Origin: an uncultured Pirellulaceae bacterium | GTDB taxonomy: Bacteria > Planctomycetota > Planctomycetia > Pirellulales > Pirellulaceae | Assembly: GCA_938084685.1 (NCBI GenBank) | Contig: CALKGE010000003.1 | Span: forward strand, 99,898-163,897 | Direction of reading: 5' to 3' | DNA: 64,000 nucleotides | Part shown: one piece after another, positions 1 to 64,000 of the stretch | Layout: each line of letters opens with the position of its first letter | Numbering within the stretch: position 1 is the first letter of the stretch | Notes under the pieces: model-generated | Told to the model about the DNA's origin: nothing | Databases searched by the model: none | The model's input: only the letters and a program-made list of their open reading frames with translations | Translations under genes and position numbers: made by a program

Positions 1-1724
1 AGCGATACAAGGTGCCTCGCCTGGCATTCATTAACAAGATGGACCGAACGGGTGCCGAACCTCACCGCGTTTGTGCAGAAATCGGTGAAAAACTTGGTGA
101 TTCACCAATTCTGATGCAGTTACCGATGGGCGCAGGTGAGGATTTTGAGGGTGTAATTGACCTGATCACAATGAAGGCTTTCTATTTTGACGGAGCCAAT
201 GGTGAAACCGTTCGTGAAGAAGAGATTCCTGCAGAATTTCTGGAAGAAGCTCAGAGCTACCGTGCCGAGATGATGGAAAGTATCTCGATGGGCAGCGAAG
301 AGATGATGGAGCTGGTTCTTGAGGGTGAAGAGCCCAGTGAAGAGATGATTCACAAGACGCTGCGTTCGATTGTTCTGAACCGCGAAGCTACTCCGGTATT
401 CATGGGATCAGCTTTCAAGAACAAAGGAGTGCAGCCGTTGCTGGATGCGGTAAACCGCTATCTACCATCTCCACTTGATCGTACCATCGAAGCCAACAAA
501 GCTGGTGATGAAAACGAGAAGCTGAAACTGGAGCCGGATCCGTCCAAGCCATTTGTTGGGATGGCCTTCAAGATTGTTGAAGATCCATTCGGCCAGTTGA
601 CGTTTACTCGTATTTACCAAGGGACGATTCGCAAGGGTGAAACATACATCAATCAGCGAACCGGGCGGAAAGACCGTTTTTCTCGTATTGTTCGTATGCA
701 CTCGGAGAAGCGTGAAGAAATCGACGAAGCGATAGCCGGCGATATCGTGGCGGTAATGGGGATCGATTGTGCCAGTGGTGATACTTATTGCGACGAGCAG
801 AAATATTGCACATTGGAGAATATCTTTGTGGCAGACCCTGTTATCACGATGGCAGTCAACGTGCCCAATCGAAGTGATGCAGACAAGTTGGGTAAAGCTC
901 TACAACGATTCCGCAAGGAAGACCCGACCTTCCAGGTCAGTACGGACGAAGAGACGAATGAAGTGCTGATTGCTGGTATGGGCGAACTTCATCTGGAAGT
1001 TTACATCGAGCGTATTCGACGTGAATATGGCGTTGAAGTGGAAGTAGGAGCACCCAAGGTTAGTTACCGTGAAGCTCCTACGGTGGCCAAAGAGTTCAAC
1101 TACAAACACAAGAAACAAACCGGGGGTTCCGGCCAGTTCGCTCACATCGTTGGTTCGCTTGAACCGATGGACGTGGATGGCGAAGAGACCTTTGAGTTTG
1201 AAGAAAACGTCGTTGGTGGACGTATTCCCAAGCAGTATATCCCGTCAGTAGAAAAAGGATTTCGGGAAGCGTGTAACCGCGGGCCTTTGGCTCGTTACCC
1301 GGTAGTGGGTGTGAAAGTTGTTTTGGACGACGGTTCGTATCACGAAGTGGACAGTTCTGATAAGGCATTCCAGACTGCAGCGGGTGGCTGTTTCCGAGAG
1401 ACTTTTGTTCAGGCCAAGCCAGCGATTCTGGAGCCCATGATGAAGATGGAAGTCGAAGTTCCGGAAGATTTTCAGGGGGCAGTGGTCGGTGATTTGATCA
1501 GCCGTCGTGGTCTGGTTAATAACACGGAAGCACGTGAAGGAGTTTCCACGATTTTGGCAGAAGTACCACTGGTGGAGACGTTTGGTTATGCAACCGATTT
1601 ACGCTCGATGACCAAAGGCCAGGGTACCTTCTCTATGGAACTTTCGAAATACATGAAAGTTCCTGCCCTTGTTCAGCAGGAGATTATCAAAACTCGTGCT
1701 GAAGAATGGGCCAACCGCAAGTAA
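1..1724 (+). CDS. fusA: Elongation factor G family GTPase, N-terminus cut off by the window edge
   Basis: Track ORF 12..1724. The translation starts mid-protein at the G4 motif (FINKMDRTGA) and runs through EF-G domains II-V (GELHLEVYIERIRREYGVEV, HEVDSSDKAFQ, GYATDLRSMTKGQGTFSME). The frame is open to the left edge. A terminator follows rather than tuf, so this could be a fusA paralog. Confidence 0.9.
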   Translation, partial: RYKVPRLAFINKMDRTGAEPHRVCAEIGEKLGDSPILMQLPMGAGEDFEGVIDLITMKAFYFDGANGETVREEEIPAEFLEEAQSYRAEMMESISMGSEEMMELVLEGEEPSEEMIHKTLRSIVLNREATPVFMGSAFKNKGVQPLLDAVNRYLPSPLDRTIEANKAGDENEKLKLEPDPSKPFVGMAFKIVEDPFGQLTFTRIYQGTIRKGETYINQRTGRKDRFSRIVRMHSEKREEIDEAIAGDIVAVMGIDCASGDTYCDEQKYCTLENIFVADPVITMAVNVPNRSDADKLGKALQRFRKEDPTFQVSTDEETNEVLIAGMGELHLEVYIERIRREYGVEVEVGAPKVSYREAPTVAKEFNYKHKKQTGGSGQFAHIVGSLEPMDVDGEETFEFEENVVGGRIPKQYIPSVEKGFREACNRGPLARYPVVGVKVVLDDGSYHEVDSSDKAFQTAAGGCFRETFVQAKPAILEPMMKMEVEVPEDFQGAVVGDLISRRGLVNNTEAREGVSTILAEVPLVETFGYATDLRSMTKGQGTFSMELSKYMKVPALVQQEIIKTRAEEWANRK

Positions 1725-1759
1725 GCCAATGGCTTGCTTGCATTCCGGTGTCAAAAGTG

Positions 1760-1793
1760 AACTCCGCTGTACGTTATACAGCGGAGTTTTTTT
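1760..1793 (+). terminator. Rho-independent terminator after the EF-G gene
   Basis: Perfect inverted repeat aactccgctgta / tacagcggagtt with a short loop, followed by a run of 7 T. Confidence 0.75.
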
Positions 1794-1871
1794 ATGCCAT
1801 ATACTTTTATGCCATATACCAGGCCAGGTGAAATCGTTTCCTGGCTGTGATGTTTGTGAAGTTGTGATTAG

Positions 1872-3155
1872 TCAGACATGAAAGATTGTCTCAACGTTTC
1901 CTCGCAGTAAGCGTTTTCCGAATGCTATAGCACGTTGTTCACTCCATTGACGGTCAATCACATAACGTTCGGCCAGCACTTTTGCCAGAATGCGTTTGTA
2001 CATGGCAAATTTTGGTAAGGCGAATTCCAGTTTGTACATATCGCTGTAATAGCCAATTTGTTTTGATTGCGGTACGGCTTCGAGTCTGGCTGCCGTGTCA
2101 TGTTCGATAAACGTTGGTGTGTTACTGTACCACCAGTGCCCGTTGGTAACGACATTGGGGAAGATCCACGAATAGCTGGCTAATTCCTGATTGGTAACAC
2201 TGGCCAGCACTGAGACGGGGAAGTTCACAGCTGGAAAGGCGTTAAACAGATCGGCATATTGGATCAGCGAAACACGGCTGTCGTACAGGTCCATTCCCTG
2301 AAAGACTCCTCCCGGGTAAACCGAGCGATTGACTCCGATCATCAGATCAAAGGGAAGTTTGAATTCGTCACACAGTTCGGCGAGTTTCCAGAATACCCAG
2401 CGAGCCATCGTTTCTTTGTGCTCAGCGTCTGCCTGTTCACCGTGAGTTTGCAGGTTTTCGAGAGCACGCTCGGCCTCGTTAAAATCGACTTCGATTGGAA
2501 CAAACCAGGGCGGCAGTGAAATGGCACACGCTTTGGCGTTGGCACGGGTAAAGTGCGTAAACAGATGCTCGAGAGCCTGCGTTAACGTACCGAGCGATTC
2601 GAGTCCGATGTTTGTACAGATTTCGAGTCGTTCGCGGACGGCAGGTTTGGCCAGATGAAATACCAGGTCGTCTGTTCGTAGACAGGGGATATAGACAGAC
2701 GTGTCAAATCCTTCGAGCGGGTCATCAAAGTCGTTGGTCAAGAAGACCGCTTCCAGCCCGGACTGATTCAGTACTTGTTGAGCCCAGTCTGGTTGGTCCA
2801 TTTTTTCCTGAGCGGCATCAAAGATTGTTTCCCAATTAGATCCGTCGATGATTTCACCTTCAAATCCAAAGAACTTTTGACACATTTCGACGAGCCAGCT
2901 GTATTGAATTGTGTTTTGAATTGGCTCCAGGTTGTTGAGCAACAAACGAACTTTTTCTCGGGGTGTGATTTCTGGAGCTTCGATCTGTTGGCGAGATAAT
3001 CCCGCGGAATGAGCGAGTTCCGTGTAGTAGTGGTAACCAAGGATTTCGGATAAATCTTTGGAGGCAGGGCTGAGGGCATCAATGTGAGTATGGGGATCGA
3101 TCAGTACGAGACTGTCGAGTTCTTCAAAAAGTCTGTTGCGGAGGTCCGATGACAT
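1872..3155 (-). CDS. Uronate (glucuronate) isomerase-like amidohydrolase-fold protein
   Basis: 427-aa ORF. It has an N-terminal metal-ligand-like DPHTH motif followed by ILGYHYYTELA, then TNDFDDP, ISLPPWF and GHWWY..NTP blocks. These resemble the short UxaC-like isomerases of the amidohydrolase superfamily. Recognised from memory, not searched. Confidence 0.6.
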   Translation of the reverse strand: MSSDLRNRLFEELDSLVLIDPHTHIDALSPASKDLSEILGYHYYTELAHSAGLSRQQIEAPEITPREKVRLLLNNLEPIQNTIQYSWLVEMCQKFFGFEGEIIDGSNWETIFDAAQEKMDQPDWAQQVLNQSGLEAVFLTNDFDDPLEGFDTSVYIPCLRTDDLVFHLAKPAVRERLEICTNIGLESLGTLTQALEHLFTHFTRANAKACAISLPPWFVPIEVDFNEAERALENLQTHGEQADAEHKETMARWVFWKLAELCDEFKLPFDLMIGVNRSVYPGGVFQGMDLYDSRVSLIQYADLFNAFPAVNFPVSVLASVTNQELASYSWIFPNVVTNGHWWYSNTPTFIEHDTAARLEAVPQSKQIGYYSDMYKLEFALPKFAMYKRILAKVLAERYVIDRQWSEQRAIAFGKRLLRGNVETIFHV

Positions 3156-3331
3156 TAGTTTTCAATCCTCTGTGTAGTAGTAAGCCCTCAGTTTCAATCA
3201 GGACGTAATGTCAATGTACCTCAGGAGAGGATGTCAGGTAAGTCTAGCAAATCGAGCCTGGGTTCATTTGGATTCAATTTCACGGGACGTTAAAATAAAG
3301 GCTTTCCGTGAGACAATAATTCCCTATTTGG

Positions 3332-6300
3332 ATGCTTGGTGGAATGTTAGAAAAAGTATCAGTCATAGTTGTCGCAGCAGTCGTCTGGTTGAGTCTGATG
3401 GTTGTTCCAGTGCTTGGACAGCAATCGCAGACTCCGGAGACAGAAAAGATTGCGAAGATAGATTTCGCCGGACAGATTCAACCGATTTTACGCGCCAGTT
3501 GTTATTCGTGTCATGGAAGTGATGCTCAGGAAGGTGGTTTACGGCTGGACAACCGGGCGCGTGCTCTGGCTGGCGGTGATAATGGGAAAGTAATCGTTCC
3601 TGGGGATGTAAAAGCAGGGTCGCTGCTTACATTACTTCGAGGCGAGAATGAAGATTTAGGAAGGATGCCTCCGGAAGGAGAGGGGACTCCACTGACGGCG
3701 GAGCAGATTTCTTTGTTTGAAGCATGGATTGCTCAGGGAGCACCCTGGCCTGATTCGGCAGATGTCGCGATCACTTCAGAACATTGGTCCTTTCAGCTGC
3801 TACAGCGTCCTGACTTACCGTCAGTCAAGGCGGAGCAATGGGTCAGGAATCCGATTGATCAATTTGTGCTGGCTCGGCTGGAAAGCGAAGGGATCAGTCC
3901 GTCCGGTCGTGCCAGTCGTAGTACGCTGATTCGCCGAGTCTATCTCGACCTGTTGGGGTTACTTCCGTCAGCGGCAGAAGTGGAAGAGTTTTTGAATGAT
4001 CAGCGGACAGATGCGTATCAGCAGATGGTTAATCGAGCGTTGAAGTCACCTCATTATGGAGAACGTTGGGGGCGTCATTGGCTGGATTTAGCTCGTTATG
4101 CGGACAGTGACGGGTATGAAAAGGACCGTGCCCGGCCGCATGCCTGGCGTTATCGTGACTGGGTAATCAACTCGTTGAATGCCGACTTGCCATTTGATCA
4201 GTTTACGGTGGCTCAGCTTGCCGGAGACATGCTTCCCGAGGCAAAAGTTGCAGACCGTGTGGCAAGTGGATTTCACCGAAACACGCTCCACAATACCGAA
4301 GGTGGGACTGATCAGGAAGAAGATCGGGTGAAGAAGACGGTGGATCGAACCAATACATTTGGCACGGTCTGGTTGGGATTGACGATTGGTTGCGCTCAGT
4401 GTCACAGTCACAAGTACGATCCGATCAGTCATCAGGAGTACTATCAGCTTTATTCCTTTTTCAACAGCATGAACGAGCAGGATATTGCTGCTCCGACCAT
4501 CGCCCAGGAGGCGGTTTATAACGAGCAATTGGCAGCATTTTCAGCAGAGCATGAGAAGCTGGTTGCAGCGCGGCAGAAGTATGAAGCGGAGCAATTGCCG
4601 GGCGCACTTGCCAAGTGGCTGGAGGTTGATGCGAAGGTTGTCTATCAGTGGCGACCACTGGATGGAGCGACGATCAGCGGACGTCATAAGTCGACTTTTA
4701 AGAATCTCGACGATGGTTCTGTCCTCGTAGAAGGAGAGAATGTCCGGTCTGATATTTACACGTTGGAAGCAAGTGTAGAGGCGTTAAGCGGTATTCGCCT
4801 GGAAGTATTGCCGGATGACAGTTTGCCGATGAAAGGTCCTGGTCGAGCTGCCAATGGAAACTTTGTGCTGACCAACGTACAGGTTTTAGTCCGGCAGGCG
4901 GGTACGGAAAATGAATTCGCTCCGGTTCCGATCAGTCGCGCCATCGCTGATTTCTCTCAGAATAACTGGGAAGTCGCCAAAGCGCACAACGACAATGGCG
5001 AAGATGGATGGGCCGTTTCTCCGGAGATCGGCAAGCGTCACGTGGCGGTATTCCAACTGGACAAAGTGGTTACATTTGAAGGTGGAGTAGAACTGAAGAT
5101 TGTTCTCGATCAGAAATACGAAACTGGGGAGACTCACAATATCGGTCGGTTTCGGCTAACCTATGCCGATTTCAATGGGGTACTGGCCCTGGAGGGAACT
5201 CCGGCTGAGATACTGGAAGCGATTGCAGCTGAGGCGCGGAATGACGAGCAAAACAGGTTGTTGCTGGATTACTACAAGCAGGTGGACGAGCAATATAAGA
5301 AGTTTGTGCAGGCCGAAAAGGAGCATGACAGCAAGCGACCAGCCATGCCGGGTACCAAGGCTCAGAGTGTGGTGGAGTTAGCCAGTCCTCGCCAGACCCA
5401 TACGCACTTACGAGGAAATTTTTTGACCAAGGGTGAAGAGGTTGCCACGCAAGGGTTGAGTGTTTTGCCTGAAGTAACGGCGCACGGAGACCGTTTAACT
5501 CGGTTGGATCTAGCCAAATGGACGGTGTCAGATGAAAATCCACTGGTTGCCAGAGTTACCGTCAATCGCATCTGGCAGCGATATTTTGGCCGTGGACTAG
5601 TCGCGACGAGTGACGACTTTGGTACCAAAGGATCAGAACCGACTCATCCGGAGTTGCTCGATTGGTTGGCATTTGAATTTCGAGCCAATGGTTGGAGTCT
5701 CAAGGAACTTCATCGTTTGATTCTCAATAGTGCTGTATATCAACAGCTGTCTTCTCACCGTGCGGAACTAGCAGAAATCGATCCGGACAACGAGTTGTTG
5801 GCTCGGCAACATCGCGCTCGGGTTGAGGCAGAGATCATTCGGGATTTGGCTTTAGAGGCGAGTGGATTAATGGTGGATAAAATTGGTGGCCCCAGTGTCC
5901 GACCTCCTCAGCCTTCGGAATATTCTTCACTGACCTATGCCAATAGTGCGAAGTGGCAGACGAGTGAAGGGGGGGATCGTTATCGCCGCGGGTTATATAC
6001 GTTTTTTCAGCGGACCAGTCCTTATCCAATGCTGATGACGTTTGATGCTCCGGATTCCAACTCGTGCATTGCCCGTCGTTCGCGAAGTAATACTCCCTTG
6101 CAGGCGCTGACTTTATGGAATGATGTTGTCTTCACCGAATGTGCTCAGAATCTTGGGCGCCGCCTCGTGCGGGAAGTGGGGAAAACCGGTGGTCAGGACG
6201 AAGCTGTTCGACAACGAATTTATCATGCATTTTTGATGTGTTTATCGCGGCGTCCGACCAGATCTGAAATGGACGCGGTGTCAGTTTTCTATCAGCGGCA

Positions 6301-6451
6301 GTTGGAGAAAATGCGAGGCGATGAAAATGCAGCGAAAGAGGTTTTAGGTGGTGCTCCGATGCCGGAAGAGGCAGATTTGGCAGAGACGGCGTCGTGGGTG
6401 GCTGTCGCTCGGGTATTGCTAAACACGGACGAATTTATCACCAAAGAATAA
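3332..6451 (+). CDS. Planctomycete PSCyt1 (cytochrome-c-like) / DUF1549 / DUF1553 multidomain secreted protein
   Basis: 1039-aa ORF with an N-terminal hydrophobic signal. It has a CxxCH heme motif (CYSCHG), a DUF1549-type block (RRVYLDLLGLLPS) and CAQCHSHKYDPISHQEYY. The C-terminal DUF1553-type block ends ...LLNTDEFITKE. The start could be a few codons downstream (MLEKVSV). Confidence 0.85.
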   Translation: MLGGMLEKVSVIVVAAVVWLSLMVVPVLGQQSQTPETEKIAKIDFAGQIQPILRASCYSCHGSDAQEGGLRLDNRARALAGGDNGKVIVPGDVKAGSLLTLLRGENEDLGRMPPEGEGTPLTAEQISLFEAWIAQGAPWPDSADVAITSEHWSFQLLQRPDLPSVKAEQWVRNPIDQFVLARLESEGISPSGRASRSTLIRRVYLDLLGLLPSAAEVEEFLNDQRTDAYQQMVNRALKSPHYGERWGRHWLDLARYADSDGYEKDRARPHAWRYRDWVINSLNADLPFDQFTVAQLAGDMLPEAKVADRVASGFHRNTLHNTEGGTDQEEDRVKKTVDRTNTFGTVWLGLTIGCAQCHSHKYDPISHQEYYQLYSFFNSMNEQDIAAPTIAQEAVYNEQLAAFSAEHEKLVAARQKYEAEQLPGALAKWLEVDAKVVYQWRPLDGATISGRHKSTFKNLDDGSVLVEGENVRSDIYTLEASVEALSGIRLEVLPDDSLPMKGPGRAANGNFVLTNVQVLVRQAGTENEFAPVPISRAIADFSQNNWEVAKAHNDNGEDGWAVSPEIGKRHVAVFQLDKVVTFEGGVELKIVLDQKYETGETHNIGRFRLTYADFNGVLALEGTPAEILEAIAAEARNDEQNRLLLDYYKQVDEQYKKFVQAEKEHDSKRPAMPGTKAQSVVELASPRQTHTHLRGNFLTKGEEVATQGLSVLPEVTAHGDRLTRLDLAKWTVSDENPLVARVTVNRIWQRYFGRGLVATSDDFGTKGSEPTHPELLDWLAFEFRANGWSLKELHRLILNSAVYQQLSSHRAELAEIDPDNELLARQHRARVEAEIIRDLALEASGLMVDKIGGPSVRPPQPSEYSSLTYANSAKWQTSEGGDRYRRGLYTFFQRTSPYPMLMTFDAPDSNSCIARRSRSNTPLQALTLWNDVVFTECAQNLGRRLVREVGKTGGQDEAVRQRIYHAFLMCLSRRPTRSEMDAVSVFYQRQLEKMRGDENAAKEVLGGAPMPEEADLAETASWVAVARVLLNTDEFITKE

Positions 6452-6484
6452 GCAGATCATCAGAGACGATTGCTGATAGGAAAA

Positions 6485-7960
6485 ATGATGGATATTAACA
6501 ACCAACTGAGACAACAGAGTCGTCGTGACTTTTTTACATCGACGGCCAGTGGGCTAGGTGGCTTGGCGTTGGCATCTCTGTTGCAGGGAGATGGAGTGCT
6601 TCAGGCCGACGACGCGAATCCGCTGGCGCCGAAGTTCGGACATTTCGCTCCGAAAGCAAAGCGTTGTATTTTTGTCTTTTTGGCGGGAGCCCCCAGCCAC
6701 GTGGATCTGTATGATCCCAAGCCTGTCTTGCAGGAGCGTCATGGGGAGGGTTTGCCCAAGGAGTTGACCGAAAAAGTCCGGTTTGCTTTTATCAAGAAGG
6801 AAAGTGCGATCCTGATGGGGAGTGACCGAACGTTTCGTCCCTACGGTGAATGTGGTATGGAGTTATCGGATGTGTTGCCTCACATTGGTTCGTGTGCGGA
6901 TGACATCGCTCTGGTACGTTCAATGCATACTGATGCATTCAATCATCATCCGGCTCAATTGATGATGACCACAGGAGTTCCCCGGTTCGGGCGTCCGAGT
7001 TTGGGTTCCTGGTTGACCTACGGGCTGGGGTGTGAGACCAATGACCTTCCGGCTTATGTTGTATTGTCAGCTGGACGGGGAAGTTCAGGTGGTGTTTCGA
7101 ACTGGACGAGTGGTTTTTTACCCTCCACCTACGAAGGTGTTGTATTTCGGAGCGACGGGGAGCCTGTGCTGAACCTGAATACTCCTGGTGGATACTCGCG
7201 TGAAATGCAAAGGGATTCCCTGGATTTAATAAATGCTTTGAATCGCATTCGACTTCAAGAGCAGCAGGACACTGAGATAGCCAGTCGTATCAATTCTTAC
7301 GAGCTGGCATTCCGCATGCAGCAGGCGGCTCCCGAATTGATCGACATCAGTGCTGAAACTCAGGAGACACTGGATCTTTATGGTGTGGGTCGTAAGGAGC
7401 CTGAAAAGACGAATTTCCGAGGGGGCGGCGCCAATGTCTATGGTCAGTTTTCCAGAAACTGTCTGCTGGCTCGTCGCTTGCTGGAGCGAGGGGTTCGATT
7501 TGTTACGCTGATGCATGCGTCGTGGGACCATCATAGTAATCTGAGCGCAGAGATTGCCTATAATGCCGGGATGCTGGATCAGCCAGTAGCTGGCTTGTTG
7601 AAGGATCTTAAGCGTCGGGGGATGCTGGACGACACGTTAGTGATTTGTGCTGGCGAGTTTGGTCGAACTCCGCTTGGGGAAAACCGAGGTGGAAATAAGC
7701 AGAATACCGGCCGGGATCATCACCCGTATGGTTACAGTCTATGGATGGCCGGCGGTGGAATTAAGGGGGGGCAGGTCGTCGGGAAGACAGACGACATTGG
7801 CTGGGCCCCAGTCGAGGACGCGGTTCACGTAAATGATTTCCATGCGACGATCCTGCAATTATTTGGATTCGATCACCACCGATTGGTACATCAGTTTAAG
7901 GGACTCAATGTTCGTCTCACCGACCAGGGAGGCAAGATTGTGGAAAAGTTGATTTCCTAG
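6485..7960 (+). CDS. DUF1501 family (sulfatase/phosphatase-fold) protein with Tat-type signal
   Basis: The track ORF starts at TTG 6470; ATG 6485 (MMDINNQLRQQSRRDFF...) is the more plausible start. It has a twin-arginine motif (SRRDFF), a C-terminal GEFGRTP...GRDHHP block, and the classic position directly downstream of a DUF1549/DUF1553 gene. Confidence 0.85.
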   Translation: MMDINNQLRQQSRRDFFTSTASGLGGLALASLLQGDGVLQADDANPLAPKFGHFAPKAKRCIFVFLAGAPSHVDLYDPKPVLQERHGEGLPKELTEKVRFAFIKKESAILMGSDRTFRPYGECGMELSDVLPHIGSCADDIALVRSMHTDAFNHHPAQLMMTTGVPRFGRPSLGSWLTYGLGCETNDLPAYVVLSAGRGSSGGVSNWTSGFLPSTYEGVVFRSDGEPVLNLNTPGGYSREMQRDSLDLINALNRIRLQEQQDTEIASRINSYELAFRMQQAAPELIDISAETQETLDLYGVGRKEPEKTNFRGGGANVYGQFSRNCLLARRLLERGVRFVTLMHASWDHHSNLSAEIAYNAGMLDQPVAGLLKDLKRRGMLDDTLVICAGEFGRTPLGENRGGNKQNTGRDHHPYGYSLWMAGGGIKGGQVVGKTDDIGWAPVEDAVHVNDFHATILQLFGFDHHRLVHQFKGLNVRLTDQGGKIVEKLIS

Positions 7961-8664
7961 GTAGTCAGTGGCGGAGTGGATTGGTGAAACGCTTGCACGA
8001 TTTCATTGGCGAGTGTTTCGCTGTCGTCATGTTGTATCCACCAGCTTTGCATTCTCGCACGGCGGATGACTCCCTTTTCCAGCGGCAGGTTTAACAGGCA
8101 GTGTTCCCAGGTGGTAGTCTGGTCGTCGAGTCGGATGGAAGTGGTCGTGTGGTCGGTGGGATGTACCACTTCGAGATAGGTGAGCGTCGGAGTTAGTTGT
8201 ACCAGCAGGGCATGACTACATTCACCTCCGTCCGTCTTTTTCCACTGTTGCGAGTCACGGAGAGTATATACCGGGAGAGGAGATGCGATGGATGTGGAAG
8301 TTCGAATCGGACAGCGGCAATCGAGTTGATCGGTTTGCAGCGAGACGATTATTTCGATGCCGACAGCATTTTCACGATGGGACGTTCGCCAGTAGAGTTG
8401 AGGCGTGGCATTGCGTTGTTCTGTGGACTGATATTGAACGATCAAGTCGTTTCCTCGCTGGTATGCCTCCTGGATTGATTCTTCGCCAAGACGCATATCA
8501 AGACCCATATCAAGTCCCATATGGAGTTGAACAAAGGAGCTATGAGCCAGGGAATGCTGATACGCGGTAGTATTCAGTAATCCCTTTTGAGGTTGAGTAA
8601 GTTCGAGTTCGCAATGCAGGTTGCTTAGGTCGAGTGAAGCATGAGAGGATTCGATGAGCCACAT
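7957..8664 (-). CDS. Hypothetical protein
   Basis: 235-aa ORF with no recognisable motif. It is convergent with the DUF1501 gene and overlaps its stop by 4 nt. It contains a short MGLDMGLDM repeat. Confidence 0.5.
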   Translation of the reverse strand: MWLIESSHASLDLSNLHCELELTQPQKGLLNTTAYQHSLAHSSFVQLHMGLDMGLDMRLGEESIQEAYQRGNDLIVQYQSTEQRNATPQLYWRTSHRENAVGIEIIVSLQTDQLDCRCPIRTSTSIASPLPVYTLRDSQQWKKTDGGECSHALLVQLTPTLTYLEVVHPTDHTTTSIRLDDQTTTWEHCLLNLPLEKGVIRRARMQSWWIQHDDSETLANEIVQAFHQSTPPLTT

Positions 8665-8810
8665 GGATGATGCCGAGGGTGAATGTCGTGTTTTCTTCTG
8701 GTTTGCAGAAATGAATTATGTTTGAAACACGAAGGGCTAGCAAGGACCGAGTCGCGATGTCCTGCTGAGTAGGTGAAAGATGCTGCAGGCATTGAGGAGG
8801 CATAAAATAA

Positions 8811-8844
8811 CCCCGCCGAATGCAAAGCATTTCGGCGGGGCCGG
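8811..8844 (-). terminator. Orphan intrinsic-terminator-like hairpin (minus-strand sense) inside a ~520-bp intergenic region
   Basis: Read on the minus strand: CCCCGCCGAA(A)UGC-UUU-GCAUUCGGCGGGG followed by UUAUUUUAU. It lies about 140 nt upstream of the start of the 7957..8664 gene. Confidence 0.5.
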
Positions 8845-9186
8845 AACAGAGAAGAGGCCACTTGTTAACGCGACTTACCATGGATTTCATAAAGCATGAA
8901 TGGGGAATTCCATAACTGCCAAAGACAGTCTCGCGTAACAAAGGAATCTAATTTGATAATAACAAGTGAGACTCCAATGTCCAGTTTTAAGTTGAAAAAC
9001 TGCAAGAATGTAGGCAGAGAAAATTGTTGGAATCTGTTGCAACCTGGGATTGGTGAGTTAGCGAAGTGCTGTCATAGGTCTGTCAAATTTGATGAGGTAT
9101 ATTGGACATTTGGGTACCAGTTCCCAGTTTGCCATCGACGCAGACATTTTTTTCATGATCGAGGATTTAGAAGTTAAGGTTATTTG

Positions 9187-10002
9187 ATGAAATTGGAAGA
9201 TTTAGCTACGGCGGCAGCCAGAGAGGCTGGTCAATTGTTGGCGAAAATGCAGGATTCCATTAATCCGCGTGAAAAAGCTCCCAAAGATCTGGTGACGGAA
9301 GCAGATGTGGCCTCGCAAAAGCGGATTTTGGAGATCATTTCTGAAAACCGTCCGGACGACTTCTTTTTAGGTGAAGAAGATCTGACTTCTGAAGTGGATT
9401 TGCCAGGATTGGATCAAACCGTTGATTCGACCGTGGATTTGGCTGATTTGGAGTACTGTTGGGTGATTGATCCACTGGACGGAACGGCTAACTATGTGCA
9501 TAAACTGCAGACGTACAGTGTTTCGATTGCGCTGTTGAACTATGGCGAGCCTATTGTGGCTGCCGTATATGATCCCGTCCTGAATGATTGTTACAGTGCC
9601 ACGCGCGGAGAAGGAGCTCGGGTGAACGGACTCCCTATGCAGCACAGTGGCGTGGACGAATTACAACGTTCCCTGATCGCGGCCAGTTTTTCCGCTGGAG
9701 TGGAACGGGGTTCACCGGAAGTAGATCGTTGGGTAGAGATGTTATACGAATGTCAGGCATTACGACGACTGGGATCCGCAGCCTTAAATCTGTGTTATGT
9801 GGCCCAGGGAGGACTGGATGGTTACTGGGCGACGAGTGTCAAAATCTGGGACATTGCCGCGGGAGTTTTGATAGTTAGAGAAGCTGGGGGAACTATAACG
9901 TCTATTGATGGTGGCCCTTTGAAAATTGATGAGGCAAAGTTTATTGCGGCGGCGACTGAAAAGCTGCATAAACAGATGTTTGACGTACTTAACCGAGTCT
10001 AA
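9187..10002 (+). CDS. suhB: Inositol monophosphatase family protein (SuhB-like)
   Basis: The track ORF starts at TTG 9184, with ATG at 9187. IMPase signatures are present: FFLGEED, WVIDPLDGTANYV, and WDIAAG near the C-terminus. Confidence 0.85.
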   Translation: MKLEDLATAAAREAGQLLAKMQDSINPREKAPKDLVTEADVASQKRILEIISENRPDDFFLGEEDLTSEVDLPGLDQTVDSTVDLADLEYCWVIDPLDGTANYVHKLQTYSVSIALLNYGEPIVAAVYDPVLNDCYSATRGEGARVNGLPMQHSGVDELQRSLIAASFSAGVERGSPEVDRWVEMLYECQALRRLGSAALNLCYVAQGGLDGYWATSVKIWDIAAGVLIVREAGGTITSIDGGPLKIDEAKFIAAATEKLHKQMFDVLNRV

Positions 10003-10061
10003 ACTTGGGTCCGATTCAGTTATTTCTCATTGCTAACCCGCTCTTACGATTTAAAATATAG

Positions 10062-10090
10062 AGACCTGCCATGGCGGGTCTTTTCTTTTA
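10062..10090 (+). terminator. Probable intrinsic terminator after the suhB-like gene
   Basis: Hairpin gacctgcc/ggcgggtc (one G-U pair) followed by ttttctttt. Confidence 0.55.
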
Positions 10091-10108
10091 CAATTTTCGG
10101 GTTGGCAA

Positions 10109-13100
10109 ATGCCATATAGGAATCGTCAGATCGATTGTATGCCTCATCCTCACACTGCTTCCGCATCGCCCGCTCTGATTGGCTCATGGCTACGAGTCAC
10201 GCTTTTGTTGACTCTGGTTGGCTCCCTTGCTATGGCTCCGATGGCACGAGCCCAGGTGGAGGTAAGGAACGCGCAGGAAACAGAAGATGGGATCGGAGAA
10301 GTTCGTAAGGCTCCGACTGAGATTGTATTGTTGCGCGACAAAAATGGTAATCTCGTCAAGGTTGCAACGAATCTTTCTCTGGAAGAGTACCTACGGATTT
10401 ATAATCAGCAGAGTGATGTCGAAGATGATAACGCTCCGCCAGCTTTTGTCATTGATCAAGCGGTATATACCGGTCAGGCTTCCGCAACGCACCTCTCTTT
10501 TACGGTCCAGTTCCGGGTTCAGCTGATTCAGGCGGTTCAGGAAGAGTGGGTGAAAGTTCCGCTGCGACTGCCACAGTGTGTTATGCGAGCGGCCCCAAAC
10601 TATACCGGTGACGGTGAGTTTTTTGTAACCTGGGATGCTCAGTTAGGCCATGTTGCCTGGATGCGGGGAGACATTAACAGTCAACATATGATCTCTCTGC
10701 ATCTGACTCGTCCACTGCGACAGGCAGGTCAGGTGACCGAGCTGGTGCTACAACCACCCGTAGCTCGCAGTCAGTTCCGGCAACTAGTTGTTCCCGTCAA
10801 GCAAGCACAAGCAGCGGCGGGCGAATTGGAAGTCCGAGTTTCCAATGTGTCTGGTACGGCGACGTCCTTCGCCTTTGATTTTCAGTCTGACGAGCTTATT
10901 TTTGGCTGGAGTGCTGAGGACGCTGTTTTTTCGCAACCACTCTCCCGAATCCAGGCGTCGGTAGAAACAAGTTTTGCAGTGCATCAAAACCGCAGCATCA
11001 GTGCTCGGGGAGTGTTAACCGTAACGGGTTTAGGAGCAGAGGTAACCGATTTTGAAGTTCTGTTGCCTACGGGCATGACGTTGCTGGACATTCCCAGTCC
11101 CACATTTCGTGCCACTCGATTACCCGCAACCGAGGAACGCATAGAGCAGCAACGCGAGCGGGTTCGGATCAGTATCGTTCGTCCTCAATCAAATGTGACC
11201 ATTCCCCTGGAAGCAGAGTCTAAACCTGAAAATGAAGACAATGCCAACGGCAACCAAACGTTTAACGGATTTGAAGTGGTCGACGCAGTCAAACAGTCGG
11301 GCAGCATTAGTGTGAGTACGACGACCAATTGGGATGTCGTCTGGCAATTGAGCGGCGATATCCGCCGGACTCCTCGGACGTTTGACTCAGCGGCAGGGAG
11401 TCAGGGACTTCAGCAATTTGACTTTGAATACTATAACGTTGCCTACACGGTTGTTGGTGTATTGCAGGAGCGGGAAAATCAGTTTCTGGTGGTCCCTGCC
11501 TACTTGCTGGAAGTTTCCCCCACCCAATTACGCATGACGGCTACGTTAAGGTGCCTTTATTCCGGTTCTGGACAATATCAACTGTCCGGCAATTGGGATG
11601 GTTGGGATTTGGACCAGGTGTTTCAGAGCGTGGAGGGAACGTTACAACTGGTGAATGCAGAGTTAACTGACGGGACACTTGGTTTTCAGATTTCGACGGC
11701 CGATACGGATTCCCGCGGTGAGTTTGAGGTCAGTATACGTGCCAGAAAACAACTTCCGGCAGAGACGGAGGATGACCGCCCTCTGGATTTACTCATTCCC
11801 CGGCTGGATGTTACCAGTACGATGAATGCGAGCATTTTGAAAGGCACACGAACGGTAATTCTGCAGCCTGCAAATAATGTGAAATTAATGCCAGACATGG
11901 AAAACATGGTGGGCTTACTGGCGGGTAGTGTGAATGATGTTTCTGACGAGACCTTGCCGGAGTATCAGCAAACGCCGTTAGTCTTTCATTCTCAGCCCAA
12001 TCTTGACGCTGAAGAAGTATTGCGATTTGTGGGGACGATTGGAACTCGGAAGAGAAGCGTTTTAGTGGCTTCCCGAACGGCTGTCCAACTGGAGGAAAAA
12101 TATGCATCCTTCGAACAGGTACTCGATTACCAGATTGCCTACGAGCCGATTCGTCAGATAACACTAACTGTACCCGGTGTCGTGCGACGCCCGGAAAACC
12201 TGCGTATTTTCCTGCAGCCTGCCGACGCGTCAGGAGAGGATGGAAGTGGGAATGTAATTCTTCCCTGGAGTGTTGTGCCAAGTTCGGCGCAGGTTGATCA
12301 AGAGCGAACGCAATTGGAGATTGAACAGGTAACGGTTGATTTGCTTGCCGAATACAATGGTGCATTGAGAATTGTGTTGAGGTATCAGGAACAGTTGCCG
12401 CTGCTAATGGCGGATACTTCGCAACGGGTGAATTTCCTGCTGGTTTCACCCTCGTCGGAGGAAGTCCGCCTGGTTCAGAACGAGGTCACTCTGAATACTC
12501 AGGATATATTTGTCAGCGAACCGGCGGATGACGTTTGGCAGGTTGTACGTGGAGTGACATCTGAGGATACGGGGGCTGACAGTCTGCGGCTTCGAGCATC
12601 AGAAGGAGTCACAAGCCTTCCAGTAGAGATGCGCATGCGACGAGATATTACGAGGACGTCGACATTGATCCAACGTCGTTGGATACAGACCGCATTGCTT
12701 AACGGTCAATGTCGGGAGCGTATGGCGATGTTTGTCAGAACTAACGAAGCTGATTTGCACGTCAAGTTTCGTGAAGGAACGATCGACCCTGCAACCTTGA
12801 TTGTCGCGGTCAATAATCAACGGGTACCAGTTGATCAGGTAGTGCTTGACTCCCAGGGGCAGTTAACGGTCCGTCTGGCAGCTTCGGGTATCGAGTCGGA
12901 TTACCGGATCGAACTTTGGTATATGCGAGCTGATTTTGATGACAAACGGCTTGATTTGGAATTACCTCAGGTGGTTGATTCCGGCCTGAGTGGTTCTACG
13001 TATTGGCAGTTGGTGACGACCAATGACCAGCATCTATTGGGAAGCCCTCAAGGCTGGACACCAGAGTACGACTGGATCTGGTCCGGACTTTTCTGGTTTA

Positions 13101-13615
13101 GAAGTTCCGTACTTGAACAATCGGATCTGGAGGCCTGGGTGGGCGTTGCGAACCAGTTGAAGCTGCCAGAGAATACCAATCAATACCTGTTGTCAACGGT
13201 TGGAGAAGTGACAACGCTGAATGCCTCGGTTACCAGCCGCTCGACCTTGTTGCTGTTCTTGTCTGGAATGGTGTTGCTGGTGGGGCTGGCTATTTTGAGG
13301 CTCCGTTTTATGCAGCAGCCGATCGTTATTTTTGGAGTAGGACTGGTAGCGGCACTGGTTGCCGTCTGGTTTCCAGAATGGATGTTACTGGTTATTCAGG
13401 CCTCGTTTCTGGGAGGTCTGCTTGTCGTACTGTCACGAATCTTGAACTGGCTTCTGGCCGGTCCGGGCTGGAGTAGTCGCCCAATTCATCGCAGCAGTTT
13501 ACACACAGATACTAACTCGGCAGCGATTTCACTTTTGAAACTTGATTCGTCGATTGCAGCTGCCAACTCACCTCCGATTGTCGATGATTCCGAGCAGCAA
13601 CAGGCATCAACGTGA
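10109..13615 (+). CDS. Giant envelope protein, module 1 (signal peptide, ~1000-aa ectodomain, C-terminal triple-TM cluster); unknown family
   Basis: 1168-aa ORF with signal-like ...LLLTLVGSLAMAPMARA/QVEV. Three hydrophobic helices lie at nt ~13241-13457 (STLLLFLSGMVLLVGLAILRL..IVIFGVGLVAALVAVWF..MLLVIQASFLGGLLVVL). Its stop overlaps the start of the next gene (GTGA). Confidence 0.8.
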   Translation: MPYRNRQIDCMPHPHTASASPALIGSWLRVTLLLTLVGSLAMAPMARAQVEVRNAQETEDGIGEVRKAPTEIVLLRDKNGNLVKVATNLSLEEYLRIYNQQSDVEDDNAPPAFVIDQAVYTGQASATHLSFTVQFRVQLIQAVQEEWVKVPLRLPQCVMRAAPNYTGDGEFFVTWDAQLGHVAWMRGDINSQHMISLHLTRPLRQAGQVTELVLQPPVARSQFRQLVVPVKQAQAAAGELEVRVSNVSGTATSFAFDFQSDELIFGWSAEDAVFSQPLSRIQASVETSFAVHQNRSISARGVLTVTGLGAEVTDFEVLLPTGMTLLDIPSPTFRATRLPATEERIEQQRERVRISIVRPQSNVTIPLEAESKPENEDNANGNQTFNGFEVVDAVKQSGSISVSTTTNWDVVWQLSGDIRRTPRTFDSAAGSQGLQQFDFEYYNVAYTVVGVLQERENQFLVVPAYLLEVSPTQLRMTATLRCLYSGSGQYQLSGNWDGWDLDQVFQSVEGTLQLVNAELTDGTLGFQISTADTDSRGEFEVSIRARKQLPAETEDDRPLDLLIPRLDVTSTMNASILKGTRTVILQPANNVKLMPDMENMVGLLAGSVNDVSDETLPEYQQTPLVFHSQPNLDAEEVLRFVGTIGTRKRSVLVASRTAVQLEEKYASFEQVLDYQIAYEPIRQITLTVPGVVRRPENLRIFLQPADASGEDGSGNVILPWSVVPSSAQVDQERTQLEIEQVTVDLLAEYNGALRIVLRYQEQLPLLMADTSQRVNFLLVSPSSEEVRLVQNEVTLNTQDIFVSEPADDVWQVVRGVTSEDTGADSLRLRASEGVTSLPVEMRMRRDITRTSTLIQRRWIQTALLNGQCRERMAMFVRTNEADLHVKFREGTIDPATLIVAVNNQRVPVDQVVLDSQGQLTVRLAASGIESDYRIELWYMRADFDDKRLDLELPQVVDSGLSGSTYWQLVTTNDQHLLGSPQGWTPEYDWIWSGLFWFRSSVLEQSDLEAWVGVANQLKLPENTNQYLLSTVGEVTTLNASVTSRSTLLLFLSGMVLLVGLAILRLRFMQQPIVIFGVGLVAALVAVWFPEWMLLVIQASFLGGLLVVLSRILNWLLAGPGWSSRPIHRSSLHTDTNSAAISLLKLDSSIAAANSPPIVDDSEQQQAST

Positions 13616-16600
13616 TACGTATTCAGATTCGATTCGTGATTTGCCTTTTTGTGCTTTTGACGAATTGTCATTTTGTGGCCGCACAGCAGTCTGAGAAGAA
13701 GACGACGGACTTGCTGTATCGGCAGATCAAGGTGGAAGAAAAAGATCTTGATGAAATTCTGGCTGGCACCGTACCATTACTGCGATCTCAATTTGAGGAA
13801 ATGCTGAGTGCTGTCAATCGGTCAGGCCGGCAGAACGCGGAGTCTTCCCCCGAGTTTCGTCAGGGGGCGTACATCCGCCAGGCCATGTATTATGGGCGCG
13901 TGCAGGGAGGGCAGATCGTTGATGGTCGAGCGGTTCTGGGGATTGACGCCGACCCCGATCGTGAAGGGCTTGTACCACTGGTTCCTCTGTCTATTGCCAT
14001 TGATTCACCCCAGTGGGCCGCCACGCCGACAGCAGAGAATCAGGCAACGATGGTTTCGGCCACCTGCGGTGTTACCGATCGAAATATCCCACTGGTAAAG
14101 CTTGCCGGCTCGGGAGAACTGATGTTTAACTGGAGTTTGAGTGGAACGACGGTTATCGAGAGCGAAAAGAAATTCAGTTTCGATGTTCCTCAAAGTGAAT
14201 CCAGTTACCTGATTTTTGATTTGCCAACAGATCTGGTGTTGCGCAGCTCCGGTGGGATTGTGTGGAATCCTGTTGATGGTGAGGTGCCGTTGCCTCTTGA
14301 GGGGCTGCCCGAATTGCAGGAGCAGTTTTCGCGTTGGGTTGTCCAGTTGGGAACGCAGTCGAGGACGATGCTGACGGTATTATCCGGGGATACAGTCGGG
14401 ACGAGTACGAGGGTTCTGTTCTATAGTCAGGATCTGCAGTATTCGTTGTCGAGAGAGGGGCTTGAGTTGGTAAGCCAGATCACTCTGGATTCTGTTGGTG
14501 TTCAACGTCAATCTCTGGTCTTTCAACTTACGTCTGATACGGAACTAGTGCGAGTGACCGCCGGGGGAACAGAACTGATCCCCACGCGATTGGATGGAAG
14601 CGAAAATCAATGGTCTGTCACATTGGATGGTACAGCAGGCCAGGTTCTGGTTTCGATTGAAGCGATATCCAGATTCCGTCCACTGCAACCCCAGGTTTTA
14701 CCGTTGATCAAGGTGGTCGATGGGATTTGGAGGCAGGGCCAGGTTTCGTTAGTCATTGCAGATGATTTGGATCTTTACCGTCTGGACGTACAGGGGGCAT
14801 TGGAGAGTCGTATTGAGTCAGCAGCGATGGAGCAACGCCGCATTCTGGAGATGTTCGATCCCTCTCCGCACATCGTCGTCGTGGCCGGCCATCAGGAGGC
14901 GGAGCTGCATGCTAGTCAGGTCTCGAGGTTTGAGATCGAGCCCGGGCGGATCAATCTGCAGACTGAGGTGCGATTGACAGCTGCCACGGAATCGATGCAT
15001 CAGTTACATCTGGAGGTTTTCAAGGGATGGGTGTTAGAGGCAGTTCATCTGGAAAGAGATGTGGCAGGGCCACAACAGTATCTTCCTCGTGTTCTGAAGA
15101 CAGAGCGCACTGGAAGTACGATCTACGAAATTGATTTACAGGAGGGCATCGAACCGGGGCGTCTCATAGCATTAAGGATGAATCTGACTCGGGAAATCAA
15201 AACCAATCAAATTTCGGGTGAGACATTAACGGCAGTGGCGTTTCCGAGCGTGGCGGAGTCAACGCTACAGAAAAAACGAGTGGTACTCCAGCAGCATCTC
15301 GTTGGACTCACAACCAAGCGGCCAAATGTCTTATCCATTTCTGAGTTGGGAGCATCGCAGGTTAATCGTCTTGACCTGGCCACTGATGAAGTAAGTTCTG
15401 AGATGCTACTGAGAGATGTGGAGATTGTGTTTGCGGATGCGAGCTATGTGTCATCATTACAGATTGGGTTGGCACCGGCAACACAGACGTTCGAAGCTCG
15501 GTTGGAAACAGATATTACGGTTTCGGATGTCGTCAATGAAGAGACGAGGATTCAGATTAACCCGCTGGGTACACCAGTAAAGAAAGTGGTGATTTATAGT
15601 TCAGGGTTGAGCGGGACGGATGTGACATGGGAGCTTGCAAAGACAGGTGATTCGACGGTTTCCGTGGGAGCGGTAGCCAGTGTGGAGATGTCAGAAGAGG
15701 ATGGTTGGCAACGGTGGCAGATTGAATTGGTTGATCCTCGGGTCAACCCGTTCGAGTTAAAAGGAGTTCGGACGCTCGACCGTGACACATTCCTGAGGGT
15801 ACCTCTTTATCGCGTGGAAGGGGCTCAGCTGTTTACCGCGTCAGCGGAGATCGGCTGGTCGGAACAGGTGCATGTGGATATAAGCAGGGAACAGTCGATC
15901 GAACGAGTGCTTCCGTCGCGTCTGCGAGGATCGTCGTCGTTTTTCGTGGAGGCCATCGAATATGGAATGCCAGTTGGAACTCCACCTCAGGTGGCTCTGG
16001 TGTCCCGTACAGAACCTTTGGAGCACGTCGTCTGGAATGCTCACGTTCACTCCAAATACCTGATCCATGGGCATAGCAGTCATGAAATCAGATATGTTGT
16101 AGAGCAGCAGGGATTGCACGATTTACTAGTGGATTTACCTCCGCAAGTTGCAGTCGAGAGTGTTTGGGTGGATAACCAGGCAATCCATCTGGCTTCGATA
16201 CGTCGGTCTGATTCGCCACAGCGTTTGCAGATTCCATTGCAAACAGAGACTCGTTTTGCAAAAGTTCGAATTCGATTTACTACCAGTTCCGCCTCGTTAG
16301 GGTTTCGGACAGAGTTGCAAAAACCTCTTCCTGAAGTAAATGCCAGAGTGTTGCAATCGTACTGGTCGGTAGCTGTTCCACCAGGTTATGAATTAGCCCG
16401 GCAGTCGAAGGAGAATTCGGTTGCCGTGAGGTTGTTTGGCCCCTGGTTGAGAAAGGTACGTTCAGGACAGGGAGGAGAAACGGGTTGGCGCCGGTCAGCA
16501 GGTGAGGACTCTGACGGACAGTTATCCAAATTAAACTCTTTGCTGGAACGTGCTGCTTTGATCAGACCAAATGCCGACGAGGTGGTGGAGGTGACCTGGT

Positions 16601-19600
16601 CGGACTGGCTGCGTAACGTTCAGATGCTGTTAAATGAAGAATGGAAGGGCTACACATTAGCCGTTGACGTTGTCGCTCTGAATGCTCTGGGAATCAATCC
16701 CGCGACTCCGCTTGATACAGTGCAAGAGGTGTCACACAGAACATCGGTTATGCAGTGGTTGGAGAAGTCGGAACTGGCGTTTGTCAGGGATGGCCAGCGG
16801 ATTATTCTGTCATCCGATCGCTGGATTGACGAAGATCTGTTGAGCCAGGGACGGTTCATTGAAATTGATTCAGAAATTCGACCTGTGTTTACCACGTATG
16901 AACTGGCAGGTGGGTCGGTCATCAGGTTGGAGGATTGGATTCTTGGCCGCCGGGTACTCTCACTACTTTCCGAACAGGAAGTCAGGCAGCTCCACGAGAC
17001 GCTCCGGCAGGATCTTATGTGGACGTATGAGTCTGGAGTGAAGCAGGCAGGAACCGGGATTTCCCTGGTTGTGTACAACAATGCTTCTCTGGTGACAGCG
17101 TCCTGGGCGAGTTTATTCGTTTGGTTTGGTCTGTTTCTCTGGTTCAGTCGGAAAAAATGGGAGTGGGCATTTATCATCCCTTCTCTGACGGCGACGGTAG
17201 CCATGTTCATCGGGGATGTCTTTGTGGGGTTTGGAGCTCAGGCATTTATTGCGTCACTGGCTGTCGCCGTTTGCACCATTGTGACGCGGCTGCAGGTTGG
17301 TGTGCGGGAGCCCCGAGTGAACTCTGAACTGGACTTTGAATTGCAGTCCCGTCCCGGTATGGTTGCGCCGCTTCTGGTCTTGGCAGTTGCTTTAGGAAGC
17401 ACTCATCTGGCTTCCGCATTTCAACCACCTCCGGTGACGCCCGATACGGCAAGGGATGCAGCGGCCGTGCCTGCTAAGTCACCAGTTGTCGTGCCCTCTG
17501 TTCACAACGTGTACTTCCCTGTTGACAGTGAGGGGAAGGACGCGGGGGAGTACCTGTATGTCGCAGATGAGTTTTATCAGAAACTGCGGAAGTGGTATTC
17601 ACGCGTTGGTAGCCAGACAGAGAGTTGGCTGATCACCGAAGCTCAGTACCAGGTGAATTGGTTGAATGACGAACAGGATTCTGGAGAGGTGACTCCCGTG
17701 ATGAATGTCTCGTATCACATGGAGTTGAGTGAAGGGGAGCAGCAAATCACGCTTCCGCTGGATGCTCGGCAATCTGAAATTCAGGAAGTCGTAGTCGAAG
17801 GAGAGCCGGTTGAATTTCAATGGCTGGCAGATCGTCAGGCCGTCCAAATACCTGTGAGCCAGGAAGGAAATGTGACGGTTGAACTGGAATTGATTCCGGT
17901 TGTTCAGTCGTTAAACAATGTTCATCGTTTCGAAATTGACATCCCCGGTGTGCCAGAATCGACGTTGGAGACATCGCCGATTTCAGATGAGCATCAGGTA
18001 CTGCTGACTGGTTCGTTAGGGCGTATTCATAACGACACTCTTGGTGGTCGAATTGTGGCAGCCTTAGGCAGTACGCGGCGTCTGGGAGTGCTTTGGGGGG
18101 TAGGCGATGTTGAAATAGCAGGTTCGTCTGTGCTGGAGTCTGAAGAGTATTACTGGTTACGTATCGCCCCGCACGCGGTTGTCATGGATGTTCGCATGAA
18201 AATTGATGTGATTGCAGGAACAACGCAACAGTTCAGTATGAATGTGGATCCTCGTCTCAGGCTCTTACCCATCCGCCCAGGACAGCTCGTGGTCGGAGCT
18301 CCTCGCATCCGAGATGGTGATACCAAAACGTTGTACTTTTCGTTGCAGCGTCCCGTCTCTGATTCCTTCGAAGTGCAATTATCATTTTATCTGGAAGATG
18401 TTTCCGGTATCGGAAATGTTCCCATTCCTGAAGTGACTCCTGTAGTTCAGCGTCGTCGGGCGCGTTGGTTGGCATTGAGTGTGGAAGACGACTTAACCTG
18501 GCGCAGTTCCCTGGAGTCTGTGAGCGACGCGTTGCAGGCTGAAGTTCTGGCTCAATGGGGAAATCAGGAATCGCCTCAGGCTGTGTACGCACTAGTGGAT
18601 GGTCAGGGGGAGATGAGTGAGCCGATTACTACATTGCCAAGAGTGGTGAAGACCGAAGTGGTTCAGTCCTGTGACGTGATCGTGAACCCTGACGAGCTTC
18701 TGATGTTGTATCACGCTGAATTGTTGCTTGAAGACGGAGTTGCCTTTCAGCAGCGTTTTCAGGTTCCCAGTGAATTTGTTGTTGAGTCGGCAACGTTACA
18801 TCAGGAGGGAGTGGTTCTGGAAGCGAAGGTACAGCATTCCAATGATGGATATCTAAGCGTGTTCACCGATGCTGGGATATCAGGAGAACTGGTATTTGAG
18901 CTACGAGGAAAACTGCCAGTCCGACGCAGGACCCTGCCCATACCAACGATTACTCACGAACAAGGAATTGTCATGGATGATCAGATCAGGATCATCCAAC
19001 GTTCAGGGACGTTGGTTCAGGTAGTCCGTGACAATGAGTTGACTCAGGAAGCCGGAGATTATCTGGAGAACGTCGATGGTCGTTTGGTAGCTGAATTTGA
19101 CTCGTCACGTGAGGCTGGCGACAGCAGTCTGTCAGTACTTCGCATTAACACAGTAGTACGTGGAGCAGCCAGCGGCGGATTGGCAGAACTTGACGGTAAT
19201 CGGATGTTTGAGATTCGAGGTGAGCTTCAGGTGGTTGAAGGCCAGGTGGACCAGCTTCAATTAAAGCTTCAGAATGTCCTGTTTGACAGCATTGAAGAAT
19301 CGACGGGGGGATTCACTTTGGAGTCAAGGCAGATCGCTCCGAAAAGTTATCTAGTCACCCTGCGGCCTGATCAGCTTATTTCCGATACCCTTCAATTTCA
19401 TTTGAAATTGGAATTGCAGGAGACAGATGGAATTCTGGAGTTGCCCAGATTTGAAGTGGTTAACAATCTGGCGGGTAATGTTCAGCAATTCTTTTATGCT
19501 CCGAACTTGATCGATCAGCAAAAGATGCAGTGGGAAGCGGTGGGGGCGCAGCGTATTACGACGTGGTCCCACGCTCTGGTTCCGGAGCAGGTGACGACAG

Positions 19601-20703
19601 AGACTCACACGGTATTTTTGGGAACCGGGGAAACAGAGATTCGTTCGACTGCATTTATCCAGCGTGCCTCCCGGTTGCAAGTGCAGGTAGCCAGTTACGA
19701 ATTGGCGGTGATAGACCGTCAACACCTGGTGGGAGTAGCCAGATTCTATGTGCTTCCTTCGCGTGGTCAGGATTTAACCTTGCTTTGGCCCGAGCTGTGG
19801 AAATTGGAAACGGTAACCATTCAGGGAACTGCGGTGGTGCCTGAAGTCGATTCCATTCATGCATCTGCAGGTGAACAACGTTCGGGTGTGGTGATACCAC
19901 TTCTTTCGGACCGTCAGTACCAGCAAGTTGATGTCGTCTTTTCGCTGGAGGATGAATCGGTCCTGGCTGGCGGGCAAAATCTGATTTTACTACCTGTCCC
20001 GGAAAACGAAGTTGTCACGTCAACGATTGAGATTTTGGCTTCCAACGCAGATTATAAACTCCTGCGATTTGACAGTGATAATCTGGACACAGGGTCGTTG
20101 TCCGCAGTCTTTGCCAATGAAGTTGACTGGGGCATGGAGGTGGTGAGTAACCAATTGACCGGGAACTTTGAGGTGAATGAAAGTCTGTTGGCAGAACAGG
20201 AATACTGGCAGAAATACAGAGACAGGCTGCAGTTGCTGGACGACTTCGAAGACAGTGAACGAGGCGAAGTGGAGCTCACCGATTTGCCAGATACTGGTTT
20301 TGGTTACCGTGACTATCAGTTGTTACAGGCTCCGGGAATCAGGTTGGCTGCGATGACAGATGGAGCGTTACCGCAGGTTTTGATTCATACGCAGCTGCAC
20401 TCGTCTTCGGTACTCATCTGGTGGCAGCTCGGAGTGATATTGGGAGTTTTGGCGATTTCTGTGTTGGTTTACTTTTTGACAGTTCGAGGCTGGTTTACGG
20501 ATTGGGTGAGCCATGCTCCGATGAGCCCCGTTGTGTTACTGGGTGTCATTTGGTGGACTTTCTTTACACCTTCGTTCATTGGAATAGCTCTGGTTCTGGT
20601 GGCACTTTTGAGATTGTTTGTTTCCGATGGTCGCTTCATCAAAGTCCGGTTTCACTGGGTACGGGAAGCCCGCACGACGGTTACCAGAAGAAGCCAGGTT
20701 TGA
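13612..20703 (+). CDS. Giant envelope protein, modules 2+3 fused (two copies of the same signal/ectodomain/triple-TM architecture); unknown family
   Basis: 2363-aa ORF with a GTG start at 13612 that overlaps the upstream TGA. The N-terminal signal is MIRIQIRFVICLFVLLTNCHFVAA/QQ. An internal TM cluster lies at nt ~17100-17290, followed by a second signal-like segment (M1250, nt 17359: MVAPLLVLAVALGSTHLASA). A terminal TM cluster lies at nt ~20400-20640. Confidence 0.8.
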   Translation: MIRIQIRFVICLFVLLTNCHFVAAQQSEKKTTDLLYRQIKVEEKDLDEILAGTVPLLRSQFEEMLSAVNRSGRQNAESSPEFRQGAYIRQAMYYGRVQGGQIVDGRAVLGIDADPDREGLVPLVPLSIAIDSPQWAATPTAENQATMVSATCGVTDRNIPLVKLAGSGELMFNWSLSGTTVIESEKKFSFDVPQSESSYLIFDLPTDLVLRSSGGIVWNPVDGEVPLPLEGLPELQEQFSRWVVQLGTQSRTMLTVLSGDTVGTSTRVLFYSQDLQYSLSREGLELVSQITLDSVGVQRQSLVFQLTSDTELVRVTAGGTELIPTRLDGSENQWSVTLDGTAGQVLVSIEAISRFRPLQPQVLPLIKVVDGIWRQGQVSLVIADDLDLYRLDVQGALESRIESAAMEQRRILEMFDPSPHIVVVAGHQEAELHASQVSRFEIEPGRINLQTEVRLTAATESMHQLHLEVFKGWVLEAVHLERDVAGPQQYLPRVLKTERTGSTIYEIDLQEGIEPGRLIALRMNLTREIKTNQISGETLTAVAFPSVAESTLQKKRVVLQQHLVGLTTKRPNVLSISELGASQVNRLDLATDEVSSEMLLRDVEIVFADASYVSSLQIGLAPATQTFEARLETDITVSDVVNEETRIQINPLGTPVKKVVIYSSGLSGTDVTWELAKTGDSTVSVGAVASVEMSEEDGWQRWQIELVDPRVNPFELKGVRTLDRDTFLRVPLYRVEGAQLFTASAEIGWSEQVHVDISREQSIERVLPSRLRGSSSFFVEAIEYGMPVGTPPQVALVSRTEPLEHVVWNAHVHSKYLIHGHSSHEIRYVVEQQGLHDLLVDLPPQVAVESVWVDNQAIHLASIRRSDSPQRLQIPLQTETRFAKVRIRFTTSSASLGFRTELQKPLPEVNARVLQSYWSVAVPPGYELARQSKENSVAVRLFGPWLRKVRSGQGGETGWRRSAGEDSDGQLSKLNSLLERAALIRPNADEVVEVTWSDWLRNVQMLLNEEWKGYTLAVDVVALNALGINPATPLDTVQEVSHRTSVMQWLEKSELAFVRDGQRIILSSDRWIDEDLLSQGRFIEIDSEIRPVFTTYELAGGSVIRLEDWILGRRVLSLLSEQEVRQLHETLRQDLMWTYESGVKQAGTGISLVVYNNASLVTASWASLFVWFGLFLWFSRKKWEWAFIIPSLTATVAMFIGDVFVGFGAQAFIASLAVAVCTIVTRLQVGVREPRVNSELDFELQSRPGMVAPLLVLAVALGSTHLASAFQPPPVTPDTARDAAAVPAKSPVVVPSVHNVYFPVDSEGKDAGEYLYVADEFYQKLRKWYSRVGSQTESWLITEAQYQVNWLNDEQDSGEVTPVMNVSYHMELSEGEQQITLPLDARQSEIQEVVVEGEPVEFQWLADRQAVQIPVSQEGNVTVELELIPVVQSLNNVHRFEIDIPGVPESTLETSPISDEHQVLLTGSLGRIHNDTLGGRIVAALGSTRRLGVLWGVGDVEIAGSSVLESEEYYWLRIAPHAVVMDVRMKIDVIAGTTQQFSMNVDPRLRLLPIRPGQLVVGAPRIRDGDTKTLYFSLQRPVSDSFEVQLSFYLEDVSGIGNVPIPEVTPVVQRRRARWLALSVEDDLTWRSSLESVSDALQAEVLAQWGNQESPQAVYALVDGQGEMSEPITTLPRVVKTEVVQSCDVIVNPDELLMLYHAELLLEDGVAFQQRFQVPSEFVVESATLHQEGVVLEAKVQHSNDGYLSVFTDAGISGELVFELRGKLPVRRRTLPIPTITHEQGIVMDDQIRIIQRSGTLVQVVRDNELTQEAGDYLENVDGRLVAEFDSSREAGDSSLSVLRINTVVRGAASGGLAELDGNRMFEIRGELQVVEGQVDQLQLKLQNVLFDSIEESTGGFTLESRQIAPKSYLVTLRPDQLISDTLQFHLKLELQETDGILELPRFEVVNNLAGNVQQFFYAPNLIDQQKMQWEAVGAQRITTWSHALVPEQVTTETHTVFLGTGETEIRSTAFIQRASRLQVQVASYELAVIDRQHLVGVARFYVLPSRGQDLTLLWPELWKLETVTIQGTAVVPEVDSIHASAGEQRSGVVIPLLSDRQYQQVDVVFSLEDESVLAGGQNLILLPVPENEVVTSTIEILASNADYKLLRFDSDNLDTGSLSAVFANEVDWGMEVVSNQLTGNFEVNESLLAEQEYWQKYRDRLQLLDDFEDSERGEVELTDLPDTGFGYRDYQLLQAPGIRLAAMTDGALPQVLIHTQLHSSSVLIWWQLGVILGVLAISVLVYFLTVRGWFTDWVSHAPMSPVVLLGVIWWTFFTPSFIGIALVLVALLRLFVSDGRFIKVRFHWVREARTTVTRRSQV

Positions 20704-20851
20704 AAAAGTTCGTCTTGGCAAAAAACCACGGATGTGATAATTTTCTTACACTTGAAAAAGTAGTTTGTATTGCTGAGGTGCCAAGGAAGGCCAACTCGCA
20801 TTACGAACTTGAAGAGTGCAGTATTAATGCCGGCAGTGGAAGGAGTCCAAA

Positions 20852-21367
20852 ATGGCGGCAGAGCCAGTGCAGACAACAGGGATTCATATTAGATGGATGA
20901 TTCGTCGGGACATGTCAGATGTATTGGGGATCGAGCACGCCAGCTTCGAATTTCCCTGGACAGAAGATGATTTCGTTCGCTGCTTGAGGAAGCGAAATTG
21001 CATCGGCATGGTGGCAGAGCTTAACGATGAAATTATCGGTTTTATGATTTATGAACTGCATAAAACTCGGCTGCACATTCTTAATTTTGCTGTTCATCAG
21101 GAGCATCGACGCTCGGGAGTCGGCACAGCGATGGTGGAAAAACTCAAAAGCAAACTTTCCAGTCAACGACGTAACCGGATTGTGCTCGAAGTTCGTGAAA
21201 CCAACCTGGACGCTCAGCTCTTTTTTAAGAACCAGGGTTTCTTGGCTTTGTCGGTTTTGAAAAACTTCTACGAGGATACCGTGGAAGATGCTTATTTGAT
21301 GCAGCATCGATTTGTTGACGACCAGATGGAACAATCGGTCAATCGGATCACCCGAATGGCCGGCTAG
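20852..21367 (+). CDS. rimI: GNAT N-acetyltransferase, ribosomal-protein-alanine acetyltransferase (RimI)-like
   Basis: 171-aa ORF with LGIEHASFEFPWTEDDF and the acetyl-CoA motif HQEHRRSGVGTAMVEKL. The start may instead be M16 (nt 20897). Confidence 0.8.
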   Translation: MAAEPVQTTGIHIRWMIRRDMSDVLGIEHASFEFPWTEDDFVRCLRKRNCIGMVAELNDEIIGFMIYELHKTRLHILNFAVHQEHRRSGVGTAMVEKLKSKLSSQRRNRIVLEVRETNLDAQLFFKNQGFLALSVLKNFYEDTVEDAYLMQHRFVDDQMEQSVNRITRMAG

Positions 21368-21389
21368 GCAGTTCAGTCCGTCAGCATTT

Positions 21390-21878
21390 TCATATTTCGA
21401 TGTGCCATGCTTTAGGCGGATTGGATTTCAGATCCAGAATGGCAATGGTGTGCTTTGCCGCTCGGTATAGTGCCCCTGGATTTAGGACGATGGTTTCTTC
21501 ATCGTGATGGATTTCACTTCGATGCGTATGGCCGTAGCAGACAATGTCATACAGTCCGCTGGAAATAGCGTTTTCGAGTGACCTGGAAATGTGGCTGTGT
21601 AACAAGGCGATTCGAAATTCGCCGAAAGTGATATCTCCAAATTGGTGATGATAGATTCCACCCGCCTGAATAATTGCTGATTCGAGTTGGTCGTGTTGCG
21701 AGTCGACGTTTCCGCAGACGTAGTGCGTTGGCCAATTTGCCAGTAGTGGAGGGATATCTGGTGAGCCAATATCACCACAGTGCAAAACAGCCATCGGATC
21801 GAAGGCCTCGATTACTCTGACGGCTTTTTGAGTGTGGAAACAATGGCCATGCGTGTCTGAGATCACGGCAAGAATCAT
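21390..21878 (-). CDS. YfcE/MJ0936-type metallophosphoesterase
   Basis: 162-aa ORF with the calcineurin-like motif series: ISDTHG, HCGDI, GNVD, GHTH. Confidence 0.8.
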   Translation of the reverse strand: MILAVISDTHGHCFHTQKAVRVIEAFDPMAVLHCGDIGSPDIPPLLANWPTHYVCGNVDSQHDQLESAIIQAGGIYHHQFGDITFGEFRIALLHSHISRSLENAISSGLYDIVCYGHTHRSEIHHDEETIVLNPGALYRAAKHTIAILDLKSNPPKAWHIEI

Positions 21879-21953
21879 AGGACAAAGTTATAATCAGGGT
21901 GATGTAGTTACAGTTATTCGCTTCGGATTGACGCTCGTACGTCATTATAAGGA

Positions 21954-22724
21954 ATGAATGTGGAAGGACACGAAGGACTTCTGGTTGATATTGTGCTGGG
22001 GCTGGCGATTGCTTCTCCCCTATGGTTGGCTATTGGATTCGCAATGCGTTCGCCTTTGAACTTTCTGCAGGTGGTTTTGTGGGTTCCTGCGGCGATGCTG
22101 ACCGCTTTTTTTTGGCGATCCCGCGTCTATGGAAGGATCCCCGCGGATGTAGCTGGTGCAGTACTGATCAGTAACCACTGTAGTAGCGTTGATCCCTTCT
22201 TTATACAGATGGCCTCAGACCGTCCTATTGGCTGGATGGTTGCGCGGGAGTTCACCTCAGGTCCTGTAATTGGGCGTATTTTGGACATTTTCGATGTGAT
22301 CAAAGCAGGCCGTCGGGGTATCGATACGGCAGCAACCAAACGGGTTATTCGCGAAGCAAGGTCCGGGCGTTTGATATGCATGTTTCCAGAAGGTCGAATA
22401 AATACCACGGACCAGTTTATGCTGTCTTGTCGCCCTGGTGCCGTGATGGTCGCCATTCGAGCGGGCGTTCCGGTTATTCCCTGCTATCTTCATAACGTGG
22501 CTTTTACAGATGAGGTCATTCACCCGTTTCATACTCCAGCCCGAGTTTCGCTATATGTTGGTGAACCTATTGATGTCGTCACGTTGTCGGAAGGTAAAAC
22601 TGACAAAGCAACATTGCAGCGAATTACCAGACTCTGCATTGCAGAGATTGGTAAGTTGGCAGGGCTGGAAAACTGGGAACCAGAATTAGCGGGTAGAAAC
22701 TGGATGGAGTCCTCTGACAGTTAA
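21954..22724 (+). CDS. Lysophospholipid (1-acyl-glycerol-3-phosphate-type) acyltransferase family membrane protein
   Basis: 256-aa ORF with N-terminal hydrophobic helices, an HX4D motif (NHCSSVDP) and an FPEGR motif. Confidence 0.7.
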   Translation: MNVEGHEGLLVDIVLGLAIASPLWLAIGFAMRSPLNFLQVVLWVPAAMLTAFFWRSRVYGRIPADVAGAVLISNHCSSVDPFFIQMASDRPIGWMVAREFTSGPVIGRILDIFDVIKAGRRGIDTAATKRVIREARSGRLICMFPEGRINTTDQFMLSCRPGAVMVAIRAGVPVIPCYLHNVAFTDEVIHPFHTPARVSLYVGEPIDVVTLSEGKTDKATLQRITRLCIAEIGKLAGLENWEPELAGRNWMESSDS

Positions 22725-23842
22725 GCAGTGGTTGAGTCCTGGATCTGTTCGGCCACGTTTTCTAATGTTTGCTGCATGGATATGGCGTTCGTGTTCTTTC
22801 CAGCGATGGTAAGGATAGGGTGTCCCGCGGTGATCGTATCAGTTGCCGAGGGGATATCTGCGAGTCGGAGGTTACTTGCGAGTGCTATTTGCGCGACATG
22901 CTCCAACCAGACTTTCGAGACATCCCAGGCTCGCCTGGCATAGATAATTCGCTTGCCTGCCACCAGGTTGGCCGCAGTCTTTAAGGGGTGAACATGAGGA
23001 TCCTGGAAAGCCGCAATGTGATAATGCATCAGAGGGTGTTTCCAGCAGCTTTCAAATAGCTCCATGGTTGCTGTGTATCTGGGATTAACTTCGAGAAACA
23101 CCAGGTGGTCGTCCGGTGTCAATATGAAGTCGACACCAATCAAGCCCGTCAGTCCCACGAGTTCCGGGTTGGCGAGCAGGTGGCCAAATCGAATAAGTTC
23201 AGCTTGATGGTGATGGGGAAGGGTTTTAGTAACAGCGCCAAGAAATTGAAAGTTCGGTTCGTTCGAGTTTTCCAGCAATTCCGTTGTACCCAGTAGTGTT
23301 GCGTGGGATGGTTGCAACAGAAAACTCGCACTCATCGGAGTCCCGTCGATGAATTGTTGTAGATAGGAATCTTCGGGACAGCTGGTTGTCGAGTTCATTT
23401 GACGAATATGCTGGCCTGCTGCCGAGTGAAACGGTTTGGCAATCCAGCTTCCGGTTTGGGGAACATCAGTCTCAGCCAACAGGGGATATTCGAATTGGTG
23501 TGTCTGCAGCAACTGGTTCAGTTTTTGAGGAGATCGGATTTCTGAAATTGTCTGTTCTGGTGATGCCAGCAGGCGACTGGATGATCTGATTTCTGCCAGC
23601 ACATCAGGGTAATTTTCCAACGCTCCTGTGATACAAACAGCGTCCGGATGAAGTTGTTTTACGATGCCGGGAATGTCATACGGATAATTGACCAGCTTCG
23701 TGCAATTAGCAACCTTCTGCGTATCGGTATCTGAGAAAAGGTCTACCGCCTCGACCTTATAGCCCGCTAGAGCAGCTGATTCCGAGGCTGCTCGAACGCA
23801 CGCGCCAACGATCATTATTCGAGAGATATCAAGATTCGCCAT
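22721..23842 (-). CDS. ATP-grasp family ligase, possibly a cofactor (H4MPT/methanofuran-type) biosynthesis enzyme
   Basis: The track ORF is 22721..23932. The start is revised to M31 (MANLDISRIMIVGA...), a Rossmann-like beginning. It has ATP-grasp-like blocks (WIAKPFHSAAGQHI, LQQFIDG, GLIGVDFIL, FLEVNPR). It is divergent from fae, about 200 bp away. Confidence 0.6.
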   Translation of the reverse strand: MANLDISRIMIVGACVRAASESAALAGYKVEAVDLFSDTDTQKVANCTKLVNYPYDIPGIVKQLHPDAVCITGALENYPDVLAEIRSSSRLLASPEQTISEIRSPQKLNQLLQTHQFEYPLLAETDVPQTGSWIAKPFHSAAGQHIRQMNSTTSCPEDSYLQQFIDGTPMSASFLLQPSHATLLGTTELLENSNEPNFQFLGAVTKTLPHHHQAELIRFGHLLANPELVGLTGLIGVDFILTPDDHLVFLEVNPRYTATMELFESCWKHPLMHYHIAAFQDPHVHPLKTAANLVAGKRIIYARRAWDVSKVWLEHVAQIALASNLRLADIPSATDTITAGHPILTIAGKNTNAISMQQTLENVAEQIQDSTTA

Positions 23843-24039
23843 GCTGTTTGGTTGTATCAGGTAGCAAGTTACTGTCAAATAAAGTTTGACGATTAAAGCA
23901 CGACTTGTCAGCCAGTTCAGATGAAATTCCATATTGAATTGCTTATTTGATCACGGGTTCTTGTAATTGGTCAACAGTGTGCTATTCTCACATCAAAGAT
24001 TTAGTTTTAGGTTTTCTCAGGAAAAACGGAGATTCATCC

Positions 24040-24537
24040 ATGTCGATGTATGTCGGTGAAGCGCTCGTTGGTGATGGCAACGAAATTGCGCATATTGATT
24101 TGTTGATTGGTAGCAAAGATGGCCCTGTAGGCGATGCGTTTGCCAATGCACTCGCTCGTCAGAGTGAAGGTCACACCAATCTGTTGGCTGTTTTGGAGCC
24201 AAATCTGGCTGTCAAACCAAGTACTGTGATGGTTACGAAAGTGACAATCAAAGGTATGAAACAGGCTGTACAGATGTTTGGTCCTGCTCAGGCTGCCGTT
24301 GCTGAAGCTGTAGCTGATGCAGTTAAAGAAGGTGCTATCGCGGCAGATCAGGCAGAAGACCTGGTAATTGTTTGTGGTGTGTTCATTCATCCGGCAGCTG
24401 AAGATGATGCCAAGATTTTTGAATACAACTATGAAGCGACCATTCAGTCTATTCGAAATGCAATGACTGGTGATCCGTCCGTGCAGAAAATGCTCGATGG
24501 ACGTGAGGCAGCAGCTCATCCATTCAAAGGTTGCTAG
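24040..24537 (+). CDS. fae: Formaldehyde-activating enzyme (5,6,7,8-tetrahydromethanopterin hydro-lyase)
   Basis: The track ORF starts at 23947. The start is revised to ATG 24040, preceded by ggaga. There are strong Fae blocks: VGEALVGDGNEIAHIDLLIG, VQMFGPAQ, GVFIHPAAEDDAKIFEYNYEAT, HPF. Confidence 0.9.
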   Translation: MSMYVGEALVGDGNEIAHIDLLIGSKDGPVGDAFANALARQSEGHTNLLAVLEPNLAVKPSTVMVTKVTIKGMKQAVQMFGPAQAAVAEAVADAVKEGAIAADQAEDLVIVCGVFIHPAAEDDAKIFEYNYEATIQSIRNAMTGDPSVQKMLDGREAAAHPFKGC

Positions 24538-24585
24538 TTCAGCCTGACAATGGACGAATGCTTGTCTATTGACTAATGTAAAATG

Positions 24586-24617
24586 CTCTGTCAGGTAAAC
24601 TGGCAGAGTATTTTTTT
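24586..24617 (+). terminator. Intrinsic terminator after fae
   Basis: 9-bp stem ctctgtcag/ctggcagag (one G-U pair), loop gtaaa, then ta + T7. Confidence 0.7.
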
Positions 24618-24750
24618 GCGCAAAGTGGAACTTGTGTAGCCGCTTGGCGAGGCTAAGGACAAATTACGGGTCGCCGGATTTAGACCTGGTGGGAATTGGA
24701 TAAAATACAGTTTGGTGAAATGAACGATTTGTGAAGGATATGCTAACTCG

Positions 24751-25626
24751 ATGAGTAAACCCCGAATTCTGGTGCAATTGGATACTGATAAACATGCCAG
24801 TGTTTTTGATGCCGTGGTAGCAGTTGATTCCGGCGTCCACCAGCTTTTTCAATACAGCCAGGTGACGGTCGAAGATGCAGAGGGATTGGTGCATGGAGCC
24901 ATGTTTACACGGGGGCCTGCTGATTTGCATCAGACCGCTGTTTTTGTTGGTGGCGCAGATGTGGCAGCAGGCGAAGCATTGGTAGAAGCCGTTACCAATT
25001 GTTTTTTCGGGCCGATGCGTGTGAGCGTTATGATGGACTCGAACGGCTCAAACACAACAGCGGCTGCAGCGGTCCTGGCAGCTGCCCGTCATACCGATTT
25101 GAAAGGAGCGTCGGCGTTAGTGCTTGCCGGAACAGGGCCTGTGGGCCTCCGTGCAGGCCGTTTGCTGGCCGGTCAGGGAGCCATTGTGAAACTCGGTTCA
25201 CGAACGCTGGAACGTGCGCAGCAAGCTGCTGAGCGAATTGAAGCCTGTGTAAGCGGAGCGGACGTCCAAGGCGTTGTGACTTCCAATGAAGAAGAGACGT
25301 TGCTTGCCGCTCGAGACGTTGACGTAATTATTGCAGCAGGGGCAGCCGGAATTCAGTTGATTTCAGAGGCCGCCTGGACAAGTTGTGAAAATCTTAAAGT
25401 GATTATCGATCTCAACGCAGTTCCTCCTGTGGGAGTGGAGGGCGTGGGCGTAACGGATAAAGCAGTCGATGCCCATGGTAAAATTACCTATGGTGCAATT
25501 GGAGTGGGAGGCACAAAGATGAAGATTCACAAAGCTGCCATTGCCCGGTTGTTTGAATCGAATGATCAGGTACTCGATGCTGAAGAAATCTATGCTATCG
25601 GCAAGTCGCTTGAGGATGATAGTTAG
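24751..25626 (+). CDS. mtdC: NAD(P)-dependent methylene-tetrahydromethanopterin dehydrogenase (MtdA/B/C family)
   Basis: 291-aa ORF with family blocks ILVQLDTDKHASVFDAVVA.DSG, FVGG, MMDSNGSNTTAAAAV and GTGPVG. The MtdC label follows the planctomycete class and is inferred from taxonomic context. Confidence 0.85.
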   Translation: MSKPRILVQLDTDKHASVFDAVVAVDSGVHQLFQYSQVTVEDAEGLVHGAMFTRGPADLHQTAVFVGGADVAAGEALVEAVTNCFFGPMRVSVMMDSNGSNTTAAAAVLAAARHTDLKGASALVLAGTGPVGLRAGRLLAGQGAIVKLGSRTLERAQQAAERIEACVSGADVQGVVTSNEEETLLAARDVDVIIAAGAAGIQLISEAAWTSCENLKVIIDLNAVPPVGVEGVGVTDKAVDAHGKITYGAIGVGGTKMKIHKAAIARLFESNDQVLDAEEIYAIGKSLEDDS

Positions 25627-25648
25627 TTTTGGAGAATCGTGACCTGTC

Positions 25649-26983
25649 ATGAGTTTGCTTACGTTCCGATGCCCTGTTTGTGATGGCATGTTTCGGGCAG
25701 AAGAGTCTGCTGATGAGGTTACATGCCCGCATTGTCAGGAATCGATTGGATTGTTGAATGATGCAGAGGTACCGGCAGAGCCAGAACCGACCGTGAAACC
25801 GAGCGAGGTTACATTGTCGGTGACTCGAGTAAAACGCAACGCGCCGCTATTGCCACCAGGCATGCGAAAGTCGAACGAGCAAAATGCGGAAGCAGGTGTT
25901 CCCAGCCAGCAACAATCCGTTGCTCCTCCGATCGTTGACAACTCGGCCGGCACGCCTGATGCCGGAGTGTCCACAAGCCAGCCTGACATTACTGCGCAGG
26001 CTTGCTCTGAAGGTGCTTCTTTGGAGAATTCGGCGGAACAACAGAGTCTCCCTCCGGTTATTGAGGTTGAAAATGATTTGTCAGATCCGTTGTCATCCGA
26101 GGGAACAGACACCGGATTGTTACCGGAGGTTGTCACTGCAGAAGAGTATGAGGAAATTGTACTTCCAGCAGTGAGTGAGCAGGTGGATATTCAGAGTGCG
26201 AATATTTCAGAGTCAGCGGATGCACTCGAATCTATCGAAACACAAAAGCTTGAGTCGGTTGCGGCTGACGACCTGCTGCCCGCCCACCTTCTGGATGGCT
26301 CAGACGTTTCGGATGCTCAGGATATTCCAGACCTCTCAGATGAGACAGAGCAGGAAGAGGTAGAACAGGAAGAGATAGAACAGGAAGAGGTAGAACAGGA
26401 AGAGGTAGAACAGGAAGAGGTAGAACAGGAAGAGGTAGAACAGGAAGAGGTAGAACAGGAAGAGGTAGAACAGGAAGAGCCAGAACAGGAAGAGCCAGAA
26501 CAGGAAGAGCCAGAACAGGAAGAGCCAGAACAGGAAGAGCCAGAACAGGAAGAGCCAGAACAGGAAGAGCCAGAACAGGAAGAGCCAGAAGAGGAAGAGC
26601 CAGAACAGGAAGAGCCAGGGCAGGAGGGCCTGGCGTCTGTTGTAGCGCAATTGGATGTAGAGTTGGAGGCAGGAGCATCAGATGCTGAGATTTTGCCACC
26701 TTCGCTTGATGGAGCATTTGAGTTGCCAGGTGCGAAAGTGGCGTTGCCGGTCCCAGTCATTGAGACGGGTGAAGAAGATCACGTCGAGGTATCAGAGGCA
26801 GAAACGATCGCCATTCGACTACGCGATGAGCCTCAGACAGTAGGTTACGGTGCGAATAAGGTTGAATTGCTGAGACGAACTACTGATGAGAAGGAGCAGT
26901 TTAAACGCAATAAAAACGTAATTGTCTGGACGGTTGGAGCATTGCTGATTTTGTTGACAATGCTGCTTATGCTCAATCTTTAG
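25649..26983 (+). CDS. Zinc-ribbon, highly acidic repeat protein with a C-terminal TM anchor (tail-anchored); unknown function
   Basis: 444-aa ORF with an N-terminal CPVC...x17...CPHC motif. A long D/E/Q/P-rich region includes (QEEVE)8(QEEPE)~10. The C-terminal hydrophobic helix VIVWTVGALLILLTMLLMLNL sits at the very end. It starts 22 nt after the mtdC stop. Confidence 0.75.
   Translation: MSLLTFRCPVCDGMFRAEESADEVTCPHCQESIGLLNDAEVPAEPEPTVKPSEVTLSVTRVKRNAPLLPPGMRKSNEQNAEAGVPSQQQSVAPPIVDNSAGTPDAGVSTSQPDITAQACSEGASLENSAEQQSLPPVIEVENDLSDPLSSEGTDTGLLPEVVTAEEYEEIVLPAVSEQVDIQSANISESADALESIETQKLESVAADDLLPAHLLDGSDVSDAQDIPDLSDETEQEEVEQEEIEQEEVEQEEVEQEEVEQEEVEQEEVEQEEVEQEEPEQEEPEQEEPEQEEPEQEEPEQEEPEQEEPEQEEPEEEEPEQEEPGQEGLASVVAQLDVELEAGASDAEILPPSLDGAFELPGAKVALPVPVIETGEEDHVEVSEAETIAIRLRDEPQTVGYGANKVELLRRTTDEKEQFKRNKNVIVWTVGALLILLTMLLMLNL
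26351..26620. repeat. In-frame 15-bp tandem repeat array, 18 units in two homogeneous blocks
   Basis: Units 1-8 are CAGGAAGAGGTAGAA (unit 2 has ATA). Units 9-16 are CAGGAAGAGCCAGAA. Unit 17 is GAGGAAGAGCCAGAA and unit 18 is CAGGAAGAGCCAGGG. Read directly from the sequence. Confidence 0.95.
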
Positions 26984-28612
26984 TTAGCTGCGACTAAATC
27001 CAAGGTAGAAGCTGAATACCTGTTTGTCATCGGTATCGGCGTGATGGATTGGGAACCCAAAGTCGAGCGCAAAGGGTGCCTGAGACATAAACGGCATGGA
27101 AATACGCAATCCGGCTCCCACGACAACTCGGAAGTTATCAGGGTCAATATTGTAATCCTGCTCAACGGTTCCAAAGTCTGTAAAAACAACTCCTTTAAGC
27201 ATGTCATCGGCAGTGAAGGGGAACAGGTATTGGACCGTACCGAGGAATCGATGGTGCCCTCCAACTCGCACTCCGCTCACTTCTGGCGATGCTCCACGAA
27301 ATTCGAAACCTCGCATCGTAGAGTAACCACCGGCAAAATAATGGTCGTACAAAGGGGTGTCTTTTCCAGTAATATCATATTGAACTCGCCACGAGAGGAC
27401 ATGGCGTCCAGATCCGTCAGCTCTTTCACGGATCAAGTAGTATTTTCGGTATTCAACTCCACCGCGAGGGTAGACGTAGTCACCAAGGACCTGTTCGAAG
27501 TTGGCATTGAAGTAATAACCTTCTGTGGCCAGAAATGGGGTGTCGCGTGTGTCGTGACTGAGTCCCACTTTGAGTCCGACCAGATCATTGTGTCCTAAAG
27601 CATTGTCCAATTCAGGCACGCCCGTAATGGAGGGATCAGTGACTTTGATTCGTTCCAGGCGTACGGACGTGTTGACGCTTAAATCCGGGTTCAGACGGTA
27701 TCCAAAACCGACACGGCCACCGACTCGCTTTTCGTCCCAGTCGCGATAAATACGATCGTACATGAAGGCACTGGTGTTGAAACTGACTTTGGTGTCACGA
27801 AAGTAGGGATCGGAATATTGAAGCATATAGCGTTCCCACACTTCTCCCGGCATTGCTTCCAATCGAAAACCCTGCCCTCCTCCTCGAAATGCACGACCTT
27901 CAACAAAATCCTCCCAGCTCTCCGGGACAGCAGAGTAGTCAAAGTTTCGTTCGTCTATGACAATTTGACCGGTAACACCTGCATCCGAGTTCACACCGAC
28001 GCCGAACATAAACCGTCCAGTACGCCCTTCTTCGACATAGACATCAAAAGGAATCGTATTCATCGCCGCATCGGGATCAAAAAAGGGAGTAACGGAGTTG
28101 TCGTTAGGAGCCATCTCTTCCGGGACCTGGATCTGGGCCTGGCTCACCTGATCATCGACTCGTAAAACACGAGAGGGGTTGGATAATTCGACAAAGTCAG
28201 CATTGGTCACAGGATTTTGGCCACGAATGAATGTTTCCTCACCATACTCGAGGAAAGCTGAATCATCGAATTCAGGGATCAGTGAGTTGTCAGGACTGGT
28301 TTCCAGATGAAGGTCTGTATCACCTGCGGAGTTCTGATCGGAATTGATAATTGTTGTTGGCTGAGTAATGTCAGATGGTTGATTTGAGGATGGATTCACT
28401 GTCTGTAGACCATCTGCGGTCTGGTGGGGTGTGTCCGCCGATTCAGCTGCTACTTCCTGGGCGAGTTGTTCTAGCGCATGTCTTTCCCTGTTTGTCTCCT
28501 GAGCTGCTTCAGAGGGCGAGCCAAATCGATTGGCACAACCTGCGGAAGCCAGCATCAGTGAGAAGCAGGCAAGTGCGGCTGGAAGTTTTGCATTTCGCAT
28601 AAATTTGCTCAT
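26984..28612 (-). CDS. Omp85/BamA-type beta-barrel protein with its own lipoprotein-type signal peptide and no POTRA domains
   Basis: The track ORF is 26984..28849. The start is revised to M80 (MSKFMRNAKLPAALACFSLMLASAGC, a lipobox-compatible sequence). After a ~170-aa low-complexity linker the canonical barrel onset appears (VEEGRTGRFMFGVGVNSDAGVTGQIVIDERNF). The barrel ends in an aromatic-rich terminal strand (VFSFYLGFSRS). Confidence 0.8.
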   Translation of the reverse strand: MSKFMRNAKLPAALACFSLMLASAGCANRFGSPSEAAQETNRERHALEQLAQEVAAESADTPHQTADGLQTVNPSSNQPSDITQPTTIINSDQNSAGDTDLHLETSPDNSLIPEFDDSAFLEYGEETFIRGQNPVTNADFVELSNPSRVLRVDDQVSQAQIQVPEEMAPNDNSVTPFFDPDAAMNTIPFDVYVEEGRTGRFMFGVGVNSDAGVTGQIVIDERNFDYSAVPESWEDFVEGRAFRGGGQGFRLEAMPGEVWERYMLQYSDPYFRDTKVSFNTSAFMYDRIYRDWDEKRVGGRVGFGYRLNPDLSVNTSVRLERIKVTDPSITGVPELDNALGHNDLVGLKVGLSHDTRDTPFLATEGYYFNANFEQVLGDYVYPRGGVEYRKYYLIRERADGSGRHVLSWRVQYDITGKDTPLYDHYFAGGYSTMRGFEFRGASPEVSGVRVGGHHRFLGTVQYLFPFTADDMLKGVVFTDFGTVEQDYNIDPDNFRVVVGAGLRISMPFMSQAPFALDFGFPIHHADTDDKQVFSFYLGFSRS

Positions 28613-28619
28613 CTTCGAT

Positions 28620-30281
28620 TTATTTATGGAGAGTCGGTGGTGCAAACGATTTTGGCAGCGGAAAAGCTGAGGTGCGATCGATTTGCTGAGAGGCATTCCT
28701 GGCTGGACTCTGGCCACGAATCGTGTCGTAGCCCGGTTGGGTTGCTGACTCAGGGTTCGGGGCGGGAGGGAGCGCCCGGGGTTCGTTACGTGTCTGGATT
28801 TCTTCGGTTCGTACAACGATCGTGGGAGGCGATCCCATCGTGGTTCCATCGTTAAACAGGGAACTGTGGCGGAGGCGGCGTTCGCTTGAGAGAACGTCCT
28901 GATTGCTTGCCAGGTAGCCTGGGATTAACGAGAGTCGATTGAGTACGACAGAGTTTTTTGTATGTGGAGAGATTCCCGAGATGTGTACTGCGATTTCTCC
29001 GACTTTGAATTGCTCACCTTCGTCGATGTTGAAAACGACTTCGAGTTCTCCTGGAGTTTCCTGAAAGCGGATATCGGCGGATATTTTGGAATAGATATAT
29101 CCGAGTTTCCCGTACAAATCGCGAATTGATTCGACGTCACCATTAAGTTGTCCACGAAGAAAGAAATCGTTGTTGTTGGTAGCAATTAATTCCTGGATTG
29201 ATTGTTTGGAGACCTGTTCGTTTCCTTCCACTCGAAGTGAGGTGATGCGGTACCTGGGACCTTCGTTGACGATGAATCGCAAAGTGACCCAGTGGCCGGA
29301 ATCGTCGTAGTCTATCTGGCGTCCGACGGTAGCCTGGAAATATCCCAGATTTCGATAATAGGCGACAAGTTTTTCCATGTCACTTTCAATTCGGGACGGA
29401 ATGTAATCACCTCCGACGAGCCAATTTGAGAGTCGTGCTTTGGACTCAAACAGAGTTAAGAGCCTGGCATCCTGAGCTAACTGTGGATTGTTGCCGACAA
29501 CTTCGATGGCAGCTATTTTTTCCTTTGGACCCTCACTGATATAAAAAAGGACATCACGTTCACCTGGCTTGAGTCCTTCCAGAACTTCAACATGAGCTTT
29601 GGGGAACCCATGTTCGTGATAGAGCTCTTTGATTTTTCTGGTTGCATCTTCGATCGAGAATAGATCGAGTGCATCTCCCGCCCTGAGGTCAGTTTCCTTG
29701 GTGAGTTTTTTATCCAGATACCAGCGGTTGCCAATAAAACGGACTGAGGCGATGGTTGGACGCTCGAAGATTTCAAATGTCAGATGCAGTCCCAGATTGG
29801 ACTGTTTGACTAACAGCCTCACGTCCCTGATGAGCCCTGTACCGTAGAGTGCTCTGACGTCCTGCTGCACGATGGCGGAGTCAAAAGACCGATCAATTCG
29901 CGACTTTATCGTTCCATACAGACGCTCGTCTGTGAGGAATTTGTTCCCTTTGAATTCGATGGATGCGATGGGTGATCCGTGGTATTTAAGATGTTGTTGT
30001 TCTTCTTCTTGCTTCAGTTCATCCATGGTTTGCGGGTTACTGTTTCTGGCAGGCCCACGTACTCCTGGAGTGCCTGGTTGCCGATTCAGACTCTGAGGTC
30101 GCGGTGAACGGGCGCCAGCAGGCAAAAGTCCACTTGCGGGTTGCACTTCGCTTGTAGACCCGGGACGGAATGGTTCGTCGGTTTGGGCGAAAAGAGGTGA
30201 AGTCAGACAGAGTATTGCCAGATAACTTACCACGATTCGGGCAGTGAAAACGTGATTACCAGTGAGTTGAGTAGGGGTCAT
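28620..30281 (-). CDS. Periplasmic five-POTRA-domain protein (the BamA N-terminal part) with no beta-barrel
   Basis: 553-aa ORF with signal IVVSYLAILCLTSPLFA/QT and a Pro-rich spacer. Five POTRA-like repeats begin at IASIEFKGN, IASVRFIGN, IAAIEVVGN, ITSLRVEGN and VGEIAVHISG. The stop lies 7 nt before the barrel gene start. Confidence 0.85.
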   Translation of the reverse strand: MTPTQLTGNHVFTARIVVSYLAILCLTSPLFAQTDEPFRPGSTSEVQPASGLLPAGARSPRPQSLNRQPGTPGVRGPARNSNPQTMDELKQEEEQQHLKYHGSPIASIEFKGNKFLTDERLYGTIKSRIDRSFDSAIVQQDVRALYGTGLIRDVRLLVKQSNLGLHLTFEIFERPTIASVRFIGNRWYLDKKLTKETDLRAGDALDLFSIEDATRKIKELYHEHGFPKAHVEVLEGLKPGERDVLFYISEGPKEKIAAIEVVGNNPQLAQDARLLTLFESKARLSNWLVGGDYIPSRIESDMEKLVAYYRNLGYFQATVGRQIDYDDSGHWVTLRFIVNEGPRYRITSLRVEGNEQVSKQSIQELIATNNNDFFLRGQLNGDVESIRDLYGKLGYIYSKISADIRFQETPGELEVVFNIDEGEQFKVGEIAVHISGISPHTKNSVVLNRLSLIPGYLASNQDVLSSERRLRHSSLFNDGTTMGSPPTIVVRTEEIQTRNEPRALPPAPNPESATQPGYDTIRGQSPARNASQQIDRTSAFPLPKSFAPPTLHK

Positions 30282-30618
30282 TCGAATCCTTCCATGCGAA
30301 CATGGAACCCAGGATGTTCCTTTTACGAGCAGGGAGGGTAAATATCTCCTCGCCTAATAATGGGTGCGTAGCTCAGGCCCGCAAGTTACGCCAAAAAATA
30401 ACGGAAAAAGCATGATGACAGCAAGACAGATTTCGAGCTGATGGCCGTTGTTTATCCGCAAATCAAGCTGATTTGCGTTTGGTAGAGAGCCTGCGGCAGG
30501 TTGGATAAGCTGGTGAAGGTGGGGCCTGTCGGGGTCTTCGCAGGAAAGGCGTCAACGAGAGATTTGAACGGTTTGCTGGGGGCTTGGGGGCTTGGGATCC
30601 TGGGGGCCTTGGATCATC

Positions 30619-32121
30619 CTAGAAAGGGTCGCTACCAGCCATGGCTTCAGTACCGGAATTAAAGTCATCAAAGGCCTGGAGGCGTTCAGGAGCTTTATCG
30701 ACAAAGCGAGTAAAGTCTTTTTGCCACTGCACTTCGATTTCTCCAACAGGACCATTACGTTGTTTGGCGATAATGATTTCGGCTAAACCAGCATATTGTT
30801 CCGCGTCTTCGCCTCGTCGGTAGTATTCTTCCCGGTGGATGAACATGACGACATCGGCATCCTGCTCGATCGCTCCGGATTCGCGGAGGTGGCTCAGTTT
30901 CGGGCGATGGTCTGAAGAGCCTTCCGCCTGGCGGTTCAATTGAGCGAGGCAGAGGACGGGGACTTTGAGGTCTCGGGCGAGTCCTTTCAGTCGTCGAGCG
31001 ATTCTTGCTACTTGTTCCTGCCGCGGGTCCCGGGGGTTGTCTGGTTCGATTAGCTGCAGGTAGTCGATGACAATAAGTCCCAGTTGGCCATTGTACGTTC
31101 TCTGAATACGTCGTGCCGCCGATGCGATTTCACTTACGGTACGAGTTGGTGAGTCGTCCACATAGAGTGGTGCATTGGCAAGCTCACCTGCTTTCTGAAC
31201 CAGTTTAGCGCGTTCTTCATTTGAAATCGTACCGTTGCGCATTTTGTGGCCGTTGACCTGTGCGGCACTGCAGAGCAGGCGATCACAAAGTTCAAGTTGG
31301 GACATTTCCAGGCTGACAAACAAAACAGGAGCTTTGCCCCGGTGGCAGACGTTTTCGGCGATGTTCATAGCCAAAGCAGTTTTACCCATGGAAGGCCGTG
31401 CTGCCAGAATAATTAATTCGTTGGCATGGAACCCCCCCATCATGCGATCCAATTCAGTGAAATGTGTTTCTACCCCATCTTCCGTTTGTTCGCCGCTCAT
31501 TCGAGCTTCCATCCGGTCCATTGCTTTATGCAGGATTTCGTCGAGCTTTGAGACAGTTTGTCCGCCGCGGGCATCTGCAATGCCAAAGACCTTTTGTTCA
31601 GCCTGATTGAGTAAGGCTCGGCAATCCACAGCCTGTTCATAGGCATCTTTAAGGATCTCGGTTCCCACATTGATTAGTGAGCGGTAGATGGCTTTTTCGC
31701 GCACAATTTCTGCGTAGTAGACAGCATGTGCGGCATTGGGAACTGCGCCTGACAGTTCACCCAGATATTTTGTTCCTCCGACCAGATCATAGACATTTTG
31801 TGACATGAGTTCGGCACGAACTAGCATGGCATCAAGTTTTTTAGCAGCATCATGCATGTCGAGCATGACAGAATAAATCCGCCGGTTGGCTTCGTCGAAG
31901 AAATCATCCTTGTAAAGTACGAGCAGGATTTCGTCGATGATATCCGGCTTGAGGAGGATACTGCCTAGTACTCCACGTTCCGCATCCAGATCATAGGGTG
32001 GCTGCCGCTGAAGAATATCCGCGGTTTGCTGGATAGAGTTATTCTGTTGTTTGGGATCTTTAGCCATTGATCGATGTGAAAGTAGGCGACCGTAGTGATT
32101 TGAAGAGGGGTGACCCCCCAT
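30619..32121 (-). CDS. dnaB: Replicative DNA helicase DnaB
   Basis: 500-aa ORF with PPYDLDAERGVLGSILL, Walker A (ARPSMGKTALAMN), DYLQL and REEYY. The start may instead be M19 (nt 32067, MAKDPKQ). Confidence 0.95.
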   Translation of the reverse strand: MGGHPSSNHYGRLLSHRSMAKDPKQQNNSIQQTADILQRQPPYDLDAERGVLGSILLKPDIIDEILLVLYKDDFFDEANRRIYSVMLDMHDAAKKLDAMLVRAELMSQNVYDLVGGTKYLGELSGAVPNAAHAVYYAEIVREKAIYRSLINVGTEILKDAYEQAVDCRALLNQAEQKVFGIADARGGQTVSKLDEILHKAMDRMEARMSGEQTEDGVETHFTELDRMMGGFHANELIILAARPSMGKTALAMNIAENVCHRGKAPVLFVSLEMSQLELCDRLLCSAAQVNGHKMRNGTISNEERAKLVQKAGELANAPLYVDDSPTRTVSEIASAARRIQRTYNGQLGLIVIDYLQLIEPDNPRDPRQEQVARIARRLKGLARDLKVPVLCLAQLNRQAEGSSDHRPKLSHLRESGAIEQDADVVMFIHREEYYRRGEDAEQYAGLAEIIIAKQRNGPVGEIEVQWQKDFTRFVDKAPERLQAFDDFNSGTEAMAGSDPF

Positions 32122-32235
32122 TGTACTCTATTCTGGAATGGGGCAAATAAAATGAGGAGTATTCCAAACAGAAAGCCCTGCTCAAAATGAAGCAGGGCTT
32201 TGCTGGTGGGTTTTGGAAGCGGGTTTTTGAGGGTA

Positions 32236-32757
32236 TTATTCTTCGCCAGCCGGGGGTACGACCCAGACTTTCAACTCCGCCAGCTCGATATCCTGATGTA
32301 GTCGGATATTCACAGGGAACAGCCCATGTTCCTTGATGTGTCCATCAAGTAAGACATGTTCGTTATTGACGTTAATATCTTTGGATCGCAGAGCTCCTAC
32401 GATTTCCGAGATGCCCACGCTACCGTAGAGCACTCCTTCTTCGTTGGCTTTGGATTCGATGGTGACACTTTCATCATTAATCTTGTCGGCGATTTCACGC
32501 AGACCGGCAAGACGAGCTTCCTGTTGGGCACGAATTTTGGCCCGATGTTTTTCTACCATACGCTTATGGTGTTCGGTCGCGATGGTTGCCAGTCCTTGTG
32601 GGATCAGGTAGTTATTGGCAAAACCAGGTTTGACTTCAACGATATCACCAGACCGTCCCAGGTTGTCGACCGACTGGATCAGCAGAAGTTCAATACCTCC
32701 GTTAGGGCCTTTAGGAAGGCGTTTTAATACTCGTTTTTGTTCAGGGCTTCTTGGCAT
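32236..32757 (-). CDS. rplI: 50S ribosomal protein L9
   Basis: 173-aa ORF with the core LLLIQSVDNLGRSGDIVEVKPGFANNYLIPQGLA. It carries an N-terminal extension. Confidence 0.9.
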   Translation of the reverse strand: MPRSPEQKRVLKRLPKGPNGGIELLLIQSVDNLGRSGDIVEVKPGFANNYLIPQGLATIATEHHKRMVEKHRAKIRAQQEARLAGLREIADKINDESVTIESKANEEGVLYGSVGISEIVGALRSKDINVNNEHVLLDGHIKEHGLFPVNIRLHQDIELAELKVWVVPPAGEE

Positions 32758-32797
32758 GAGTTTAATTCACTTCAAAACAGTAATCCGAGGAATATTC

Positions 32798-33349
32798 TTA
32801 AAACGGGATGTCGTCATCGGCAGGCGGCATTCCCTGGGACGCTGGAGGATCGTTGTAAAATCCTGGGCCATTGTCCTGTTGGGGAGGTGTAGACTGAGTG
32901 GGGTTTCCATAGGACCTATCACCATCGTACTGGTTACCCGAACCTCCATAATCTCCTGAGGCTGGCTGGTTCGATGAGTTGTGGTCTCCACCTCGCGGAG
33001 CTCCGCCACCACCGCCGCTGCGAGGCAACATCTGCATCCGTTCTCCGGTTACACGCAGTCGACTGCGTCGTTGACCGGTTTGTTTGTCTTCCCATTGGTC
33101 GAGTCGGAGTCGACCTTCGATCATGACTCCGGACCCTTTTCCAAGGTATTGGTCGGCAACTTCGGCCTGACGTCCCCAAAGGGTAACATCGACAAAAGTG
33201 GTCTCATCCTGCCACTGTCCGTCCTGGCCTCGTTTGCGATCATTTACAGCCAGCGTCACTTCTGTTACAGCTGTCTGATTTGATGTGTACTTTAACTCGA
33301 CGTCTCGCGTCAGGTTACCCATCAGGATAACTCGATTAAAGCTTGCCAT
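32798..33349 (-). CDS. ssb: Single-stranded DNA-binding protein
   Basis: The OB-fold start is MASFNRVILMGNLTRDVELKYT. It has a Gly/Pro/Gln-rich tail ending in the acidic tip DDDIPF. Confidence 0.95.
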   Translation of the reverse strand: MASFNRVILMGNLTRDVELKYTSNQTAVTEVTLAVNDRKRGQDGQWQDETTFVDVTLWGRQAEVADQYLGKGSGVMIEGRLRLDQWEDKQTGQRRSRLRVTGERMQMLPRSGGGGGAPRGGDHNSSNQPASGDYGGSGNQYDGDRSYGNPTQSTPPQQDNGPGFYNDPPASQGMPPADDDIPF

Positions 33350-33508
33350 TTGCCAACACTCCTTCGTTGCATGCCTTGCGTTTTATGTGATTTTCTTGCG
33401 ATTTTGGCGCAGTGTATCAGAGCAAAACTACAAGGGCAAGCAAATCATCGTATTTATCAATCGGTCTCCCGAAGGCTAAACACTGGGACTCGTTTTGTTG
33501 CTGGCACG

Positions 33509-33910
33509 TTATTTGGCAGCAACTTCTGTATTTGTTTCTGCATTGCCCTCGGCAGTTTCTTCCGATGCTTCTGCAGGAATCTCTCCCTTTGCATGCGCAA
33601 TCAGGTGATCTACCAGTCGCGGGTCGATCTTCAGCGTCAGGCTTCGCATGACGTTTTCGTTGAGTTGAATTGCTCTTTCGAACTCACTCAACTTCGTCCC
33701 GTCCAGTCGGAAGTAGGTTAACCAGTAGGTGCCTTTACGGTGTCCATTGATTGGGTAAGCCAGTTTCTGCTCGCTCCACAATCGCGAAACCAGGCTCTCT
33801 CCACCGAGAGACGATACCGCATTATCGATAGACGCCTGAGCTCCATGAGGATCTCGAGCGTATCGGTTGGAATCGAGAATGAACATGCATTCGTAAACGT
33901 TTGCAGCCAA
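33509..33910 (-). CDS. rpsF: 30S ribosomal protein S6
   Basis: 133-aa ORF with YECMFILD...WSEQKLAYPINGHRKGTYWL. It sits upstream of ssb, as in the usual rpsF-ssb cluster. Confidence 0.9.
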   Translation of the reverse strand: MAANVYECMFILDSNRYARDPHGAQASIDNAVSSLGGESLVSRLWSEQKLAYPINGHRKGTYWLTYFRLDGTKLSEFERAIQLNENVMRSLTLKIDPRLVDHLIAHAKGEIPAEASEETAEGNAETNTEVAAK

Positions 33911-33979
33911 TGTAATATCTCCTAGTACCTCTTCACACGATTCTGGGAGTACGTTTCCCGTGTCCAGGGTTTGGTGAAC

Positions 33980-34567
33980 TTAGGAATCTTGTGAGTTCGT
34001 ATTATGTTTCTGGTTGTACCGGTTCATACAGAAATCAATTCCGTGTTGAACCCAATCTGCTACCGCTCCCGCTGCCCGTTGTACGATCTGTTCGATTTCG
34101 GGCATTTCGGATTTGGTGAACTTGCTTAAAACGTAGTCCGCCGTATCCCATTGGGGTGGTGGCTGGCCGACACCGATTCGCAAGCGAGGGACCTTATCGG
34201 TTCCCAGTTTGTGAATGATGTCTTTGAGACCGTTTTGTCCACCGGAGGAACCCTGAGGTCGAAACCTCATCGTACCAACCGGCAGGCTGATATCATCGCA
34301 AAGGATGAGTATGTCCACAGGGGACAGTTTGTAAAAATCGCTCGCAGGCCGAACACTCCGCCCGCTAGCGTTCATGTACGTCAGGGGGCATAGTAACAAC
34401 CCTTTTTCCGTACCGAATTGTGCTTCTACTATCTCTCCTTCGAATCGGGCTCGAGGCTTGCTGGTTGCGTGCCGCTGAGCTAATTCTGCCAATACTTGCC
34501 AACCGATGTTGTGACGGGTGTCCTGGTATTTCTTGCCGGGATTTCCCAGTCCAACGATTAGTTTCAT
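33980..34567 (-). CDS. pth: Peptidyl-tRNA hydrolase
   Basis: The track ORF extends to 34768, but its first 67 codons are Arg-rich junk that overlaps rplY. The start is revised to MKLIVGLGNPGKKYQDTRHNIGW (nt 34567). Confidence 0.9.
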   Translation of the reverse strand: MKLIVGLGNPGKKYQDTRHNIGWQVLAELAQRHATSKPRARFEGEIVEAQFGTEKGLLLCPLTYMNASGRSVRPASDFYKLSPVDILILCDDISLPVGTMRFRPQGSSGGQNGLKDIIHKLGTDKVPRLRIGVGQPPPQWDTADYVLSKFTKSEMPEIEQIVQRAAGAVADWVQHGIDFCMNRYNQKHNTNSQDS

Positions 34568-34623
34568 GGCACCAGGGGAGTCAATAAATTGTCTGTTTAT
34601 GTTAAGCAGACGATGACGAATGT

Positions 34624-35274
34624 CTATGCGTCGTCGTTGCCAGTTTCTTCGTCCGCTGCCGGTTGCTCGGCAGGTGCTGCTTCTTCCGTGGTTGCGTCTT
34701 GTGCTTCTGTCGTGGCTTCTTCTGCAGGAGCTTCTTCTTCCGCCGCGGGTGTCGCGATCACACCACAAGTGATAATGACAGTTGCAGGATCACTGAGAAG
34801 ACTCACACCCTCTGGCAATTCCAGATCACCCAGTGTCAGGCTATCACCTGAGACGAGTGAAGAAATGTCTGCTACCAGAGCTTCCGGAATATTCATTGCT
34901 TGTACGACAGCTCGTGTCTGACGGAGAACCTGATTGATCGAATCCTGAGCATCACCTACCAGAGTGATTATCAGCTCGGTCTCAATCGTTGCGTTAGCAT
35001 CCATTCGAGTTAAATCGATGTGCAAAACGGTAGTTCCTAATGCATCCCACTGAAGTTCCTGGATTTGAGCACTTTCTGTGACAGCGCCTTCCATTTGAAT
35101 GTAGGGCTGATTATTACGAATCGCTGAATTGACTTGTCCTTCAGGAATCGAAAGGTGAACCACCTCTTTTCCCTGTCCATAGAGAATGGCAGGAACCTTA
35201 CCTGCTCGACGCAAGCGTCGAGTATTTGCAGAACCTGTTAATTCTCGCGTTTCTGTTTGAAACAATTCCGCCAT
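34624..35274 (-). CDS. rplY: 50S ribosomal protein L25 / general stress protein Ctc
   Basis: 216-aa ORF with RRLRRAGKVPAILYG...VHL and an acidic Ala/Glu-rich C-terminal tail. Confidence 0.9.
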   Translation of the reverse strand: MAELFQTETRELTGSANTRRLRRAGKVPAILYGQGKEVVHLSIPEGQVNSAIRNNQPYIQMEGAVTESAQIQELQWDALGTTVLHIDLTRMDANATIETELIITLVGDAQDSINQVLRQTRAVVQAMNIPEALVADISSLVSGDSLTLGDLELPEGVSLLSDPATVIITCGVIATPAAEEEAPAEEATTEAQDATTEEAAPAEQPAADEETGNDDA

Positions 35275-35644
35275 GGAATTCTTCCTCTATTTAACTGAAA
35301 GTTGTTTACGATTTGAATTGTCTGTTTAGGAGTTCCCCCGAAGGGATACTCGCATCGAGGTCTAACTCGAATTTGGCGCTCAAATCTCTTGAAATCCCTC
35401 GAAATTGTGGGTTGTTCAAAAACTTACCCCCCCAGATTTCAGGTAGAGGATTGAATTTTTGAGATCGCCGCAGTTAGGTCATAAAATTTTACGACCGGCC
35501 ACCATCCAGGCTTTCTAGAGGGGTCAAACAGACCATTTTGCCATAAAGACTGTGGATTACAAGTCCTAATGCCGAGTATCCACCCCACAGAAACCAAGAT
35601 TTTTATGAGGTTTTCCTGAGCGGAATCAGAGTTGGTTTTGGCAT

Positions 35645-35959
35645 TTATTCAGTCGAGCGAAAAACGGCGACAATGTCGTCGACAGGGACCACGAATAGCT
35701 GGTTATCGTGTTCGAATTCAACTGGAATGGCATCTTTTGGGTGAAACAGGACCTTGTCGTACTGCTTGAGCGGCATTTCATCATCATTTTCGACGACTGC
35801 GGAGATTGCCACGATCCGGCCCGTGATGGTTGGGATTTCGGCAGCATCTGGCAAGGCAATACCTCCACGTGTTTCACGTTTGGGCTCATCTTTGCGCACC
35901 AGAATACGTGCTCCGATAGGTTCAACGGTTTCGTAGGTCTTGCGTTTTGCCATTGTCAA
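35645..35959 (-). CDS. groES: Co-chaperonin GroES (Cpn10) family protein, stand-alone
   Basis: 104-aa ORF with VEPIGARILVRK....TRGGIALPD....GRIVAIS....YDKVLF......DDIVAV. No groEL is adjacent. Confidence 0.8.
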   Translation of the reverse strand: MTMAKRKTYETVEPIGARILVRKDEPKRETRGGIALPDAAEIPTITGRIVAISAVVENDDEMPLKQYDKVLFHPKDAIPVEFEHDNQLFVVPVDDIVAVFRSTE

Positions 35960-36054
35960 GGTGTTACTCCGAAGGAGAGTGGTTGGAGAAAGTGACGGAG
36001 ACTGGGGCAGTTATCAATGAGCCAGTCCCGGGAGTTGGAAATGTAAAGTGCCGA

Positions 36055-37014
36055 CTATTGAGGCTCGTAATTTGCAAAAATATCACTGATCGACTGGTCA
36101 TGGTGTACTCGTTTAATGGCTTCTGCCAGTAAGGGTGCCACGGTCAGTTGTTTAATCTTTTTAACATTCGCTGCTTCTCCAAGTGGTATTGTGTCGGTAA
36201 CTACCACACTGGTGATCGGACTTTTTTCCAGTCTTTCGAGTGCCGGACCACAAAAAACTCCGTGCGTGGCGGCAACATGTATCTCACTTGCTCCGGCCTC
36301 TTTGACCAGTTCTGCCGCTCCGCAAATACTGCCTGCCGTACTGATCATGTCATCGAACATCAGTGCCACTCGCCCTTCAATCGGCCCCCCGATCAGGTTT
36401 TCCTGAGTGGTTTCCAGAGCGCTGGCACGACGTTTGTCGACGATGGCGAGTTTACCTCCGAGTCGTCTGACATGGCCGATTGCCCGTTTGATACTTCCTT
36501 CATCTGGGCTGACCACGGCCAGATTATCTTCCTGAATTCCCTGATCAATGAAGTATTTGTTTAACACGGGAGCTGCGTACAGGTGATCCACTGGTACGTC
36601 GAAAAACCCCTGGATCTGAGCAGCATGCAGGTCCATGGTGAGGACACGGTCAGCACCCGCTCGAGTGATCAGGTTGGCACAGAGTTTGGCTGCGATGGCA
36701 ACTCGTCCTTCATCTTTTCGATCGGACCGAGCATATCCAAAGTAGGGGATGACAGCGGTCACGCGCGAGGCACTCGCTCGTTTGAAACTATCAATCATGA
36801 TCAGCAATTCCATCAGATTGTCATTCACCGATGGTGACGTCGGTTGGATGAGGAATACATCCCGGCCTCGTACGTCTTCTTCAATCTTGCAGTGTCGTTC
36901 ACCGTCAGGAAACGTACTCAGCGTGATATTACCGAGCGGGAGGTGCAGGAATCCACAGATATCGGCTGCAAGTTTAGGGTTGGCGCCACCACTAAATATT
37001 TTCAGTTCACGCAT
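36055..37014 (-). CDS. prs: Ribose-phosphate pyrophosphokinase
   Basis: 319-aa ORF with KIFSGGANPKLA, the FPDGE-like motif FPDGERHC, YFGYARSDRK, and the PRPP loop MFDDMISTAGS. Confidence 0.95.
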   Translation of the reverse strand: MRELKIFSGGANPKLAADICGFLHLPLGNITLSTFPDGERHCKIEEDVRGRDVFLIQPTSPSVNDNLMELLIMIDSFKRASASRVTAVIPYFGYARSDRKDEGRVAIAAKLCANLITRAGADRVLTMDLHAAQIQGFFDVPVDHLYAAPVLNKYFIDQGIQEDNLAVVSPDEGSIKRAIGHVRRLGGKLAIVDKRRASALETTQENLIGGPIEGRVALMFDDMISTAGSICGAAELVKEAGASEIHVAATHGVFCGPALERLEKSPITSVVVTDTIPLGEAANVKKIKQLTVAPLLAEAIKRVHHDQSISDIFANYEPQ

Positions 37015-37842
37015 TTAATAACCCAGCTTTCTCATTTCTTCTTCCACCAGCAGTAGTTGCTCCTGTGTGTTGACACTGAGCGCTTCGCATGGCTGTAATA
37101 CCGGTTTTGCATCAACAGACTCTCCGTGGTCCAGCAGGATGGCGGGACAGTCTGTCAGGTAGTATTCGTTCTGTGTATTTTCCGTCTTTAACTTACTTAA
37201 AGACCATTGTAAGTGATGTGAGTCAAAAACGTAGGTACTCATATTGACTTCATGGATACTCCGCTGTGCCTCGCTGGCGTCGTCGTGTTCCACAATCCCG
37301 CAGAAGGACCCTTCCGGATTGCGTACGATTCTCCCCAACCCGGTTGGGTCATCACAGACCAGGGAGCCGAGCACGCAAGCCAATTCTTCCTGGCGTTGTA
37401 AATGGAGTAATGAACGCACTGAATCCGCTTGAATCAACGGAGAATCCCCTGTGACCACAAGCACAGGACCATCATGGGATGCCAACTGACCCAGGCACAC
37501 CTGGACGGCATGCCCGGTCCCGAGTTGTTTATGCTGTGTCACAAATACGATATCCTCTTCTCCGTCAAATTCCTGTCGTACCAGATCTTCACGAAAACCG
37601 ACGACGATCACGATTTTTGTGACGCCTGCCTGCCGGAGTGTTTCCACGACGTGGCGAACCATCGGCTTCCCACATACCGGCAATAGCACTTTTGGAAGCT
37701 CGGAATTCATTCGTGTTCCCTGGCCAGCCGCCAGCACGATGGCCAGAGTTTCCTGAGGTACCAGAGTGGATGAATTTTGCTTGACAGCGGTGTCGGACAT
37801 TGCTGTGTGGATTTGTGTTTTGAGCGAAACAGGTGACCCCAA
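37015..37842 (-). CDS. GlmU-like sugar-1-phosphate nucleotidyltransferase, N-terminal uridyltransferase domain only
   Basis: 275-aa ORF with LAAGQGTRM, KVLLPVCGKPM, QLGTGHAV, VVTGDSPL and NEYYLTD. The ORF ends where the left-handed beta-helix acetyltransferase domain of a full GlmU would begin. Its stop abuts the prs ATG. Confidence 0.8.
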   Translation of the reverse strand: MGSPVSLKTQIHTAMSDTAVKQNSSTLVPQETLAIVLAAGQGTRMNSELPKVLLPVCGKPMVRHVVETLRQAGVTKIVIVVGFREDLVRQEFDGEEDIVFVTQHKQLGTGHAVQVCLGQLASHDGPVLVVTGDSPLIQADSVRSLLHLQRQEELACVLGSLVCDDPTGLGRIVRNPEGSFCGIVEHDDASEAQRSIHEVNMSTYVFDSHHLQWSLSKLKTENTQNEYYLTDCPAILLDHGESVDAKPVLQPCEALSVNTQEQLLLVEEEMRKLGY

Positions 37843-38118
37843 GACTGTTTTTTGAGGGGAATCTGTTTGCGGAAAAGGGTGAATGGCTATTCATTCATGT
37901 GTAACAATATCATGCCACGAATGGAAAAATGATTCTAGGGGCTAACAGTTTCCGTTGTCGTAAAACTTCAGCGATCTGTCAGACTGTGGAATTCTCTTCG
38001 TTGACACCTCGGACAATCTAGGTCTAGAATTACCTGTTTCCCTTTTGGTGAACACCGCTGCTCGGGCGAAGCAACTCGTTTGGGGGCCGGTGAGTTTGAC
38101 CGTTTACCTGCTAAAATC

Positions 38119-38991
38119 ATGCACGACGCAATTCAAAAAGCTGACACACTCATCGAAGCTTTGGCTTGGATCCGGCAGTTTCGTGGAAAGACGACTGTCA
38201 TCAAGCTGGGTGGTAGCATCATGAAAAATGAAGATGCGCTGCGTCACGTCCTGGTAGACATTGTCTTTATGGAGACCGTCGGCATGCGTCCAGTGATCGT
38301 CCATGGCGGTGGTGCTGCGATCAGCGAAGCCATGGATAAAGCCGGGATCGCTCCCAATTTCATCCATGGTCGACGTTATACGGATGAAGCGACACTTGAA
38401 ATTGTTGAAAAGGTGCTGGCAGGGGATGTCAATCGACGATTGGCAGAAATGATTGAAGAAATCGGTGGCCGGGCAATGACTCTCAATTTTGAAAGCACTC
38501 CTGTTCTGGTTGGCGAGAAACTGGAATTGCATTTGGAGGGGGACGTTGTTGACCTTGGGTACGTGGGGCGCGTCACGGAAGTAGAGCGGGCCGTCATTGA
38601 AAACCTTTGCTATGCCGGGACGATTCCCGTCATTCCGTCGATGTGTCTTGACCGGCAGGGGCAAAAATACAATGTGAATGCGGATACAGCGGCGACTACC
38701 GTGGCTCAACTGCTGGGAGCTGAAAAACTGGTATTCCTCAGCGATGTCAACGGAGTGCGGCGTGATAAAGATGATGCCGAGACTCTTATTCATTCGTTGT
38801 CAGCCAGTGAAGCTCGTGAACTCATCACGTCAGGAGTCATTGACAGTGGCATGATTCCTAAAGTAGAAGCGTGCCTGGAGACATTGGACCGTGGCGTTCA
38901 AAAAGTGCATATCATCGACGGTCGCATTCGCCATTCACTATTACTGGAAATCTATACCAGTTCAGGAATCGGGACACAAATCACAAAATAA
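38119..38991 (+). CDS. argB: Acetylglutamate kinase
   Basis: The track ORF starts at 38080. The start is revised to [33 protein letters not shown]. Also present: [15 protein letters not shown]. Confidence 0.9.
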
Positions 38992-39086
38992 TGCTTCGAC
39001 CGCTTGGTGTTGAAGAAGGCCTCGGAATTGGCCGAATACAACTATTTCCTTTATTTTAAACTCACCATTACGAGAGGATCTGTACC

Positions 39087-40286
39087 ATGGATAATCAATT
39101 CCTTAGTTCAGCTGACACAGTCGAATTATTCCGACAATATGTAGTGCCCAATTATGGACGCTACAGTGTGAATCTCGCGCGCGGTGAAGGCTCGTACATC
39201 TGGGATGCCGAGGGAAGGAAGTATTTGGACCTGTTTCCCGGCTGGGGGTGTAACCTGTTGGGGCATTGTCCCGAACCAGTGGTCAAGGCAGTTCAGAAAC
39301 AGGTGGAAACCCTGATTCATGTTCCTAATTCATGGCACCTGGAATCACAGGGGCGGTGGGCAAAAATGCTCAGCGAACGAAGTTTCGGCGGGCAGGCGTT
39401 TTTCTGTAATTCGGGAGCGGAAGCTAACGAAGCAGCGATTAAACTGGCGCGATTGCACCATGGTCCGTCACGCTACAAGATCATCACGTTCGAAGGTGGT
39501 TTTCATGGTCGAACGCTGGCCACCACGACGGCGACCGCACAGCCTAAATACCACGAAGGTTTAGGTCCCTTGGTAGCCGGATTCCAGTATGCACCTCACG
39601 GTGACCTTCAGGCGGTCAAGGAACTGATCGACGAAGAAACGTGTGCCATTATGATCGAACCCATTCAGGGGGAAGGTGGAGTGCGAATTCCGCCGGAAGG
39701 CTTTCTGCAAGGGTTGAGGCAACTGGCAGACGAAAACGATCTTCTACTGATCTTTGACGAAGTTCAGACCGGCTGCGGGAGAACGGGAGAATGGTTTGGG
39801 TATCAGTACTTCGATGTGACTCCGGATGTTATCACACTGGCCAAGAGTCTGTGTGGTGGTATTGCGGGAGGAGCGATGTTGACGACCGCCGAGATTGCTC
39901 CCAGTTTACGTCCCGGGATGCATGCTGCGACCTTCGGAGGGAATCCGATTGCATCCGTAGCCGGGATTGCGACTCTGGAAATGATTGAGCAGGAAAACCT
40001 GTTAGATAATGTCGGTGTGCTTGCCGAATTGTTTGAGACTCGGTTCAAAGCCCTGCAGCAGGAATGCCAGTGGATTCGACAGGTTCGAGTGGCAGGAATG
40101 ATGATAGGTCTTGAGCTGGAAGTGGAAGGAGCTTCTGTCGTCCAGCAATGTCTGGATCGCAATCTGTTGATCAACTGTACGCAGGGCAATGTGATTCGTT
40201 TGCTACCTGCCATGAACATGACAACCGATCAGGCCAGTGAAGGAGTAGAAATACTGTCCGATGTGCTGCGCAATCTGCAGGTTTAG
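39087..40286 (+). CDS. argD: Acetylornithine aminotransferase (class III PLP aminotransferase)
   Basis: 399-aa ORF with [30 protein letters not shown] and LAKSLCGG (PLP lysine). It sits between argB and argF. Confidence 0.9.
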
Positions 40287-40366
40287 TACTTTCATAAGTC
40301 ACCCGTTGGGTCCTCGAATAAGGCCCAGTGAAATCTCTGGTTGAACCTCATATTTGGTATTTAGTT

Positions 40367-41284
40367 ATGAGACATTTACTTTCGTTATCTGATTTGTCGA
40401 GTGATGAAATTCACGAGATCCTGGCAATGTCTGGACAGTTAAAGAGTGAATTAGCTGCTGGTCAACGCCCGCCGCTTCTGCAGAATCACAATCTGGCGCT
40501 GTTGTTTGAAAAGCCATCTATGAGAACTCGTGTCAGCTTTGAAAGCGGCATCAGTCAGTTAGGTGGGCATGCGCTCTACCTGGGACAGGATGTAGGTTGG
40601 GGAAAACGTGAATCGATCAAGGATTTTAGCGAGGTGCTAAGCGAATACGTTGATGTAATTGCGTGCCGCAGCTACAAGCATGAGACCGTGGAACAACTGG
40701 CTCGGTTTTCAAGCGTTCCGGTGATCAATGCATTGACTGATTATTCTCATCCCTGTCAGGCGCTGGCTGATGTGTTAACCATTCAGGAGGAATTTGGCCG
40801 CCTGGAAGGACGTCATGTTATCTTTGTGGGTGATGCCAACAATGTTTCCCGTTCACTGGCTATCGCCTGCGGCAAGCTGGGTGTTCGTTTCACACTAGCC
40901 TGTCCAGACGGATATCGGTTTAGCGACGCTGAGAAGCTTGAGATTGAGGCGGGGTGTGGAACATTCCAATTCACTCAGACCAACGATGCATTGTCAGCCG
41001 TCGCTGATGCTGATGCTATTTACACGGATGTATGGGCAAGCATGGGGCAGGAGAAAGAGCAGAAGCAGCGCGAGCAGGACTTTGCTGATTTCCAGGTCAA
41101 TCAGGCTCTGATGGAAGCAGCCCCTGAACACGCCATTTTCCTCCACTGCCTGCCTGCCAAGCGTGGACAGGAAGTGACCGACGAAGTGATCGATGGAACG
41201 CAGAGCCGGGTGGTGCGTCAGGCTGGCAATCGGATGCACGCGCAGAAAGCTCTTTTAGTCTGGTTAATTGGCGGTCAAAACTGA
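40367..41284 (+). CDS. argF: Ornithine carbamoyltransferase
   Basis: The track ORF starts at 40328. The start is revised to MRHLLSLSDLS. It has the motifs SMRTRVSFE, HPCQALAD and HCLPA. Confidence 0.9.
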   Translation: MRHLLSLSDLSSDEIHEILAMSGQLKSELAAGQRPPLLQNHNLALLFEKPSMRTRVSFESGISQLGGHALYLGQDVGWGKRESIKDFSEVLSEYVDVIACRSYKHETVEQLARFSSVPVINALTDYSHPCQALADVLTIQEEFGRLEGRHVIFVGDANNVSRSLAIACGKLGVRFTLACPDGYRFSDAEKLEIEAGCGTFQFTQTNDALSAVADADAIYTDVWASMGQEKEQKQREQDFADFQVNQALMEAAPEHAIFLHCLPAKRGQEVTDEVIDGTQSRVVRQAGNRMHAQKALLVWLIGGQN

Positions 41285-41328
41285 GCGTCGTCGTCGGAGA
41301 TCGCTGGCAAGTTGAGTCAGTGAAATGC

Positions 41329-42039
41329 TCAACTTTGAAGAGCCTCTTTTTGAATGCGTGTTAATTGGCGAATTCCTTTTTTCGCCAAGGCCAGCAGTTC
41401 GCCAAGTTGAGCTTCACTGAAGGTGCTTTCTTCGCCGGTCCCCTGAATCTCTACGAATTGCCCTTTCCCGGTCATTACCACATTCATGTCGACTTCGGCG
41501 GCGACGTCGAGTTCGTAATCCAGGTCGAGACGGGCCTTTCCATTAACGATCCCCACGCTGATGGCTGCCAGGCTGTCGCGGAGCGGAGATGTTCCGGGAT
41601 GCGGTAAGTCGTCCTCGAGACTATTAATCGCATCGACGACAGCGATATACGCTCCGGTAATACTGGCGGTACGTGTTCCGCCATCAGCCTGAAGTACTTC
41701 ACAGTCAATCGCGATGGTGCGCTCGCCCAAAGCCTCCAGGTCAGCGATAGCCCGAATGCTGCGCCCGATCAATCGTTGAATTTCTGTTGTGCGGCCGTCG
41801 ACTTTTCCCCGTTCTCGGCGTTTACGCGGATTGGTACTGGAGGGCAGCATATTATATTCGGCAGTGATCCAACCTTTACCCTTGCCTTCCATCCAGAGTG
41901 GTACGGAAGCTTCCACACTGGCAGTACACAGGACAACGGTGTTACCAGCGGAATAGAGTACGCTTCCCGGGGCTTTATTCGTGAAGTGACGTTGAACTGA
42001 GATCGGACGCAGTTGGTTGGCTCGGCGTGTTTTGGCCAT
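41329..42039 (-). CDS. rph: Ribonuclease PH
   Basis: 236-aa ORF with [35 protein letters not shown] and [18 protein letters not shown]. Confidence 0.95.
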
Positions 42040-42098
42040 GAAGAGAACCTGTAGAGAACCTGTGATGGAGAAAAAAAATGGTGAATGGCGGGGGGGCT

Positions 42099-42135
42099 AT
42101 AAAAAATACACAGGTCAGACAAAACCTGTGTATTT
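42099..42135 (-). terminator. Intrinsic terminator ending the three-gene PilM-like operon
   Basis: Perfect 12-bp stem aaatacacaggt/acctgtgtattt with an 8-nt loop. On the minus strand it is followed by a T-run (tttttat). It lies 30 nt downstream of the 42165 stop. Confidence 0.75.
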
Positions 42136-42164
42136 CATATTGTCAGTGATTTTGAAGTCGTGTT

Positions 42165-44621
42165 CTACATGCCGGGGAGACCTGGCATTTCTTCTCCTCC
42201 AGGGTTCGGGGCCATCATGCCTCCTTCCATGCCGCCCGGCATACCTCCCATCATGCCGCCACCGGCTGCGTCGGATGGGGCATCAGGTTGGTAGTTGTAC
42301 CGTTGCCAGAGTTTAACGTCGTCAAGCTCAGTTTTCACTGTCAGATTCCCATCCTTATCAAACAGGACGAACTCGCCTGGTGCGAAGATGGCATTGTCAT
42401 CGACAAACATCTTTTCGTAGGTGGTCCCTTTGAAGAGATCTTCGCCACCACGAAGGTCGCCAACGATAATATTGGTCTGGAAATTGTAACCGGGAAGGCT
42501 GTTGATCACTTCAGAAATCGGATGTCCGTATTCTGCGTCAGCGGTAAAGTTGAGCAGTGCACCTCGGCTGACATTGCGGTCGTAGGGGACATCTACCGCA
42601 CGTTGTCGATCAAAGACAATCGGCTTGAGAATGCCAAGGGGTTCAGCGTCTACGTAGGTTGCACCTGTCGAGGAACGGGTTTCACGAGCTGCTTCGACAG
42701 ACCCAGCTGCAATCATCGTTGGATCAGGCACTGTGATAGCTTCACTGGGAGCGCTCCATTCCGTCTTGCGGAACCAGACCGCGCCATTGGCAGCATTGGC
42801 CTGAAGTTCTTTGATGCGATTGAGTGAATTGACATCCAGAGTTTGCTCGGAAGGAGCCCGATGGTCAGCATATTCGTCATCAGGATTCGTATTTGGCAGG
42901 TTGGGGTCTTCTACCCAGAGTTGAACTCGATAGCGGTACGTTCGTTCTGTCTGTGCCGAGAAATCGAAGAAACGGACCATTTTGTAGTCAGGAATATCGG
43001 CAGAGGACATACCTCCCATTCCCATGCCACCCATGCCGCCCATGGCTCCGCCCATGCCCATACCAGACATGTCACCTCCCATGCCCATTCCGGACATGTC
43101 ACCACCCATGCCCATCCCGGGCATACCAGCCATATCACCTTCGCCGGCACCTGTCGGACCGCCCACGGTGTTGTTGTCATTACGTCTGGGTCGACGACCA
43201 CTGCCGGGGACGTTGGAATCGACATTCTCATCCGCCTCTTCTTCCACCGCGGAATCGTCTGTCGGTGCTTGACCAGCGAGCGGGATTTCTGGATGTCGCA
43301 AAAGATCGCTGATTTCGCGCATCATGACCGGAGGACAGGTTAGTGAAATATATTCATTGAGATGAGTACTGTCGACGATCTCATTTGCAGTACCATACCA
43401 CTGTTCGGCAGCTCTGTTGTGAGCTCGAGTGTTGAGTAAATCTTCCCAGGCGTATTCACCTTCGTCCTGTTGTGGGTTGTCAGTGATATCGACGCGTTGG
43501 ACTGTCATGAAGATGTAATCAGGACGGTCACGAAGAGCATCGTAGCCGGAACGCATTGCCAGAGCTCGTTCATACTCGTCAAACTGCTTCTTGAATGGAA
43601 CAAGTGCAGTAACACCGACAATGGTGTGAGCTACGGCAACGGGAGATCCTTTGGGTCTATCGGAAGAAGCGGGCGATCCACCAGCACCAGCCATATTTCC
43701 TCCTGCGGCACCTGACATCGCAGCAGTCATGTCACCACCTGCATCACCTCCCATAGCGGCAGCCCCGCCTCCCCCTGGTCGGTATCCCAGAATCTGTCCC
43801 CGGTCTGCTCGCAAGCGTCGCACGGCACTGGTTTGGGCGCCCATGCCGCCCATGGCTCCCATCATGCCGCCGCCTCCTTCAACTCCGGGCATAGTGGACA
43901 TATCACCAGCCCCCTCCGTTCCTGGGATTCCTGCGAACGGATCGTTATTCTCATTGCGTCTCTTGGGTTTGTTGGTAGGTTTCTTCTCTTCCTTTACTTC
44001 CAAAACAGCGGGCTCATCAGCAGCGGTTGGATCCACAGAACCTTCAGGCAGCGTATAGGCTACAGGGCCTGTCAAGGCATGGGCGCGCAGATCAGTGGCA
44101 GTATACAGTTCGGGGTCTTCACGCTTTTTAGTGTTTCGATTGATAGGAGGACTCAGCAGTCGCGACATGCTGTATTCAGAGGCACTGATATTAACCTGAC
44201 CTTCTGCAGCACGTTGTTCAAAGGACTTCTCTGTATCCTGTGTATAGGACTCTTTTTCTTTATCCCAGTCACCGCTGGAAATTGCTGATCGGGCATTCTG
44301 GATTTGCTGATCGAGTTGGTCAGGTGTTTGGTTAAACCGGTTACCCATCTCGTCTTTCCCGGCACTCAGGCCGGAATAAATGAGGTATCCGGAAGCGAGC
44401 ACCGCCAGTGTCAAGGCGATTTTTTCACCGTAGAGCACGAGCGGGTTATCAGTAATCTGTTTCCCCTTTTTTCGTTCGGACGAATCCTTCTTCTTTTTTC
44501 CCGTTTCAGCCTGAGGTGCATCTGGATCCGCAGTCAGGTCTGCTTCGCCGGTGGCTGCCAATACGGCGTTCATAATGGCTTCTGCTTCAGCTTCTTTATT
44601 TTTCTTGCGTCCGAATACCAT
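42165..44621 (-). CDS. Large bitopic envelope protein with Gly/Met-rich low-complexity tracts (third gene of the PilM-like operon); unknown family
   Basis: 818-aa ORF with a Lys-rich N-terminal region and one TM helix (IALTLAVLASGYLIYSGL). Several G/M/A-rich tracts are present, including GMGMGGDMSGMGMGGDMSGMGMGGAMGGMGGMGMGGM. A folded-looking C-terminal region follows (MVRFFDFSAQTERTYRYRVQLWVEDPN...). The protein ends in a GGMMGGMPGGMEGGMM tail. Confidence 0.75.
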   Translation of the reverse strand: MVFGRKKNKEAEAEAIMNAVLAATGEADLTADPDAPQAETGKKKKDSSERKKGKQITDNPLVLYGEKIALTLAVLASGYLIYSGLSAGKDEMGNRFNQTPDQLDQQIQNARSAISSGDWDKEKESYTQDTEKSFEQRAAEGQVNISASEYSMSRLLSPPINRNTKKREDPELYTATDLRAHALTGPVAYTLPEGSVDPTAADEPAVLEVKEEKKPTNKPKRRNENNDPFAGIPGTEGAGDMSTMPGVEGGGGMMGAMGGMGAQTSAVRRLRADRGQILGYRPGGGGAAAMGGDAGGDMTAAMSGAAGGNMAGAGGSPASSDRPKGSPVAVAHTIVGVTALVPFKKQFDEYERALAMRSGYDALRDRPDYIFMTVQRVDITDNPQQDEGEYAWEDLLNTRAHNRAAEQWYGTANEIVDSTHLNEYISLTCPPVMMREISDLLRHPEIPLAGQAPTDDSAVEEEADENVDSNVPGSGRRPRRNDNNTVGGPTGAGEGDMAGMPGMGMGGDMSGMGMGGDMSGMGMGGAMGGMGGMGMGGMSSADIPDYKMVRFFDFSAQTERTYRYRVQLWVEDPNLPNTNPDDEYADHRAPSEQTLDVNSLNRIKELQANAANGAVWFRKTEWSAPSEAITVPDPTMIAAGSVEAARETRSSTGATYVDAEPLGILKPIVFDRQRAVDVPYDRNVSRGALLNFTADAEYGHPISEVINSLPGYNFQTNIIVGDLRGGEDLFKGTTYEKMFVDDNAIFAPGEFVLFDKDGNLTVKTELDDVKLWQRYNYQPDAPSDAAGGGMMGGMPGGMEGGMMAPNPGGEEMPGLPGM

Positions 44622-44712
44622 TTTCGAAGTTCTCCGCCCGACAGATGCCGGGAATTTTTTTACTTAATTGTTGTTTTGTCTAACTGATTATTTTGACTGG
44701 GTTAAATACTGC

Positions 44713-46341
44713 TTATTCAGCTCCCACATCAGCCGGTTGTCCCTGGTCGGCTGGATCGCCGGCATCAGCCGGGTCATTATTATTCTGGTTTGCCTGCTGC
44801 TCGTCAGGGTCGATCCCCAACGCAGTAGGATTGGGGGGATTGTAGATGTGGACAATGCCGTAGACTTCTACTTCCTGATGGTAGGGGTGTTGTGCCGCCT
44901 GAACAGTGGCAGCCCCTTCACCACCATCCATGGTGCCCATCATACCTTCCATACCGCCACTCATCCCGCCGGCCATATCACCACTCATCGTGCCCTGCAT
45001 ACCGCCAGCTCCACCGCCGGCACCACCTTTATTGATGCCGCTATCACCGCCAATACGAACTTGAAGGACTTCGATACCTAACTCGGCATTGCCACAGGCA
45101 GCGAGGAACTGCGAGAGGTATCGCATGTCGAGTTTGAGTCGGATTCGAGTGGGATAACGTTTCGAGACGGCAAGTTCCGGGTTCGCCTTGCGGGAATTGG
45201 GATCCAGTGCCTCTCGCAATTCAGCAACCCGCAACGGTTTATATTTCGCATCAACATAGCGGAGGTCTCCAGGATCGTCGGTGGGTACCATCCTTCCCGA
45301 GCTATCGGTTCCGGCTGTGTTCGAATCGCTGGCTCCCTGCCCACCCTCAGGGGTCGTCGAAGAATTACTCATCTGCTGCATCATGTCCATGCCGCCCAGA
45401 GCATCTGCACCGCTCCCGCCTCCGTCTGCGGTCATTACTTTTCCACCGTTGAGAATGGCATCTTTGGCCAGATCAACTCCATTGGGGCCATTGTTGTCGC
45501 CATTCCGGGCAAGATCGATTCCGATGATTTCTGTAACTTTGGCGTTATAAGCCGCGACGGCTTCCTTATTGAGGTCTTTAATAATCGCCAGCCACTGTTG
45601 CAAGATCCACAGGTCTTCCTGTGTATAGAGAATCTGCAAGGTGGAGGGTGTTTCCGTAAATGTGAAACGTTCATTCAGCGCATTCTGGTTGCCTGATTCC
45701 CAAGCCACCATGTGGTCTGGTCCCTCTTCAACTGCCGGTGCTGCGCCTGTTCCTCCTCCGGCCGTCAGATTTCCTCCCGCTTCTGCTCCGAATCCGGCAA
45801 TTTCTTCGCCACCAAAACCGCCTGCTTCCGACTCATTTTCACCCCAGTCAGCATCGATCTGCTCTGCCAGCTTCGGCAGATAGGTCTTGAGAAAGTCGGC
45901 ATAGTTGGTACGAGCGATTCGTTTGACTTCGACAGGGTTTTCCTGATCATCAGGATTGATCACACCACTGGCCTCGACTTTTAATTCGATGGGCGTTAGT
46001 GGTATGAATGAATTCGCGGTGATTTGATCGAGTTCCCCATTGGCCGTGGGCCAGTTAAAAGCTGTCTTCTGGCTGTTGTATTTTGCATCCCAGGTTTTGT
46101 GGATATCAAACTTGATCTGCGTCATGATCTCTTCCATCCCTTTTTTGAACTTGGAATTCGGATGGTTGTTATCATTGACCTTCTGGATATTATCCATGTT
46201 GCTGAAGATCGTCTTGATACTGCTGGTTTGCTGAGTACGTTCTTCGTCCAGTTTTCCAATTGCCAAAAACCAGAGAACAGTCACGGTGACAGTAATCAAC
46301 CCTGAAGTAACCCAGAAGATAGATTTTTTGAAGTCGTCCAT
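44713..46341 (-). CDS. Bitopic envelope protein with a Gly/Met-rich tract (second gene of the PilM-like operon); unknown family
   Basis: 542-aa ORF with an N-terminal TM helix (IFWVTSGLITVTVTVLWFLAI). It has Gly-rich segments, a GGAGGMQGTMSGDMAGGMSGGMEGMMGTMDGG tract and an acidic C-terminus. Confidence 0.75.
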   Translation of the reverse strand: MDDFKKSIFWVTSGLITVTVTVLWFLAIGKLDEERTQQTSSIKTIFSNMDNIQKVNDNNHPNSKFKKGMEEIMTQIKFDIHKTWDAKYNSQKTAFNWPTANGELDQITANSFIPLTPIELKVEASGVINPDDQENPVEVKRIARTNYADFLKTYLPKLAEQIDADWGENESEAGGFGGEEIAGFGAEAGGNLTAGGGTGAAPAVEEGPDHMVAWESGNQNALNERFTFTETPSTLQILYTQEDLWILQQWLAIIKDLNKEAVAAYNAKVTEIIGIDLARNGDNNGPNGVDLAKDAILNGGKVMTADGGGSGADALGGMDMMQQMSNSSTTPEGGQGASDSNTAGTDSSGRMVPTDDPGDLRYVDAKYKPLRVAELREALDPNSRKANPELAVSKRYPTRIRLKLDMRYLSQFLAACGNAELGIEVLQVRIGGDSGINKGGAGGGAGGMQGTMSGDMAGGMSGGMEGMMGTMDGGEGAATVQAAQHPYHQEVEVYGIVHIYNPPNPTALGIDPDEQQANQNNNDPADAGDPADQGQPADVGAE

Positions 46342-46417
46342 TGTTTTATGCCCTTAAGTGGTTCGGAGTGGCAGCTCCGGTCCGTTTTTATTCAAGGTAT
46401 GCAGTGAATCAGGTTCA

Positions 46418-48838
46418 TTAGGTTCCGGGAGCCGGTTCGGCGTCGTCTGGTCCGTCAACAGGCGGGCCGTCTGGTTCACCATTCTGGTCCGGATTGTTAC
46501 GGGCTTGTTCTTCTGCAAGTTTTTCGGCCTCCAGTCGAGCTGCTTCGTCAGCTTCTACTTTCAACCGGTATCGTTCTCTTACTTCATTCGGCTCCCACAG
46601 GAACTGCACGGTAAAGGAATACTTCTTTGCGGTATATTCGACTTTTTCTTCAGCTGGTGCTGCATTACCACCCGTCGTCGGATTGCCTCCTGTTCCGCTG
46701 GCAGGATCTGTTCCGCCGGTGATGCCGCTCGCTGCCTCACTTCCAAAGTTCGTGCTAGCTCCTCCAAAACTGTTATTGTCGGAAGCTCCAATTTTAACTT
46801 CCCCTTCATATTTGGAGTCGGCGAGAACGATGTACTTGATGCCCATCTGTTCCATGCTGAATGGCGTTACGCCAAAAGGAGTGGGGATGGCGATAACCGA
46901 GTGGCGTAGTCGTTCCAGCAGAGCGTACTGAACATGGCTCTTGTAACCGGTTTCATTGTTGTTGTTGAAGTAGTGGTAACCTTGAAGCTGGATGACCCAG
47001 GCTCCGTCTTCCGAGGGTGTGAATTCGTCATTATCTGTATTTCCACTTTGGGAAGAACTTCCACGACCGCTACCGCTATTATCAGCTGCCGCTGCTGCAT
47101 CAGCTTGACGTTGCAATTCGAAATTGCGAAGGAATTGGACATAGGCAGTATTGTTTTGAACAAAACTCTGGTTCTTGACAATGCTTTCGAGCCATGTCTG
47201 ACGATCCTGGTCCATTTCCCTGAGATTACTGGTGTAACGGGCTTCATTTTTTGCCCACCAGATTTTGAGGTCATCTTCGGATAGGAAGGCGTTGTCGACC
47301 GATTCGATGTAGAAGTCAGGGCGATCTTTGAACTGGATCACGTCCGGGTCACGCCATTGCGTTTGTTCACCCGGGAGCACGTAATTAATAGCTCCGATCA
47401 GTTCCAGCCACATGACCTGACGATCTCCGTACCCAATCAGCTGATTACCAAACAAAATCAGGTTGTCGTACTCTTTCTTGATCTTGTCATAGTCCTGTTT
47501 GTTACGGGTCGATTCCGAGTTGGCCGAGTCCGCACTGGAGATAGCGGTTTCCCACTTACCAATCGGATTTGTACCTGTCTGGTCGTGGGCGACATTATTC
47601 CACTGAGCGAAATTCAGGAAGTAATTAAAGGTAAACGAGATCAGTAGTAACGCGATGGCGGCAACTACCCATGGTTTTTTCGAGTCAACCAGTCGGTCAA
47701 ATAGAAGTTCCCGTGGGAGCAGGTTGGTTTGAAGTTGAGCTACTCCGAGTGCTTGAAGGCAAAGGCCGTAGCAGTTGCCATAGGCCAGAACATTGTTTCG
47801 AAAGGTGGGGCTGGCCGTCACACTGGATCCCTGAAGTCGATTCCAGGTCTCCAGCTCGACAATGTCGATTTCAACCTTTTTCCCGATGAAGCTACGGAGT
47901 CCGGGGAGTTTGGCGGTGTTGCCCAGGATGACCACTCCTTTGATCGTTGCTTTACGATCAATCCCTTCGAAGAACCGCAGAGTTCGCTGGACTTCTGTTC
48001 CCAGGTTGTCATAGACGCTGCGCATTGCCTGAAAGACTCGCTTCGGATCCGGAGCTTCACGAGCGTTTCGTTTGAGGTGTTCGGCTTTGCTGAACGTCAG
48101 CTTGAGTTGTTGTGTCATTTGGCGAGTGAAATGATTACCGCCGATCGGAATGCTGCGGTGCCAGACGCGGAATCCGTTGGTGATGACCATATCAGTGGTT
48201 TCCGTGCCGATTGATAACACCATGTAGCTGGGGGGAGGCGAGTCCGGATCGAAGGCGTCCGGGTCAGGACAATTGTCCAGCAGGTCATAGGTAATACAGT
48301 TGTAGATCGCCATGGGTGCCAGTTGGATGGCATCCAGTTTCAGTTCCGCATTATCGAAGGGACGCATCTCGCGTATCACCTGATCGCGTTTCATGGCAAA
48401 CAAGCCAACTTCAGCATCGATGATCAGGCCTTCCATTTCGGAACCACCACCCATTTGCTGAAAGTCCCAGACAACTTCATTCAAATCGAAAGGGATCTGC
48501 TGCCGGGCTTCAAACTCCACAATGTCCCGCAGTTTCTTTTGTTCAATTGGGGGTGGCTTGAAGAACTTTGCCAAACCGGACTGACCTGACACAGAAACGG
48601 CTACGCGTTCATGCTCAATGTCATTACGTTCCTTCAACTGCTCTAATGCGTCAGCAATCAGGGCTTCCGGGTCTGCATCTGGTTGGCTCAGAATTTTGGG
48701 GTATTCAATGTAGTCGACCTGTGTTGCGACGACCTCGCCGTCCTGGATCTCGCAGCGCATTGCCTTGAGTGCGCATTGTCCAATGTCGACTCCCCAGACT
48801 CCAGGATTTGTTTTAGCGGCCATTAGGACCCTTTCCAA
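46418..48838 (-). CDS. PilM-like actin-fold ATPase fused to a PilN-like TM segment and a ~400-aa periplasmic extension
   Basis: 806-aa ORF. The PilM pattern reads VWGVDIGQCALKA..., VEFEARQQIPFDLNEVVWDF, LSIGTETTDMVI...IPIGGNHFT...AEHLK, RTLRFF...VVILGNTAKLPGL. Next comes the PilN hallmark NLLPRELL (nt ~47725), followed by the TM helix WVVAAIALLLISFTFNYFL. Confidence 0.85.
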   Translation of the reverse strand: MERVLMAAKTNPGVWGVDIGQCALKAMRCEIQDGEVVATQVDYIEYPKILSQPDADPEALIADALEQLKERNDIEHERVAVSVSGQSGLAKFFKPPPIEQKKLRDIVEFEARQQIPFDLNEVVWDFQQMGGGSEMEGLIIDAEVGLFAMKRDQVIREMRPFDNAELKLDAIQLAPMAIYNCITYDLLDNCPDPDAFDPDSPPPSYMVLSIGTETTDMVITNGFRVWHRSIPIGGNHFTRQMTQQLKLTFSKAEHLKRNAREAPDPKRVFQAMRSVYDNLGTEVQRTLRFFEGIDRKATIKGVVILGNTAKLPGLRSFIGKKVEIDIVELETWNRLQGSSVTASPTFRNNVLAYGNCYGLCLQALGVAQLQTNLLPRELLFDRLVDSKKPWVVAAIALLLISFTFNYFLNFAQWNNVAHDQTGTNPIGKWETAISSADSANSESTRNKQDYDKIKKEYDNLILFGNQLIGYGDRQVMWLELIGAINYVLPGEQTQWRDPDVIQFKDRPDFYIESVDNAFLSEDDLKIWWAKNEARYTSNLREMDQDRQTWLESIVKNQSFVQNNTAYVQFLRNFELQRQADAAAAADNSGSGRGSSSQSGNTDNDEFTPSEDGAWVIQLQGYHYFNNNNETGYKSHVQYALLERLRHSVIAIPTPFGVTPFSMEQMGIKYIVLADSKYEGEVKIGASDNNSFGGASTNFGSEAASGITGGTDPASGTGGNPTTGGNAAPAEEKVEYTAKKYSFTVQFLWEPNEVRERYRLKVEADEAARLEAEKLAEEQARNNPDQNGEPDGPPVDGPDDAEPAPGT

Positions 48839-49485
48839 ATATCAATACGAACAGCTTGATTGCCAGTCCGGTAATTGAAGAACTTGTTAAACCTGCCAGT
48901 GTAACCTTCACCAAGTACCCGATTACGACGTTGGCGCGTTGCTTACCGACTCTATCGACCAGAACCTGTCCGGATTCTGACATCAGGTCTGTACGGATAC
49001 TACATGTCCTACAGTCGTTATGTCCATCACAACTTTGAACAACCGGGTGCTCAGAATAGAGCAATTATACCGATTACAAGGTCGTCATCGAGGGTTACTC
49101 GGGTCTTCGCTTTCAGCGGTTTCAGGATAAGTTTCAAGGATGAATGATTCCGCATCGTTACCTTCGACTAAATGTAAACGACAGAAGTTCCCCTCAAAAA
49201 AGCTCAATGCTCCGATTCCCTACTATCAATCTAGTTAACAGCAGGTTTTAGTGTCAAACATTTTACTTCGTATTGCAAGGAGTTTGCGGCGACATGTCGA
49301 GCGCGAATATTCACGAAACAGGTTAAAACATGTTCCTACGTATGGTAGTTAGGACAAGATGAGCAAATAATGCTTTTATTGGTTTATGTCGTGACAATTT
49401 GGTTTTGAATTTACACCACCACCACCCTCTCGACTTTTTGCCCTTCCATTTTCACCTTGATTTCATCAAACCGGTTTTTCCAGAG

Positions 49486-52305
49486 ATGCCCTACAAAGAA
49501 CTTTCCATTCTGCTGTCCTGTCATAGCCTCGAGGATTTTCCGACCTACCACGAAGGGGATGAGGCGGCAAGTTTATTGGCAAGCTGGACCGGGTTATGGC
49601 ATCCCTTTCTGATTCACGAGTCCCGGGGGATTGTGAAGTGGCATCGAGTGGATGACCCGCCGGAAGAGTTGATGAATAAGTTGATTGTGGTTCCCATGAC
49701 CAGTGCGGACAATTTGCAGACCGGTTATCTGCAGCGAGCCGATGATGCGGGAGCCCGAGTGATCAGTCGGCAAACTTGTCGGCAGGAAATCATCCGCCAG
49801 GCACTCGAAGGACATGATGTCCCGGAGATGGATCAGGATCTGATTGACGACTTCCTGGCGCTGGGATATTTCTATCTGCAGATTGAACTGCTCACCAGAC
49901 AGATGCGTTATGCCAGTAACCTGGACGAGATTCATTTTGAGAATACCGTATGTGATGCCGCTCGGTTTGCGGTGACCGGAGATCGTGAGCAGGCCATCGA
50001 GAAGATTCAATCAGCGTTTGATCTGCTGTCTACCGAGCGAGATCATTACTATTCAGTGGACGCCTATCTGGTGGACATCAATATGGTGGCTGAATCCACG
50101 TTAGGAACGATGCTTGTTGATGAATTGACCGATACTCCAGCGACGAATCTACTGCTGCCCCCAGCGTTATACCAGGAATTGGCCGAAACTCATCCACGTT
50201 CCCTGGAACGGATCTGCCAGCGCATGGTAGATGGGACGTTGAGTGTTTTATGCTGTGAGCACGAGAATATTCCGAATACGATGTTGCCAGCTGAAGCAGT
50301 ACGGGAGTCACTGCTGGCCGGTCGCAAGTCCTTTCAGGATCTGTTTGGTCAGACGCCAGCAGTGTACGGACGAAAGGACTTCGGGTTAACTTCTAATCAT
50401 CCGCAGTGGCTGCAGCAGTGCGGATACGATGCCGCTTTGCATTTTCTGTTAGGTGAGGGAAGTTATCCGGAAAGTTCTCAGGCAAAGACTCGCTGGGAAG
50501 GAGTCGAGAATACTCAGGTGGATTGTATCGCCAGAGTGCCACTGAATGCCAACCGCCACGAAACGTTTCTGGGATTATCCAGTCGTCTGGGGGAAACGAT
50601 GGATATGGACCACGTGGCTACGCTCTGTCTGGCACACTGGCCGGGTCAGGTTTTACCCTGGTATGACGATATGCGGAGGGCGTCCAAATACACCAATGCG
50701 TTGGGACGCTTTGTAACTCTGGAAGAATATTTTCGAGATACCGATTTACCGGGAATGAATGAAAAGTTTGAAGGAGATCAATATAAGTCGCCCTATCTGA
50801 AGCAGGCGATGATCAAGACGATTGCCAATCCAATTTCGAGGTCGGTGCGTTACTGGCGAATAAACAACCGGATTGAATTGCTGGAAGGTGCCAACTTGAT
50901 GCTGGGGCTACTCGGCGGTGACCTGCTGGCGGACGTTTCCTCGGCTCGCTGCGACCATGCCGGTTTACACCAACTGTTAACCGCAGACGACATCGAACAG
51001 AAGTTGGAGGAACTGGAATCGCGTGTTAGTCAGTTGGAGTGTGAGTCAGGTGCGGCTCTGGCTGCTGCCGTCCCCAGAGAGGGAGAATCGACCCCAGGAG
51101 TGCTGGTTTTCAATCCCTATGGAGCGACACGTCGTCTGCAGGTCAGTGATACTGTTTTGTCCCGGATTCCGGATTTGGAGAAGCCGGTGTATGCGGCCGC
51201 CAGCCAGGGAGAATCGATGCAGGTTGTCGTGGACACTCCTTCGCTCGGGTTCAGCTGGTTAACCTCCGGTTCCAGACGTGAAAAGTCAGGGCCAGTGATT
51301 GCCGAAAAGAACATGTTAAAGAATGATTTCTTTGAGGTGCTTGTCAATGAAACAACTGGAGGCATCCAGTCCATCAACTCGTACGATGCGCCACGTCACA
51401 ACCGAGGTTCCTTTCAACTTGCCTACCGGCGCCCGGTGCGGAAGAAGTCTGGCCGTCCTGCCGAGTCAGACGATTTGGCGAACTATTCGGTCATGGCAGC
51501 AGATTCAGTGGAGGTGACTGCAAGTACGACTGTGTATGGTGAATTGACGGTACAGGGACGTATTATGAGTCGGTCCGGAGAAGTGCTGGCTCGTTACACT
51601 CAGATTCTTTCTCTGTTTCGCGGGTCCCGAATTCTGCACGTCGATATTGAACTGGACATTGATGAATTACCCAGAAACAATCCCTGGAATTCCTACTATT
51701 GCTTCCGGTATGCCTGGGACAATGAAGCTGCGACGGTATACCGTACCGTGAACGATGTCCGGCAGCGAGCTTCGGGAAATCGATTGGAAGCACCTCAGTA
51801 TCTAGAAGTGGAAGCGGAAAAGAACACGGCGCTGCTGACTGGCGGATTGCCATTTCATCGACGGGTTGGCCGGCGATTTCTGGATTCGATTCTGGTGGTC
51901 ACCGGGGAGACTGAGCGGCGGTTTCAACTCGGGATAGGTCTGGATTTACCCCAACCCGTACACTACGCTCGGCAGTTCGGAACAACTCCGGTAGTGGTTA
52001 GCGAAACAGCTGCAGCTCCGACAGGCCAGGCCACCAGTTCGCTGCTGCATGTGGACGCTCGTAATGTGCTGGTGACACGCTGGGAGCCTATTACGGAAAA
52101 GGGTCTGCTGGTCGGTTACAAGGCGCGTTTGATGGAGAGTGCGGGGCGACCGGTGCGAGTGCGACTGACGAGTTGCCGACGCGTCTCTGCGGCCACTCAA
52201 TTCAAGCTTTGTGGTGAGAAAATAGCCGAGTGCGATCTGGATGACGGACGTGTGGTATTGGAACTGACTGCCAATGAGTGGGTCGAACTGGAAGCCCGGT
52301 TTTAG
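49486..52305 (+). CDS. Large conserved-looking cytoplasmic protein of unknown function
   Basis: The track ORF starts at 49399 (TTG, His-run). ATG 49486 (MPYKELSILLSCHSLEDF) is more plausible. The product is ~940 aa with no signal peptide or TM helix. The C-terminus has a beta-sandwich-like ending reminiscent of GH38-type enzymes, but I could not find the catalytic motifs. Confidence 0.7.
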   Translation: MPYKELSILLSCHSLEDFPTYHEGDEAASLLASWTGLWHPFLIHESRGIVKWHRVDDPPEELMNKLIVVPMTSADNLQTGYLQRADDAGARVISRQTCRQEIIRQALEGHDVPEMDQDLIDDFLALGYFYLQIELLTRQMRYASNLDEIHFENTVCDAARFAVTGDREQAIEKIQSAFDLLSTERDHYYSVDAYLVDINMVAESTLGTMLVDELTDTPATNLLLPPALYQELAETHPRSLERICQRMVDGTLSVLCCEHENIPNTMLPAEAVRESLLAGRKSFQDLFGQTPAVYGRKDFGLTSNHPQWLQQCGYDAALHFLLGEGSYPESSQAKTRWEGVENTQVDCIARVPLNANRHETFLGLSSRLGETMDMDHVATLCLAHWPGQVLPWYDDMRRASKYTNALGRFVTLEEYFRDTDLPGMNEKFEGDQYKSPYLKQAMIKTIANPISRSVRYWRINNRIELLEGANLMLGLLGGDLLADVSSARCDHAGLHQLLTADDIEQKLEELESRVSQLECESGAALAAAVPREGESTPGVLVFNPYGATRRLQVSDTVLSRIPDLEKPVYAAASQGESMQVVVDTPSLGFSWLTSGSRREKSGPVIAEKNMLKNDFFEVLVNETTGGIQSINSYDAPRHNRGSFQLAYRRPVRKKSGRPAESDDLANYSVMAADSVEVTASTTVYGELTVQGRIMSRSGEVLARYTQILSLFRGSRILHVDIELDIDELPRNNPWNSYYCFRYAWDNEAATVYRTVNDVRQRASGNRLEAPQYLEVEAEKNTALLTGGLPFHRRVGRRFLDSILVVTGETERRFQLGIGLDLPQPVHYARQFGTTPVVVSETAAAPTGQATSSLLHVDARNVLVTRWEPITEKGLLVGYKARLMESAGRPVRVRLTSCRRVSAATQFKLCGEKIAECDLDDGRVVLELTANEWVELEARF

Positions 52306-52345
52306 GAGCTGTCCCGAGTCATCAGGAGGACATGGAGGAGAGTCA

Positions 52346-52993
52346 ATGATTGTGACAATCGATGGGCCGGCCGGCGCGGGAAAGAGTACGGTGGCCCGGA
52401 TGCTCGCCGAGCGACTGGGGTTTGATTTTCTTGATACTGGCGCGATGTACCGCTGTGTCGTTTTACAGGGAAGCCGACAGGAAGTTGATTGGGAAGACGA
52501 CGATGCACTTGGCGCAATCGCTCGGGAATTGCAGCTGAAGTTCGACAAGGGATCGGTTTTACTTGATGGCGAAGACGTGAGTGCGGAAATACGGACACCA
52601 GAGGTGACGGCGTTGATTCACCACGGAGCTGACAACCTTCAGGTTCGTGAAGCGATGGTGGCTCTGCAACGCCGATTGGCGGACGGCAAAAGTGTGGTGA
52701 CCGAAGGTAGAGACCAGGGAACGGTCGCATTTCCCGATTCTCAGTGCAAATTCTTTCTTTCGGCAAGTGCTGAGGAACGGGCGAAACGACGTGTTGAACA
52801 GATGAGACAGACTGGCAAGGAGGTCAGTTTGGACGAAGTGTTGCAGCTGCAGAATCGCCGGGATCAGCAGGATGAATCCCGCGAGGTTGGTGGTTTGCGG
52901 GCCGCGGAAGATGCTCTGCATGTCATCACTGACGGGATGCGTCCATTCGAAGTTGTTGAACATCTCGAACGCCTGGTACGCATGCGTATGTGA
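52346..52993 (+). CDS. cmk: Cytidylate kinase
   Basis: The track ORF starts at 52274. The start is revised to MIVTIDGPAGAGKSTVARMLAERLGFDFLDTGAMYR. Confidence 0.9.
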   Translation: MIVTIDGPAGAGKSTVARMLAERLGFDFLDTGAMYRCVVLQGSRQEVDWEDDDALGAIARELQLKFDKGSVLLDGEDVSAEIRTPEVTALIHHGADNLQVREAMVALQRRLADGKSVVTEGRDQGTVAFPDSQCKFFLSASAEERAKRRVEQMRQTGKEVSLDEVLQLQNRRDQQDESREVGGLRAAEDALHVITDGMRPFEVVEHLERLVRMRM

Positions 52994-53086
52994 CCGGTAC
53001 GACAGAGAAGATGTTCATGTTATAGTACGCTCAAGCCGAGTCTGGCTCGGCACGGAAACTCGGTAACAGGAATCGATAAATCACTT

Positions 53087-53743
53087 ATGGCAAAATCGCA
53101 GGCAAAGCCGAAATCATTTGGCAAATATCTGTTTTACATCGTGTGCAGATTCATCTTTCGGCTGGTAGGGTTGCTGCTGTTCAAGTACCACTGCCAGGGA
53201 CGTCACCATTTGCCGGACAGGGGAGGAGCGATCATCTGTGCGAATCACCAGAGTTTTCTGGATCCACCGTTGGTCGGCATGGCATTATCACGTCACTTTG
53301 TGTTTCTTGCTCGTAAGACGTTATTTGGCAATCCGGTTTTTGGGTTCATCATATCCATGCTTGACGGTGTGCCCTTGAATCGGGACGGACTGGGGATTGA
53401 AGGAATCAAGACGACGCTACGAAAACTCAAAGCGGGTCAAGCCTTGATCATGTTCCCCGAAGGAACTCGTAGCAAGACAGGTGACCTGCAACCACTCAAG
53501 AGTGGCTTTATTACGCTGGCCAGACGTTCGCACGTTCCGTTAATTCCATGTGGCGTCGTGGGCGCCATTGATTGTCTTCCACGTGGAGGCAAGTTACCCC
53601 GGTTTGAACGCATTCGTTGCGTCTATGGCCCACCAATAACCGCTGACCAAGTGACTGAGATGTCTGATGAAGCCTTGATTGAATTGCTGACTTTGCGAAT
53701 GAAAGAGTGTATTCAGCGGGCTGAACTCAGTCGGGGCAAGTAA
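53087..53743 (+). CDS. plsC: 1-acyl-sn-glycerol-3-phosphate acyltransferase
   Basis: 218-aa ORF with HX4D (NHQSFLDP) and FPEGTRS. It lies downstream of cmk, a common arrangement. Confidence 0.85.
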   Translation: MAKSQAKPKSFGKYLFYIVCRFIFRLVGLLLFKYHCQGRHHLPDRGGAIICANHQSFLDPPLVGMALSRHFVFLARKTLFGNPVFGFIISMLDGVPLNRDGLGIEGIKTTLRKLKAGQALIMFPEGTRSKTGDLQPLKSGFITLARRSHVPLIPCGVVGAIDCLPRGGKLPRFERIRCVYGPPITADQVTEMSDEALIELLTLRMKECIQRAELSRGK

Positions 53744-53747
53744 AGGC

Positions 53748-54878
53748 TTACGTTTCAAGTCGTCTGGCGAGGACGTCGTGGTGCAGTGGAGTGATCTTCA
53801 CATTGCTGGGCGGCTCGGTGAGCAGAATGTCATGCTGCTTCTGACGAGGGGCAGTGAAAGAAAACTGGACTACGAATGCCCCGACCTGAACTCCGTGTCC
53901 CGAATAGACCGGAGGCCAGAAGTCTTCTGCTCGGCTTGCCAGTGTTCGAGCCAGCATGCGAGTCGCTCGTCCGGAGAATCCTCCGACCACCATTTCCAGT
54001 CTTCCCAGTGCTTCGCGGTGGATGTAGAAAACCATCGCCGCATCTTCTGTTTTTTCATTCCAGCGACATGCTTCCCAGGTTCCGTCTTCCGTTTCGTACA
54101 TGATCCCGGGGGCCGTCGGGAATTCGCTTTGGGATAATCGAGTACCTGCCATGCAGGATTCCGGTTGCAAGTCGTCATCGCGGTAACGGAGCATCAGTGG
54201 ACAGCTTCGTTCTGTCCCGGTGGCAGCGGTTGACTGGTCTTTAAACGCTTCACAATCAAACGTGGTTGCCATGATGTGCTCGACGACCGGGTTGCTTTTG
54301 ACAGATCCTAATCCGATCAGCCCTCGATCCGAACTGAATTGATTGAAAGCATCGTAGACTTCGGCACTTCGCCGAAAGACTTCGGATTGATCTTTTTCAC
54401 TGGGACTCCAGACCAACGACTGCTGCAGCAATTCGGGATGGGGGATGGGTTGGGAGTCGTTCATTTTGGAAGTCCCACCCAGCGAGGAAATCCCGTTAAG
54501 TAATTCTCCGATGAGCAGCGAATCGGATGCGACGAGCCAGGCGCCGTGAGGCCCATCACCGTCGTCCTCAAACCGTCGAATTCCACAGCAGATTTCAATG
54601 CGTTGACGTCGGGCCAACAGTTCCCAAAAGTTTTCCGACTCGACAGCGAATAGTGCTCCAGGCAATTGATCAGCCGTAGCGTAACCGTGTTCGACCAGAT
54701 AGTCACAGAGTCTGGAGAGTGCCTTCAGTGGTATGTACTTGACTTCATTTTTCAGCAGCGCTGAAACCTGGTGCCTGTCCAAACCTGTGTACTCGACAAT
54801 CGATTTGACGGTTCCTGGGCGTTTGCGTGGATCAGGAATGTGGCCCAGTAGTTCTGCGAGTCGAAACGAGTATTGCAT
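53748..54878 (-). CDS. Hypothetical protein with an N-terminal helix-turn-helix-like domain
   Basis: 376-aa ORF. The first ~75 aa resemble an XRE/Cro-type HTH (VKSIVEYTGLDRHQVSALLKNEVKYIPLKALSRLCDYL). I did not recognise the remainder. Confidence 0.5.
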   Translation of the reverse strand: MQYSFRLAELLGHIPDPRKRPGTVKSIVEYTGLDRHQVSALLKNEVKYIPLKALSRLCDYLVEHGYATADQLPGALFAVESENFWELLARRQRIEICCGIRRFEDDGDGPHGAWLVASDSLLIGELLNGISSLGGTSKMNDSQPIPHPELLQQSLVWSPSEKDQSEVFRRSAEVYDAFNQFSSDRGLIGLGSVKSNPVVEHIMATTFDCEAFKDQSTAATGTERSCPLMLRYRDDDLQPESCMAGTRLSQSEFPTAPGIMYETEDGTWEACRWNEKTEDAAMVFYIHREALGRLEMVVGGFSGRATRMLARTLASRAEDFWPPVYSGHGVQVGAFVVQFSFTAPRQKQHDILLTEPPSNVKITPLHHDVLARRLET

Positions 54879-54981
54879 GGAGGTGTGTTGAAGAAAGCAG
54901 GCCTGGAAAAGCTACTGCAACGTAGCATCAGATTCAGGTATTTTAACAGCACCGCCCCCATTATGCTGGGAATTGTTCCCA

Positions 54982-55236
54982 TTAAGCCGCATTAGCAGTG
55001 GTTTGTTCGTCACTAAGGGAGATTCTGTCCTGTTCGATGTGTTCGATGACAAGTGCCAGTTCACCGGACTCGGGAATCCAGATGGCTTGCAGTTGCTGAC
55101 AGGAGAAGCATCTTCCGTTGTAGTGCCCGTTTTTGAGCAGAATGGCTTCCTGAAGTTCAGTGGTGGGATCGGCGCCGTTTGCGAGAAAAAAGTCGATGGC
55201 ACGGGCTCGAATTAACTCGGATAACTGCATGGTCAA
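54982..55236 (-). CDS. Small hypothetical protein (84 aa)
   Basis: ORF with protein-like composition, 103 nt upstream of the HTH gene on the same strand. There is no motif support. Confidence 0.3.
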   Translation of the reverse strand: MTMQLSELIRARAIDFFLANGADPTTELQEAILLKNGHYNGRCFSCQQLQAIWIPESGELALVIEHIEQDRISLSDEQTTANAA

Positions 55237-55769
55237 TCAGGTTGAGGAACTGGAGAAATGTCGTACAGGTCCAGAAAGAGACGCACTATCGGTTTCGGTT
55301 TAATTTGGCAGAGAAGTACAGGAAATAGACGGAAGCGGGAACAGGTTTACCAGAGCCCCTATTTTGCCAAGAATTGACAAAAGTCGGGGAGTACAGGTCG
55401 GGCTGGTTGGCCAGTGCGAGGAAAAAAGTTTGCAGGTAGTAGAGTGTATTGGATGACTGCGAAGTTGTCTGACAGGAGAGAACTTCTGCGAGGAGTTTTC
55501 CCTGGAAACAGGATCGCGTAAGGCCCCGGCAGCGGAAACGAGCCTTGCCAAGACGAATTTGGATGTGAGCAGACCGGTCCAGGCGAGAGTACTCTGGGCA
55601 TTCTATTTCTCGGCGATAATAACTTCGCAAAACTTGAATAATCTGAGACGAAAAGGTAGGTTTAAGCCCTGTCCTCACGGATTTCTTATGCATCAGTTGT
55701 AACCTGGCGATGCTCGAATGATGTGGATTGATTCCTGGTGGCTATTTTTTTCTTGCTTGGAGGTACGTC

Positions 55770-56567
55770 ATGAGATTCTTTACTGCCTGGACTGGTGGAT
55801 TCGTATTTTTCCTCATGTTGCTGAGTACTAGTGGGCAATTGAAAGCAGAGCGGTTTGTGATCACGTCGCCACCTGCGGGCTCCGTTTTTGTTCTCGGGCA
55901 GTAGGTAACCGTTTCGTGGACCGGTGGAGATCCATCATGGTTGGTGAACATAGCGCTGATTGACGTGGAAGCCTGGACGGTCGTTGATGGTGCAGGTGGA
56001 ATTCCTAATAACGGTACGGTCGATTTCACACTTCCTGTAAGGCACCGGTGGCCTGGGAAGTCCTCTCGTACGTACCAGTTCTATATTCAATACGTTGAAG
56101 ACGGCAAGCCCATTACCTGGACCTATGGGCCGCATTTCACAGTCGTCAGCGAGGTTTCAGTTTCCCTTGATATCAAGCCGGATGATGCTCCCAACTCGAT
56201 CAATCTCAAGAGTCAGGGTGTGTTGCCAGTGGCTATTCTGTCGACCGAGGACTACAACGCTTTGGAGGTAGACGAGTCCACCGTCTACCTCGTAGATTCC
56301 ATGATTTTGGAGATCGCTTCGGCCTTGGGGGAAGATCCACCGATGGTCTTCCCGGTGAAATTTGTAACCGAGGAGGATGTAAACGGAGACGGTCTGGATG
56401 ATTTGCTACTGTTCTTTAGCGTATCGGACCTGGTTGAGTCTGGGGCACTGGATGAAGGGACGGAAGAGGTGACTCTGATTGGAGAGATGTTTGACGGCAT
56501 CCCGATCAAAGGTTTTGATTCAGTGCGGATTGTTCCCGGCTCAACGAAAGGGAAGGGCAAGAAGTAG
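55770..56567 (+). pseudogene. Secreted protein gene interrupted by one in-frame TAG (possible pseudogene, sequencing error or readthrough)
   Basis: ATG 55770 is preceded by ggagg. It encodes a signal peptide (MRFFTAWTGGFVFFLMLLSTSGQLKAE) plus RFVITSPPAGSVFVLGQ, then TAG at 55902-55904. The same frame then continues VTVSWTGGDPSWLVNIALID... into track ORF 55941..56567. The stop therefore sits inside one contiguous domain. Confidence 0.6.
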
Positions 56568-56595
56568 CGGATCATTCAATTGTCGAACAACATAG

Positions 56596-56628
56596 CCTCA
56601 TCTTCCATACTTGGAGATGGGGCTTTTT
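56596..56628 (+). terminator. Probable intrinsic terminator after the 55770..56567 gene
   Basis: Imperfect ~10-bp stem cctcatcttc/ggagatgggg (with G-U pairs), followed by cttttt. Confidence 0.5.
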
Positions 56629-56728
56629 CGTTGGCAGGCTGCTTACAACGGCAATTTGCGATTTGGCCTTTGCCGTTTCGCAGAAGCACAAGCGGGCCGC
56701 TTTCGCGGCCCGCCGTTCCTTCTGGAAG

Positions 56729-56815
56729 CGGATGGGCTGGGATTCGAACCCAGGGTACGCGTCAACGTACAGTAGTTTTCAAGACTACCGCCTTCGACCA
56801 CTCGGCCACCCATCC
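56729..56815 (-). tRNA. tRNA-Ser (anticodon UGA)
   Basis: The reverse complement reads GGATGGG-TG-GCCGAGTGGTCGAAGGC-G-GTAGT-CTTGAAA-ACTAC-(long variable arm TGTACGTTGACGCGTACC)-CTGGGTTCGAATCCCAG-CCCATCC-G. CCA is not encoded. A GC-rich hairpin (gcgggccgc/gcggcccgc, ~56692-56712) lies just 3' of it. Confidence 0.9.
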
Positions 56816-56935
56816 TGAGAGTTCAGCAGGCAGGACCTGCCACTCGTTGTGTTGTTATCGGCTGATTTAATAAAAAAATCAAGATGGGAAGGAAGCTAAA
56901 AAACCAAAACGGCCACCGAGCAGTTGGTCTTACCA

Positions 56936-58033
56936 TTAACTGGTTTGGTACCGATGGGTCGGCACAGGGCGTCCGGGACGGAAACTCTGAGTTTCTCCGA
57001 ATTCCACGCTACCACCAACTCGTTGAACAGCCTGTCGGACACTCTCATGCACCAGCTCGGTCAACACTTCCGGAGCAATCGCAACGCGGGCATTCACAAT
57101 GACATCTGCCTGCGTGAGTTGGCGGTGACTGGCAAGTGAAACCTGGGCAGGCGTGTCACTACTGATCAGATTGGCCACTGCATGGGCAGCGTCACCGACA
57201 CCGATTGTTTTCAAGTGTGCCGTCTCACCCTTGACTTCTTCGAGTCGGGTCCGCAGACACTCAATGATGTCCAGCAGTAGCGCGTCCAGATCGAAGGGAG
57301 CATCGGCGGTAACTCGGAGGCTGGCGTTTAGCCAGCCGAGTTCTGCTTCTCCTTCGGCGTAGATGTCATAATCCAATTCAAGAATACGATTGCCGAATTC
57401 GCCTTGCTGTTCGATGGCCTCCAGCAACTGCTGCATGCCTTCCCCGGTTTTGGCTGACATCTTGATGATGGGAGTATCAGGGTACTTTTGCTTGAGCAGG
57501 GATTCCAATTCGCTGATCTCTGTGACGGTGAGTTCATCAATGCGGTTGAGGATGAGAAAGTCTGCCTCTTCAAGCTGTTTTTCGAAGATGTAAGCGGCTT
57601 TTGGAGAGAACCCCGTATTTGCTTCGTTTTTAAGTATCCGGCGACCGTGACTTGGTTTAAGAATAACACCGTACGGGGCGACTTCGAATTGTTGCTGATG
57701 AAGGTGTTTCAGTGGCTGGACCACGGTAGCCACCAGATCGGTACAGCTACCGACAGGTTCAGCGAGGATAATATCTGGTACATGATCCTGTTGCAGTTGC
57801 TCGGCTGTTGCCGTCAGCTCATTGAAGTTGCAGCAGAAACAGGCTCCGGCTACTTCACCCACATCAAACCCCTGGTTACGTAGTGTATGGGTATCGACAA
57901 GATCGGAAGCCTGATCGTTGGTAACGATTCCTACCTTGAGTCCCTGTGCCCGATAAAGTGCAGCAAGTCGGCCGATGGTCGTGGTTTTTCCAGCACCGAG
58001 AAATCCGCCGATCATTACAAATCGCATTGTCAT
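56936..58033 (-). CDS. G3E-family P-loop GTPase (CobW/COG0523-like metallochaperone family)
   Basis: 365-aa ORF with Walker A (GGFLGAGKTT), a Cys motif (GACFCC), EPVGSC and an NKxD-like NRID. Confidence 0.75.
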   Translation of the reverse strand: MTMRFVMIGGFLGAGKTTTIGRLAALYRAQGLKVGIVTNDQASDLVDTHTLRNQGFDVGEVAGACFCCNFNELTATAEQLQQDHVPDIILAEPVGSCTDLVATVVQPLKHLHQQQFEVAPYGVILKPSHGRRILKNEANTGFSPKAAYIFEKQLEEADFLILNRIDELTVTEISELESLLKQKYPDTPIIKMSAKTGEGMQQLLEAIEQQGEFGNRILELDYDIYAEGEAELGWLNASLRVTADAPFDLDALLLDIIECLRTRLEEVKGETAHLKTIGVGDAAHAVANLISSDTPAQVSLASHRQLTQADVIVNARVAIAPEVLTELVHESVRQAVQRVGGSVEFGETQSFRPGRPVPTHRYQTS

Positions 58034-58065
58034 GTTAAAGGAGTCCTTTCTGATTTTCTGACCGT

Positions 58066-58641
58066 CTAGCCGTTGTTTTCAGCTGCGTCGAGCATTTCAA
58101 GAAAAGTCTTCATCAGTGGAGCGTTATCGTGCCAGGTTCTGGCTGACACGATATTTCCGTCAACTACCGTTTCCTGGTCCACATAGATTCCGCCACCCTG
58201 TTGAGCATCCATCGCGCATTTGGCGACGGTGGTGACATTTCGTCCATCAATGATTCCGGCGGACGTCAGGATTTCGATTCCGTGGCAAACGCTGGCAACC
58301 GGCTTTCCAGCATCGTGGATGGCTTTAACAACGCGGTTAAGATCCTCATCGTACCGGATATATTCAGGCGCTCGTCCACCTGAAATAAAGAGACCCGCAT
58401 ACTCATCTGGATCGATATCCTTGAAGGCGATATCCGCTTTGATGAAGTAGCCAGGACGTTCCTGCGTGATATCCCAGGGAATACTGGAATCAGGAGGGAT
58501 TTCATGCAATACGGTGTGATAGAGGCGTGCTTCGGGACCGGCCACCACGACGTCGTAACCAGCTTCTTTGAGTCGGAAAAACGGATAGAAGGTATCAAGT
58601 GCCTCGGTGGCATCTCCTAGCGGCATGAGTACTTTTGCCAT
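58066..58641 (-). CDS. DJ-1/PfpI family protein
   Basis: 191-aa ORF with the nucleophile-elbow motif ASVCHGIEIL and the typical size. Confidence 0.85.
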   Translation of the reverse strand: MAKVLMPLGDATEALDTFYPFFRLKEAGYDVVVAGPEARLYHTVLHEIPPDSSIPWDITQERPGYFIKADIAFKDIDPDEYAGLFISGGRAPEYIRYDEDLNRVVKAIHDAGKPVASVCHGIEILTSAGIIDGRNVTTVAKCAMDAQQGGGIYVDQETVVDGNIVSARTWHDNAPLMKTFLEMLDAAENNG

Positions 58642-58800
58642 GGTTCACCTGTCGACGGAAGGAAGGGATAATCGTTGTGGTCGCGGCTATGGACAAGCGA
58701 CTGCAGCAATAATTATGGCATAAAACAGAGGCCGTGAATACCAAGTGGTATTCACGGCCATGTTGTGTTGGGACATCAATTCACAAGAGAACGGATAGGA

Positions 58801-60198
58801 CTAGATGCCGTATCCGTTGTGGTACTCTTTGCGAACAATGTGTGCGACTTCAGGAGCATTTGTGGGCACCATGTTTTTCGCATCCCATTCGATCTTCTTG
58901 CCATCGGCGTAAACGGCCAGATTGCCAAGCAGGATCGTTTCAGAAAGAGGACCAGCGTAATTTGGGAAGTTTGAAATCGGAGCGGGACCACCTTTGATGG
59001 CATTTGCCAATTCAGTGAAGTGGCCTGGTGACTCCGGAAACTCGACTTCCTGCGAGATATCGCCGATCAACGTGTACTTGTCACCCTGGAGCAGGCCAGT
59101 GTGACGAGGATCCTGACCGTAATCGCCGGGCGAGAAGAACGAGCCTTTATCACCGACGACGAGCGAACCGGTGTTTAGCAGACGAGCGTAAGCTTTTGTA
59201 TCCGCAACGATCTCTTTACCATTCTTGTCCTGGAACTGACTACGTTTCGGGAATAGAGACCGGTCCGGCTTTTCCCCTCCGTCATACCAGTACATGGTGA
59301 GTGCAGGTCGCCCTTTGTATTCAGGGAATTCGAAGGTGATTTTGCACTTGGCCGGATAGGTCTCCTGATTGTGACCACTGGTTTCCGCGACAACGCTGGT
59401 TGGGTCAAACAGGTCGAGTCCCATGAATGGCATATTTAACGTGTGACATGCCATATCACCTAACGCCCCGGTACCAAAGTCCCACCAACCGCGCCATTTG
59501 AATGGTGTGTAGGAGGGGTGGTATGGGCGATGCTTGGCAGGCCCCAGAAACTCGGGCCAATGGATATGTTCCGGGACAGGAGGAGTATCGGTTGGTCGTC
59601 CGCCACCCTGAGGCCATACAGGTCGGTTGGTCCACACATGAACTTCCTTCACGGTTCCCACGATTCCGCTACGCAGTAGTGCAGCACTGCGACGCAGGTT
59701 GCTGGAGGCCGTTCCCTGGTTACCCATTTGAGTCTGCACCCCAGCTTCTTTGGCTAGTTCACCAAGGTGACGAGCTTCCTGAATGGTATGTGTCAGAGGT
59801 TTTTGCGTGAACGTGTGCTTTTTGGCTTTGAGTGCCAAAGCAGCAGCTGGAGCATGATTATGGTCAGGTGTACTTACCGTGACAGCGTCAAAACTGTCAG
59901 CCGCTTCTTCGAACATCTTGCGATAGTCGTGAAACTTTTTGGCTTTCGGCCATTTGCCTGCAGCCTTATTGAGGTTGCCATCGTCGATGTCACAAATGGC
60001 GACGACTTCCCCGTGCCGAGCTGCATCATTGGAGTCGCTGGTACCTTTACCACCGACACCGACACAGGCCCAGCGAATTACTTCATTGGCAGACGTGCTT
60101 GCTTTGAGCTCAACACCACTGGCAGCAAAGAACCCTGTACTTGCTGCAGCTGTTAATTTCATAAATTCACGTCGTTGTTGACGTTTCGTCATTCTCAA
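58801..60198 (-). CDS. Gfo/Idh/MocA family oxidoreductase with Tat signal
   Basis: 465-aa ORF with the twin-arginine signal QQRREFMKLTAAASTGFFA. It has a Rossmann start (IRWACVGVGGKG) and EKP-like QKPL. Confidence 0.85.
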   Translation of the reverse strand: MRMTKRQQRREFMKLTAAASTGFFAASGVELKASTSANEVIRWACVGVGGKGTSDSNDAARHGEVVAICDIDDGNLNKAAGKWPKAKKFHDYRKMFEEAADSFDAVTVSTPDHNHAPAAALALKAKKHTFTQKPLTHTIQEARHLGELAKEAGVQTQMGNQGTASSNLRRSAALLRSGIVGTVKEVHVWTNRPVWPQGGGRPTDTPPVPEHIHWPEFLGPAKHRPYHPSYTPFKWRGWWDFGTGALGDMACHTLNMPFMGLDLFDPTSVVAETSGHNQETYPAKCKITFEFPEYKGRPALTMYWYDGGEKPDRSLFPKRSQFQDKNGKEIVADTKAYARLLNTGSLVVGDKGSFFSPGDYGQDPRHTGLLQGDKYTLIGDISQEVEFPESPGHFTELANAIKGGPAPISNFPNYAGPLSETILLGNLAVYADGKKIEWDAKNMVPTNAPEVAHIVRKEYHNGYGI

Positions 60199-60372
60199 AA
60201 CTCCTTCGAGTACTTGAATTAGATGATTTGCGTAAAAGTTGATTCAATGTAGATAAGGGTACACCGTGGTGGCGGTGAATTCAAATTGTAGCGATAAAAA
60301 AACGAATCCAGACAGAGGAGGCGGCTGTGGTAATCTGTAGGAGAGTATTGCTTTCAATGTTGGGGACGTGAA

Positions 60373-61296
60373 ATGAGTCGATTGCTGGTGATCGGGTCGA
60401 TCAATCTGGATTTAGTGTTGGAAACCGATAGTTTGCCTGCGCCGGGCGAAACAGTATTGGGGGGGACCTTTTTGAGGGTCAATGGTGGTAAAGGAGCAAA
60501 TCAGGCGGTGGCGGCTGCTCGCGGAGGGACTGCCGACGTTTCACTGCTGGCTGCTGTCGGGGACGACGATTTAGGTTCTCGAGTACAACGGGATTTGGAG
60601 TCAGAGCTGCGGCTGGACGTGTCCCTGGTTCGCAGAAAGACCGGATTGGCAACGGGTGTAGCGGCGATTCTGGTTGATCGGCATGCGGAAAACATGATCT
60701 GTGTTGCTCCGGGAGCCAATGCCGCGTTGTCCGTTGCCGACGTCGAAGCGCTACCTGAAGATCTGTTCGCGCGGTCGTCGGTGATGCTTGCTTCTCTGGA
60801 AGTCCCATTAGATACCGTTCATGCGGCGCTCTGCCGTGGCAAAGAAAAGGGGGCGACGATTATTCTCAATCCAGCGCCGGTGGTAGCGGGGTTGGCAGAT
60901 CATCAACTTTTAAATTTGGTCGATATACTAACTCCGAATGAACACGAGGCGACTCAGCTTTCTGCGATCGAAGTGCACGACAGATCATCGGCCCTGCAGG
61001 CGGCCCGTGCCATTTCTGGCAGGTATTCCATTGACAGAGTGGTGGTAACAATGGGAGCATCTGGTGTGGTTGTTGTTGAAAAAGAGCGGGACTACGACGT
61101 GCCCGCGGAAATGGTCAAGGCATGTGATACGACAGCTGCCGGAGACTGTTTTAACGGAGTGCTGGCCACTCAGCTGGCAGCAGGCGTTGATTTTGCCGAA
61201 GCGGTCCGTTTGGCAGTGAAGGGAGCCAGCCTCAGTGTCACTCGCCGGGGCGCACAAAGTTCACTGCCTTACCTGTCCGAGTTTTGTACCGAGTGA
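60373..61296 (+). CDS. rbsK: Ribokinase (PfkB family)
   Basis: 307-aa ORF with VIGSINLDLV, GGKGANQAVAAAR and DTTAAGDCFNG. Confidence 0.9.
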   Translation: MSRLLVIGSINLDLVLETDSLPAPGETVLGGTFLRVNGGKGANQAVAAARGGTADVSLLAAVGDDDLGSRVQRDLESELRLDVSLVRRKTGLATGVAAILVDRHAENMICVAPGANAALSVADVEALPEDLFARSSVMLASLEVPLDTVHAALCRGKEKGATIILNPAPVVAGLADHQLLNLVDILTPNEHEATQLSAIEVHDRSSALQAARAISGRYSIDRVVVTMGASGVVVVEKERDYDVPAEMVKACDTTAAGDCFNGVLATQLAAGVDFAEAVRLAVKGASLSVTRRGAQSSLPYLSEFCTE

Positions 61297-61489
61297 ATCG
61301 GTTGAGTGTGAAGCGGGGGACTGCCGAGTGAACCTGTCTGACTGCCTGAACGTAGAGCATGGATGCTGAGCGTGTCTGGACCATGGGAGGGCCACGGGAG
61401 GGCCATGGGAGTCGGTTTGGTGTATTGCTCCGATATTCAGCCCCTTCTAGAATAGTTGTTTCCCCGTCCTTCTAACCCCTGACAGAGTA

Positions 61490-62647
61490 TTGATTTCAGG
61501 TTCTAAAAAAATCGCAATCCTGGGCTCTACCGGCAGTATCGGTTGCAGTACGCTGGATGTTGTCCGGTCATGCCCGGAACGACTGGAGGTTGTCGGGATT
61601 ACCGGGCATTCCAATCTTGAGTTATTGCGTCGTCAGGCGGAGCAGTTCAGGCCATCGGTTGTGGTGGTTTCGGACGAAAGCCAGGTCGCCGACTTTGTTC
61701 TATCAAATTCACCGGACATCAGCGTACTTGGTGGCCAGGACGGCATTATTGCATTGGTAACCCGGGATGACGTCGATATTGTTGTCTCGGCCATTGTGGG
61801 AAGTGCCGGGTTACGGGGAACCTGGGCGGCCATTGATGCTGGCAAGACGATTGCACTGGCCAATAAGGAGACCTTGGTGACAGCCGGGCCGTTGGTCATG
61901 CAGCTCGCCAGTGATCGAGGTGTTTCCATTCTCCCGGTGGACAGTGAGCACAGTGCCATATTTCAGGCGTTGCGAGGTGGCCGTAATGCAGAGGTGCAGC
62001 GAGTTATTTTGACTGCCAGTGGAGGGCCATTTCTCAATCATTCGCTTGAGCAGCTTGAACACGTCACCGTGGATGAAGCATTGGCTCATCCGACCTGGAA
62101 CATGGGGCCAAAGATCACGGTGGATTCTGCCACCATGATGAACAAGGCACTCGAGATCATTGAAGCTCGTTGGCTATTCGGCTTGACTGTCGACAAGATC
62201 GATGTCGTTGTCCATCCGCAGTCAATCGTTCATTCCATGGTTGAATTCTGTGACGGTAGTGTGCTTGCTCAAATGAGTCCACCTGATATGAAATTGCCGA
62301 TCCAGTATGCCTTGTCTTATCCTCAACGCTGGCCAGGCCCTGCCGAAAAACTGGATTTAACTCAGAATTTACAATGCGAGTTCATACCTCCGGATTACGA
62401 GCGATTTCCGGCATTGCTGCTGGGACGGGAAGTGGCTGAGCGAGGTGGAACTTGTGGGGCAGTATTAAATGCCGCCAACGAATCAGCGGTTGCCGGATTT
62501 CTGGGGGGGCGGTTAGAATTCACTCAGATCGTCTCGGCCTGCCGCGACGTGCTTAATCATCATGAATACGACCCGAACCCCGATTTGGAGCAGTTAATTG
62601 AACTGGATCGGTGGGCTCGAGAGGAGATATTACGTTGGAAACCTTAA
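61490..62647 (+). CDS. dxr: 1-deoxy-D-xylulose 5-phosphate reductoisomerase
   Basis: 385-aa ORF (TTG start in the track) with ILGSTGSIGCSTLDV, LANKE, DSEHSAIFQ and HPTWNMG. Confidence 0.95.
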   Translation: MISGSKKIAILGSTGSIGCSTLDVVRSCPERLEVVGITGHSNLELLRRQAEQFRPSVVVVSDESQVADFVLSNSPDISVLGGQDGIIALVTRDDVDIVVSAIVGSAGLRGTWAAIDAGKTIALANKETLVTAGPLVMQLASDRGVSILPVDSEHSAIFQALRGGRNAEVQRVILTASGGPFLNHSLEQLEHVTVDEALAHPTWNMGPKITVDSATMMNKALEIIEARWLFGLTVDKIDVVVHPQSIVHSMVEFCDGSVLAQMSPPDMKLPIQYALSYPQRWPGPAEKLDLTQNLQCEFIPPDYERFPALLLGREVAERGGTCGAVLNAANESAVAGFLGGRLEFTQIVSACRDVLNHHEYDPNPDLEQLIELDRWAREEILRWKP

Positions 62648-62652
62648 TTGCC

Positions 62653-64000
62653 GTGTCACTTGACGGGTTTTTGGAAAGTGCCTGGAATTTTGGCAAGGTC
62701 CTGGCTGGTCTGGGATTTGTCATTTTTGTGCATGAACTGGGGCATTTTCTGGTTGCCAAAGCGTGCGGCGTACAGTGCGACAAGTTCTACGTTGGCTTTG
62801 ACGTGCCCATCAAGATCGGCCCGATCAAGCTTCCCGGAGCATTATTCAAGTTCCAGTGGGGTGAGACTGAATATGGTATTGGCACCATTCCTTTGGGTGG
62901 CTATGTCAAGATGCTGGGGCAGGATGACAACCCTAACCAGGCTGAGGAGGAAGCGGCCCGAATTCGGACCGTCAACGAAGCTGGCGAAGAAGTTTTGAAT
63001 CCTCGAAGCTATCCGGCCAAAAATGTGCCTCAGCGAATGGCGATTATTTCCGCCGGCGTGATCATGAACCTGATCTTCGGTATTCTGATGGCCGCTGCGG
63101 CATACAAGATAGGCGTACCTATCCAACCAGCTTCGGTGGGTGGCGTGGCTTACGGTTCGTCCGCCTGGAGGGCAGGATGGGAACCCGGCTATGAACTGGT
63201 CGGTTTCAATGAAGAGGATGAGGAAAGTTTCTTCTATCGATATACCTGGGATTTACGTTATGCGGTCATCGGAGCAGGCATGGATGGTAAGGAGGCTGTT
63301 CCGTTTCGAGTCGTCGACCGGACCGGGCAGCGGCGTGTCAGCGCAGTTGTGCCGGTACAGGCAAGCCTGGAATCCAACCATCGCGCAGTCGGAATTACAA
63401 GTGCCAGTAACAGCACGGTAGCGGTCGTTACGACTTCACCGGCGGATCAGGTGACAGCGGGCGCCGGTTCGTTATTGCCTGGTGATGAGGTGATCGAAGT
63501 GAACGGATTGGCCGTTGCTGTCGACGCGCATGGTCCGGAAGAATCCAGACAGCGCCTGGGTTGGATTGTTCGTGAGGCTTTTGCCCGGCATCCGGATCAG
63601 CCAGTCGATGTCAAGGTGCTGCGGGATGGAAACGAGGTATCGTTGACGGTTTCTCCTGTGAAGATGAAGTCCCCCGATTTTGTAATGGGTATGGGGCCCA
63701 TCACGGCATTTCAGGAAGTCAGCCTCGGCAAACGACTTGGGTTTAAGTTGGGTGATGTTATTGAACAGGTCAATGGCACAGATATTTCGGTAGTGGGGCC
63801 GGTTCAATTATCACAATATCTGGAAGCATTTGACGGCCAGGACGTGACTTTTGGTGTACGACGTGACGCTCAGGGTAAGTCAGAGCTGGTTGAAATTGTG
63901 GTTCCAGCCTACGAGAGTCGAATTGCCCACGAAGCCCAGACTTTCACGGCATTAGGGTGTCTTCCATCATTGGGCTTGGCTTATGCCAGCACGAACGTCG
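62653..64000 (+). CDS. rseP: RIP site-2 zinc metalloprotease RseP, C-terminus cut off by the window edge
   Basis: This ORF is not in the track because it has no stop in the window. I translated frame 1 by hand from 62644 to 64000 and found no stop. It contains HELGHFLVAKACG, GGYVKMLGQDD and PDZ-like GDEVIEVNG. The start is uncertain (GTG 62653 or TTG 62635). It lies immediately after dxr, as in many bacteria. Confidence 0.85.
   Translation, partial: MSLDGFLESAWNFGKVLAGLGFVIFVHELGHFLVAKACGVQCDKFYVGFDVPIKIGPIKLPGALFKFQWGETEYGIGTIPLGGYVKMLGQDDNPNQAEEEAARIRTVNEAGEEVLNPRSYPAKNVPQRMAIISAGVIMNLIFGILMAAAAYKIGVPIQPASVGGVAYGSSAWRAGWEPGYELVGFNEEDEESFFYRYTWDLRYAVIGAGMDGKEAVPFRVVDRTGQRRVSAVVPVQASLESNHRAVGITSASNSTVAVVTTSPADQVTAGAGSLLPGDEVIEVNGLAVAVDAHGPEESRQRLGWIVREAFARHPDQPVDVKVLRDGNEVSLTVSPVKMKSPDFVMGMGPITAFQEVSLGKRLGFKLGDVIEQVNGTDISVVGPVQLSQYLEAFDGQDVTFGVRRDAQGKSELVEIVVPAYESRIAHEAQTFTALGCLPSLGLAYASTNV

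Follow-up and report, generated by a model that had tools for sequence, protein, structure and literature searches.

A Gene Pair of a Pirellulaceae Bacterium Encoding Three Paralogous Beta-Sandwich Modules With Membrane Anchors

Approximately half of the genes of planctomycetes lack a known function, and we know of no identified molecular component of the planctomycetal envelope parts such as the enlarged periplasm, membrane invaginations, and crateriform contact sites. Two adjacent genes in the window (the whole stretch of 64,000 nt from an uncultured, marine Pirellulaceae bacterium analyzed here) encode very large proteins, P1 and P2, expensive to make at approximately 3500 residues per copy. 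They raise the question of how their parts are related, whether they belong to any named family, and what they could do in the envelope.

Gene pair and membrane layout

P1 (1168 aa) is encoded at 10109–13615 and P2 (2363 aa) at 13612–20703, both on the forward strand, with a GTGA junction between them; the coordinates and the junction are exactly as given in the original prediction. The overlap suggests translational coupling of P1 and P2, and in 14 other loci the junction ranges between an overlap of 4 nt and a gap of 4 nt. The genes around the pair encode inositol monophosphatase, GNAT, metallophosphoesterase, acyltransferase, and an ATP-grasp protein. As a terminator-like hairpin, the top-scoring site of this type within 9900–21000, precedes P1 and separates it from the inositol-monophosphatase gene, P1 and P2 may form a transcription unit of their own. 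The features are as follows.

10060..10083, forward strand: terminator-like hairpin, 10-bp stem, then a T-run (consensus match only)
10109..13615, forward strand: P1 gene, module 1 (ORF call, hydrophobicity, AlphaFold model)
10172..10252, forward strand: P1 signal-peptide-like segment, aa 22–48, ARA then QV (hydrophobicity, model helix)
13226..13462, forward strand: P1 three-helix membrane anchor, aa 1040–1118 (Kyte-Doolittle, alignment, AlphaFold model)
13612..13615, forward strand: GTGA, the P2 start (GTG) sharing the P1 stop (sequence reading)
13612..17346, forward strand: P2 module 2, aa 1–1245 (hydrophobicity, family profiles)
17347..20703, forward strand: P2 module 3, aa 1246–2363 (hydrophobicity, family profiles)
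17356..17421, forward strand: P2 predicted internal signal-anchor or fourth transmembrane (TM) helix, aa 1249–1270, ASA then FQ (hydrophobicity, family conservation)

The three modules have the common layout read originally from the sequence, that is, a signal-like segment, an ectodomain of approximately 1000 aa, and a TM cluster, with Kyte-Doolittle positions matching the nucleotide ranges proposed for them. P1 consists of a signal peptide-like segment (hydrophobic stretch 22–46 by Kyte-Doolittle, helix 26–42 in the AlphaFold model), an N-terminal arm formed by a beta-hairpin and a helix, six or seven beta-sandwich domains, three TM helices (cluster 1040–1118 by Kyte-Doolittle, helices at 1044–1116 in the model) with near-invariant P1089, Q1097, and G1102, and a tail of about 50 aa predicted to be cytoplasmic. 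In P2, module 2 comprises a predicted signal peptide (signal-like stretch at aa 1–26), a beta-rich ectodomain with an extra membrane-near helical insert, and three TM helices (aa 1158–1231). Module 3 comprises the signal-anchor (aa 1249–1270), a beta-rich ectodomain, a C-terminal TM cluster (aa 2264–2343), and a basic tail, again predicted to be cytoplasmic; its TM cluster is seen as two hydrophobic peaks, the second of which, 37 aa long, aligns with TM2–TM3 of P1.

Signal cleavage and topology were assigned by hydrophobicity and charge heuristics. Hydrophobic stretches with AxA-like sites are present and conserved at the P1, P2, and P2-internal signal segments; moreover, segment 1249–1270 is conserved throughout the P2 family together with small residues at –3 and –1. 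This segment may return the chain to the periplasm, and cleavage at its putative signal-peptidase site would yield the predicted neo-N-terminus FQPPPVTPDTAR. The TM architecture is retained in all family members examined (at least 34), as is the internal fourth helix of P2. All three originally predicted three-helix clusters are indeed present, and for the one in the middle of P2 the preferred reading has four helices, the fourth being the internal signal-anchor. As the number of helices between the P2 ectodomains is then even (3 + 1), all three ectodomains are plausibly periplasmic, consistent with the hydrophobicity, the positive-inside pattern, and the conservation of the fourth helix before the second P2 ectodomain.

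Paralogy of the modules and extent of the family

By profile comparison, P1, P2a (P2 1–1245), and P2b (P2 1246–2363) are true paralogs, products of an ancient triplication. The triplication had been predicted originally along with an HHalign profile test, which, when run, gave E from 1.3e-30 to 3.7e-19 with low-scoring controls. BLASTP detects no similarity among the three modules (best E 1.4), a plain HMMER search with the P1 profile does not detect P2, and HHalign with shallow profiles of 8–18 close sequences yields no significant module match (probability 3% or less). With distant homologs added, which for the decisive profiles came via synteny, P1 matches P2a with probability 99.6% (E 1.2e-23) and P2b with 98.4% (E 9.9e-15), and P2a matches P2b with 99.2% (E 3.7e-19); given a 68-sequence P1 profile, the two comparisons involving P1 reach E 1.3e-30 and 2.1e-20. 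These matches are collinear and full-length (approximately 830–1000 columns) at a module-to-module identity of about 14%, and true pairs score 140–285, compared to 15–48 for reversed, block-shuffled, and column-shuffled controls. A short pattern noticed early in each ectodomain, IDQAVYTGQ (P1 115), IRQAMYYGR (P2 88), and ITEAQYQVN (P2 1341), occupies corresponding columns whichever two of the three modules are aligned.

Two distant relatives independently support the module as a probable evolutionary unit. With P0190, one and the same sequence is matched by two profiles, P1 (E 3.5e-27) and P2b (E 1.7e-14), and P0191 has halves that align with each other (E 1e-22). As a single gene carries just one or two modules in P0190 and P0191, the full set of three is not required. 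A further candidate, the “fusion” P0100, was set aside as Rosetta-stone evidence, a similar case, P0132, being clearly a frameshift artefact. The locus provides an example of gene triplication visible only to deep profile comparison; shallow profiles by themselves would have wrongly led to rejection of module paralogy.

The P1 family comprises 2567 clusters at 50% identity, and its named members are all “hypothetical protein” from Pirellulales-type MAGs. A family member is defined by an export signal or signal-anchor, followed by a multi-beta-sandwich ectodomain of approximately 800–1100 aa and a C-terminal cluster of three TM helices, the ectodomain starting with a conserved hairpin-helix-“PPxY…G” element; these features are found in all three window modules and are conserved in family members. 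P1 and P2 are tightly adjacent in all 18 informative contigs (the window and 17 others), in the order of a one-module gene followed by a two-module gene, down to 23–24% identity, and in most of these contigs the junction lies between –4 and +4 nt. Hence distant Planctomycetota have kept both the pairing and the tight junction, in line with the synteny check suggested originally. No further conserved operon partner is seen among approximately 20 related contexts.

Since one distant two-module relative lies in a MAG labelled Dormibacteraeota, strict planctomycete specificity of the family is uncertain. A third word-indexed homolog search, started from a 137-sequence alignment, yielded just two more proteins; a contig scan recovered only close marine relatives, as it was based on short conserved patterns. 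Overall, the analysis defines a large family of envelope proteins, conserved, syntenic, and modular, with no fewer than 2500 clusters at 50% identity.

Fold and search for known relatives

The AlphaFold model of P1 (pLDDT 82.1) has an all-beta ectodomain, divided into six or seven beta-sandwich domains, with three helices toward the C-terminus; at pTM 0.48, the domain arrangement and the reach of the ectodomain are not fixed by the model. The ectodomains, of approximately 1000 aa, are acidic (net charge –44 to –77) and nearly Cys-free, and have a Trp-rich membrane-proximal domain with conserved Trp residues. The original reading had found neither catalytic nor repeat motifs in them: the former part stands, as the motif search of P1 and P2 revealed no CxEQ thioester, Ca-binding, lipobox, HExxH, or GxSxG motifs, while profile comparison demonstrates internally repeated beta-sandwich domains. 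A lone LPDTG and a lone RGD in P1/P2 are regarded as chance occurrences.

Neither Pfam nor NCBIfam nor PDB contains an entry for the family. When the window proteins and diverse relatives were scanned against Pfam, NCBIfam, and PADLOC, nothing rose above noise; with E values up to 1 admitted, Pfam and NCBIfam match neither the window proteins nor 25 diverse relatives, and PDB sequence searches with single sequences and profiles produce no match. Foldseek comparison of low- and high-confidence P1 models with PDB retrieves only generic beta-sandwich strings with TM-scores of 0.32 or less, these being type-I membrane proteins with beta-sandwich legs (integrin alpha, Ost1/ribophorin, PIG-T). No characterized family, BatD included, claims these proteins, in agreement with the earlier statement that none could be assigned. 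The novelty is thus that of the family and its architecture, not of a demonstrated mechanism, and the building blocks, beta-sandwiches and TM helices, are ordinary.

Possible assembly and role

The coupling and the universal adjacency, both circumstantial, make a P1–P2 hetero-oligomer plausible. We infer that the two proteins would most likely be produced in equal amounts (1:1) and assemble into one pseudo-trimeric complex, its three legs held in the cytoplasmic membrane by nine or ten TM helices. In the envelope, this complex would serve as a periplasmic scaffold or binding platform without enzymatic activity. Our confidence in this reading of the conserved two-gene operon is about evenly balanced. 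A structural role is the default reading for beta-sandwich chains free of catalytic motifs, and binding, sensing, or a chaperone-like function would suit them just as well. The pair is a testable candidate for Pirellulales envelope architecture.

Beta-sandwich arrays commonly bind glycans or proteins, and P1 and P2, together or separately, could be periplasmic capture or receptor proteins for macromolecules (polysaccharides taken up) or cell-wall polymers, as the conserved Trp residues near the membrane may also suggest. Planctomycetes take up macromolecules to the periplasm, with the players unidentified (PMC12673574; PMC5394234). Still, we consider this function unlikely, given that no carbohydrate-binding or other Pfam domain is found in any member scanned, that transporters, glycosidases, and sulfatases are linked to the pair in none of the contexts examined, and that strongly acidic surfaces are atypical for binding acidic marine polysaccharides. 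Far less credible, and largely refuted by the profile, context, motif, and Foldseek results, is a known family missed by eye, be it a BatD-type protein, an alpha-2-macroglobulin-like protease trap, or a defense-system component. BatD (PF13584) of the Bacteroides Bat operon, an envelope protein of obscure mechanism, superficially resembles P1 and P2 in having a signal peptide, a beta-rich ectodomain, and a C-terminal TM segment, but each P1/P2 module is two to four times the length of BatD and has three helices. PF13584 has no match at E up to 1 in P1/P2 and none at E up to 0.1–1 among 25 diverse relatives, and MoxR, DUF58, and VWA (BatA/BatB) genes are absent beside the pair in the window and in approximately 20 related contexts. 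MG-domain chains (TEP1, C3/C4, A2ML1) do occur low in the Foldseek list, but with probabilities of 0.28–0.44 and TM-scores below 0.1, and P1/P2 have no CxEQ, no lipobox, and no A2M-family Pfam match; PADLOC is negative.

The structural matches point to two more possibilities. The best target-normalized Foldseek scores belong to Ost1/ribophorin (TMt 0.25–0.32, probability 1.00), with PIG-T also listed, and these proteins similarly have beta-sandwich domains in the lumen, which corresponds topologically to the periplasm, and a membrane anchor at the C-terminus. By this analogy, P1 and P2 could be accessory subunits, themselves non-catalytic, that belong to a membrane enzyme or translocon whose genes lie elsewhere, as Ost1/ribophorin is in oligosaccharyltransferase and PIG-T in GPI transamidase. 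However, the scores are still low, the match spans only about 430–460 of 1168 residues, and Ost1/ribophorin I and PIG-T have a single TM helix. Moreover, there is no Pfam match to ribophorin I and no sequence similarity to ribophorin I or PIG-T. Ribophorin I associates with an STT3-type catalytic subunit, but no glycosyltransferase is linked to the pair, about 20 contexts show no linked catalytic partner of any kind, and three full 1000-aa copies of an accessory domain would be unusual, so that such a function seems improbable. The top Foldseek matches by E-value (3e-8 to 3e-9) are integrins alpha, which share with P1–P2 a long extracytoplasmic string of beta-sandwiches (the thigh, calf-1, and calf-2 legs), a C-terminal anchor, a short cytoplasmic tail (type-I topology), and pairing with a second chain, obligate in integrins and inferred here. 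An integrin-like signaling or anchoring device, passing a periplasmic event from the legs via the helices to a tail-binding cytoplasmic partner, would agree with the presence of cytoplasmic tails in all members and of a short tail motif conserved among close relatives; we nevertheless rate it as very unlikely. TM-scores of 0.09–0.14 at 7–11% identity reflect a generic likeness of beta-sandwich strings, that is, resemblance of domain type and not homology, the tail is poorly conserved over the wider family, and no signaling domain or conserved cytoplasmic partner gene is found. Unlike integrins alpha, P1–P2 have neither a beta-propeller head nor FG-GAP repeats (no FG-GAP Pfam match in P1/P2, the P1 model holding only beta-sandwich domains and three TM helices), and the anchor has three helices, not one.

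A more specific form of the envelope scaffold would make P1–P2 the cytoplasmic-membrane-anchored part of a planctomycete-specific envelope-spanning structure. Cryo-ET has revealed “press stud-like” contacts of the outer and cytoplasmic membranes at crateriform structures, with protein composition still obscure (PMC5394234). In one variant, the complex would belong to such contacts; in the other, it would be a periplasmic spacer, setting which parts of the cytoplasmic membrane stay attached and which are free to invaginate. The periplasm would be crossed by a pillar of pseudo-threefold symmetry, made of the three beta-sandwich legs. The original prediction named the pair a candidate component of a planctomycete-specific envelope structure, and no evidence here supports a particular one; a literature search covering essentiality and the proteins that make up crateriform or other envelope structures found nothing relevant. 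We regard this specific form as very doubtful.

Giant genes have reportedly been treated by Reva and Tummler in 2008. P2 (7.1 kb) passes the 5-kb definition and, similar to planctomycetal giant genes, is predicted to be envelope-associated and has an obscure function. The planctomycetal giant genes, reviewed in PMC12673574, mostly encode lineage-specific, repeat-rich surface or secreted proteins, whereas the P1–P2 locus is conserved, occurs in single copy, keeps its synteny, and, unlike most of them, has a defined three-module architecture.

Gene pair and architecture of its products

Both giant ORFs of the original prediction are present in the window, encoding proteins P1 and P2 and overlapping, as had been described, in GTGA. 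The Kyte–Doolittle scan yields an N-terminal hydrophobic segment (22–46) and a C-terminal cluster (1040–1118) in P1, and an N-terminal segment (1–26), a middle cluster (1158–1231) and a C-terminal cluster (2264–2343) in P2, the clusters agreeing with the predicted nucleotide ranges. An extra segment of P2 at 1249–1270 has ASA at its end, followed by FQ. As P1 is separated from the upstream phosphatase gene by a hairpin, an independent two-gene operon is suggested.

Features of the P1–P2 locus in the window
10060–10083, strong terminator-like hairpin between the inositol monophosphatase gene and P1
10109–13615, + strand, P1, ORF of 1168 aa, ATG start
13612–20703, + strand, P2, ORF of 2363 aa, GTG start

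In each of the 18 contigs open to inspection on both sides, a gene of ~1100–1250 aa has one of ~2200–2940 aa immediately downstream. Most junctions are overlaps of 4 nt or 1 nt, or gaps of at most 4 nt; three distant lineages have gaps of 24, 52 and 79 nt. Hence tight coupling is conserved, and the exact GTGA is not.

The first AlphaFold2 model of P1, for which 18 sequences were used, was mediocre (pLDDT 66.9), while the second one, based on 68 diverse sequences, was good (mean pLDDT 82.1, 597 residues with at least 90, pTM 0.48).

Anatomy of P1 in the AlphaFold2 model
26–42, signal helix
72–101, conserved, poorly packed beta-hairpin and helix (“arm”)
113–1000, six or seven beta-sandwich domains
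membrane-adjoining short helix and beta-hairpin
1044–1064, 1071–1087, 1089–1116, three transmembrane (TM) helices
disordered tail of ~50 residues

Off-diagonal HHalign matches and domain-by-domain comparisons relate the sandwich domains to each other (e.g., D2 and D3b, 93% probability), so the ectodomains, in which no repeats had been noticed originally, are internally repetitive at the profile level. All three ectodomains carry a strongly negative net charge (–44, –44 and –77) and are nearly devoid of Cys, and a motif search of them found no thioester, Ca-binding, lipobox or simple catalytic motifs. Conservation peaks in the Trp-rich membrane-proximal domain and the helices, the nearly invariant positions of P1 including W858, Q860, R871, W966, E986, W989, P1089, Q1097 and G1102.

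Loop charges, read directly from the sequence, are compatible with periplasmic placement of each ectodomain, and the short Arg/Lys-rich loops and tails would be cytoplasmic. In P2, the three middle helices and the internal signal-like helix make four crossings, which would place the second ectodomain again in the periplasm. Across the P2 family this fourth helix is conserved, as are the small residues at –3/–1 ahead of the second ectodomain; signal peptidase cleavage at this internal site, giving three separate chains, is possible.

Common origin of the three modules

BLASTP comparison of the segments gives E = 1.4 at best, and HHalign with profiles of the initially retrieved homologs gives probabilities of at most 3%, the weak top matches being all nearly collinear. 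The profiles were rebuilt with distant members recovered through synteny and overlooked by word-indexed search, that is, the upstream genes of related loci L002, L003 and L005 and the downstream gene of L001. All three comparisons then become collinear and full-length: P1 matches P2(1–1245), or P2a, with probability 99.6% (E 1.2e-23, 997 columns) and P2(1246–2363), or P2b, with 98.4% (E 9.9e-15, 977 columns), while P2a matches P2b with 99.2% (E 3.7e-19, 832 columns). The 68-sequence P1 profile yields E-values of 1.3e-30 and 2.1e-20 with P2a and P2b, respectively. Reversed, 30-column block-shuffled and fully column-shuffled target profiles score 15–48, compared to 140–219 for the real ones, and hence the signal is not explained by composition or hydrophobic periodicity.

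The three pairwise alignments all place the short motif proposed originally in corresponding columns (P1 115, P2 88, P2 1341); inter-module identity is ~14%. Paralogy of the segments, which a lack of significant profile similarity had been named beforehand as refuting, is thus borne out by deep HHalign profiles; shallow ones would have led to its false rejection, and this may serve as a cautionary example. No further P1/P2 paralog was found within the window.

Two distant relatives, P0190 and P0191, have different module numbers and, as single sequences, support the common origin independently. P0190 (L020 35–4609) has one module followed by a long low-complexity or coiled region ahead of the TM cluster, and as a single sequence matches the profiles of both P1 (E 3.5e-27) and P2b (E 1.7e-14). 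P0191 (L018 10001–14761), from a MAG labelled Candidatus Dormibacteraeota, has two shorter tandem modules, one half matching the other with E 1e-22. P0100 (3410 aa, Pirellulales MAG, MFO0870948.1) comprises P1-like and P2-like parts, i.e., three modules, in one ORF. It may reflect a 1-nt assembly error and not a natural fusion, since a similar fusion, P0132 (1742 aa), has obvious out-of-frame junk at the junction.

The triplication is thus real and ancient, and the module is an evolutionary unit tandemly duplicated more than once. The architecture and paralogy are held with high confidence.

Relation to known families and candidate function

P1 and P2 have no match in Pfam or NCBIfam, in agreement with the original failure to assign them to a characterised family, nor do 25 diverse relatives. 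PADLOC and PDB sequence searches, the latter with single sequences and family profiles, also give no match. Foldseek comparison of both P1 models with PDB retrieves solely proteins made of strings of beta-sandwich domains: integrin alpha legs (E down to 3e-9, TM-score ~0.1), Ost1/ribophorin I (TMt 0.25–0.32), PIG-T, ITIH1, ClfA and MG-domain proteins. These matches reflect a general kind of protein, type-I membrane with beta-sandwich legs, and not family identity. A check of P1 and P2 for the hallmarks of BatD, alpha-2-macroglobulins, integrin alpha and ribophorin was negative for each of the four. Membership in a known family is essentially refuted. No curated model (even a DUF), solved structure or paper was found in the databases and literature searched, and P1/P2 are new at the family level.

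The two coupled, universally adjacent genes encode three paralogous modules whose ectodomain is all-beta and whose membrane anchor has three helices; neither an enzymatic signature nor partner genes were found for the pair. P1 and P2 would be exported by Sec, with all ectodomains in the periplasm. Synthesised in equal quantity, they would form a single pseudo-trimeric complex, held in the cytoplasmic membrane by nine or ten helices. Its subunits may touch through the N-terminal arm, which is conserved and unpacked, and the complex may be a non-enzymatic periplasmic scaffold or binding platform. A P1–P2 hetero-complex seems somewhat favoured, the explanation as a whole has about even chances, and a specifically structural role is doubtful. 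Besides membership in a known family, the competing explanations are that the pair serves in periplasmic capture or as a receptor, that it signals in the manner of integrins, with the integrin alpha similarity confined to the general protein kind, and that it provides accessory subunits of an unlinked enzyme.

Cryo-ET of crateriform structures has revealed “press stud-like” contacts that link the outer membrane to the cytoplasmic one, with membrane invagination where these contacts are absent; the proteins are not named (PMC5394234). According to a 2025 review (PMC12673574), the players both in the envelope and in macromolecule uptake are still unknown. No later paper naming components was found in the literature searched, and we consider it very improbable that P1–P2 belong to such structures. 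As Planctomycetes commonly have large hypothetical membrane proteins, specialists would find the pair interesting and not astonishing; the value of P1–P2 is that of a well-defined, widespread and testable candidate.

Distribution and genomic neighbourhood

Word-indexed searches retrieve no more than 18 relatives for P1 and 16 for P2. An exhaustive profile search with P1 yields 2567 representative clusters (50% identity) at E <= 0.001, 1158 of them at E <= 1e-30, nearly all 1050–1250 aa long and matched end to end. As the P1 profile does not detect P2 in plain HMMER, these clusters comprise P1-type proteins together with other relatives of one module. All source entries retrieved are named “hypothetical protein”, and the source MAGs are Pirellulaceae, Pirellulales, “Planctomycetaceae”, Rhodopirellula and Thermoguttaceae. 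P0190 is neighboured by bacterial-microcompartment genes, clustered on the opposite strand.

No long-range conserved neighbour other than the pair itself was found in the contexts compared. Pirellulaceae-like genomes have a stable order of inositol monophosphatase, P1, P2, GNAT, metallophosphoesterase, acyltransferase and ATP-grasp, the same in the window (9184–23932) and in locus L005 (5584–21272) despite P2 identity of only 23%, which is unusually stable for such divergence.

The window is planctomycetal, and the neighbours of the pair include PSCyt1/PSCyt2/PSD1 and DUF1501 proteins and a methylene-H4MPT dehydrogenase-like gene. A PSCyt1/PSCyt2/PSD1 (DUF1549/DUF1553) protein at 3332–6451 is followed by a DUF1501 protein at 6470–7960; this well-known planctomycete gene pair, of no known function, is also upstream in related loci L006–L017. 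ATP-grasp_3 (22721–23932, – strand) and Mpt_N (methylene-tetrahydromethanopterin dehydrogenase N-terminal; 24751–25626, + strand) proteins are encoded by genes of H4MPT-linked C1 metabolism, typical of Planctomycetes. No Pfam family matches the proteins encoded at 25649–26983 (+ strand, 444 aa) and 7957–8664 (– strand, 235 aa) with E up to 0.01, and a long ORF at 49399–52305 (+ strand, 968 aa, TTG start) is unrelated to the P1/P2 family by hmmsearch. Nearly all 2-kb bins of 1–64000 have positive GC skew, and cumulative skew climbs steadily; the window as a whole is probably part of one replichore, with the + strand carrying most genes.

Follow-up and report, generated by a model that had tools for sequence, protein, structure and literature searches.

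Outer-membrane biogenesis has BamA as its conserved and essential core, and the protein is at present a target for antibiotics. BamA is regarded as one polypeptide in which the coupling between the fifth POTRA domain and the barrel is critical. POTRA domains are built in the order b1-a1-a2-b2-b3, with b2 at the edge of the sheet, and POTRA5 is the only essential one (PMC4930767); because b2 lies at the edge, we place b3 at the centre of the sheet. A hinge, V418-G424 in E. coli BamA, couples the motions of the barrel and the POTRAs (PMC12494951). Among other Omp85 proteins, TamL, one of the Omp85 lipoproteins of the Bacteroidota-Chlorobi, has three POTRA domains on its barrel chain and pairs with TamB (Heinz & Lithgow 2014, PMC4104836; PMC4494059), and the 'noNterm' proteins (PMC4104836; Leptospira, PMC11358297) are extra paralogues found beside a full BamA. 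The literature searched contained no account of a split BamA, whether from Planctomycetes or from other organisms.

The window analysed here is a stretch of 64,000 nucleotides from an uncultured marine Pirellulaceae bacterium, whose genome is a metagenome-assembled genome (MAG) of 14 contigs. Its minus strand carries two adjacent bamA ORFs, ORF-A upstream of ORF-B, with a 7-nt gap between them. Their parts are as follows.

28620..30281, minus strand: ORF-A (bamA-N), exported POTRA protein, 553 aa (PF07244 and TIGR03303 matches)
30186..30281, minus strand: ORF-A signal peptide, residues 1-32, ending ...SPLFA before QT (sequence reading; cleavage inferred)
29019..29975, minus strand: POTRA1-4, residues 103-421 (AF2 model of the window's ORF-A; phmmer match to E. 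coli BamA)
28800..29018, minus strand: incomplete POTRA5, residues 422-494 (AlphaFold models)
28623..28799, minus strand: C-terminal tail of ORF-A, residues 495-553 (59 aa), disordered (pLDDT < 50)
28704..28721, minus strand: conserved motif IRGQSP in the ORF-A tail
28653..28679, minus strand: conserved motif DRTSAFPLP in the ORF-A tail
28622..28620, minus strand: ORF-A stop codon, TAA
28613..28619, minus strand: intergenic spacer between ORF-A and ORF-B, 7 nt
26984..28612, minus strand: ORF-B (bamA-C), barrel protein, 542 aa (PF01103 and TIGR03303 matches)
28535..28612, minus strand: ORF-B signal peptide with lipobox, MSKFMRNAKLPAALACFSLMLASAG followed by C26 (PROSITE-type lipobox rule; lipidation inferred)
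28061..28534, minus strand: disordered linker of ORF-B, residues 27-184 (pLDDT < 50 in the congener model)
28211..28231, minus strand: FIRGQNP island of the ORF-B linker
28151..28198, minus strand: DFVELSNPSRVLRVDD island of the ORF-B linker
28016..28060, minus strand: POTRA5 strand b3 (NTIPFDVYVEE, residues 185-195) and hinge GRTG (congener model)
26987..28015, minus strand: Omp85 beta-barrel, residues 200-542 (PF01103, congener model, Foldseek)

ORF-A and ORF-B jointly span the BamA model, and both halves are BamA. The Pfam searches proposed in an earlier note, made from sequence alone, both gave matches (ORF-A to PF07244, 1.6e-46; ORF-B to PF01103, 1.1e-46). Within the 741 positions of TIGR03303, the BamA model, ORF-A matches 3-372 and ORF-B 421-739; taken separately, they score 220.4 and 163.8 bits, each below the equivalog cut-off of 297 bits. 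Among NCBIfam models, ORF-B scores higher with BamA than with TamA, and ORF-A higher with BamA than with TamL. Of the features that define BamA, the presence of POTRAs and barrel on one polypeptide is not met, there being two ORFs, and the set of five POTRAs is met, POTRA5 being whole only when a strand from ORF-B is added. The locus is the sole Omp85 (PF01103) and the sole POTRA locus of the genome, which is 90% complete, and each congener genome likewise gives one barrel match. A scan of 26700..30700 for promoters and terminators gave hits at chance level and no signal between ORF-A and ORF-B; the two genes are likely to be co-transcribed.

The AF2 model of the window's own ORF-A shows a signal-peptide helix at residues 9-25. 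A low-complexity segment follows the signal peptide up to about residue 100, and then come four POTRA domains, each a whole b1-a1-a2-b2-b3 unit with pLDDT above 90. The fifth comprises b1 (FKVGEIAVHISG), a1, a2 and b2 (PPTIVVRTEE) without b3, so that one strand segment follows a2 where POTRA1-4 have two. Modelled alone, chain A keeps POTRA1-4 intact and forms no strands or sheet in POTRA5. The ATG of ORF-B at 28612 opens MSKFMRNAKLPAALACFSLMLASAGC; the signal peptide with its lipobox is followed by the linker of about 158 aa, then by EEGRTGRFMFGVGV and the Omp85 barrel, which ends FSFYLGFSRS. Besides the two islands listed above, P.FD and PNDNSV..FDP are conserved in this linker. A nearly invariant b3-like strand stands directly before the hinge, and the whole passage from POTRA5 b3 to the first barrel strand is on chain B (...FDVYVEE-GRTG-RFMFGVGV); we take this hinge to be the counterpart of E. 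coli V418-G424.

The structural model of the two chains together was obtained from a congener with both ORFs in frame, run as one tethered chain; this congener is 75-78% identical to the window overall, 86% in the POTRA core and 90% in the barrel core. In it, POTRA5 b1 (423-433) and b2 (485-488) both come from chain A, and a strand of chain B at 739-749 is followed by the hinge and a barrel of about 16 strands. Immediately ahead of barrel strand b1, pLDDT rises from 66 (block 731-740) to 96 (block 741-750). Full-length E. coli BamA gives the top Foldseek matches of the tethered model, which superposes on it (E ~1e-47, TM up to 0.66). Because the model was built on an alignment of fused homologues, it mostly carries over their fused architecture; the grounds for inferring the b1-b3-b2 pairing are the DSSP strings of both models and the known topology, without coordinates or measured contacts. 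With this reservation, the models predict that the cut falls inside POTRA5, leaving b1-a1-a2-b2 on chain A and b3, the hinge and the first barrel strand on chain B. They also predict an unbroken hinge between POTRA5 and the barrel, since the cut lies one loop earlier, within POTRA5.

These results bear on several claims of the earlier note. Its ORF coordinates, junction, 7-nt gap and signal-bearing second ORF held. Its statement that ORF-A stops just after POTRA5 failed, since ORF-A ends after POTRA5 b2 and a 59-aa tail, with the third strand in ORF-B. The linker of the second ORF, put at about 170 aa in the note, has about 158 aa (residues 27-184). The note had stressed that the POTRA5-barrel connection is functionally important, and that connection is kept at the hinge. 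Both frames are indeed open over 28623..28849, the ORF-B frame continuing upstream as far as 28849, and this extension is not kept in congeners; the A/T homopolymer suspected near 28798-28801 is merely AAA.

The comparison with orthologues that the note had called for sampled 38 Pirellulales loci, the window's own among them. The two-ORF layout was found at 28, including those of all 12 congeners, and at each of the 38 the POTRA gene immediately precedes the barrel gene. The closed genomes G024, G021 and G015 are among the 28, and the split is present in the closed genome of the cultured Pirellula staleyi and in the cultured Lignipirellula cremea. The frame offset between ORF-A and ORF-B, +1 in the window, is 0, +1 or +2 across relatives and varies among close ones. 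Spacers in relatives measure 4-27 nt, down to 4-nt overlaps, and their sequence is not conserved. A survey of the order found split-sized frames in Pirellulaceae (10/11) and in about seven other families; all 15 genomes surveyed from the sister order have a fused bamA (950-1206 aa), and in the rest of the phylum BamA has about 780-900 aa. Both genes are under strong purifying selection, with a dN/dS of 0.03-0.04 over POTRA1-5 and of 0.025-0.10 over the barrel. This conservation and selection show that the split is not a sequencing error. The bamA fission lies inside a long disordered insert by which Planctomycetia extend the POTRA5 b2-b3 loop. The gene tree requires at least three changes between split and fused forms. 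A single fission without reversal was rejected: constraining the fused forms to one group worsens the fit by 76.6 lnL (AU p = 0.00016), that group having been defined after the gene tree was seen.

The signal peptide of the barrel chain is conserved and confined to the split forms; the linkers of fused BamA have neither a Cys nor a hydrophobic stretch. In the window, CFSLMLASAGC satisfies the PROSITE-type lipobox rule, and the pattern is matched by 24 of 28 split barrel ORFs. Lgt and LspA are both present in the genome, and it is likely that the barrel chain is lipid-anchored, acylation being predicted only. The anchor is not obligatory, since two split lineages (L053 and L055) have non-lipobox signals. 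No LolA was matched in the genome with the Pfam model, which is insensitive (it finds the protein in 5 of 14 control genomes), and a profile search gave no match to TamB. The search for BamD, the partner that binds BamA at POTRA5, with PF13525 gave weak TPR-type matches (best 1.8e-10), which are ambiguous and include no clear BamD. In the linkers, both alignments show R-G-Q-x-P conserved at 90% or more (227 homologues, not counting the queries). RGQxP as a genome-wide motif was rejected: the two BamA sites alone lie in comparable context, and the other five matches in the genome look like chance.

We consider it likely, in the absence of experimental or read-level evidence, that this is a functional and evolutionarily fixed two-chain BamA, re-joined by strand complementation. 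Chain A would be exported by its type-I signal to give a soluble periplasmic arm with POTRA1-4 and an incomplete POTRA5. Chain B would be exported separately through its lipoprotein signal, acylated at Cys26, and would bring the flexible linker of about 158 aa, POTRA5 b3, the intact hinge and the 16-strand barrel. In the periplasm, b3 of chain B would slot in trans between b1 and b2 of the chain A POTRA5, rebuilding the sole essential POTRA domain and giving a BamA-like machine in which the mechanical coupling from POTRA5 through the hinge to the barrel would remain covalent. The RGQSP-type motifs of both linkers and the lipid anchor would probably aid localisation or partner binding. A bolder reading, in our judgement slightly more apt to prove wrong than right, is that POTRA5 is an obligate two-chain domain whose central strand comes from a lipid-anchored barrel chain; the BAM machinery of Pirellulaceae would then be built, and perhaps exchanged or regulated, by periplasmic donor-strand complementation, an arrangement that arose or was reversed at least three times in one order. 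It is also conceivable, since no Lol carrier was detected (with an insensitive model), that the acyl anchor stays in the inner membrane and that the linker tethers the outer-membrane barrel across the periplasm.

The alternative that survives best, which we nevertheless hold to be unlikely, is that the genes are real and the chains are not re-joined, the POTRA protein being a free periplasmic factor and the barrel either of the POTRA-less 'noNterm' type or loosely bound through its linker. In its favour, POTRA-less Omp85 proteins are known (PMC4104836), the conserved short motifs in both linkers could allow some other docking, and the b3 pairing was not directly measured. Against it, the POTRA5 of chain A is one strand short and forms no sheet alone, and it is the essential POTRA (PMC4930767); moreover, the nearly invariant strand before the hinge of chain B is a confident strand in the model only beside POTRA5. 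It is very unlikely that ribosomes still produce a fused BamA, whether through programmed readthrough of the stop codon or through frameshifting at the junction. A single in-frame stop does part the ORFs in some relatives (L026, L033-L037 and L039), but offsets of 0 or +2 occur at loci other than the window's, which has +1, the spacers are not conserved in sequence, no conservation of a slippery site was seen, and fusion would bury a signal peptide and lipobox inside a periplasmic linker. Finally, the two open frames and the 14-contig MAG might suggest that a single-chain bamA has been broken by a frameshift error in sequencing or assembly, or is decaying as a pseudogene. Even without read-level data this is all but excluded: the same split recurs, with differing offsets, in each of the 12 congeners, which were assembled independently, and in closed genomes; a start codon, a signal peptide and a lipobox are conserved immediately downstream of the stop; dN/dS is far below 1 for both genes; and the genome has no other bamA. 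Between the genuine split and the assembly frameshift that the earlier note had left as alternatives, the relatives, the lipobox, the dN/dS values and the absence of a second copy support the split; a second complete bamA, which would have refuted it, was not found in this 90% complete genome.

A natural two-chain BamA kept by selection shows which covalent link is dispensable (the POTRA5 b2-b3 loop) and which is kept (b3-hinge-barrel), and offers a natural split system for studying the coupling of POTRA and barrel motions. It also prompts one to ask how Planctomycetes sort a lipidated barrel. Pirellula staleyi and Lignipirellula cremea being cultured, the split is directly testable. Annotation pipelines label one half 'BamA/TamA family protein' and the other 'POTRA domain-containing protein', and surveys seeking a complete bamA would miss the split form.

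Like the canonical BamA of E. coli and Neisseria (TIGR03303; PDB 5D0O, 4K3B), the split form comprises five POTRA units, a hinge and an Omp85 barrel of 16 strands; its genome has no other Omp85, and when tethered it superposes on the full-length protein. It differs in consisting of two polypeptides, cut in the POTRA5 b2-b3 loop, in the disordered residues, roughly 250 in all, inserted at that loop, and in the lipoprotein-type signal of its barrel chain. The fused long-linker BamA of Lacipirellulaceae, Thermoguttaceae and Planctomycetales is orthologous (37-55% identity) and has a long Pro/Gln-rich insert at the same place with the same RGQSPD and [VI][VI]RGQxP motifs, but it is one ORF of 950-1450 aa, and its linker has no stop, internal signal peptide or Cys. 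In contrast to TamL, the POTRAs are on the other chain, with none on ORF-B, and no TamB was found in the genome. The noNterm proteins resemble the split form in having a barrel chain without a complete POTRA of its own; here, however, the barrel is the only Omp85, ORF-B retains a POTRA5 strand and the hinge, and the POTRA gene always precedes it.

The single BamA of this genome is encoded by two genes, both under selection, whose two products jointly correspond to one BamA and which lie on the minus strand as follows:

30281..28620, minus strand: ORF-A (bamA-N, 553 aa), an N-terminal signal-like hydrophobic helix, then POTRA repeats
28622..28620, minus strand: TAA stop codon of ORF-A
28612..26984, minus strand: ORF-B (bamA-C, 542 aa), a low-complexity linker leading to ...NTIPFDVYVEEGRTGRFMFGVGV and the Omp85 barrel
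28704..28721 and 28211..28231, minus strand: the two copies of the R-G-Q-x-P motif

ORF-A matches PF07244 (Pfam, 1.6e-46) and, in the BamA model TIGR03303 (741 positions), covers positions 3-372; ORF-B matches PF01103 (1.1e-46) and covers positions 421-739 of that model. A spacer of 7 nt separates the ORF-A stop from the ATG at 28612, with which ORF-B begins (MSKFMRNAKLPAALACFSLMLASAGC). An earlier note had read the ORF-B frame as open upstream as far as 28849, and this held; since the extension is missing or of another length in congeners, 28612 is taken as the true start. The homopolymer it suspected near 28800 was not confirmed, only AAA being present.

This 3.43 Mb genome, assembled in 14 contigs and some 90% complete, contains one Omp85 locus and one POTRA locus; the second complete bamA that the earlier note had envisaged was not found in it. 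We compared the bamA loci of 37 relatives with that of the window (38 in all). In 37/37 relatives the barrel-coding region is immediately preceded, on its own strand, by the POTRA-coding region. As to whether orthologues have one ORF or two, a question also raised by that note, 28 of these 38 loci, counting the window, have two separate ORFs, among them all 12 congeners and closed genomes. The frame of ORF-B is offset from that of ORF-A by 0, +1 or +2 depending on the relative, and by 0 or +1 within the genus. Independent genes behave in this way; a recurrent sequencing error would not. Between close congeners, dN/dS is 0.03-0.04 in POTRA1-5, 0.025-0.10 in the barrel and higher, at 0.1-0.55, in the faster-evolving linkers. 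Many proteins of like kind are present in public databases, either barrel-only (500-600 aa, PF01103 only), including proteins of Pirellula staleyi DSM 6068 and Lignipirellula cremea, or POTRA-only (450-600 aa). The alternative, that a sequencing or assembly error broke a single gene, is all but excluded by the sole locus, the 28/38 split loci, the varying offsets and the low dN/dS, on evidence that is comparative and includes no read-level data.

The genes rplI (L9) and dnaB (30619..32757, minus strand) are directly upstream of both bamA genes on the same strand, and the dnaB-POTRA-barrel order recurs at L063, the bamA locus of a congener. Convergent with ORF-B, a plus-strand gene (25649..26983) encodes a protein without a Pfam match, carrying an N-terminal CxxC...CxxC zinc-ribbon-like motif, a C-terminal hydrophobic segment and a very acidic middle run (EEVEQ/EEPEQ) encoded by a tandem repeat (26342..26618, 15 nt x 18.5 copies). 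Its homologue occupies the same place at L063, with a different acidic repeat (ETEQ). The gene at 24751..25626 (plus strand) resembles methylene-tetrahydromethanopterin dehydrogenase (PF09176 Mpt_N, 1.7e-31), in keeping with the known presence of an H4MPT-linked C1 pathway in Planctomycetes.

In fused proteins the linker is 181-383 aa long and Pro/Gln-rich, with neither Cys nor a hydrophobic stretch. The signal peptide that begins the split barrel ORFs fits the PROSITE-type lipobox rule in 24 cases out of 28 (CFSLMLASAG|C in ORF-B); the other four comprise two near misses (LAGC, ANGC) and two type-I-like signals. Lgt and LspA are both encoded by the window's genome. Two motifs are kept in fused and split forms alike: xxRGQSP(D), about 30-40 aa past POTRA5 b2, and [VI][VI]RGQxP, further along and nearer the barrel. 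Wherever both are recognisable, the break falls between them. The R-G-Q-x-P of the POTRA5 b2-b3 insert reaches at least 90% conservation in each of the two alignments (227 homologues, fused and split, not counting the queries); both copies sit in stretches modelled as disordered and have no known function or binding partner. A genome-wide look showed that RGQxP does not recur as a general motif across the genome. The linkers also contain islands conserved at genus level (DRTSAFPL, P.FD, DFV.L.NP..LR.DD, PND.SV).

At L063 a single TAA separates the two ORFs, which share one frame, and the proteins are 75-78% identical overall to the window's (POTRA core 86%, barrel core 90%). This locus was translated with the stop read through and folded as one tethered chain, using an alignment of 115 fused homologues (pLDDT 74.6, pTM 0.67). 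Over both of its halves the model matches the full-length BamA of E. coli BAM complexes (Foldseek E ~1e-47, target-normalised TM up to 0.66). Each of POTRA1-4 shows b1-a1-a2-b2-b3 (strands b, helices a, in chain order). To POTRA5, chain A contributes b1 (423-433), a1, a2 and a short b2 (485-488, TIVV). Residues 506-731 (tail, signal peptide and linker) are disordered and are followed by a chain B strand, 739-749 (NTIPFDVYVEE; pLDDT 66 for block 731-740, 96 for block 741-750), then GRT and barrel strand 1. When the window's ORF-A was folded alone (111 POTRA-only homologues, pLDDT 82.4), POTRA1-4 were intact and POTRA5 had two helices only, without strands. POTRA domains are three-stranded, in the order b1-a1-a2-b2-b3, with b2 at the sheet edge (PMC4930767), so that b3 is the central strand. 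The two models and this topology together place the fission in the b2-b3 loop of POTRA5, the central strand going with the barrel chain. Pairing of strands between the chains is an inference from the DSSP strings of both models and the topology known for POTRA domains, rather than a measurement on coordinates.

The mechanism we propose, which is likely but inferred, is that chain A is a secreted soluble arm whose own POTRA5 cannot finish its sheet, and that chain B, exported by the lipoprotein route and then inserted in the outer membrane, would donate its strand 185-195 to that POTRA5. Since POTRA5 is the sole essential POTRA (PMC4930767), we argue, by inference, that the chains need re-joining. 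The hinge VYVEE-GRTG would stay covalent within chain B. It corresponds to E. coli V418-G424, whose flexibility is required and which couples motions of barrel and POTRA (PMC12494951). The earlier note's concern that the POTRA5-barrel connection is functionally important would thus be answered by where the cut falls, since it leaves this hinge intact. The predicted lipid anchor might serve as a pilot for the barrel or as a restraint on the long linker; a lipobox-type signal is not universal among split lineages. In the window's genome, LolA was not detected (with an insensitive model), BamD could not be confidently identified and TamB was not found.

An even sample of the order (141 genomes, completeness at least 90%) showed split-sized frames (~530-740 aa) in 10/11 Pirellulaceae and in about seven further families; in most of the remaining families there is a single frame of 940-1460 aa. 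All 15 genomes of the sister order, which belongs to the same class, have the fused form (950-1206 aa), and the remaining phylum has ordinary BamA lengths (~780-900 aa). This was interpreted as meaning that the long insert is a class trait and that fission occurs only within Pirellulales. When the POTRA and barrel parts were concatenated for a maximum-likelihood tree, the split/fused character required 4 changes, of which well-supported branches force at least 3. A tree uniting all fused forms in one group fits worse by 76.6 lnL and is rejected (AU p = 0.00016), that group having been named post hoc, after the tree. Fission was therefore repeated several times or undone, horizontal transfer not being excluded. 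Two Pirellulaceae depart from the split state of the rest of the family: L040, the locus of genome G014, a confirmed single fused ORF of 1034 aa that falls outside the Pirellulaceae clade with weak support, and genome G453, with a 964-aa frame judged by size only. Retention, re-fusion or transfer could each account for these long frames. In another family of the phylum, a mid-contig barrel match lies in a 638-aa frame (G102:C5:2582891-2583946; family relatives ~795 aa), which may mean that BamA was truncated or split independently outside Pirellulales.

We found no description of a split BamA in the literature searched; Speth et al. 2012 (PMC3422733) give a BamA accession for P. staleyi but do not comment on it. 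A TamL-type Omp85 lipoprotein is rejected as an identity for the pair, since TamL, unlike it, has its own POTRAs on the same chain and a TamB partner. Nor is the barrel a paralogue of the 'noNterm' type, found as an additional copy beside a full BamA (PMC4104836). With respect to BamA itself, the pair fails the single-polypeptide feature, and each half scores below the TIGR03303 cut-off of 297 bits. That the two chains work like BamA is inferred, without experimental data. The pair is real, and represents a conserved variation on a known machine, in which the position of the split and its mechanism are open to experimental test.

What the first reader, a model, noticed from the sequence alone, without database searches (positions are those of the whole stretch)
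42099..48838. Terminator-bounded three-gene operon: a PilM-PilN fusion plus two oversized bitopic proteins, with no pilin, ATPase, platform or secretin genes
Seen:
- Gene A (46418..48838) has a full PilM-type actin-fold N-terminal domain, the PilN hallmark NLLPRELL plus a TM helix, and then ~400 additional periplasmic residues. This gives a GspL-like topology, but in an 806-aa protein.
- Genes B (542 aa) and C (818 aa) each have a single N-proximal TM helix and large low-complexity-containing ectodomains.
- All three genes are co-directional with gaps of 77-92 nt.
- The operon ends in a perfect 12-bp-stem terminator (42099..42135) before rph.

Established knowledge: PilM/N/O(/P) form the inner-membrane alignment subcomplex of type IV pili, and GspL/M play the same role in type II secretion. 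These genes normally sit next to pilQ or gsp genes.

Inference: this is either a remote, expanded PilMNOP-like scaffold or a repurposed trans-envelope scaffold unrelated to pili. B and C would occupy the PilO/PilP positions but are 3-5 times larger.
Basis: partly seen in the sequence, partly recalled or inferred. Interest (0 to 1): 0.7.

Follow-up and report, generated by a model that had tools for sequence, protein, structure and literature searches.

The report
Planctomycete PilM-type secretin-machine base, secretin relocated
These three genes are the inner-membrane part of a widespread planctomycete envelope-spanning machine that is a distant, enlarged relative of the Akkermansia Amuc_1098-1102 "pili-like" mucin-uptake cluster. 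In many relatives a giant outer-membrane secretin gene follows them, so the cluster is less isolated than it looks, but its function in planctomycetes is untested.

Summary
Three co-directional minus-strand genes sit between a conserved promoter and leader and a strong terminator hairpin: A (46418..48823, 801 aa from the conserved ATG), B (542 aa) and C (818 aa). Each has one TM helix. B and C carry Gly/Met-rich linkers.

- **A** is a PilM domain joined through an invariant NLLPRE motif and a TM helix to about 400 periplasmic residues. Its best match is the NCBIfam "Amuc_1101 family PilM-like" model. It aligns with Akkermansia Amuc_1101 through the TM and beyond.
- **B** is a remote, expanded relative of Amuc_1100, which has a PilO-like fold. 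The support is the top Foldseek hits and 9 of 32 family members matching the Amuc_1100 model.
- **C** has no detectable relative outside its own family. It occupies the Amuc_1099 position.

A-B-C order is conserved across Planctomycetota. A 1,260-1,400-aa secretin directly follows C in 11 of 44 distinct loci, including very distant ones. No locus shows an adjacent pilus ATPase or platform gene; one carries a prepilin-type N_methyl gene about 4 kb upstream.

The cluster is therefore the inner-membrane base of a PVC-type PilM/secretin machine whose secretin gene has moved away in this lineage. It is neither an ordinary type IVa pilus PilMNOP set nor an unrelated scaffold. I rate it a new variant of a known kind. 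The function (fibre assembly or macromolecule uptake) is inferred, not shown.

The parts
49228..49257 (-). Sigma-70-like promoter TTGACA-18 nt-TAGATT upstream of gene A
   Evidence: Consensus scan scores 10 of 12. Both hexamers are invariant in six relatives at 77-81% protein identity. Function is inferred.
48824..49227 (-). Conserved 5' leader of about 400 nt ahead of gene A
   Evidence: Long invariant blocks in six relatives. No Rfam match. RNAalifold finds no covariation support (covariation term +1.23).
46418..48823 (-). Gene A: PilM-type actin-fold domain + NLLPRE motif + TM helix + about 400-aa periplasmic region (801 aa; Amuc_1101-like)
   Evidence: Pfam PilM_2 E 3.9e-28. NCBIfam Amuc_1101_fam E 9.9e-56, 189.8 bits, below the 650-bit cutoff. 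BLASTP against Amuc_1101 E 8e-28 over 432 aa. hhalign probability 99.6%. More than 5,377 homologues.
47753..48793 (-). A residues 11-357: cytoplasmic PilM domain with conserved actin-fold phosphate and adenosine motifs
   Evidence: Invariant D13/G15, G206-T207..T210-D211, G228-G229-N230 and G301-N302.
47708..47728 (-). A residues 366-372: TNLLPRE, a PilN-type N-terminal motif
   Evidence: T366, L368, P370 and E372 are invariant, R371 is at least 90% conserved, and the consensus reads TNLLPRE in 20 homologues. That this is the PilM-binding motif of PilN rests on established knowledge of PilM-PilN complexes, not on a test here.
47615..47671 (-). A residues 385-403: the single TM helix
   Evidence: Kyte-Doolittle peak 2.06. 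It aligns with the TM helix of Amuc_1101.
46421..47614 (-). A residues 404-801: periplasmic region
   Evidence: Conserved positions include W424, G459, W472, W609, H617, F737, Q740, F741 and W743. No PDB or Pfam match. Only the first ~70 residues align with Amuc_1101.
44713..46341 (-). Gene B: bitopic protein (TM 8-26), remote expanded relative of Amuc_1100 with a PilO-like fold (542 aa)
   Evidence: AF2 model pLDDT 69.8, ordered parts above 80. Eight of the top ten Foldseek PDB hits are Amuc_1100 chains (6lad, 6laf, 6kny); PilO chains (2rjz, 5uvr, 3jc8_O) rank 9th and 11th-13th. NCBIfam Amuc_1100_fam hits 9 of 32 family members, best E 1.8e-5. The window's own B does not hit.
44827..45279 (-). 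B residues about 355-505: C-terminal beta-alpha-beta / disordered linker / beta unit, equivalent to the Amuc_1100 core
   Evidence: Model elements E393-405, H406-417, E423-430, low-confidence 437-483, E488-500. Homologues match Amuc_1100_fam model positions 194-295 here. The linker sits where Amuc_1100 has its Ala/Pro-rich insert.
42165..44621 (-). Gene C: bitopic protein (TM 68-86), 818 aa, family-specific, in the Amuc_1099/PilP/GspC position
   Evidence: No Pfam, NCBIfam or PDB-sequence hit for the protein or a 32-member profile. AF2 failed (pLDDT 29.6). It follows B in 47 of 49 loci.
42312..42989 (-). C residues 545-770: conserved C-terminal domain (YKxVRFxDF...YRYRV..EDPN...WSxPS...RGG...PGE)
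   Evidence: 730 cluster representatives at E<=1e-3 and 303 at E<=1e-10 among 1.84 billion. In the full-length hits of about 550-950 aa it lies near the C-terminal end; many shorter hits consist of little more than the domain. Invariant columns are listed.
42099..42140 (-). Intrinsic-terminator-like hairpin ending the operon, before rph
   Evidence: Seen directly in the sequence. Folding energy -19.9 kcal/mol, z -4.61, 0 of 200 shuffles as stable.

Best explanation
A, B and C encode the cytoplasmic-membrane and periplasmic base of a secretin-linked, PilM-type envelope-spanning machine of the PVC superphylum. It is the planctomycete counterpart of Akkermansia Amuc_1101, Amuc_1100 and Amuc_1099.

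- A supplies a cytoplasmic actin-fold (PilM) domain with conserved nucleotide-binding motifs. It is fused through a PilN-like NLLPRE motif and a TM helix to a large periplasmic domain.
- B is an expanded Amuc_1100/PilO-like bitopic partner.
- C is a third bitopic protein that most likely reaches the outer-membrane secretin.

The ancestral operon was A-B-C-giant secretin(-DUF423). In the window's lineage the secretin gene is no longer adjacent; it has moved elsewhere or, less likely, been lost.

The oversized ectodomains and Gly/Met-rich flexible linkers plausibly let the complex span the unusually wide and variable planctomycete periplasm.

Shown: the domain identities of A, the fold and family link of B, the membrane topologies, the synteny and the secretin linkage in relatives. 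Inferred: physical assembly of A, B and C, contact with the secretin, and any role in fibre assembly or macromolecule uptake.
For: - A is PilM-type. It scores higher on the Amuc_1101 family model (189.8 bits) than on TIGR01175 pilM (119.1 bits).
- A aligns with Amuc_1101 through the TM helix and about 70 residues beyond (E 8e-28, probability 99.6%).
- Eight of the top ten Foldseek hits for B among 350,542 PDB chains are Amuc_1100 chains; PilO chains rank 9th and 11th-13th.
- Nine of 32 B-family members hit the Amuc_1100 family HMM in two collinear regions. No other model is hit by more than 2 members.
- The Akkermansia locus L089 has the same order and topologies: PilM-TM-periplasmic protein (612 aa), bitopic (317 aa), bitopic (337 aa), secretin (907 aa).
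- Synteny over distinct planctomycete loci: B after A in 56 of 58, C after B in 47 of 49, secretin directly after C in 11 of 44. The distant locus L088 also has the secretin directly after C; in L087 it lies about 1.5 kb downstream after two small ORFs.
- Where no secretin follows, the downstream genes are unrelated housekeeping genes.
- At least 562 species-level genomes encode an A relative.
Against: - The window's own B does not reach the Amuc_1100 model.
- Foldseek E-values are weak (0.12-2).
- hhalign of the B profile against a shallow Akkermansia-only Amuc_1100 alignment is not significant.
- C shows no similarity to Amuc_1099, PilP or GspC, and its structure could not be predicted.
- No counterpart of Amuc_1102 lies upstream of A.
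- I could not check whether this genome keeps the secretin elsewhere, because only 64 kb of it are available.
- No experimental data exist for any planctomycete member in the literature I could search.
Confidence: 0.7

Rival explanations
1. This is an ordinary, merely diverged type IVa pilus alignment subcomplex (PilM/N/O/P). It serves a canonical pilus whose ATPases, platform protein, pilins and PilQ are encoded elsewhere.
For: PilM domain, with M. xanthus PilM as the best PDB match. PilN-like NLLP motif. PilO chains among the Foldseek hits for B. The secretin next to C in relatives hits TIGR02515 PilQ.
Against: - No Pfam or NCBIfam PilN, PilO or PilP match at E<=1.
- The proteins are 3-5 times larger than the canonical ones.
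- C is a bitopic protein with no PilP match.
- No pilB, pilC or pilT gene appears next to the cluster in any locus whose gene calls I read. The only prepilin-type gene seen lies about 4 kb upstream in L003/L004.
- A is closer to the Amuc_1101 family than to pilM.
- The relatives' secretin is 1,260-1,400 aa and hits GspD as well as PilQ.
Confidence: 0.17
2. This is a type II secretion-like GspL/GspM/GspC scaffold working with a GspD-type secretin to export proteins.
For: A has GspL-like topology: cytoplasmic actin-like domain, TM helix, periplasmic domain. The relatives' secretins hit TIGR02517 GspD at E 1e-26 to 2e-27. One B homologue hits GspM weakly (E 0.13).
Against: No GspL, GspM or GspC profile hit for A, B or C. 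A matches PilM rather than GspL and keeps the actin-fold nucleotide-binding motifs. No gspE, gspF or pseudopilin genes are adjacent in the loci whose gene calls I read.
Confidence: 0.05
3. In this lineage the three proteins act without any secretin, as a repurposed inner-membrane and periplasmic scaffold. The secretin was lost rather than relocated.
For: rph follows C here and in the close relatives L008, L010 and L011. Three quarters of orthologous loci have no adjacent secretin.
Against: A, B and C stay full length and highly conserved (63-81% identity to close relatives), as in lineages that have the secretin. Secretin position varies (upstream in L050, 4.5 kb downstream in L031), which favours relocation.
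Confidence: 0.08

Closest known systems
Akkermansia muciniphila Amuc_1098-Amuc_1102 cluster (MUL2 locus; 'pili-like' proteins)
   Same: - Same order and topology: a PilM domain fused to a TM helix and periplasmic domain (Amuc_1101), then a bitopic PilO-like protein (Amuc_1100), then a second bitopic protein (Amuc_1099), then a secretin (Amuc_1098).
- A is homologous to Amuc_1101.
- The B family is remotely homologous to Amuc_1100, with a disordered insert at the same place.
- Literature: the cluster's proteins are abundant envelope proteins (PMC5332112). MUL2 is needed for mucin acquisition (Davey 2023, as cited in PMC12418764, bioRxiv 10.1101/2024.03.27.586211 and 10.64898/2025.12.30.696933).
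   Different: - The planctomycete proteins are much larger: 801/542/818 aa against 612/317/337 aa. The secretins are 1,260-1,400 aa against 907 aa.
- They carry Gly/Met-rich linkers.
- They score far below the NCBIfam equivalog cutoffs.
- C shows no similarity to Amuc_1099.
- There is no Amuc_1102-like gene upstream. Instead a conserved divergent GH38-like gene sits there.
- A has the NLLPRE motif where Amuc_1101 has NIDLEP.
- The secretin is not adjacent in this window.
- The one published distribution survey I found covers Verrucomicrobiota only (PMC13174399).
Type IVa pilus alignment subcomplex PilM-PilN-PilO-PilP with secretin PilQ
   Same: PilM domain. PilN-type NLLP motif followed by a TM helix. 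A PilO-like fold in the next gene. A third membrane-anchored periplasmic protein. A secretin as fourth gene in relatives.
   Different: PilM and PilN are fused. PilN, PilO and PilP profiles do not match. C is bitopic with no PilP match. The sizes are far larger. No linkage to pilus ATPase or platform genes was seen.
Type II secretion GspL-GspM-GspC with GspD
   Same: A has the GspL topology (cytoplasmic actin-like domain + TM + periplasmic domain). B and C are bitopic like GspM and GspC. The relatives' secretin hits GspD models.
   Different: No GspL, GspM or GspC sequence similarity. A is PilM-type and retains nucleotide-binding motifs. No other gsp genes are nearby.

Membership tests
Amuc_1098-1102 / MUL2-type cluster (NCBIfam Amuc_1101_fam, Amuc_1100_fam, Amuc_1098_fam) | PilM-like protein meeting the Amuc_1101 family equivalog model (NF045709, cutoff 650 bits) | tested here: not met
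   This is the best-scoring model for A (E 9.9e-56), but at 189.8 bits it is below the cutoff and covers only model positions 51-459 of 608. Homology itself is clear.
Amuc_1098-1102 / MUL2-type cluster (NCBIfam Amuc_1101_fam, Amuc_1100_fam, Amuc_1098_fam) | Next gene is an Amuc_1100 family protein (NF038287, cutoff 180 bits) | tested here: not met
   The window's B gives no hit. Nine of 32 homologues hit at up to 23 bits, best E 1.8e-5. Foldseek's top hits are Amuc_1100 at E 0.12, target-normalised TM-score 0.57-0.63. B is a remote relative, not a member.
Amuc_1098-1102 / MUL2-type cluster (NCBIfam Amuc_1101_fam, Amuc_1100_fam, Amuc_1098_fam) | Third gene homologous to Amuc_1099 | tested here: not met
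   hhalign of the C profile against an Amuc_1099 alignment gives probability below 1%. Only the position and the bitopic topology are shared.
Amuc_1098-1102 / MUL2-type cluster (NCBIfam Amuc_1101_fam, Amuc_1100_fam, Amuc_1098_fam) | Adjacent secretin (Amuc_1098 family) | tested here: not met
   Absent from the window. It is present after C in 11 of 44 distinct relatives. Those secretins match Amuc_1098_fam only over the generic C-terminal domain, at 56-60 bits against a 750-bit cutoff.
Amuc_1098-1102 / MUL2-type cluster (NCBIfam Amuc_1101_fam, Amuc_1100_fam, Amuc_1098_fam) | Amuc_1102 (archaeal-type-IV-pilin-like, secreted) gene upstream of the PilM-like gene | tested here: not met
   Upstream of A lie a 560-nt non-coding leader and the divergent gene U. 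hhalign of the B and C profiles against Amuc_1102 gives nothing.
Type IVa pilus PilMNOPQ alignment subcomplex | PilM actin-fold cytoplasmic protein | tested here: met
   Pfam PilM_2 98.8 bits against a 27-bit cutoff. PDB PilM hits. TIGR01175 scores 119.1 bits, below its 133-bit cutoff.
Type IVa pilus PilMNOPQ alignment subcomplex | PilN: N-terminal NLLP motif, TM helix, and a periplasmic domain matching PilN profiles | tested here: inconclusive
   The motif and TM helix are present and invariant. No PilN profile or PDB match for residues 404-801.
Type IVa pilus PilMNOPQ alignment subcomplex | PilO protein (profile match) | tested here: not met
   No Pfam or NCBIfam PilO hit. There is only weak fold-level similarity to PilO 2rjz and 5uvr (E 0.84-2.3).
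Type IVa pilus PilMNOPQ alignment subcomplex | PilP lipoprotein with a beta-sandwich that binds PilQ N0 | tested here: not met
   C has an internal TM helix at 68-86 and gives no PilP hit. A lipobox was not specifically searched for. The fold could not be predicted.
Type IVa pilus PilMNOPQ alignment subcomplex | Genomic or functional linkage to pilB, pilC, pilT and pilins | tested here: not met
   None appears in the window ORFs I scanned. No pilus ATPase or platform gene appears in the called genes of the nine orthologous loci read. L003/L004 carry an N_methyl/SBP_bac_10 gene pair about 4 kb upstream, of a type I recall as abundant in planctomycete genomes (not tested here). The other fetched loci were screened only for my nine query proteins, not for these genes. 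Linkage elsewhere in the genome is not testable here.
Type II secretion GspL/M/C | Profile matches to GspL, GspM and GspC | tested here: not met
   No such hits at E<=1 for A, B or C. One B homologue hits GspM at E 0.13.

The most novel reading that the evidence does not exclude
The A-B-C(-giant secretin) module is the long-sought molecular core of the planctomycete large crateriform structures. These are the 'press-stud' complexes that tie the outer to the cytoplasmic membrane, carry 12-nm fibres and are proposed to take up whole polysaccharides. On this reading the module is functionally equivalent to Akkermansia MUL2 in mucin import, which would define a PVC-wide secretin-based macromolecule-uptake machine. 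The Gly/Met-rich linkers would act as extensible or gel-like periplasmic elements.
Probability: 0.22. Interest if true: 0.85.

Novelty: new variant of a known kind. Interest (0 to 1): 0.55.

Why it matters
Planctomycetes take up large polysaccharides and proteins into an enlarged periplasm. Crateriform structures with pili-like fibres are the suspected entry sites. A 2025 review still states that the mechanisms and players are unknown (PMC12673574; Boedeker 2017, PMC5394234).

This cluster is found in at least 562 species-level genomes. It is annotated only as 'PilM' plus hypothetical proteins. It turns out to be a remote relative of the Akkermansia locus that is genetically required for mucin acquisition.

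That gives a concrete, testable candidate gene set for the planctomycete uptake or fibre machinery. It also extends the Amuc_1098-1102 type of machine from Verrucomicrobiota to a second PVC phylum.

For annotation, B-family proteins can be labelled Amuc_1100/PilO-like. The C family defines a new conserved domain.

Tried and rejected
- Profile searches of the B and C families against all PDB sequences found nothing.
- Pfam and NCBIfam scans of B and C alone found nothing.
- The word-indexed homologue search for C was swamped by low-complexity words and returned 14 hits. I replaced it with orthologues taken from fetched loci and an exhaustive search with the C-terminal domain.
- hhalign among the A, B and C profiles found no PilN/PilO-type paralogy.
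- hhalign of B against Amuc_1100, as a single sequence or as an Akkermansia-only alignment, and of C against Amuc_1099 or Amuc_1102, was not significant.
- Rfam on 41000-50000 gave no match. RNAalifold on the 5' leader showed conservation but no covariation.
- The large ORFs downstream of C in loci without a secretin are a DUF7133/cytochrome c protein, kinases and hemB. They are not divergent secretins.
- Davey et al. 2023 could not be read because it is not held. Its findings are cited second-hand.
- The newer Pfam accession PF28028 on one B homologue is not in the Pfam copy at hand.
Full report
**1. Observation**

The three minus-strand ORFs exist as described.
- A runs 46418..48838 from an upstream TTG. 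The conserved ATG at 48823 follows the invariant GGAAAGGGTCCTA, matches the public gene call, and gives 801 aa.
- B is 44713..46341 (542 aa). C is 42165..44621 (818 aa). The gaps between genes are 76 and 91 nt.
- A hairpin at 42099..42140 has a perfect 14-bp core stem (42103..42116 paired with 42123..42136) and a U-rich tail. It folds at -19.9 kcal/mol, z = -4.6, and no shuffle out of 200 is as stable. rph starts about 60 nt further on.
- Hydropathy gives exactly one TM helix per protein: A 385-403, B 8-26, C 68-86.
- Gly/Met-rich segments lie at B 170-203, 292-337 and 419-489, and at C 224-321, 475-557 and 771-818.
- The window ORFs of 200 aa or more that I scanned against Pfam are housekeeping or planctomycete-typical genes. 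None is a secretin, pilus ATPase, platform or pilin gene. A secretin HMM and BLAST over all ORFs of 80 aa or more also found no secretin in the window. Short pilin genes were not searched for.

**2. Gene A**

*PilM domain.* Residues 11-357 are a PilM domain.
- Pfam PilM_2 matches at E 3.9e-28.
- PDB sequence hits are M. xanthus PilM 3jc8, T. thermophilus 2ych and P. aeruginosa 5eox.
- The actin-fold phosphate and adenosine motifs are invariant in 20 homologues: D13/G15, G206-T207..T210-D211, G228-G229-N230 and G301-N302. Nucleotide binding is therefore probably retained; this is an inference.

*Motif and periplasmic part.* TNLLPRE (366-372) follows directly and is conserved across the family: T366, L368, P370 and E372 are invariant and R371 is at least 90% conserved. 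It matches the conserved N-terminal NLLP motif through which PilN binds PilM. That link rests on established knowledge of PilM-PilN complexes and was not tested here. The TM helix and 398 periplasmic residues come next. These residues contain conserved aromatic positions but match no profile or PDB sequence.

*Closest family.*
- The best family model is NCBIfam NF045709, 'Amuc_1101 family PilM-like pilus complex protein'. It scores E 9.9e-56 and 189.8 bits, against 119.1 bits for TIGR01175 pilM. It is below the 650-bit equivalog cutoff.
- I fetched the Akkermansia muciniphila locus from gut metagenomes (locus L089).
- BLASTP of A against Amuc_1101 gives E 8e-28 over 432 residues. The alignment runs through the TM helix and about 70 residues beyond.
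- Profile-profile probability is 99.6%.

**3. Gene B**

The sequence alone finds nothing in Pfam, NCBIfam or PDB.

*Structure.*
- An AF2 model built on 32 homologues has ordered domains at pLDDT 80-94, separated by three low-confidence linkers.
- Searched against 350,542 PDB chains, eight of its top ten hits are Amuc_1100 chains (6lad, 6laf, 6kny). For these, probability reaches 0.89 and target-normalised TM-score is 0.57-0.63.
- PilO chains of P. aeruginosa and M. xanthus rank 9th and 11th-13th.
- E-values are weak (0.12-2), as expected for a multidomain query with disordered segments. The ranking is nevertheless specific.

*Family model.*
- Nine of 32 B-family members hit the NCBIfam Amuc_1100 family model, best E 1.8e-5. 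No other model is hit by more than two members.
- The matches fall in two collinear regions. The TM helix plus first helix matches model positions 2-105. The C-terminal beta-alpha-beta/linker/beta unit matches model positions 194-295.
- The disordered insert sits at the same place as the Ala/Pro-rich insert of Amuc_1100.
- I recalled the Amuc_1100 sequence from memory and then verified it. Residues 31-317 are 100% identical to PDB 6lad and 6kny. All 317 residues are 100% identical in metagenome loci.

*Conclusion.* B is a remote, expanded relative of Amuc_1100. The literature describes Amuc_1100 as PilO/PilN-like (bioRxiv 10.64898/2025.12.30.696933). The window's own B and the shallow Akkermansia alignments do not reach significance, so the link rests on the wider B family and on the predicted fold.

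**4. Gene C**

- C is a real, conserved protein. Its C-terminal 226-residue domain finds 730 cluster representatives at E<=1e-3 and 303 at E<=1e-10. In full-length hits of about 550-950 aa the domain lies near the C-terminal end; many shorter hits are little more than the domain.
- Neither C nor a 32-member profile matches anything in Pfam, NCBIfam or PDB.
- It shows no similarity to Amuc_1099, Amuc_1100 or Amuc_1102.
- Its assignment as the secretin-proximal component (the PilP/GspC/Amuc_1099 position) rests on gene order and bitopic topology alone.

**5. Context in relatives**

A has more than 5,377 homologues; the top 120 are Planctomycetota where named. A pattern scan found relatives in at least 562 species-level genomes. 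I analysed 80 loci from that scan plus those fetched by protein identity.

| Feature | Distinct loci with room |
|---|---|
| B directly after A | 56 of 58 |
| C after B | 47 of 49 |
| Gene U divergent upstream of A | 58 of 63 |
| Secretin starting within 1 kb after C | 11 of 44 (13 of 47 before removing duplicates) |

- U is a cytoplasmic protein of about 940 aa with weak GH38-N similarity.
- The secretins are 1,260-1,400 aa and are often followed by DUF423.
- One locus has the secretin upstream (L050). One has it 4.5 kb downstream (L031).
- The distant B homologue in L088 (24% identity) lies in U<->A-B-C-secretin. In L087 (23% identity) the order is B-C, two small ORFs, secretin, DUF423, and no intact A was called.
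- Where no secretin follows, the next genes are unrelated, such as hemB, kinases and rph.
- The window's clade (L008, L010, L011) shares the C-rph junction.
- The secretins match PilQ, GspD, MshL and Amuc_1098 models only over the generic C-terminal domain.
- No pilus ATPase or platform gene appears in any locus whose gene calls I read. One N_methyl/SBP_bac_10 gene pair lies about 4 kb upstream in L003/L004, of a type I recall as abundant in planctomycete genomes.
- The simplest history is an ancestral A-B-C-secretin operon, the same order as Amuc_1101-1100-1099-1098, with repeated relocation of the secretin gene.

**6. Mechanism**

*Shown:* domain identities, membrane topologies, synteny and secretin linkage in relatives.

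*Inferred:*
- A, B and C form an inner-membrane platform like PilM/N/O(/P) or GspL/M/C.
- The NLLPRE segment docks in a PilM groove, in cis or in trans.
- C bridges to the giant secretin.
- The long ectodomains and flexible Gly/Met linkers accommodate the wide planctomycete periplasm.

What passes through the machine is unknown.

*Relevant literature:*
- In Akkermansia the homologous MUL2 locus is required for mucin acquisition into intracellular compartments (Davey 2023, as cited in PMC12418764 and bioRxiv 10.1101/2024.03.27.586211). It is also proposed to build pili for attachment (PMC13174399).
- In Planctomycetes, crateriform structures connect the outer and cytoplasmic membranes, number about 104 per cell and bear dextran-binding 12-nm fibres (PMC5394234). 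Their components are unknown (PMC12673574).

A link between the two is attractive but untested. I give it about 0.2.

**7. Comparison and novelty**

The cluster fails the membership tests for the canonical type IVa pilus PilMNOP set, because the PilN, PilO and PilP profiles are not met and it is not linked to pilus genes. It also fails those for GspL/M/C.

It fails the equivalog cutoffs of the Amuc_1098-1102 families and lacks an Amuc_1102 counterpart. Even so, it clearly shares ancestry and architecture with that cluster.

The only distribution survey of MUL2 I found covers Verrucomicrobiota (PMC13174399). No paper in the searchable library connects it to Planctomycetota.

I therefore classify it as a new variant of a known kind. 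It is a phylum-wide, enlarged planctomycete version of the PVC PilM/Amuc_1100/secretin machine, seen here in a lineage where the secretin gene has left the operon.

**8. Verdict**

'Expanded PilMNO-like scaffold' is right. 'No secretin' is a local accident. PilP equivalence for C is unproven.
- Interest is moderate to good. The genes are already annotated as PilM plus hypotheticals and are very common. The Akkermansia link and the possible connection to crateriform structures make an old open question directly testable.

Noticed in passing
window 49486..52305 (+): Gene U encodes a 939-aa cytoplasmic-looking protein with no TM helix and 15 Cys. It has only weak GH38 N-domain similarity (Pfam E 6.3e-5; PDB alpha-mannosidase 7ufs E 0.012). 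It is transcribed divergently from A in 58 of 63 distinct loci, including the very distant L088. It could be functionally linked to the cluster or simply part of a conserved cmk-plsC neighbourhood.
   Followed up: partly
window 48824..49257 (-): A conserved promoter-like site (TTGACA-18-TAGATT) is followed by a 5' leader of about 400 nt ahead of gene A. The leader has long invariant blocks in six relatives. It has no Rfam match, and RNAalifold gives no covariation support. This is an unusually long conserved leader of unknown role.
   Followed up: partly
B residues 170-203, 292-337, 419-489; C residues 224-321, 475-557, 771-818 (window 42165..46341): Gly/Met-rich low-complexity linkers (GGMGGM-type) sit at conserved positions in B and C orthologues, although their length and sequence vary widely. 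Amuc_1100 has an Ala/Pro-rich insert at the position equivalent to the last B linker.
   Followed up: partly
window 10109..13615 and 13612..20703 (+): Two adjacent giant ORFs (1,168 and 2,363 aa) have no Pfam match at E<=0.001.
   Followed up: no
window 26984..30281 (-): A BamA-like gene appears as two overlapping ORFs. The POTRA repeats are in 28620..30281 and the Omp85 barrel is in 26984..28849. This could be a frameshift, an assembly error or an ORF-calling artefact.
   Followed up: no
L003 16830..21191, L005 17228..22331, L087 14918..18787: In relatives the giant secretin is usually followed by a DUF423 membrane protein. In L003 and L087 a divergent ECF-type sigma-70 gene comes next. The N-terminal ~1,000 residues of the secretins have almost no profile matches, only weak TPR and STN hits.
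   Followed up: partly
P0156 (B homologue): The precomputed annotation lists Pfam PF28028.1 for this B-family protein. That accession is not in the Pfam copy available here, so a recent Pfam family may already cover part of the B family.
   Followed up: partly
L087 6302..9949: In this distant locus the space where A should lie, between the U-like gene and B, carries only short called genes. This suggests a frameshifted or degraded PilM-like gene, or errors in a long-read assembly.
   Followed up: no
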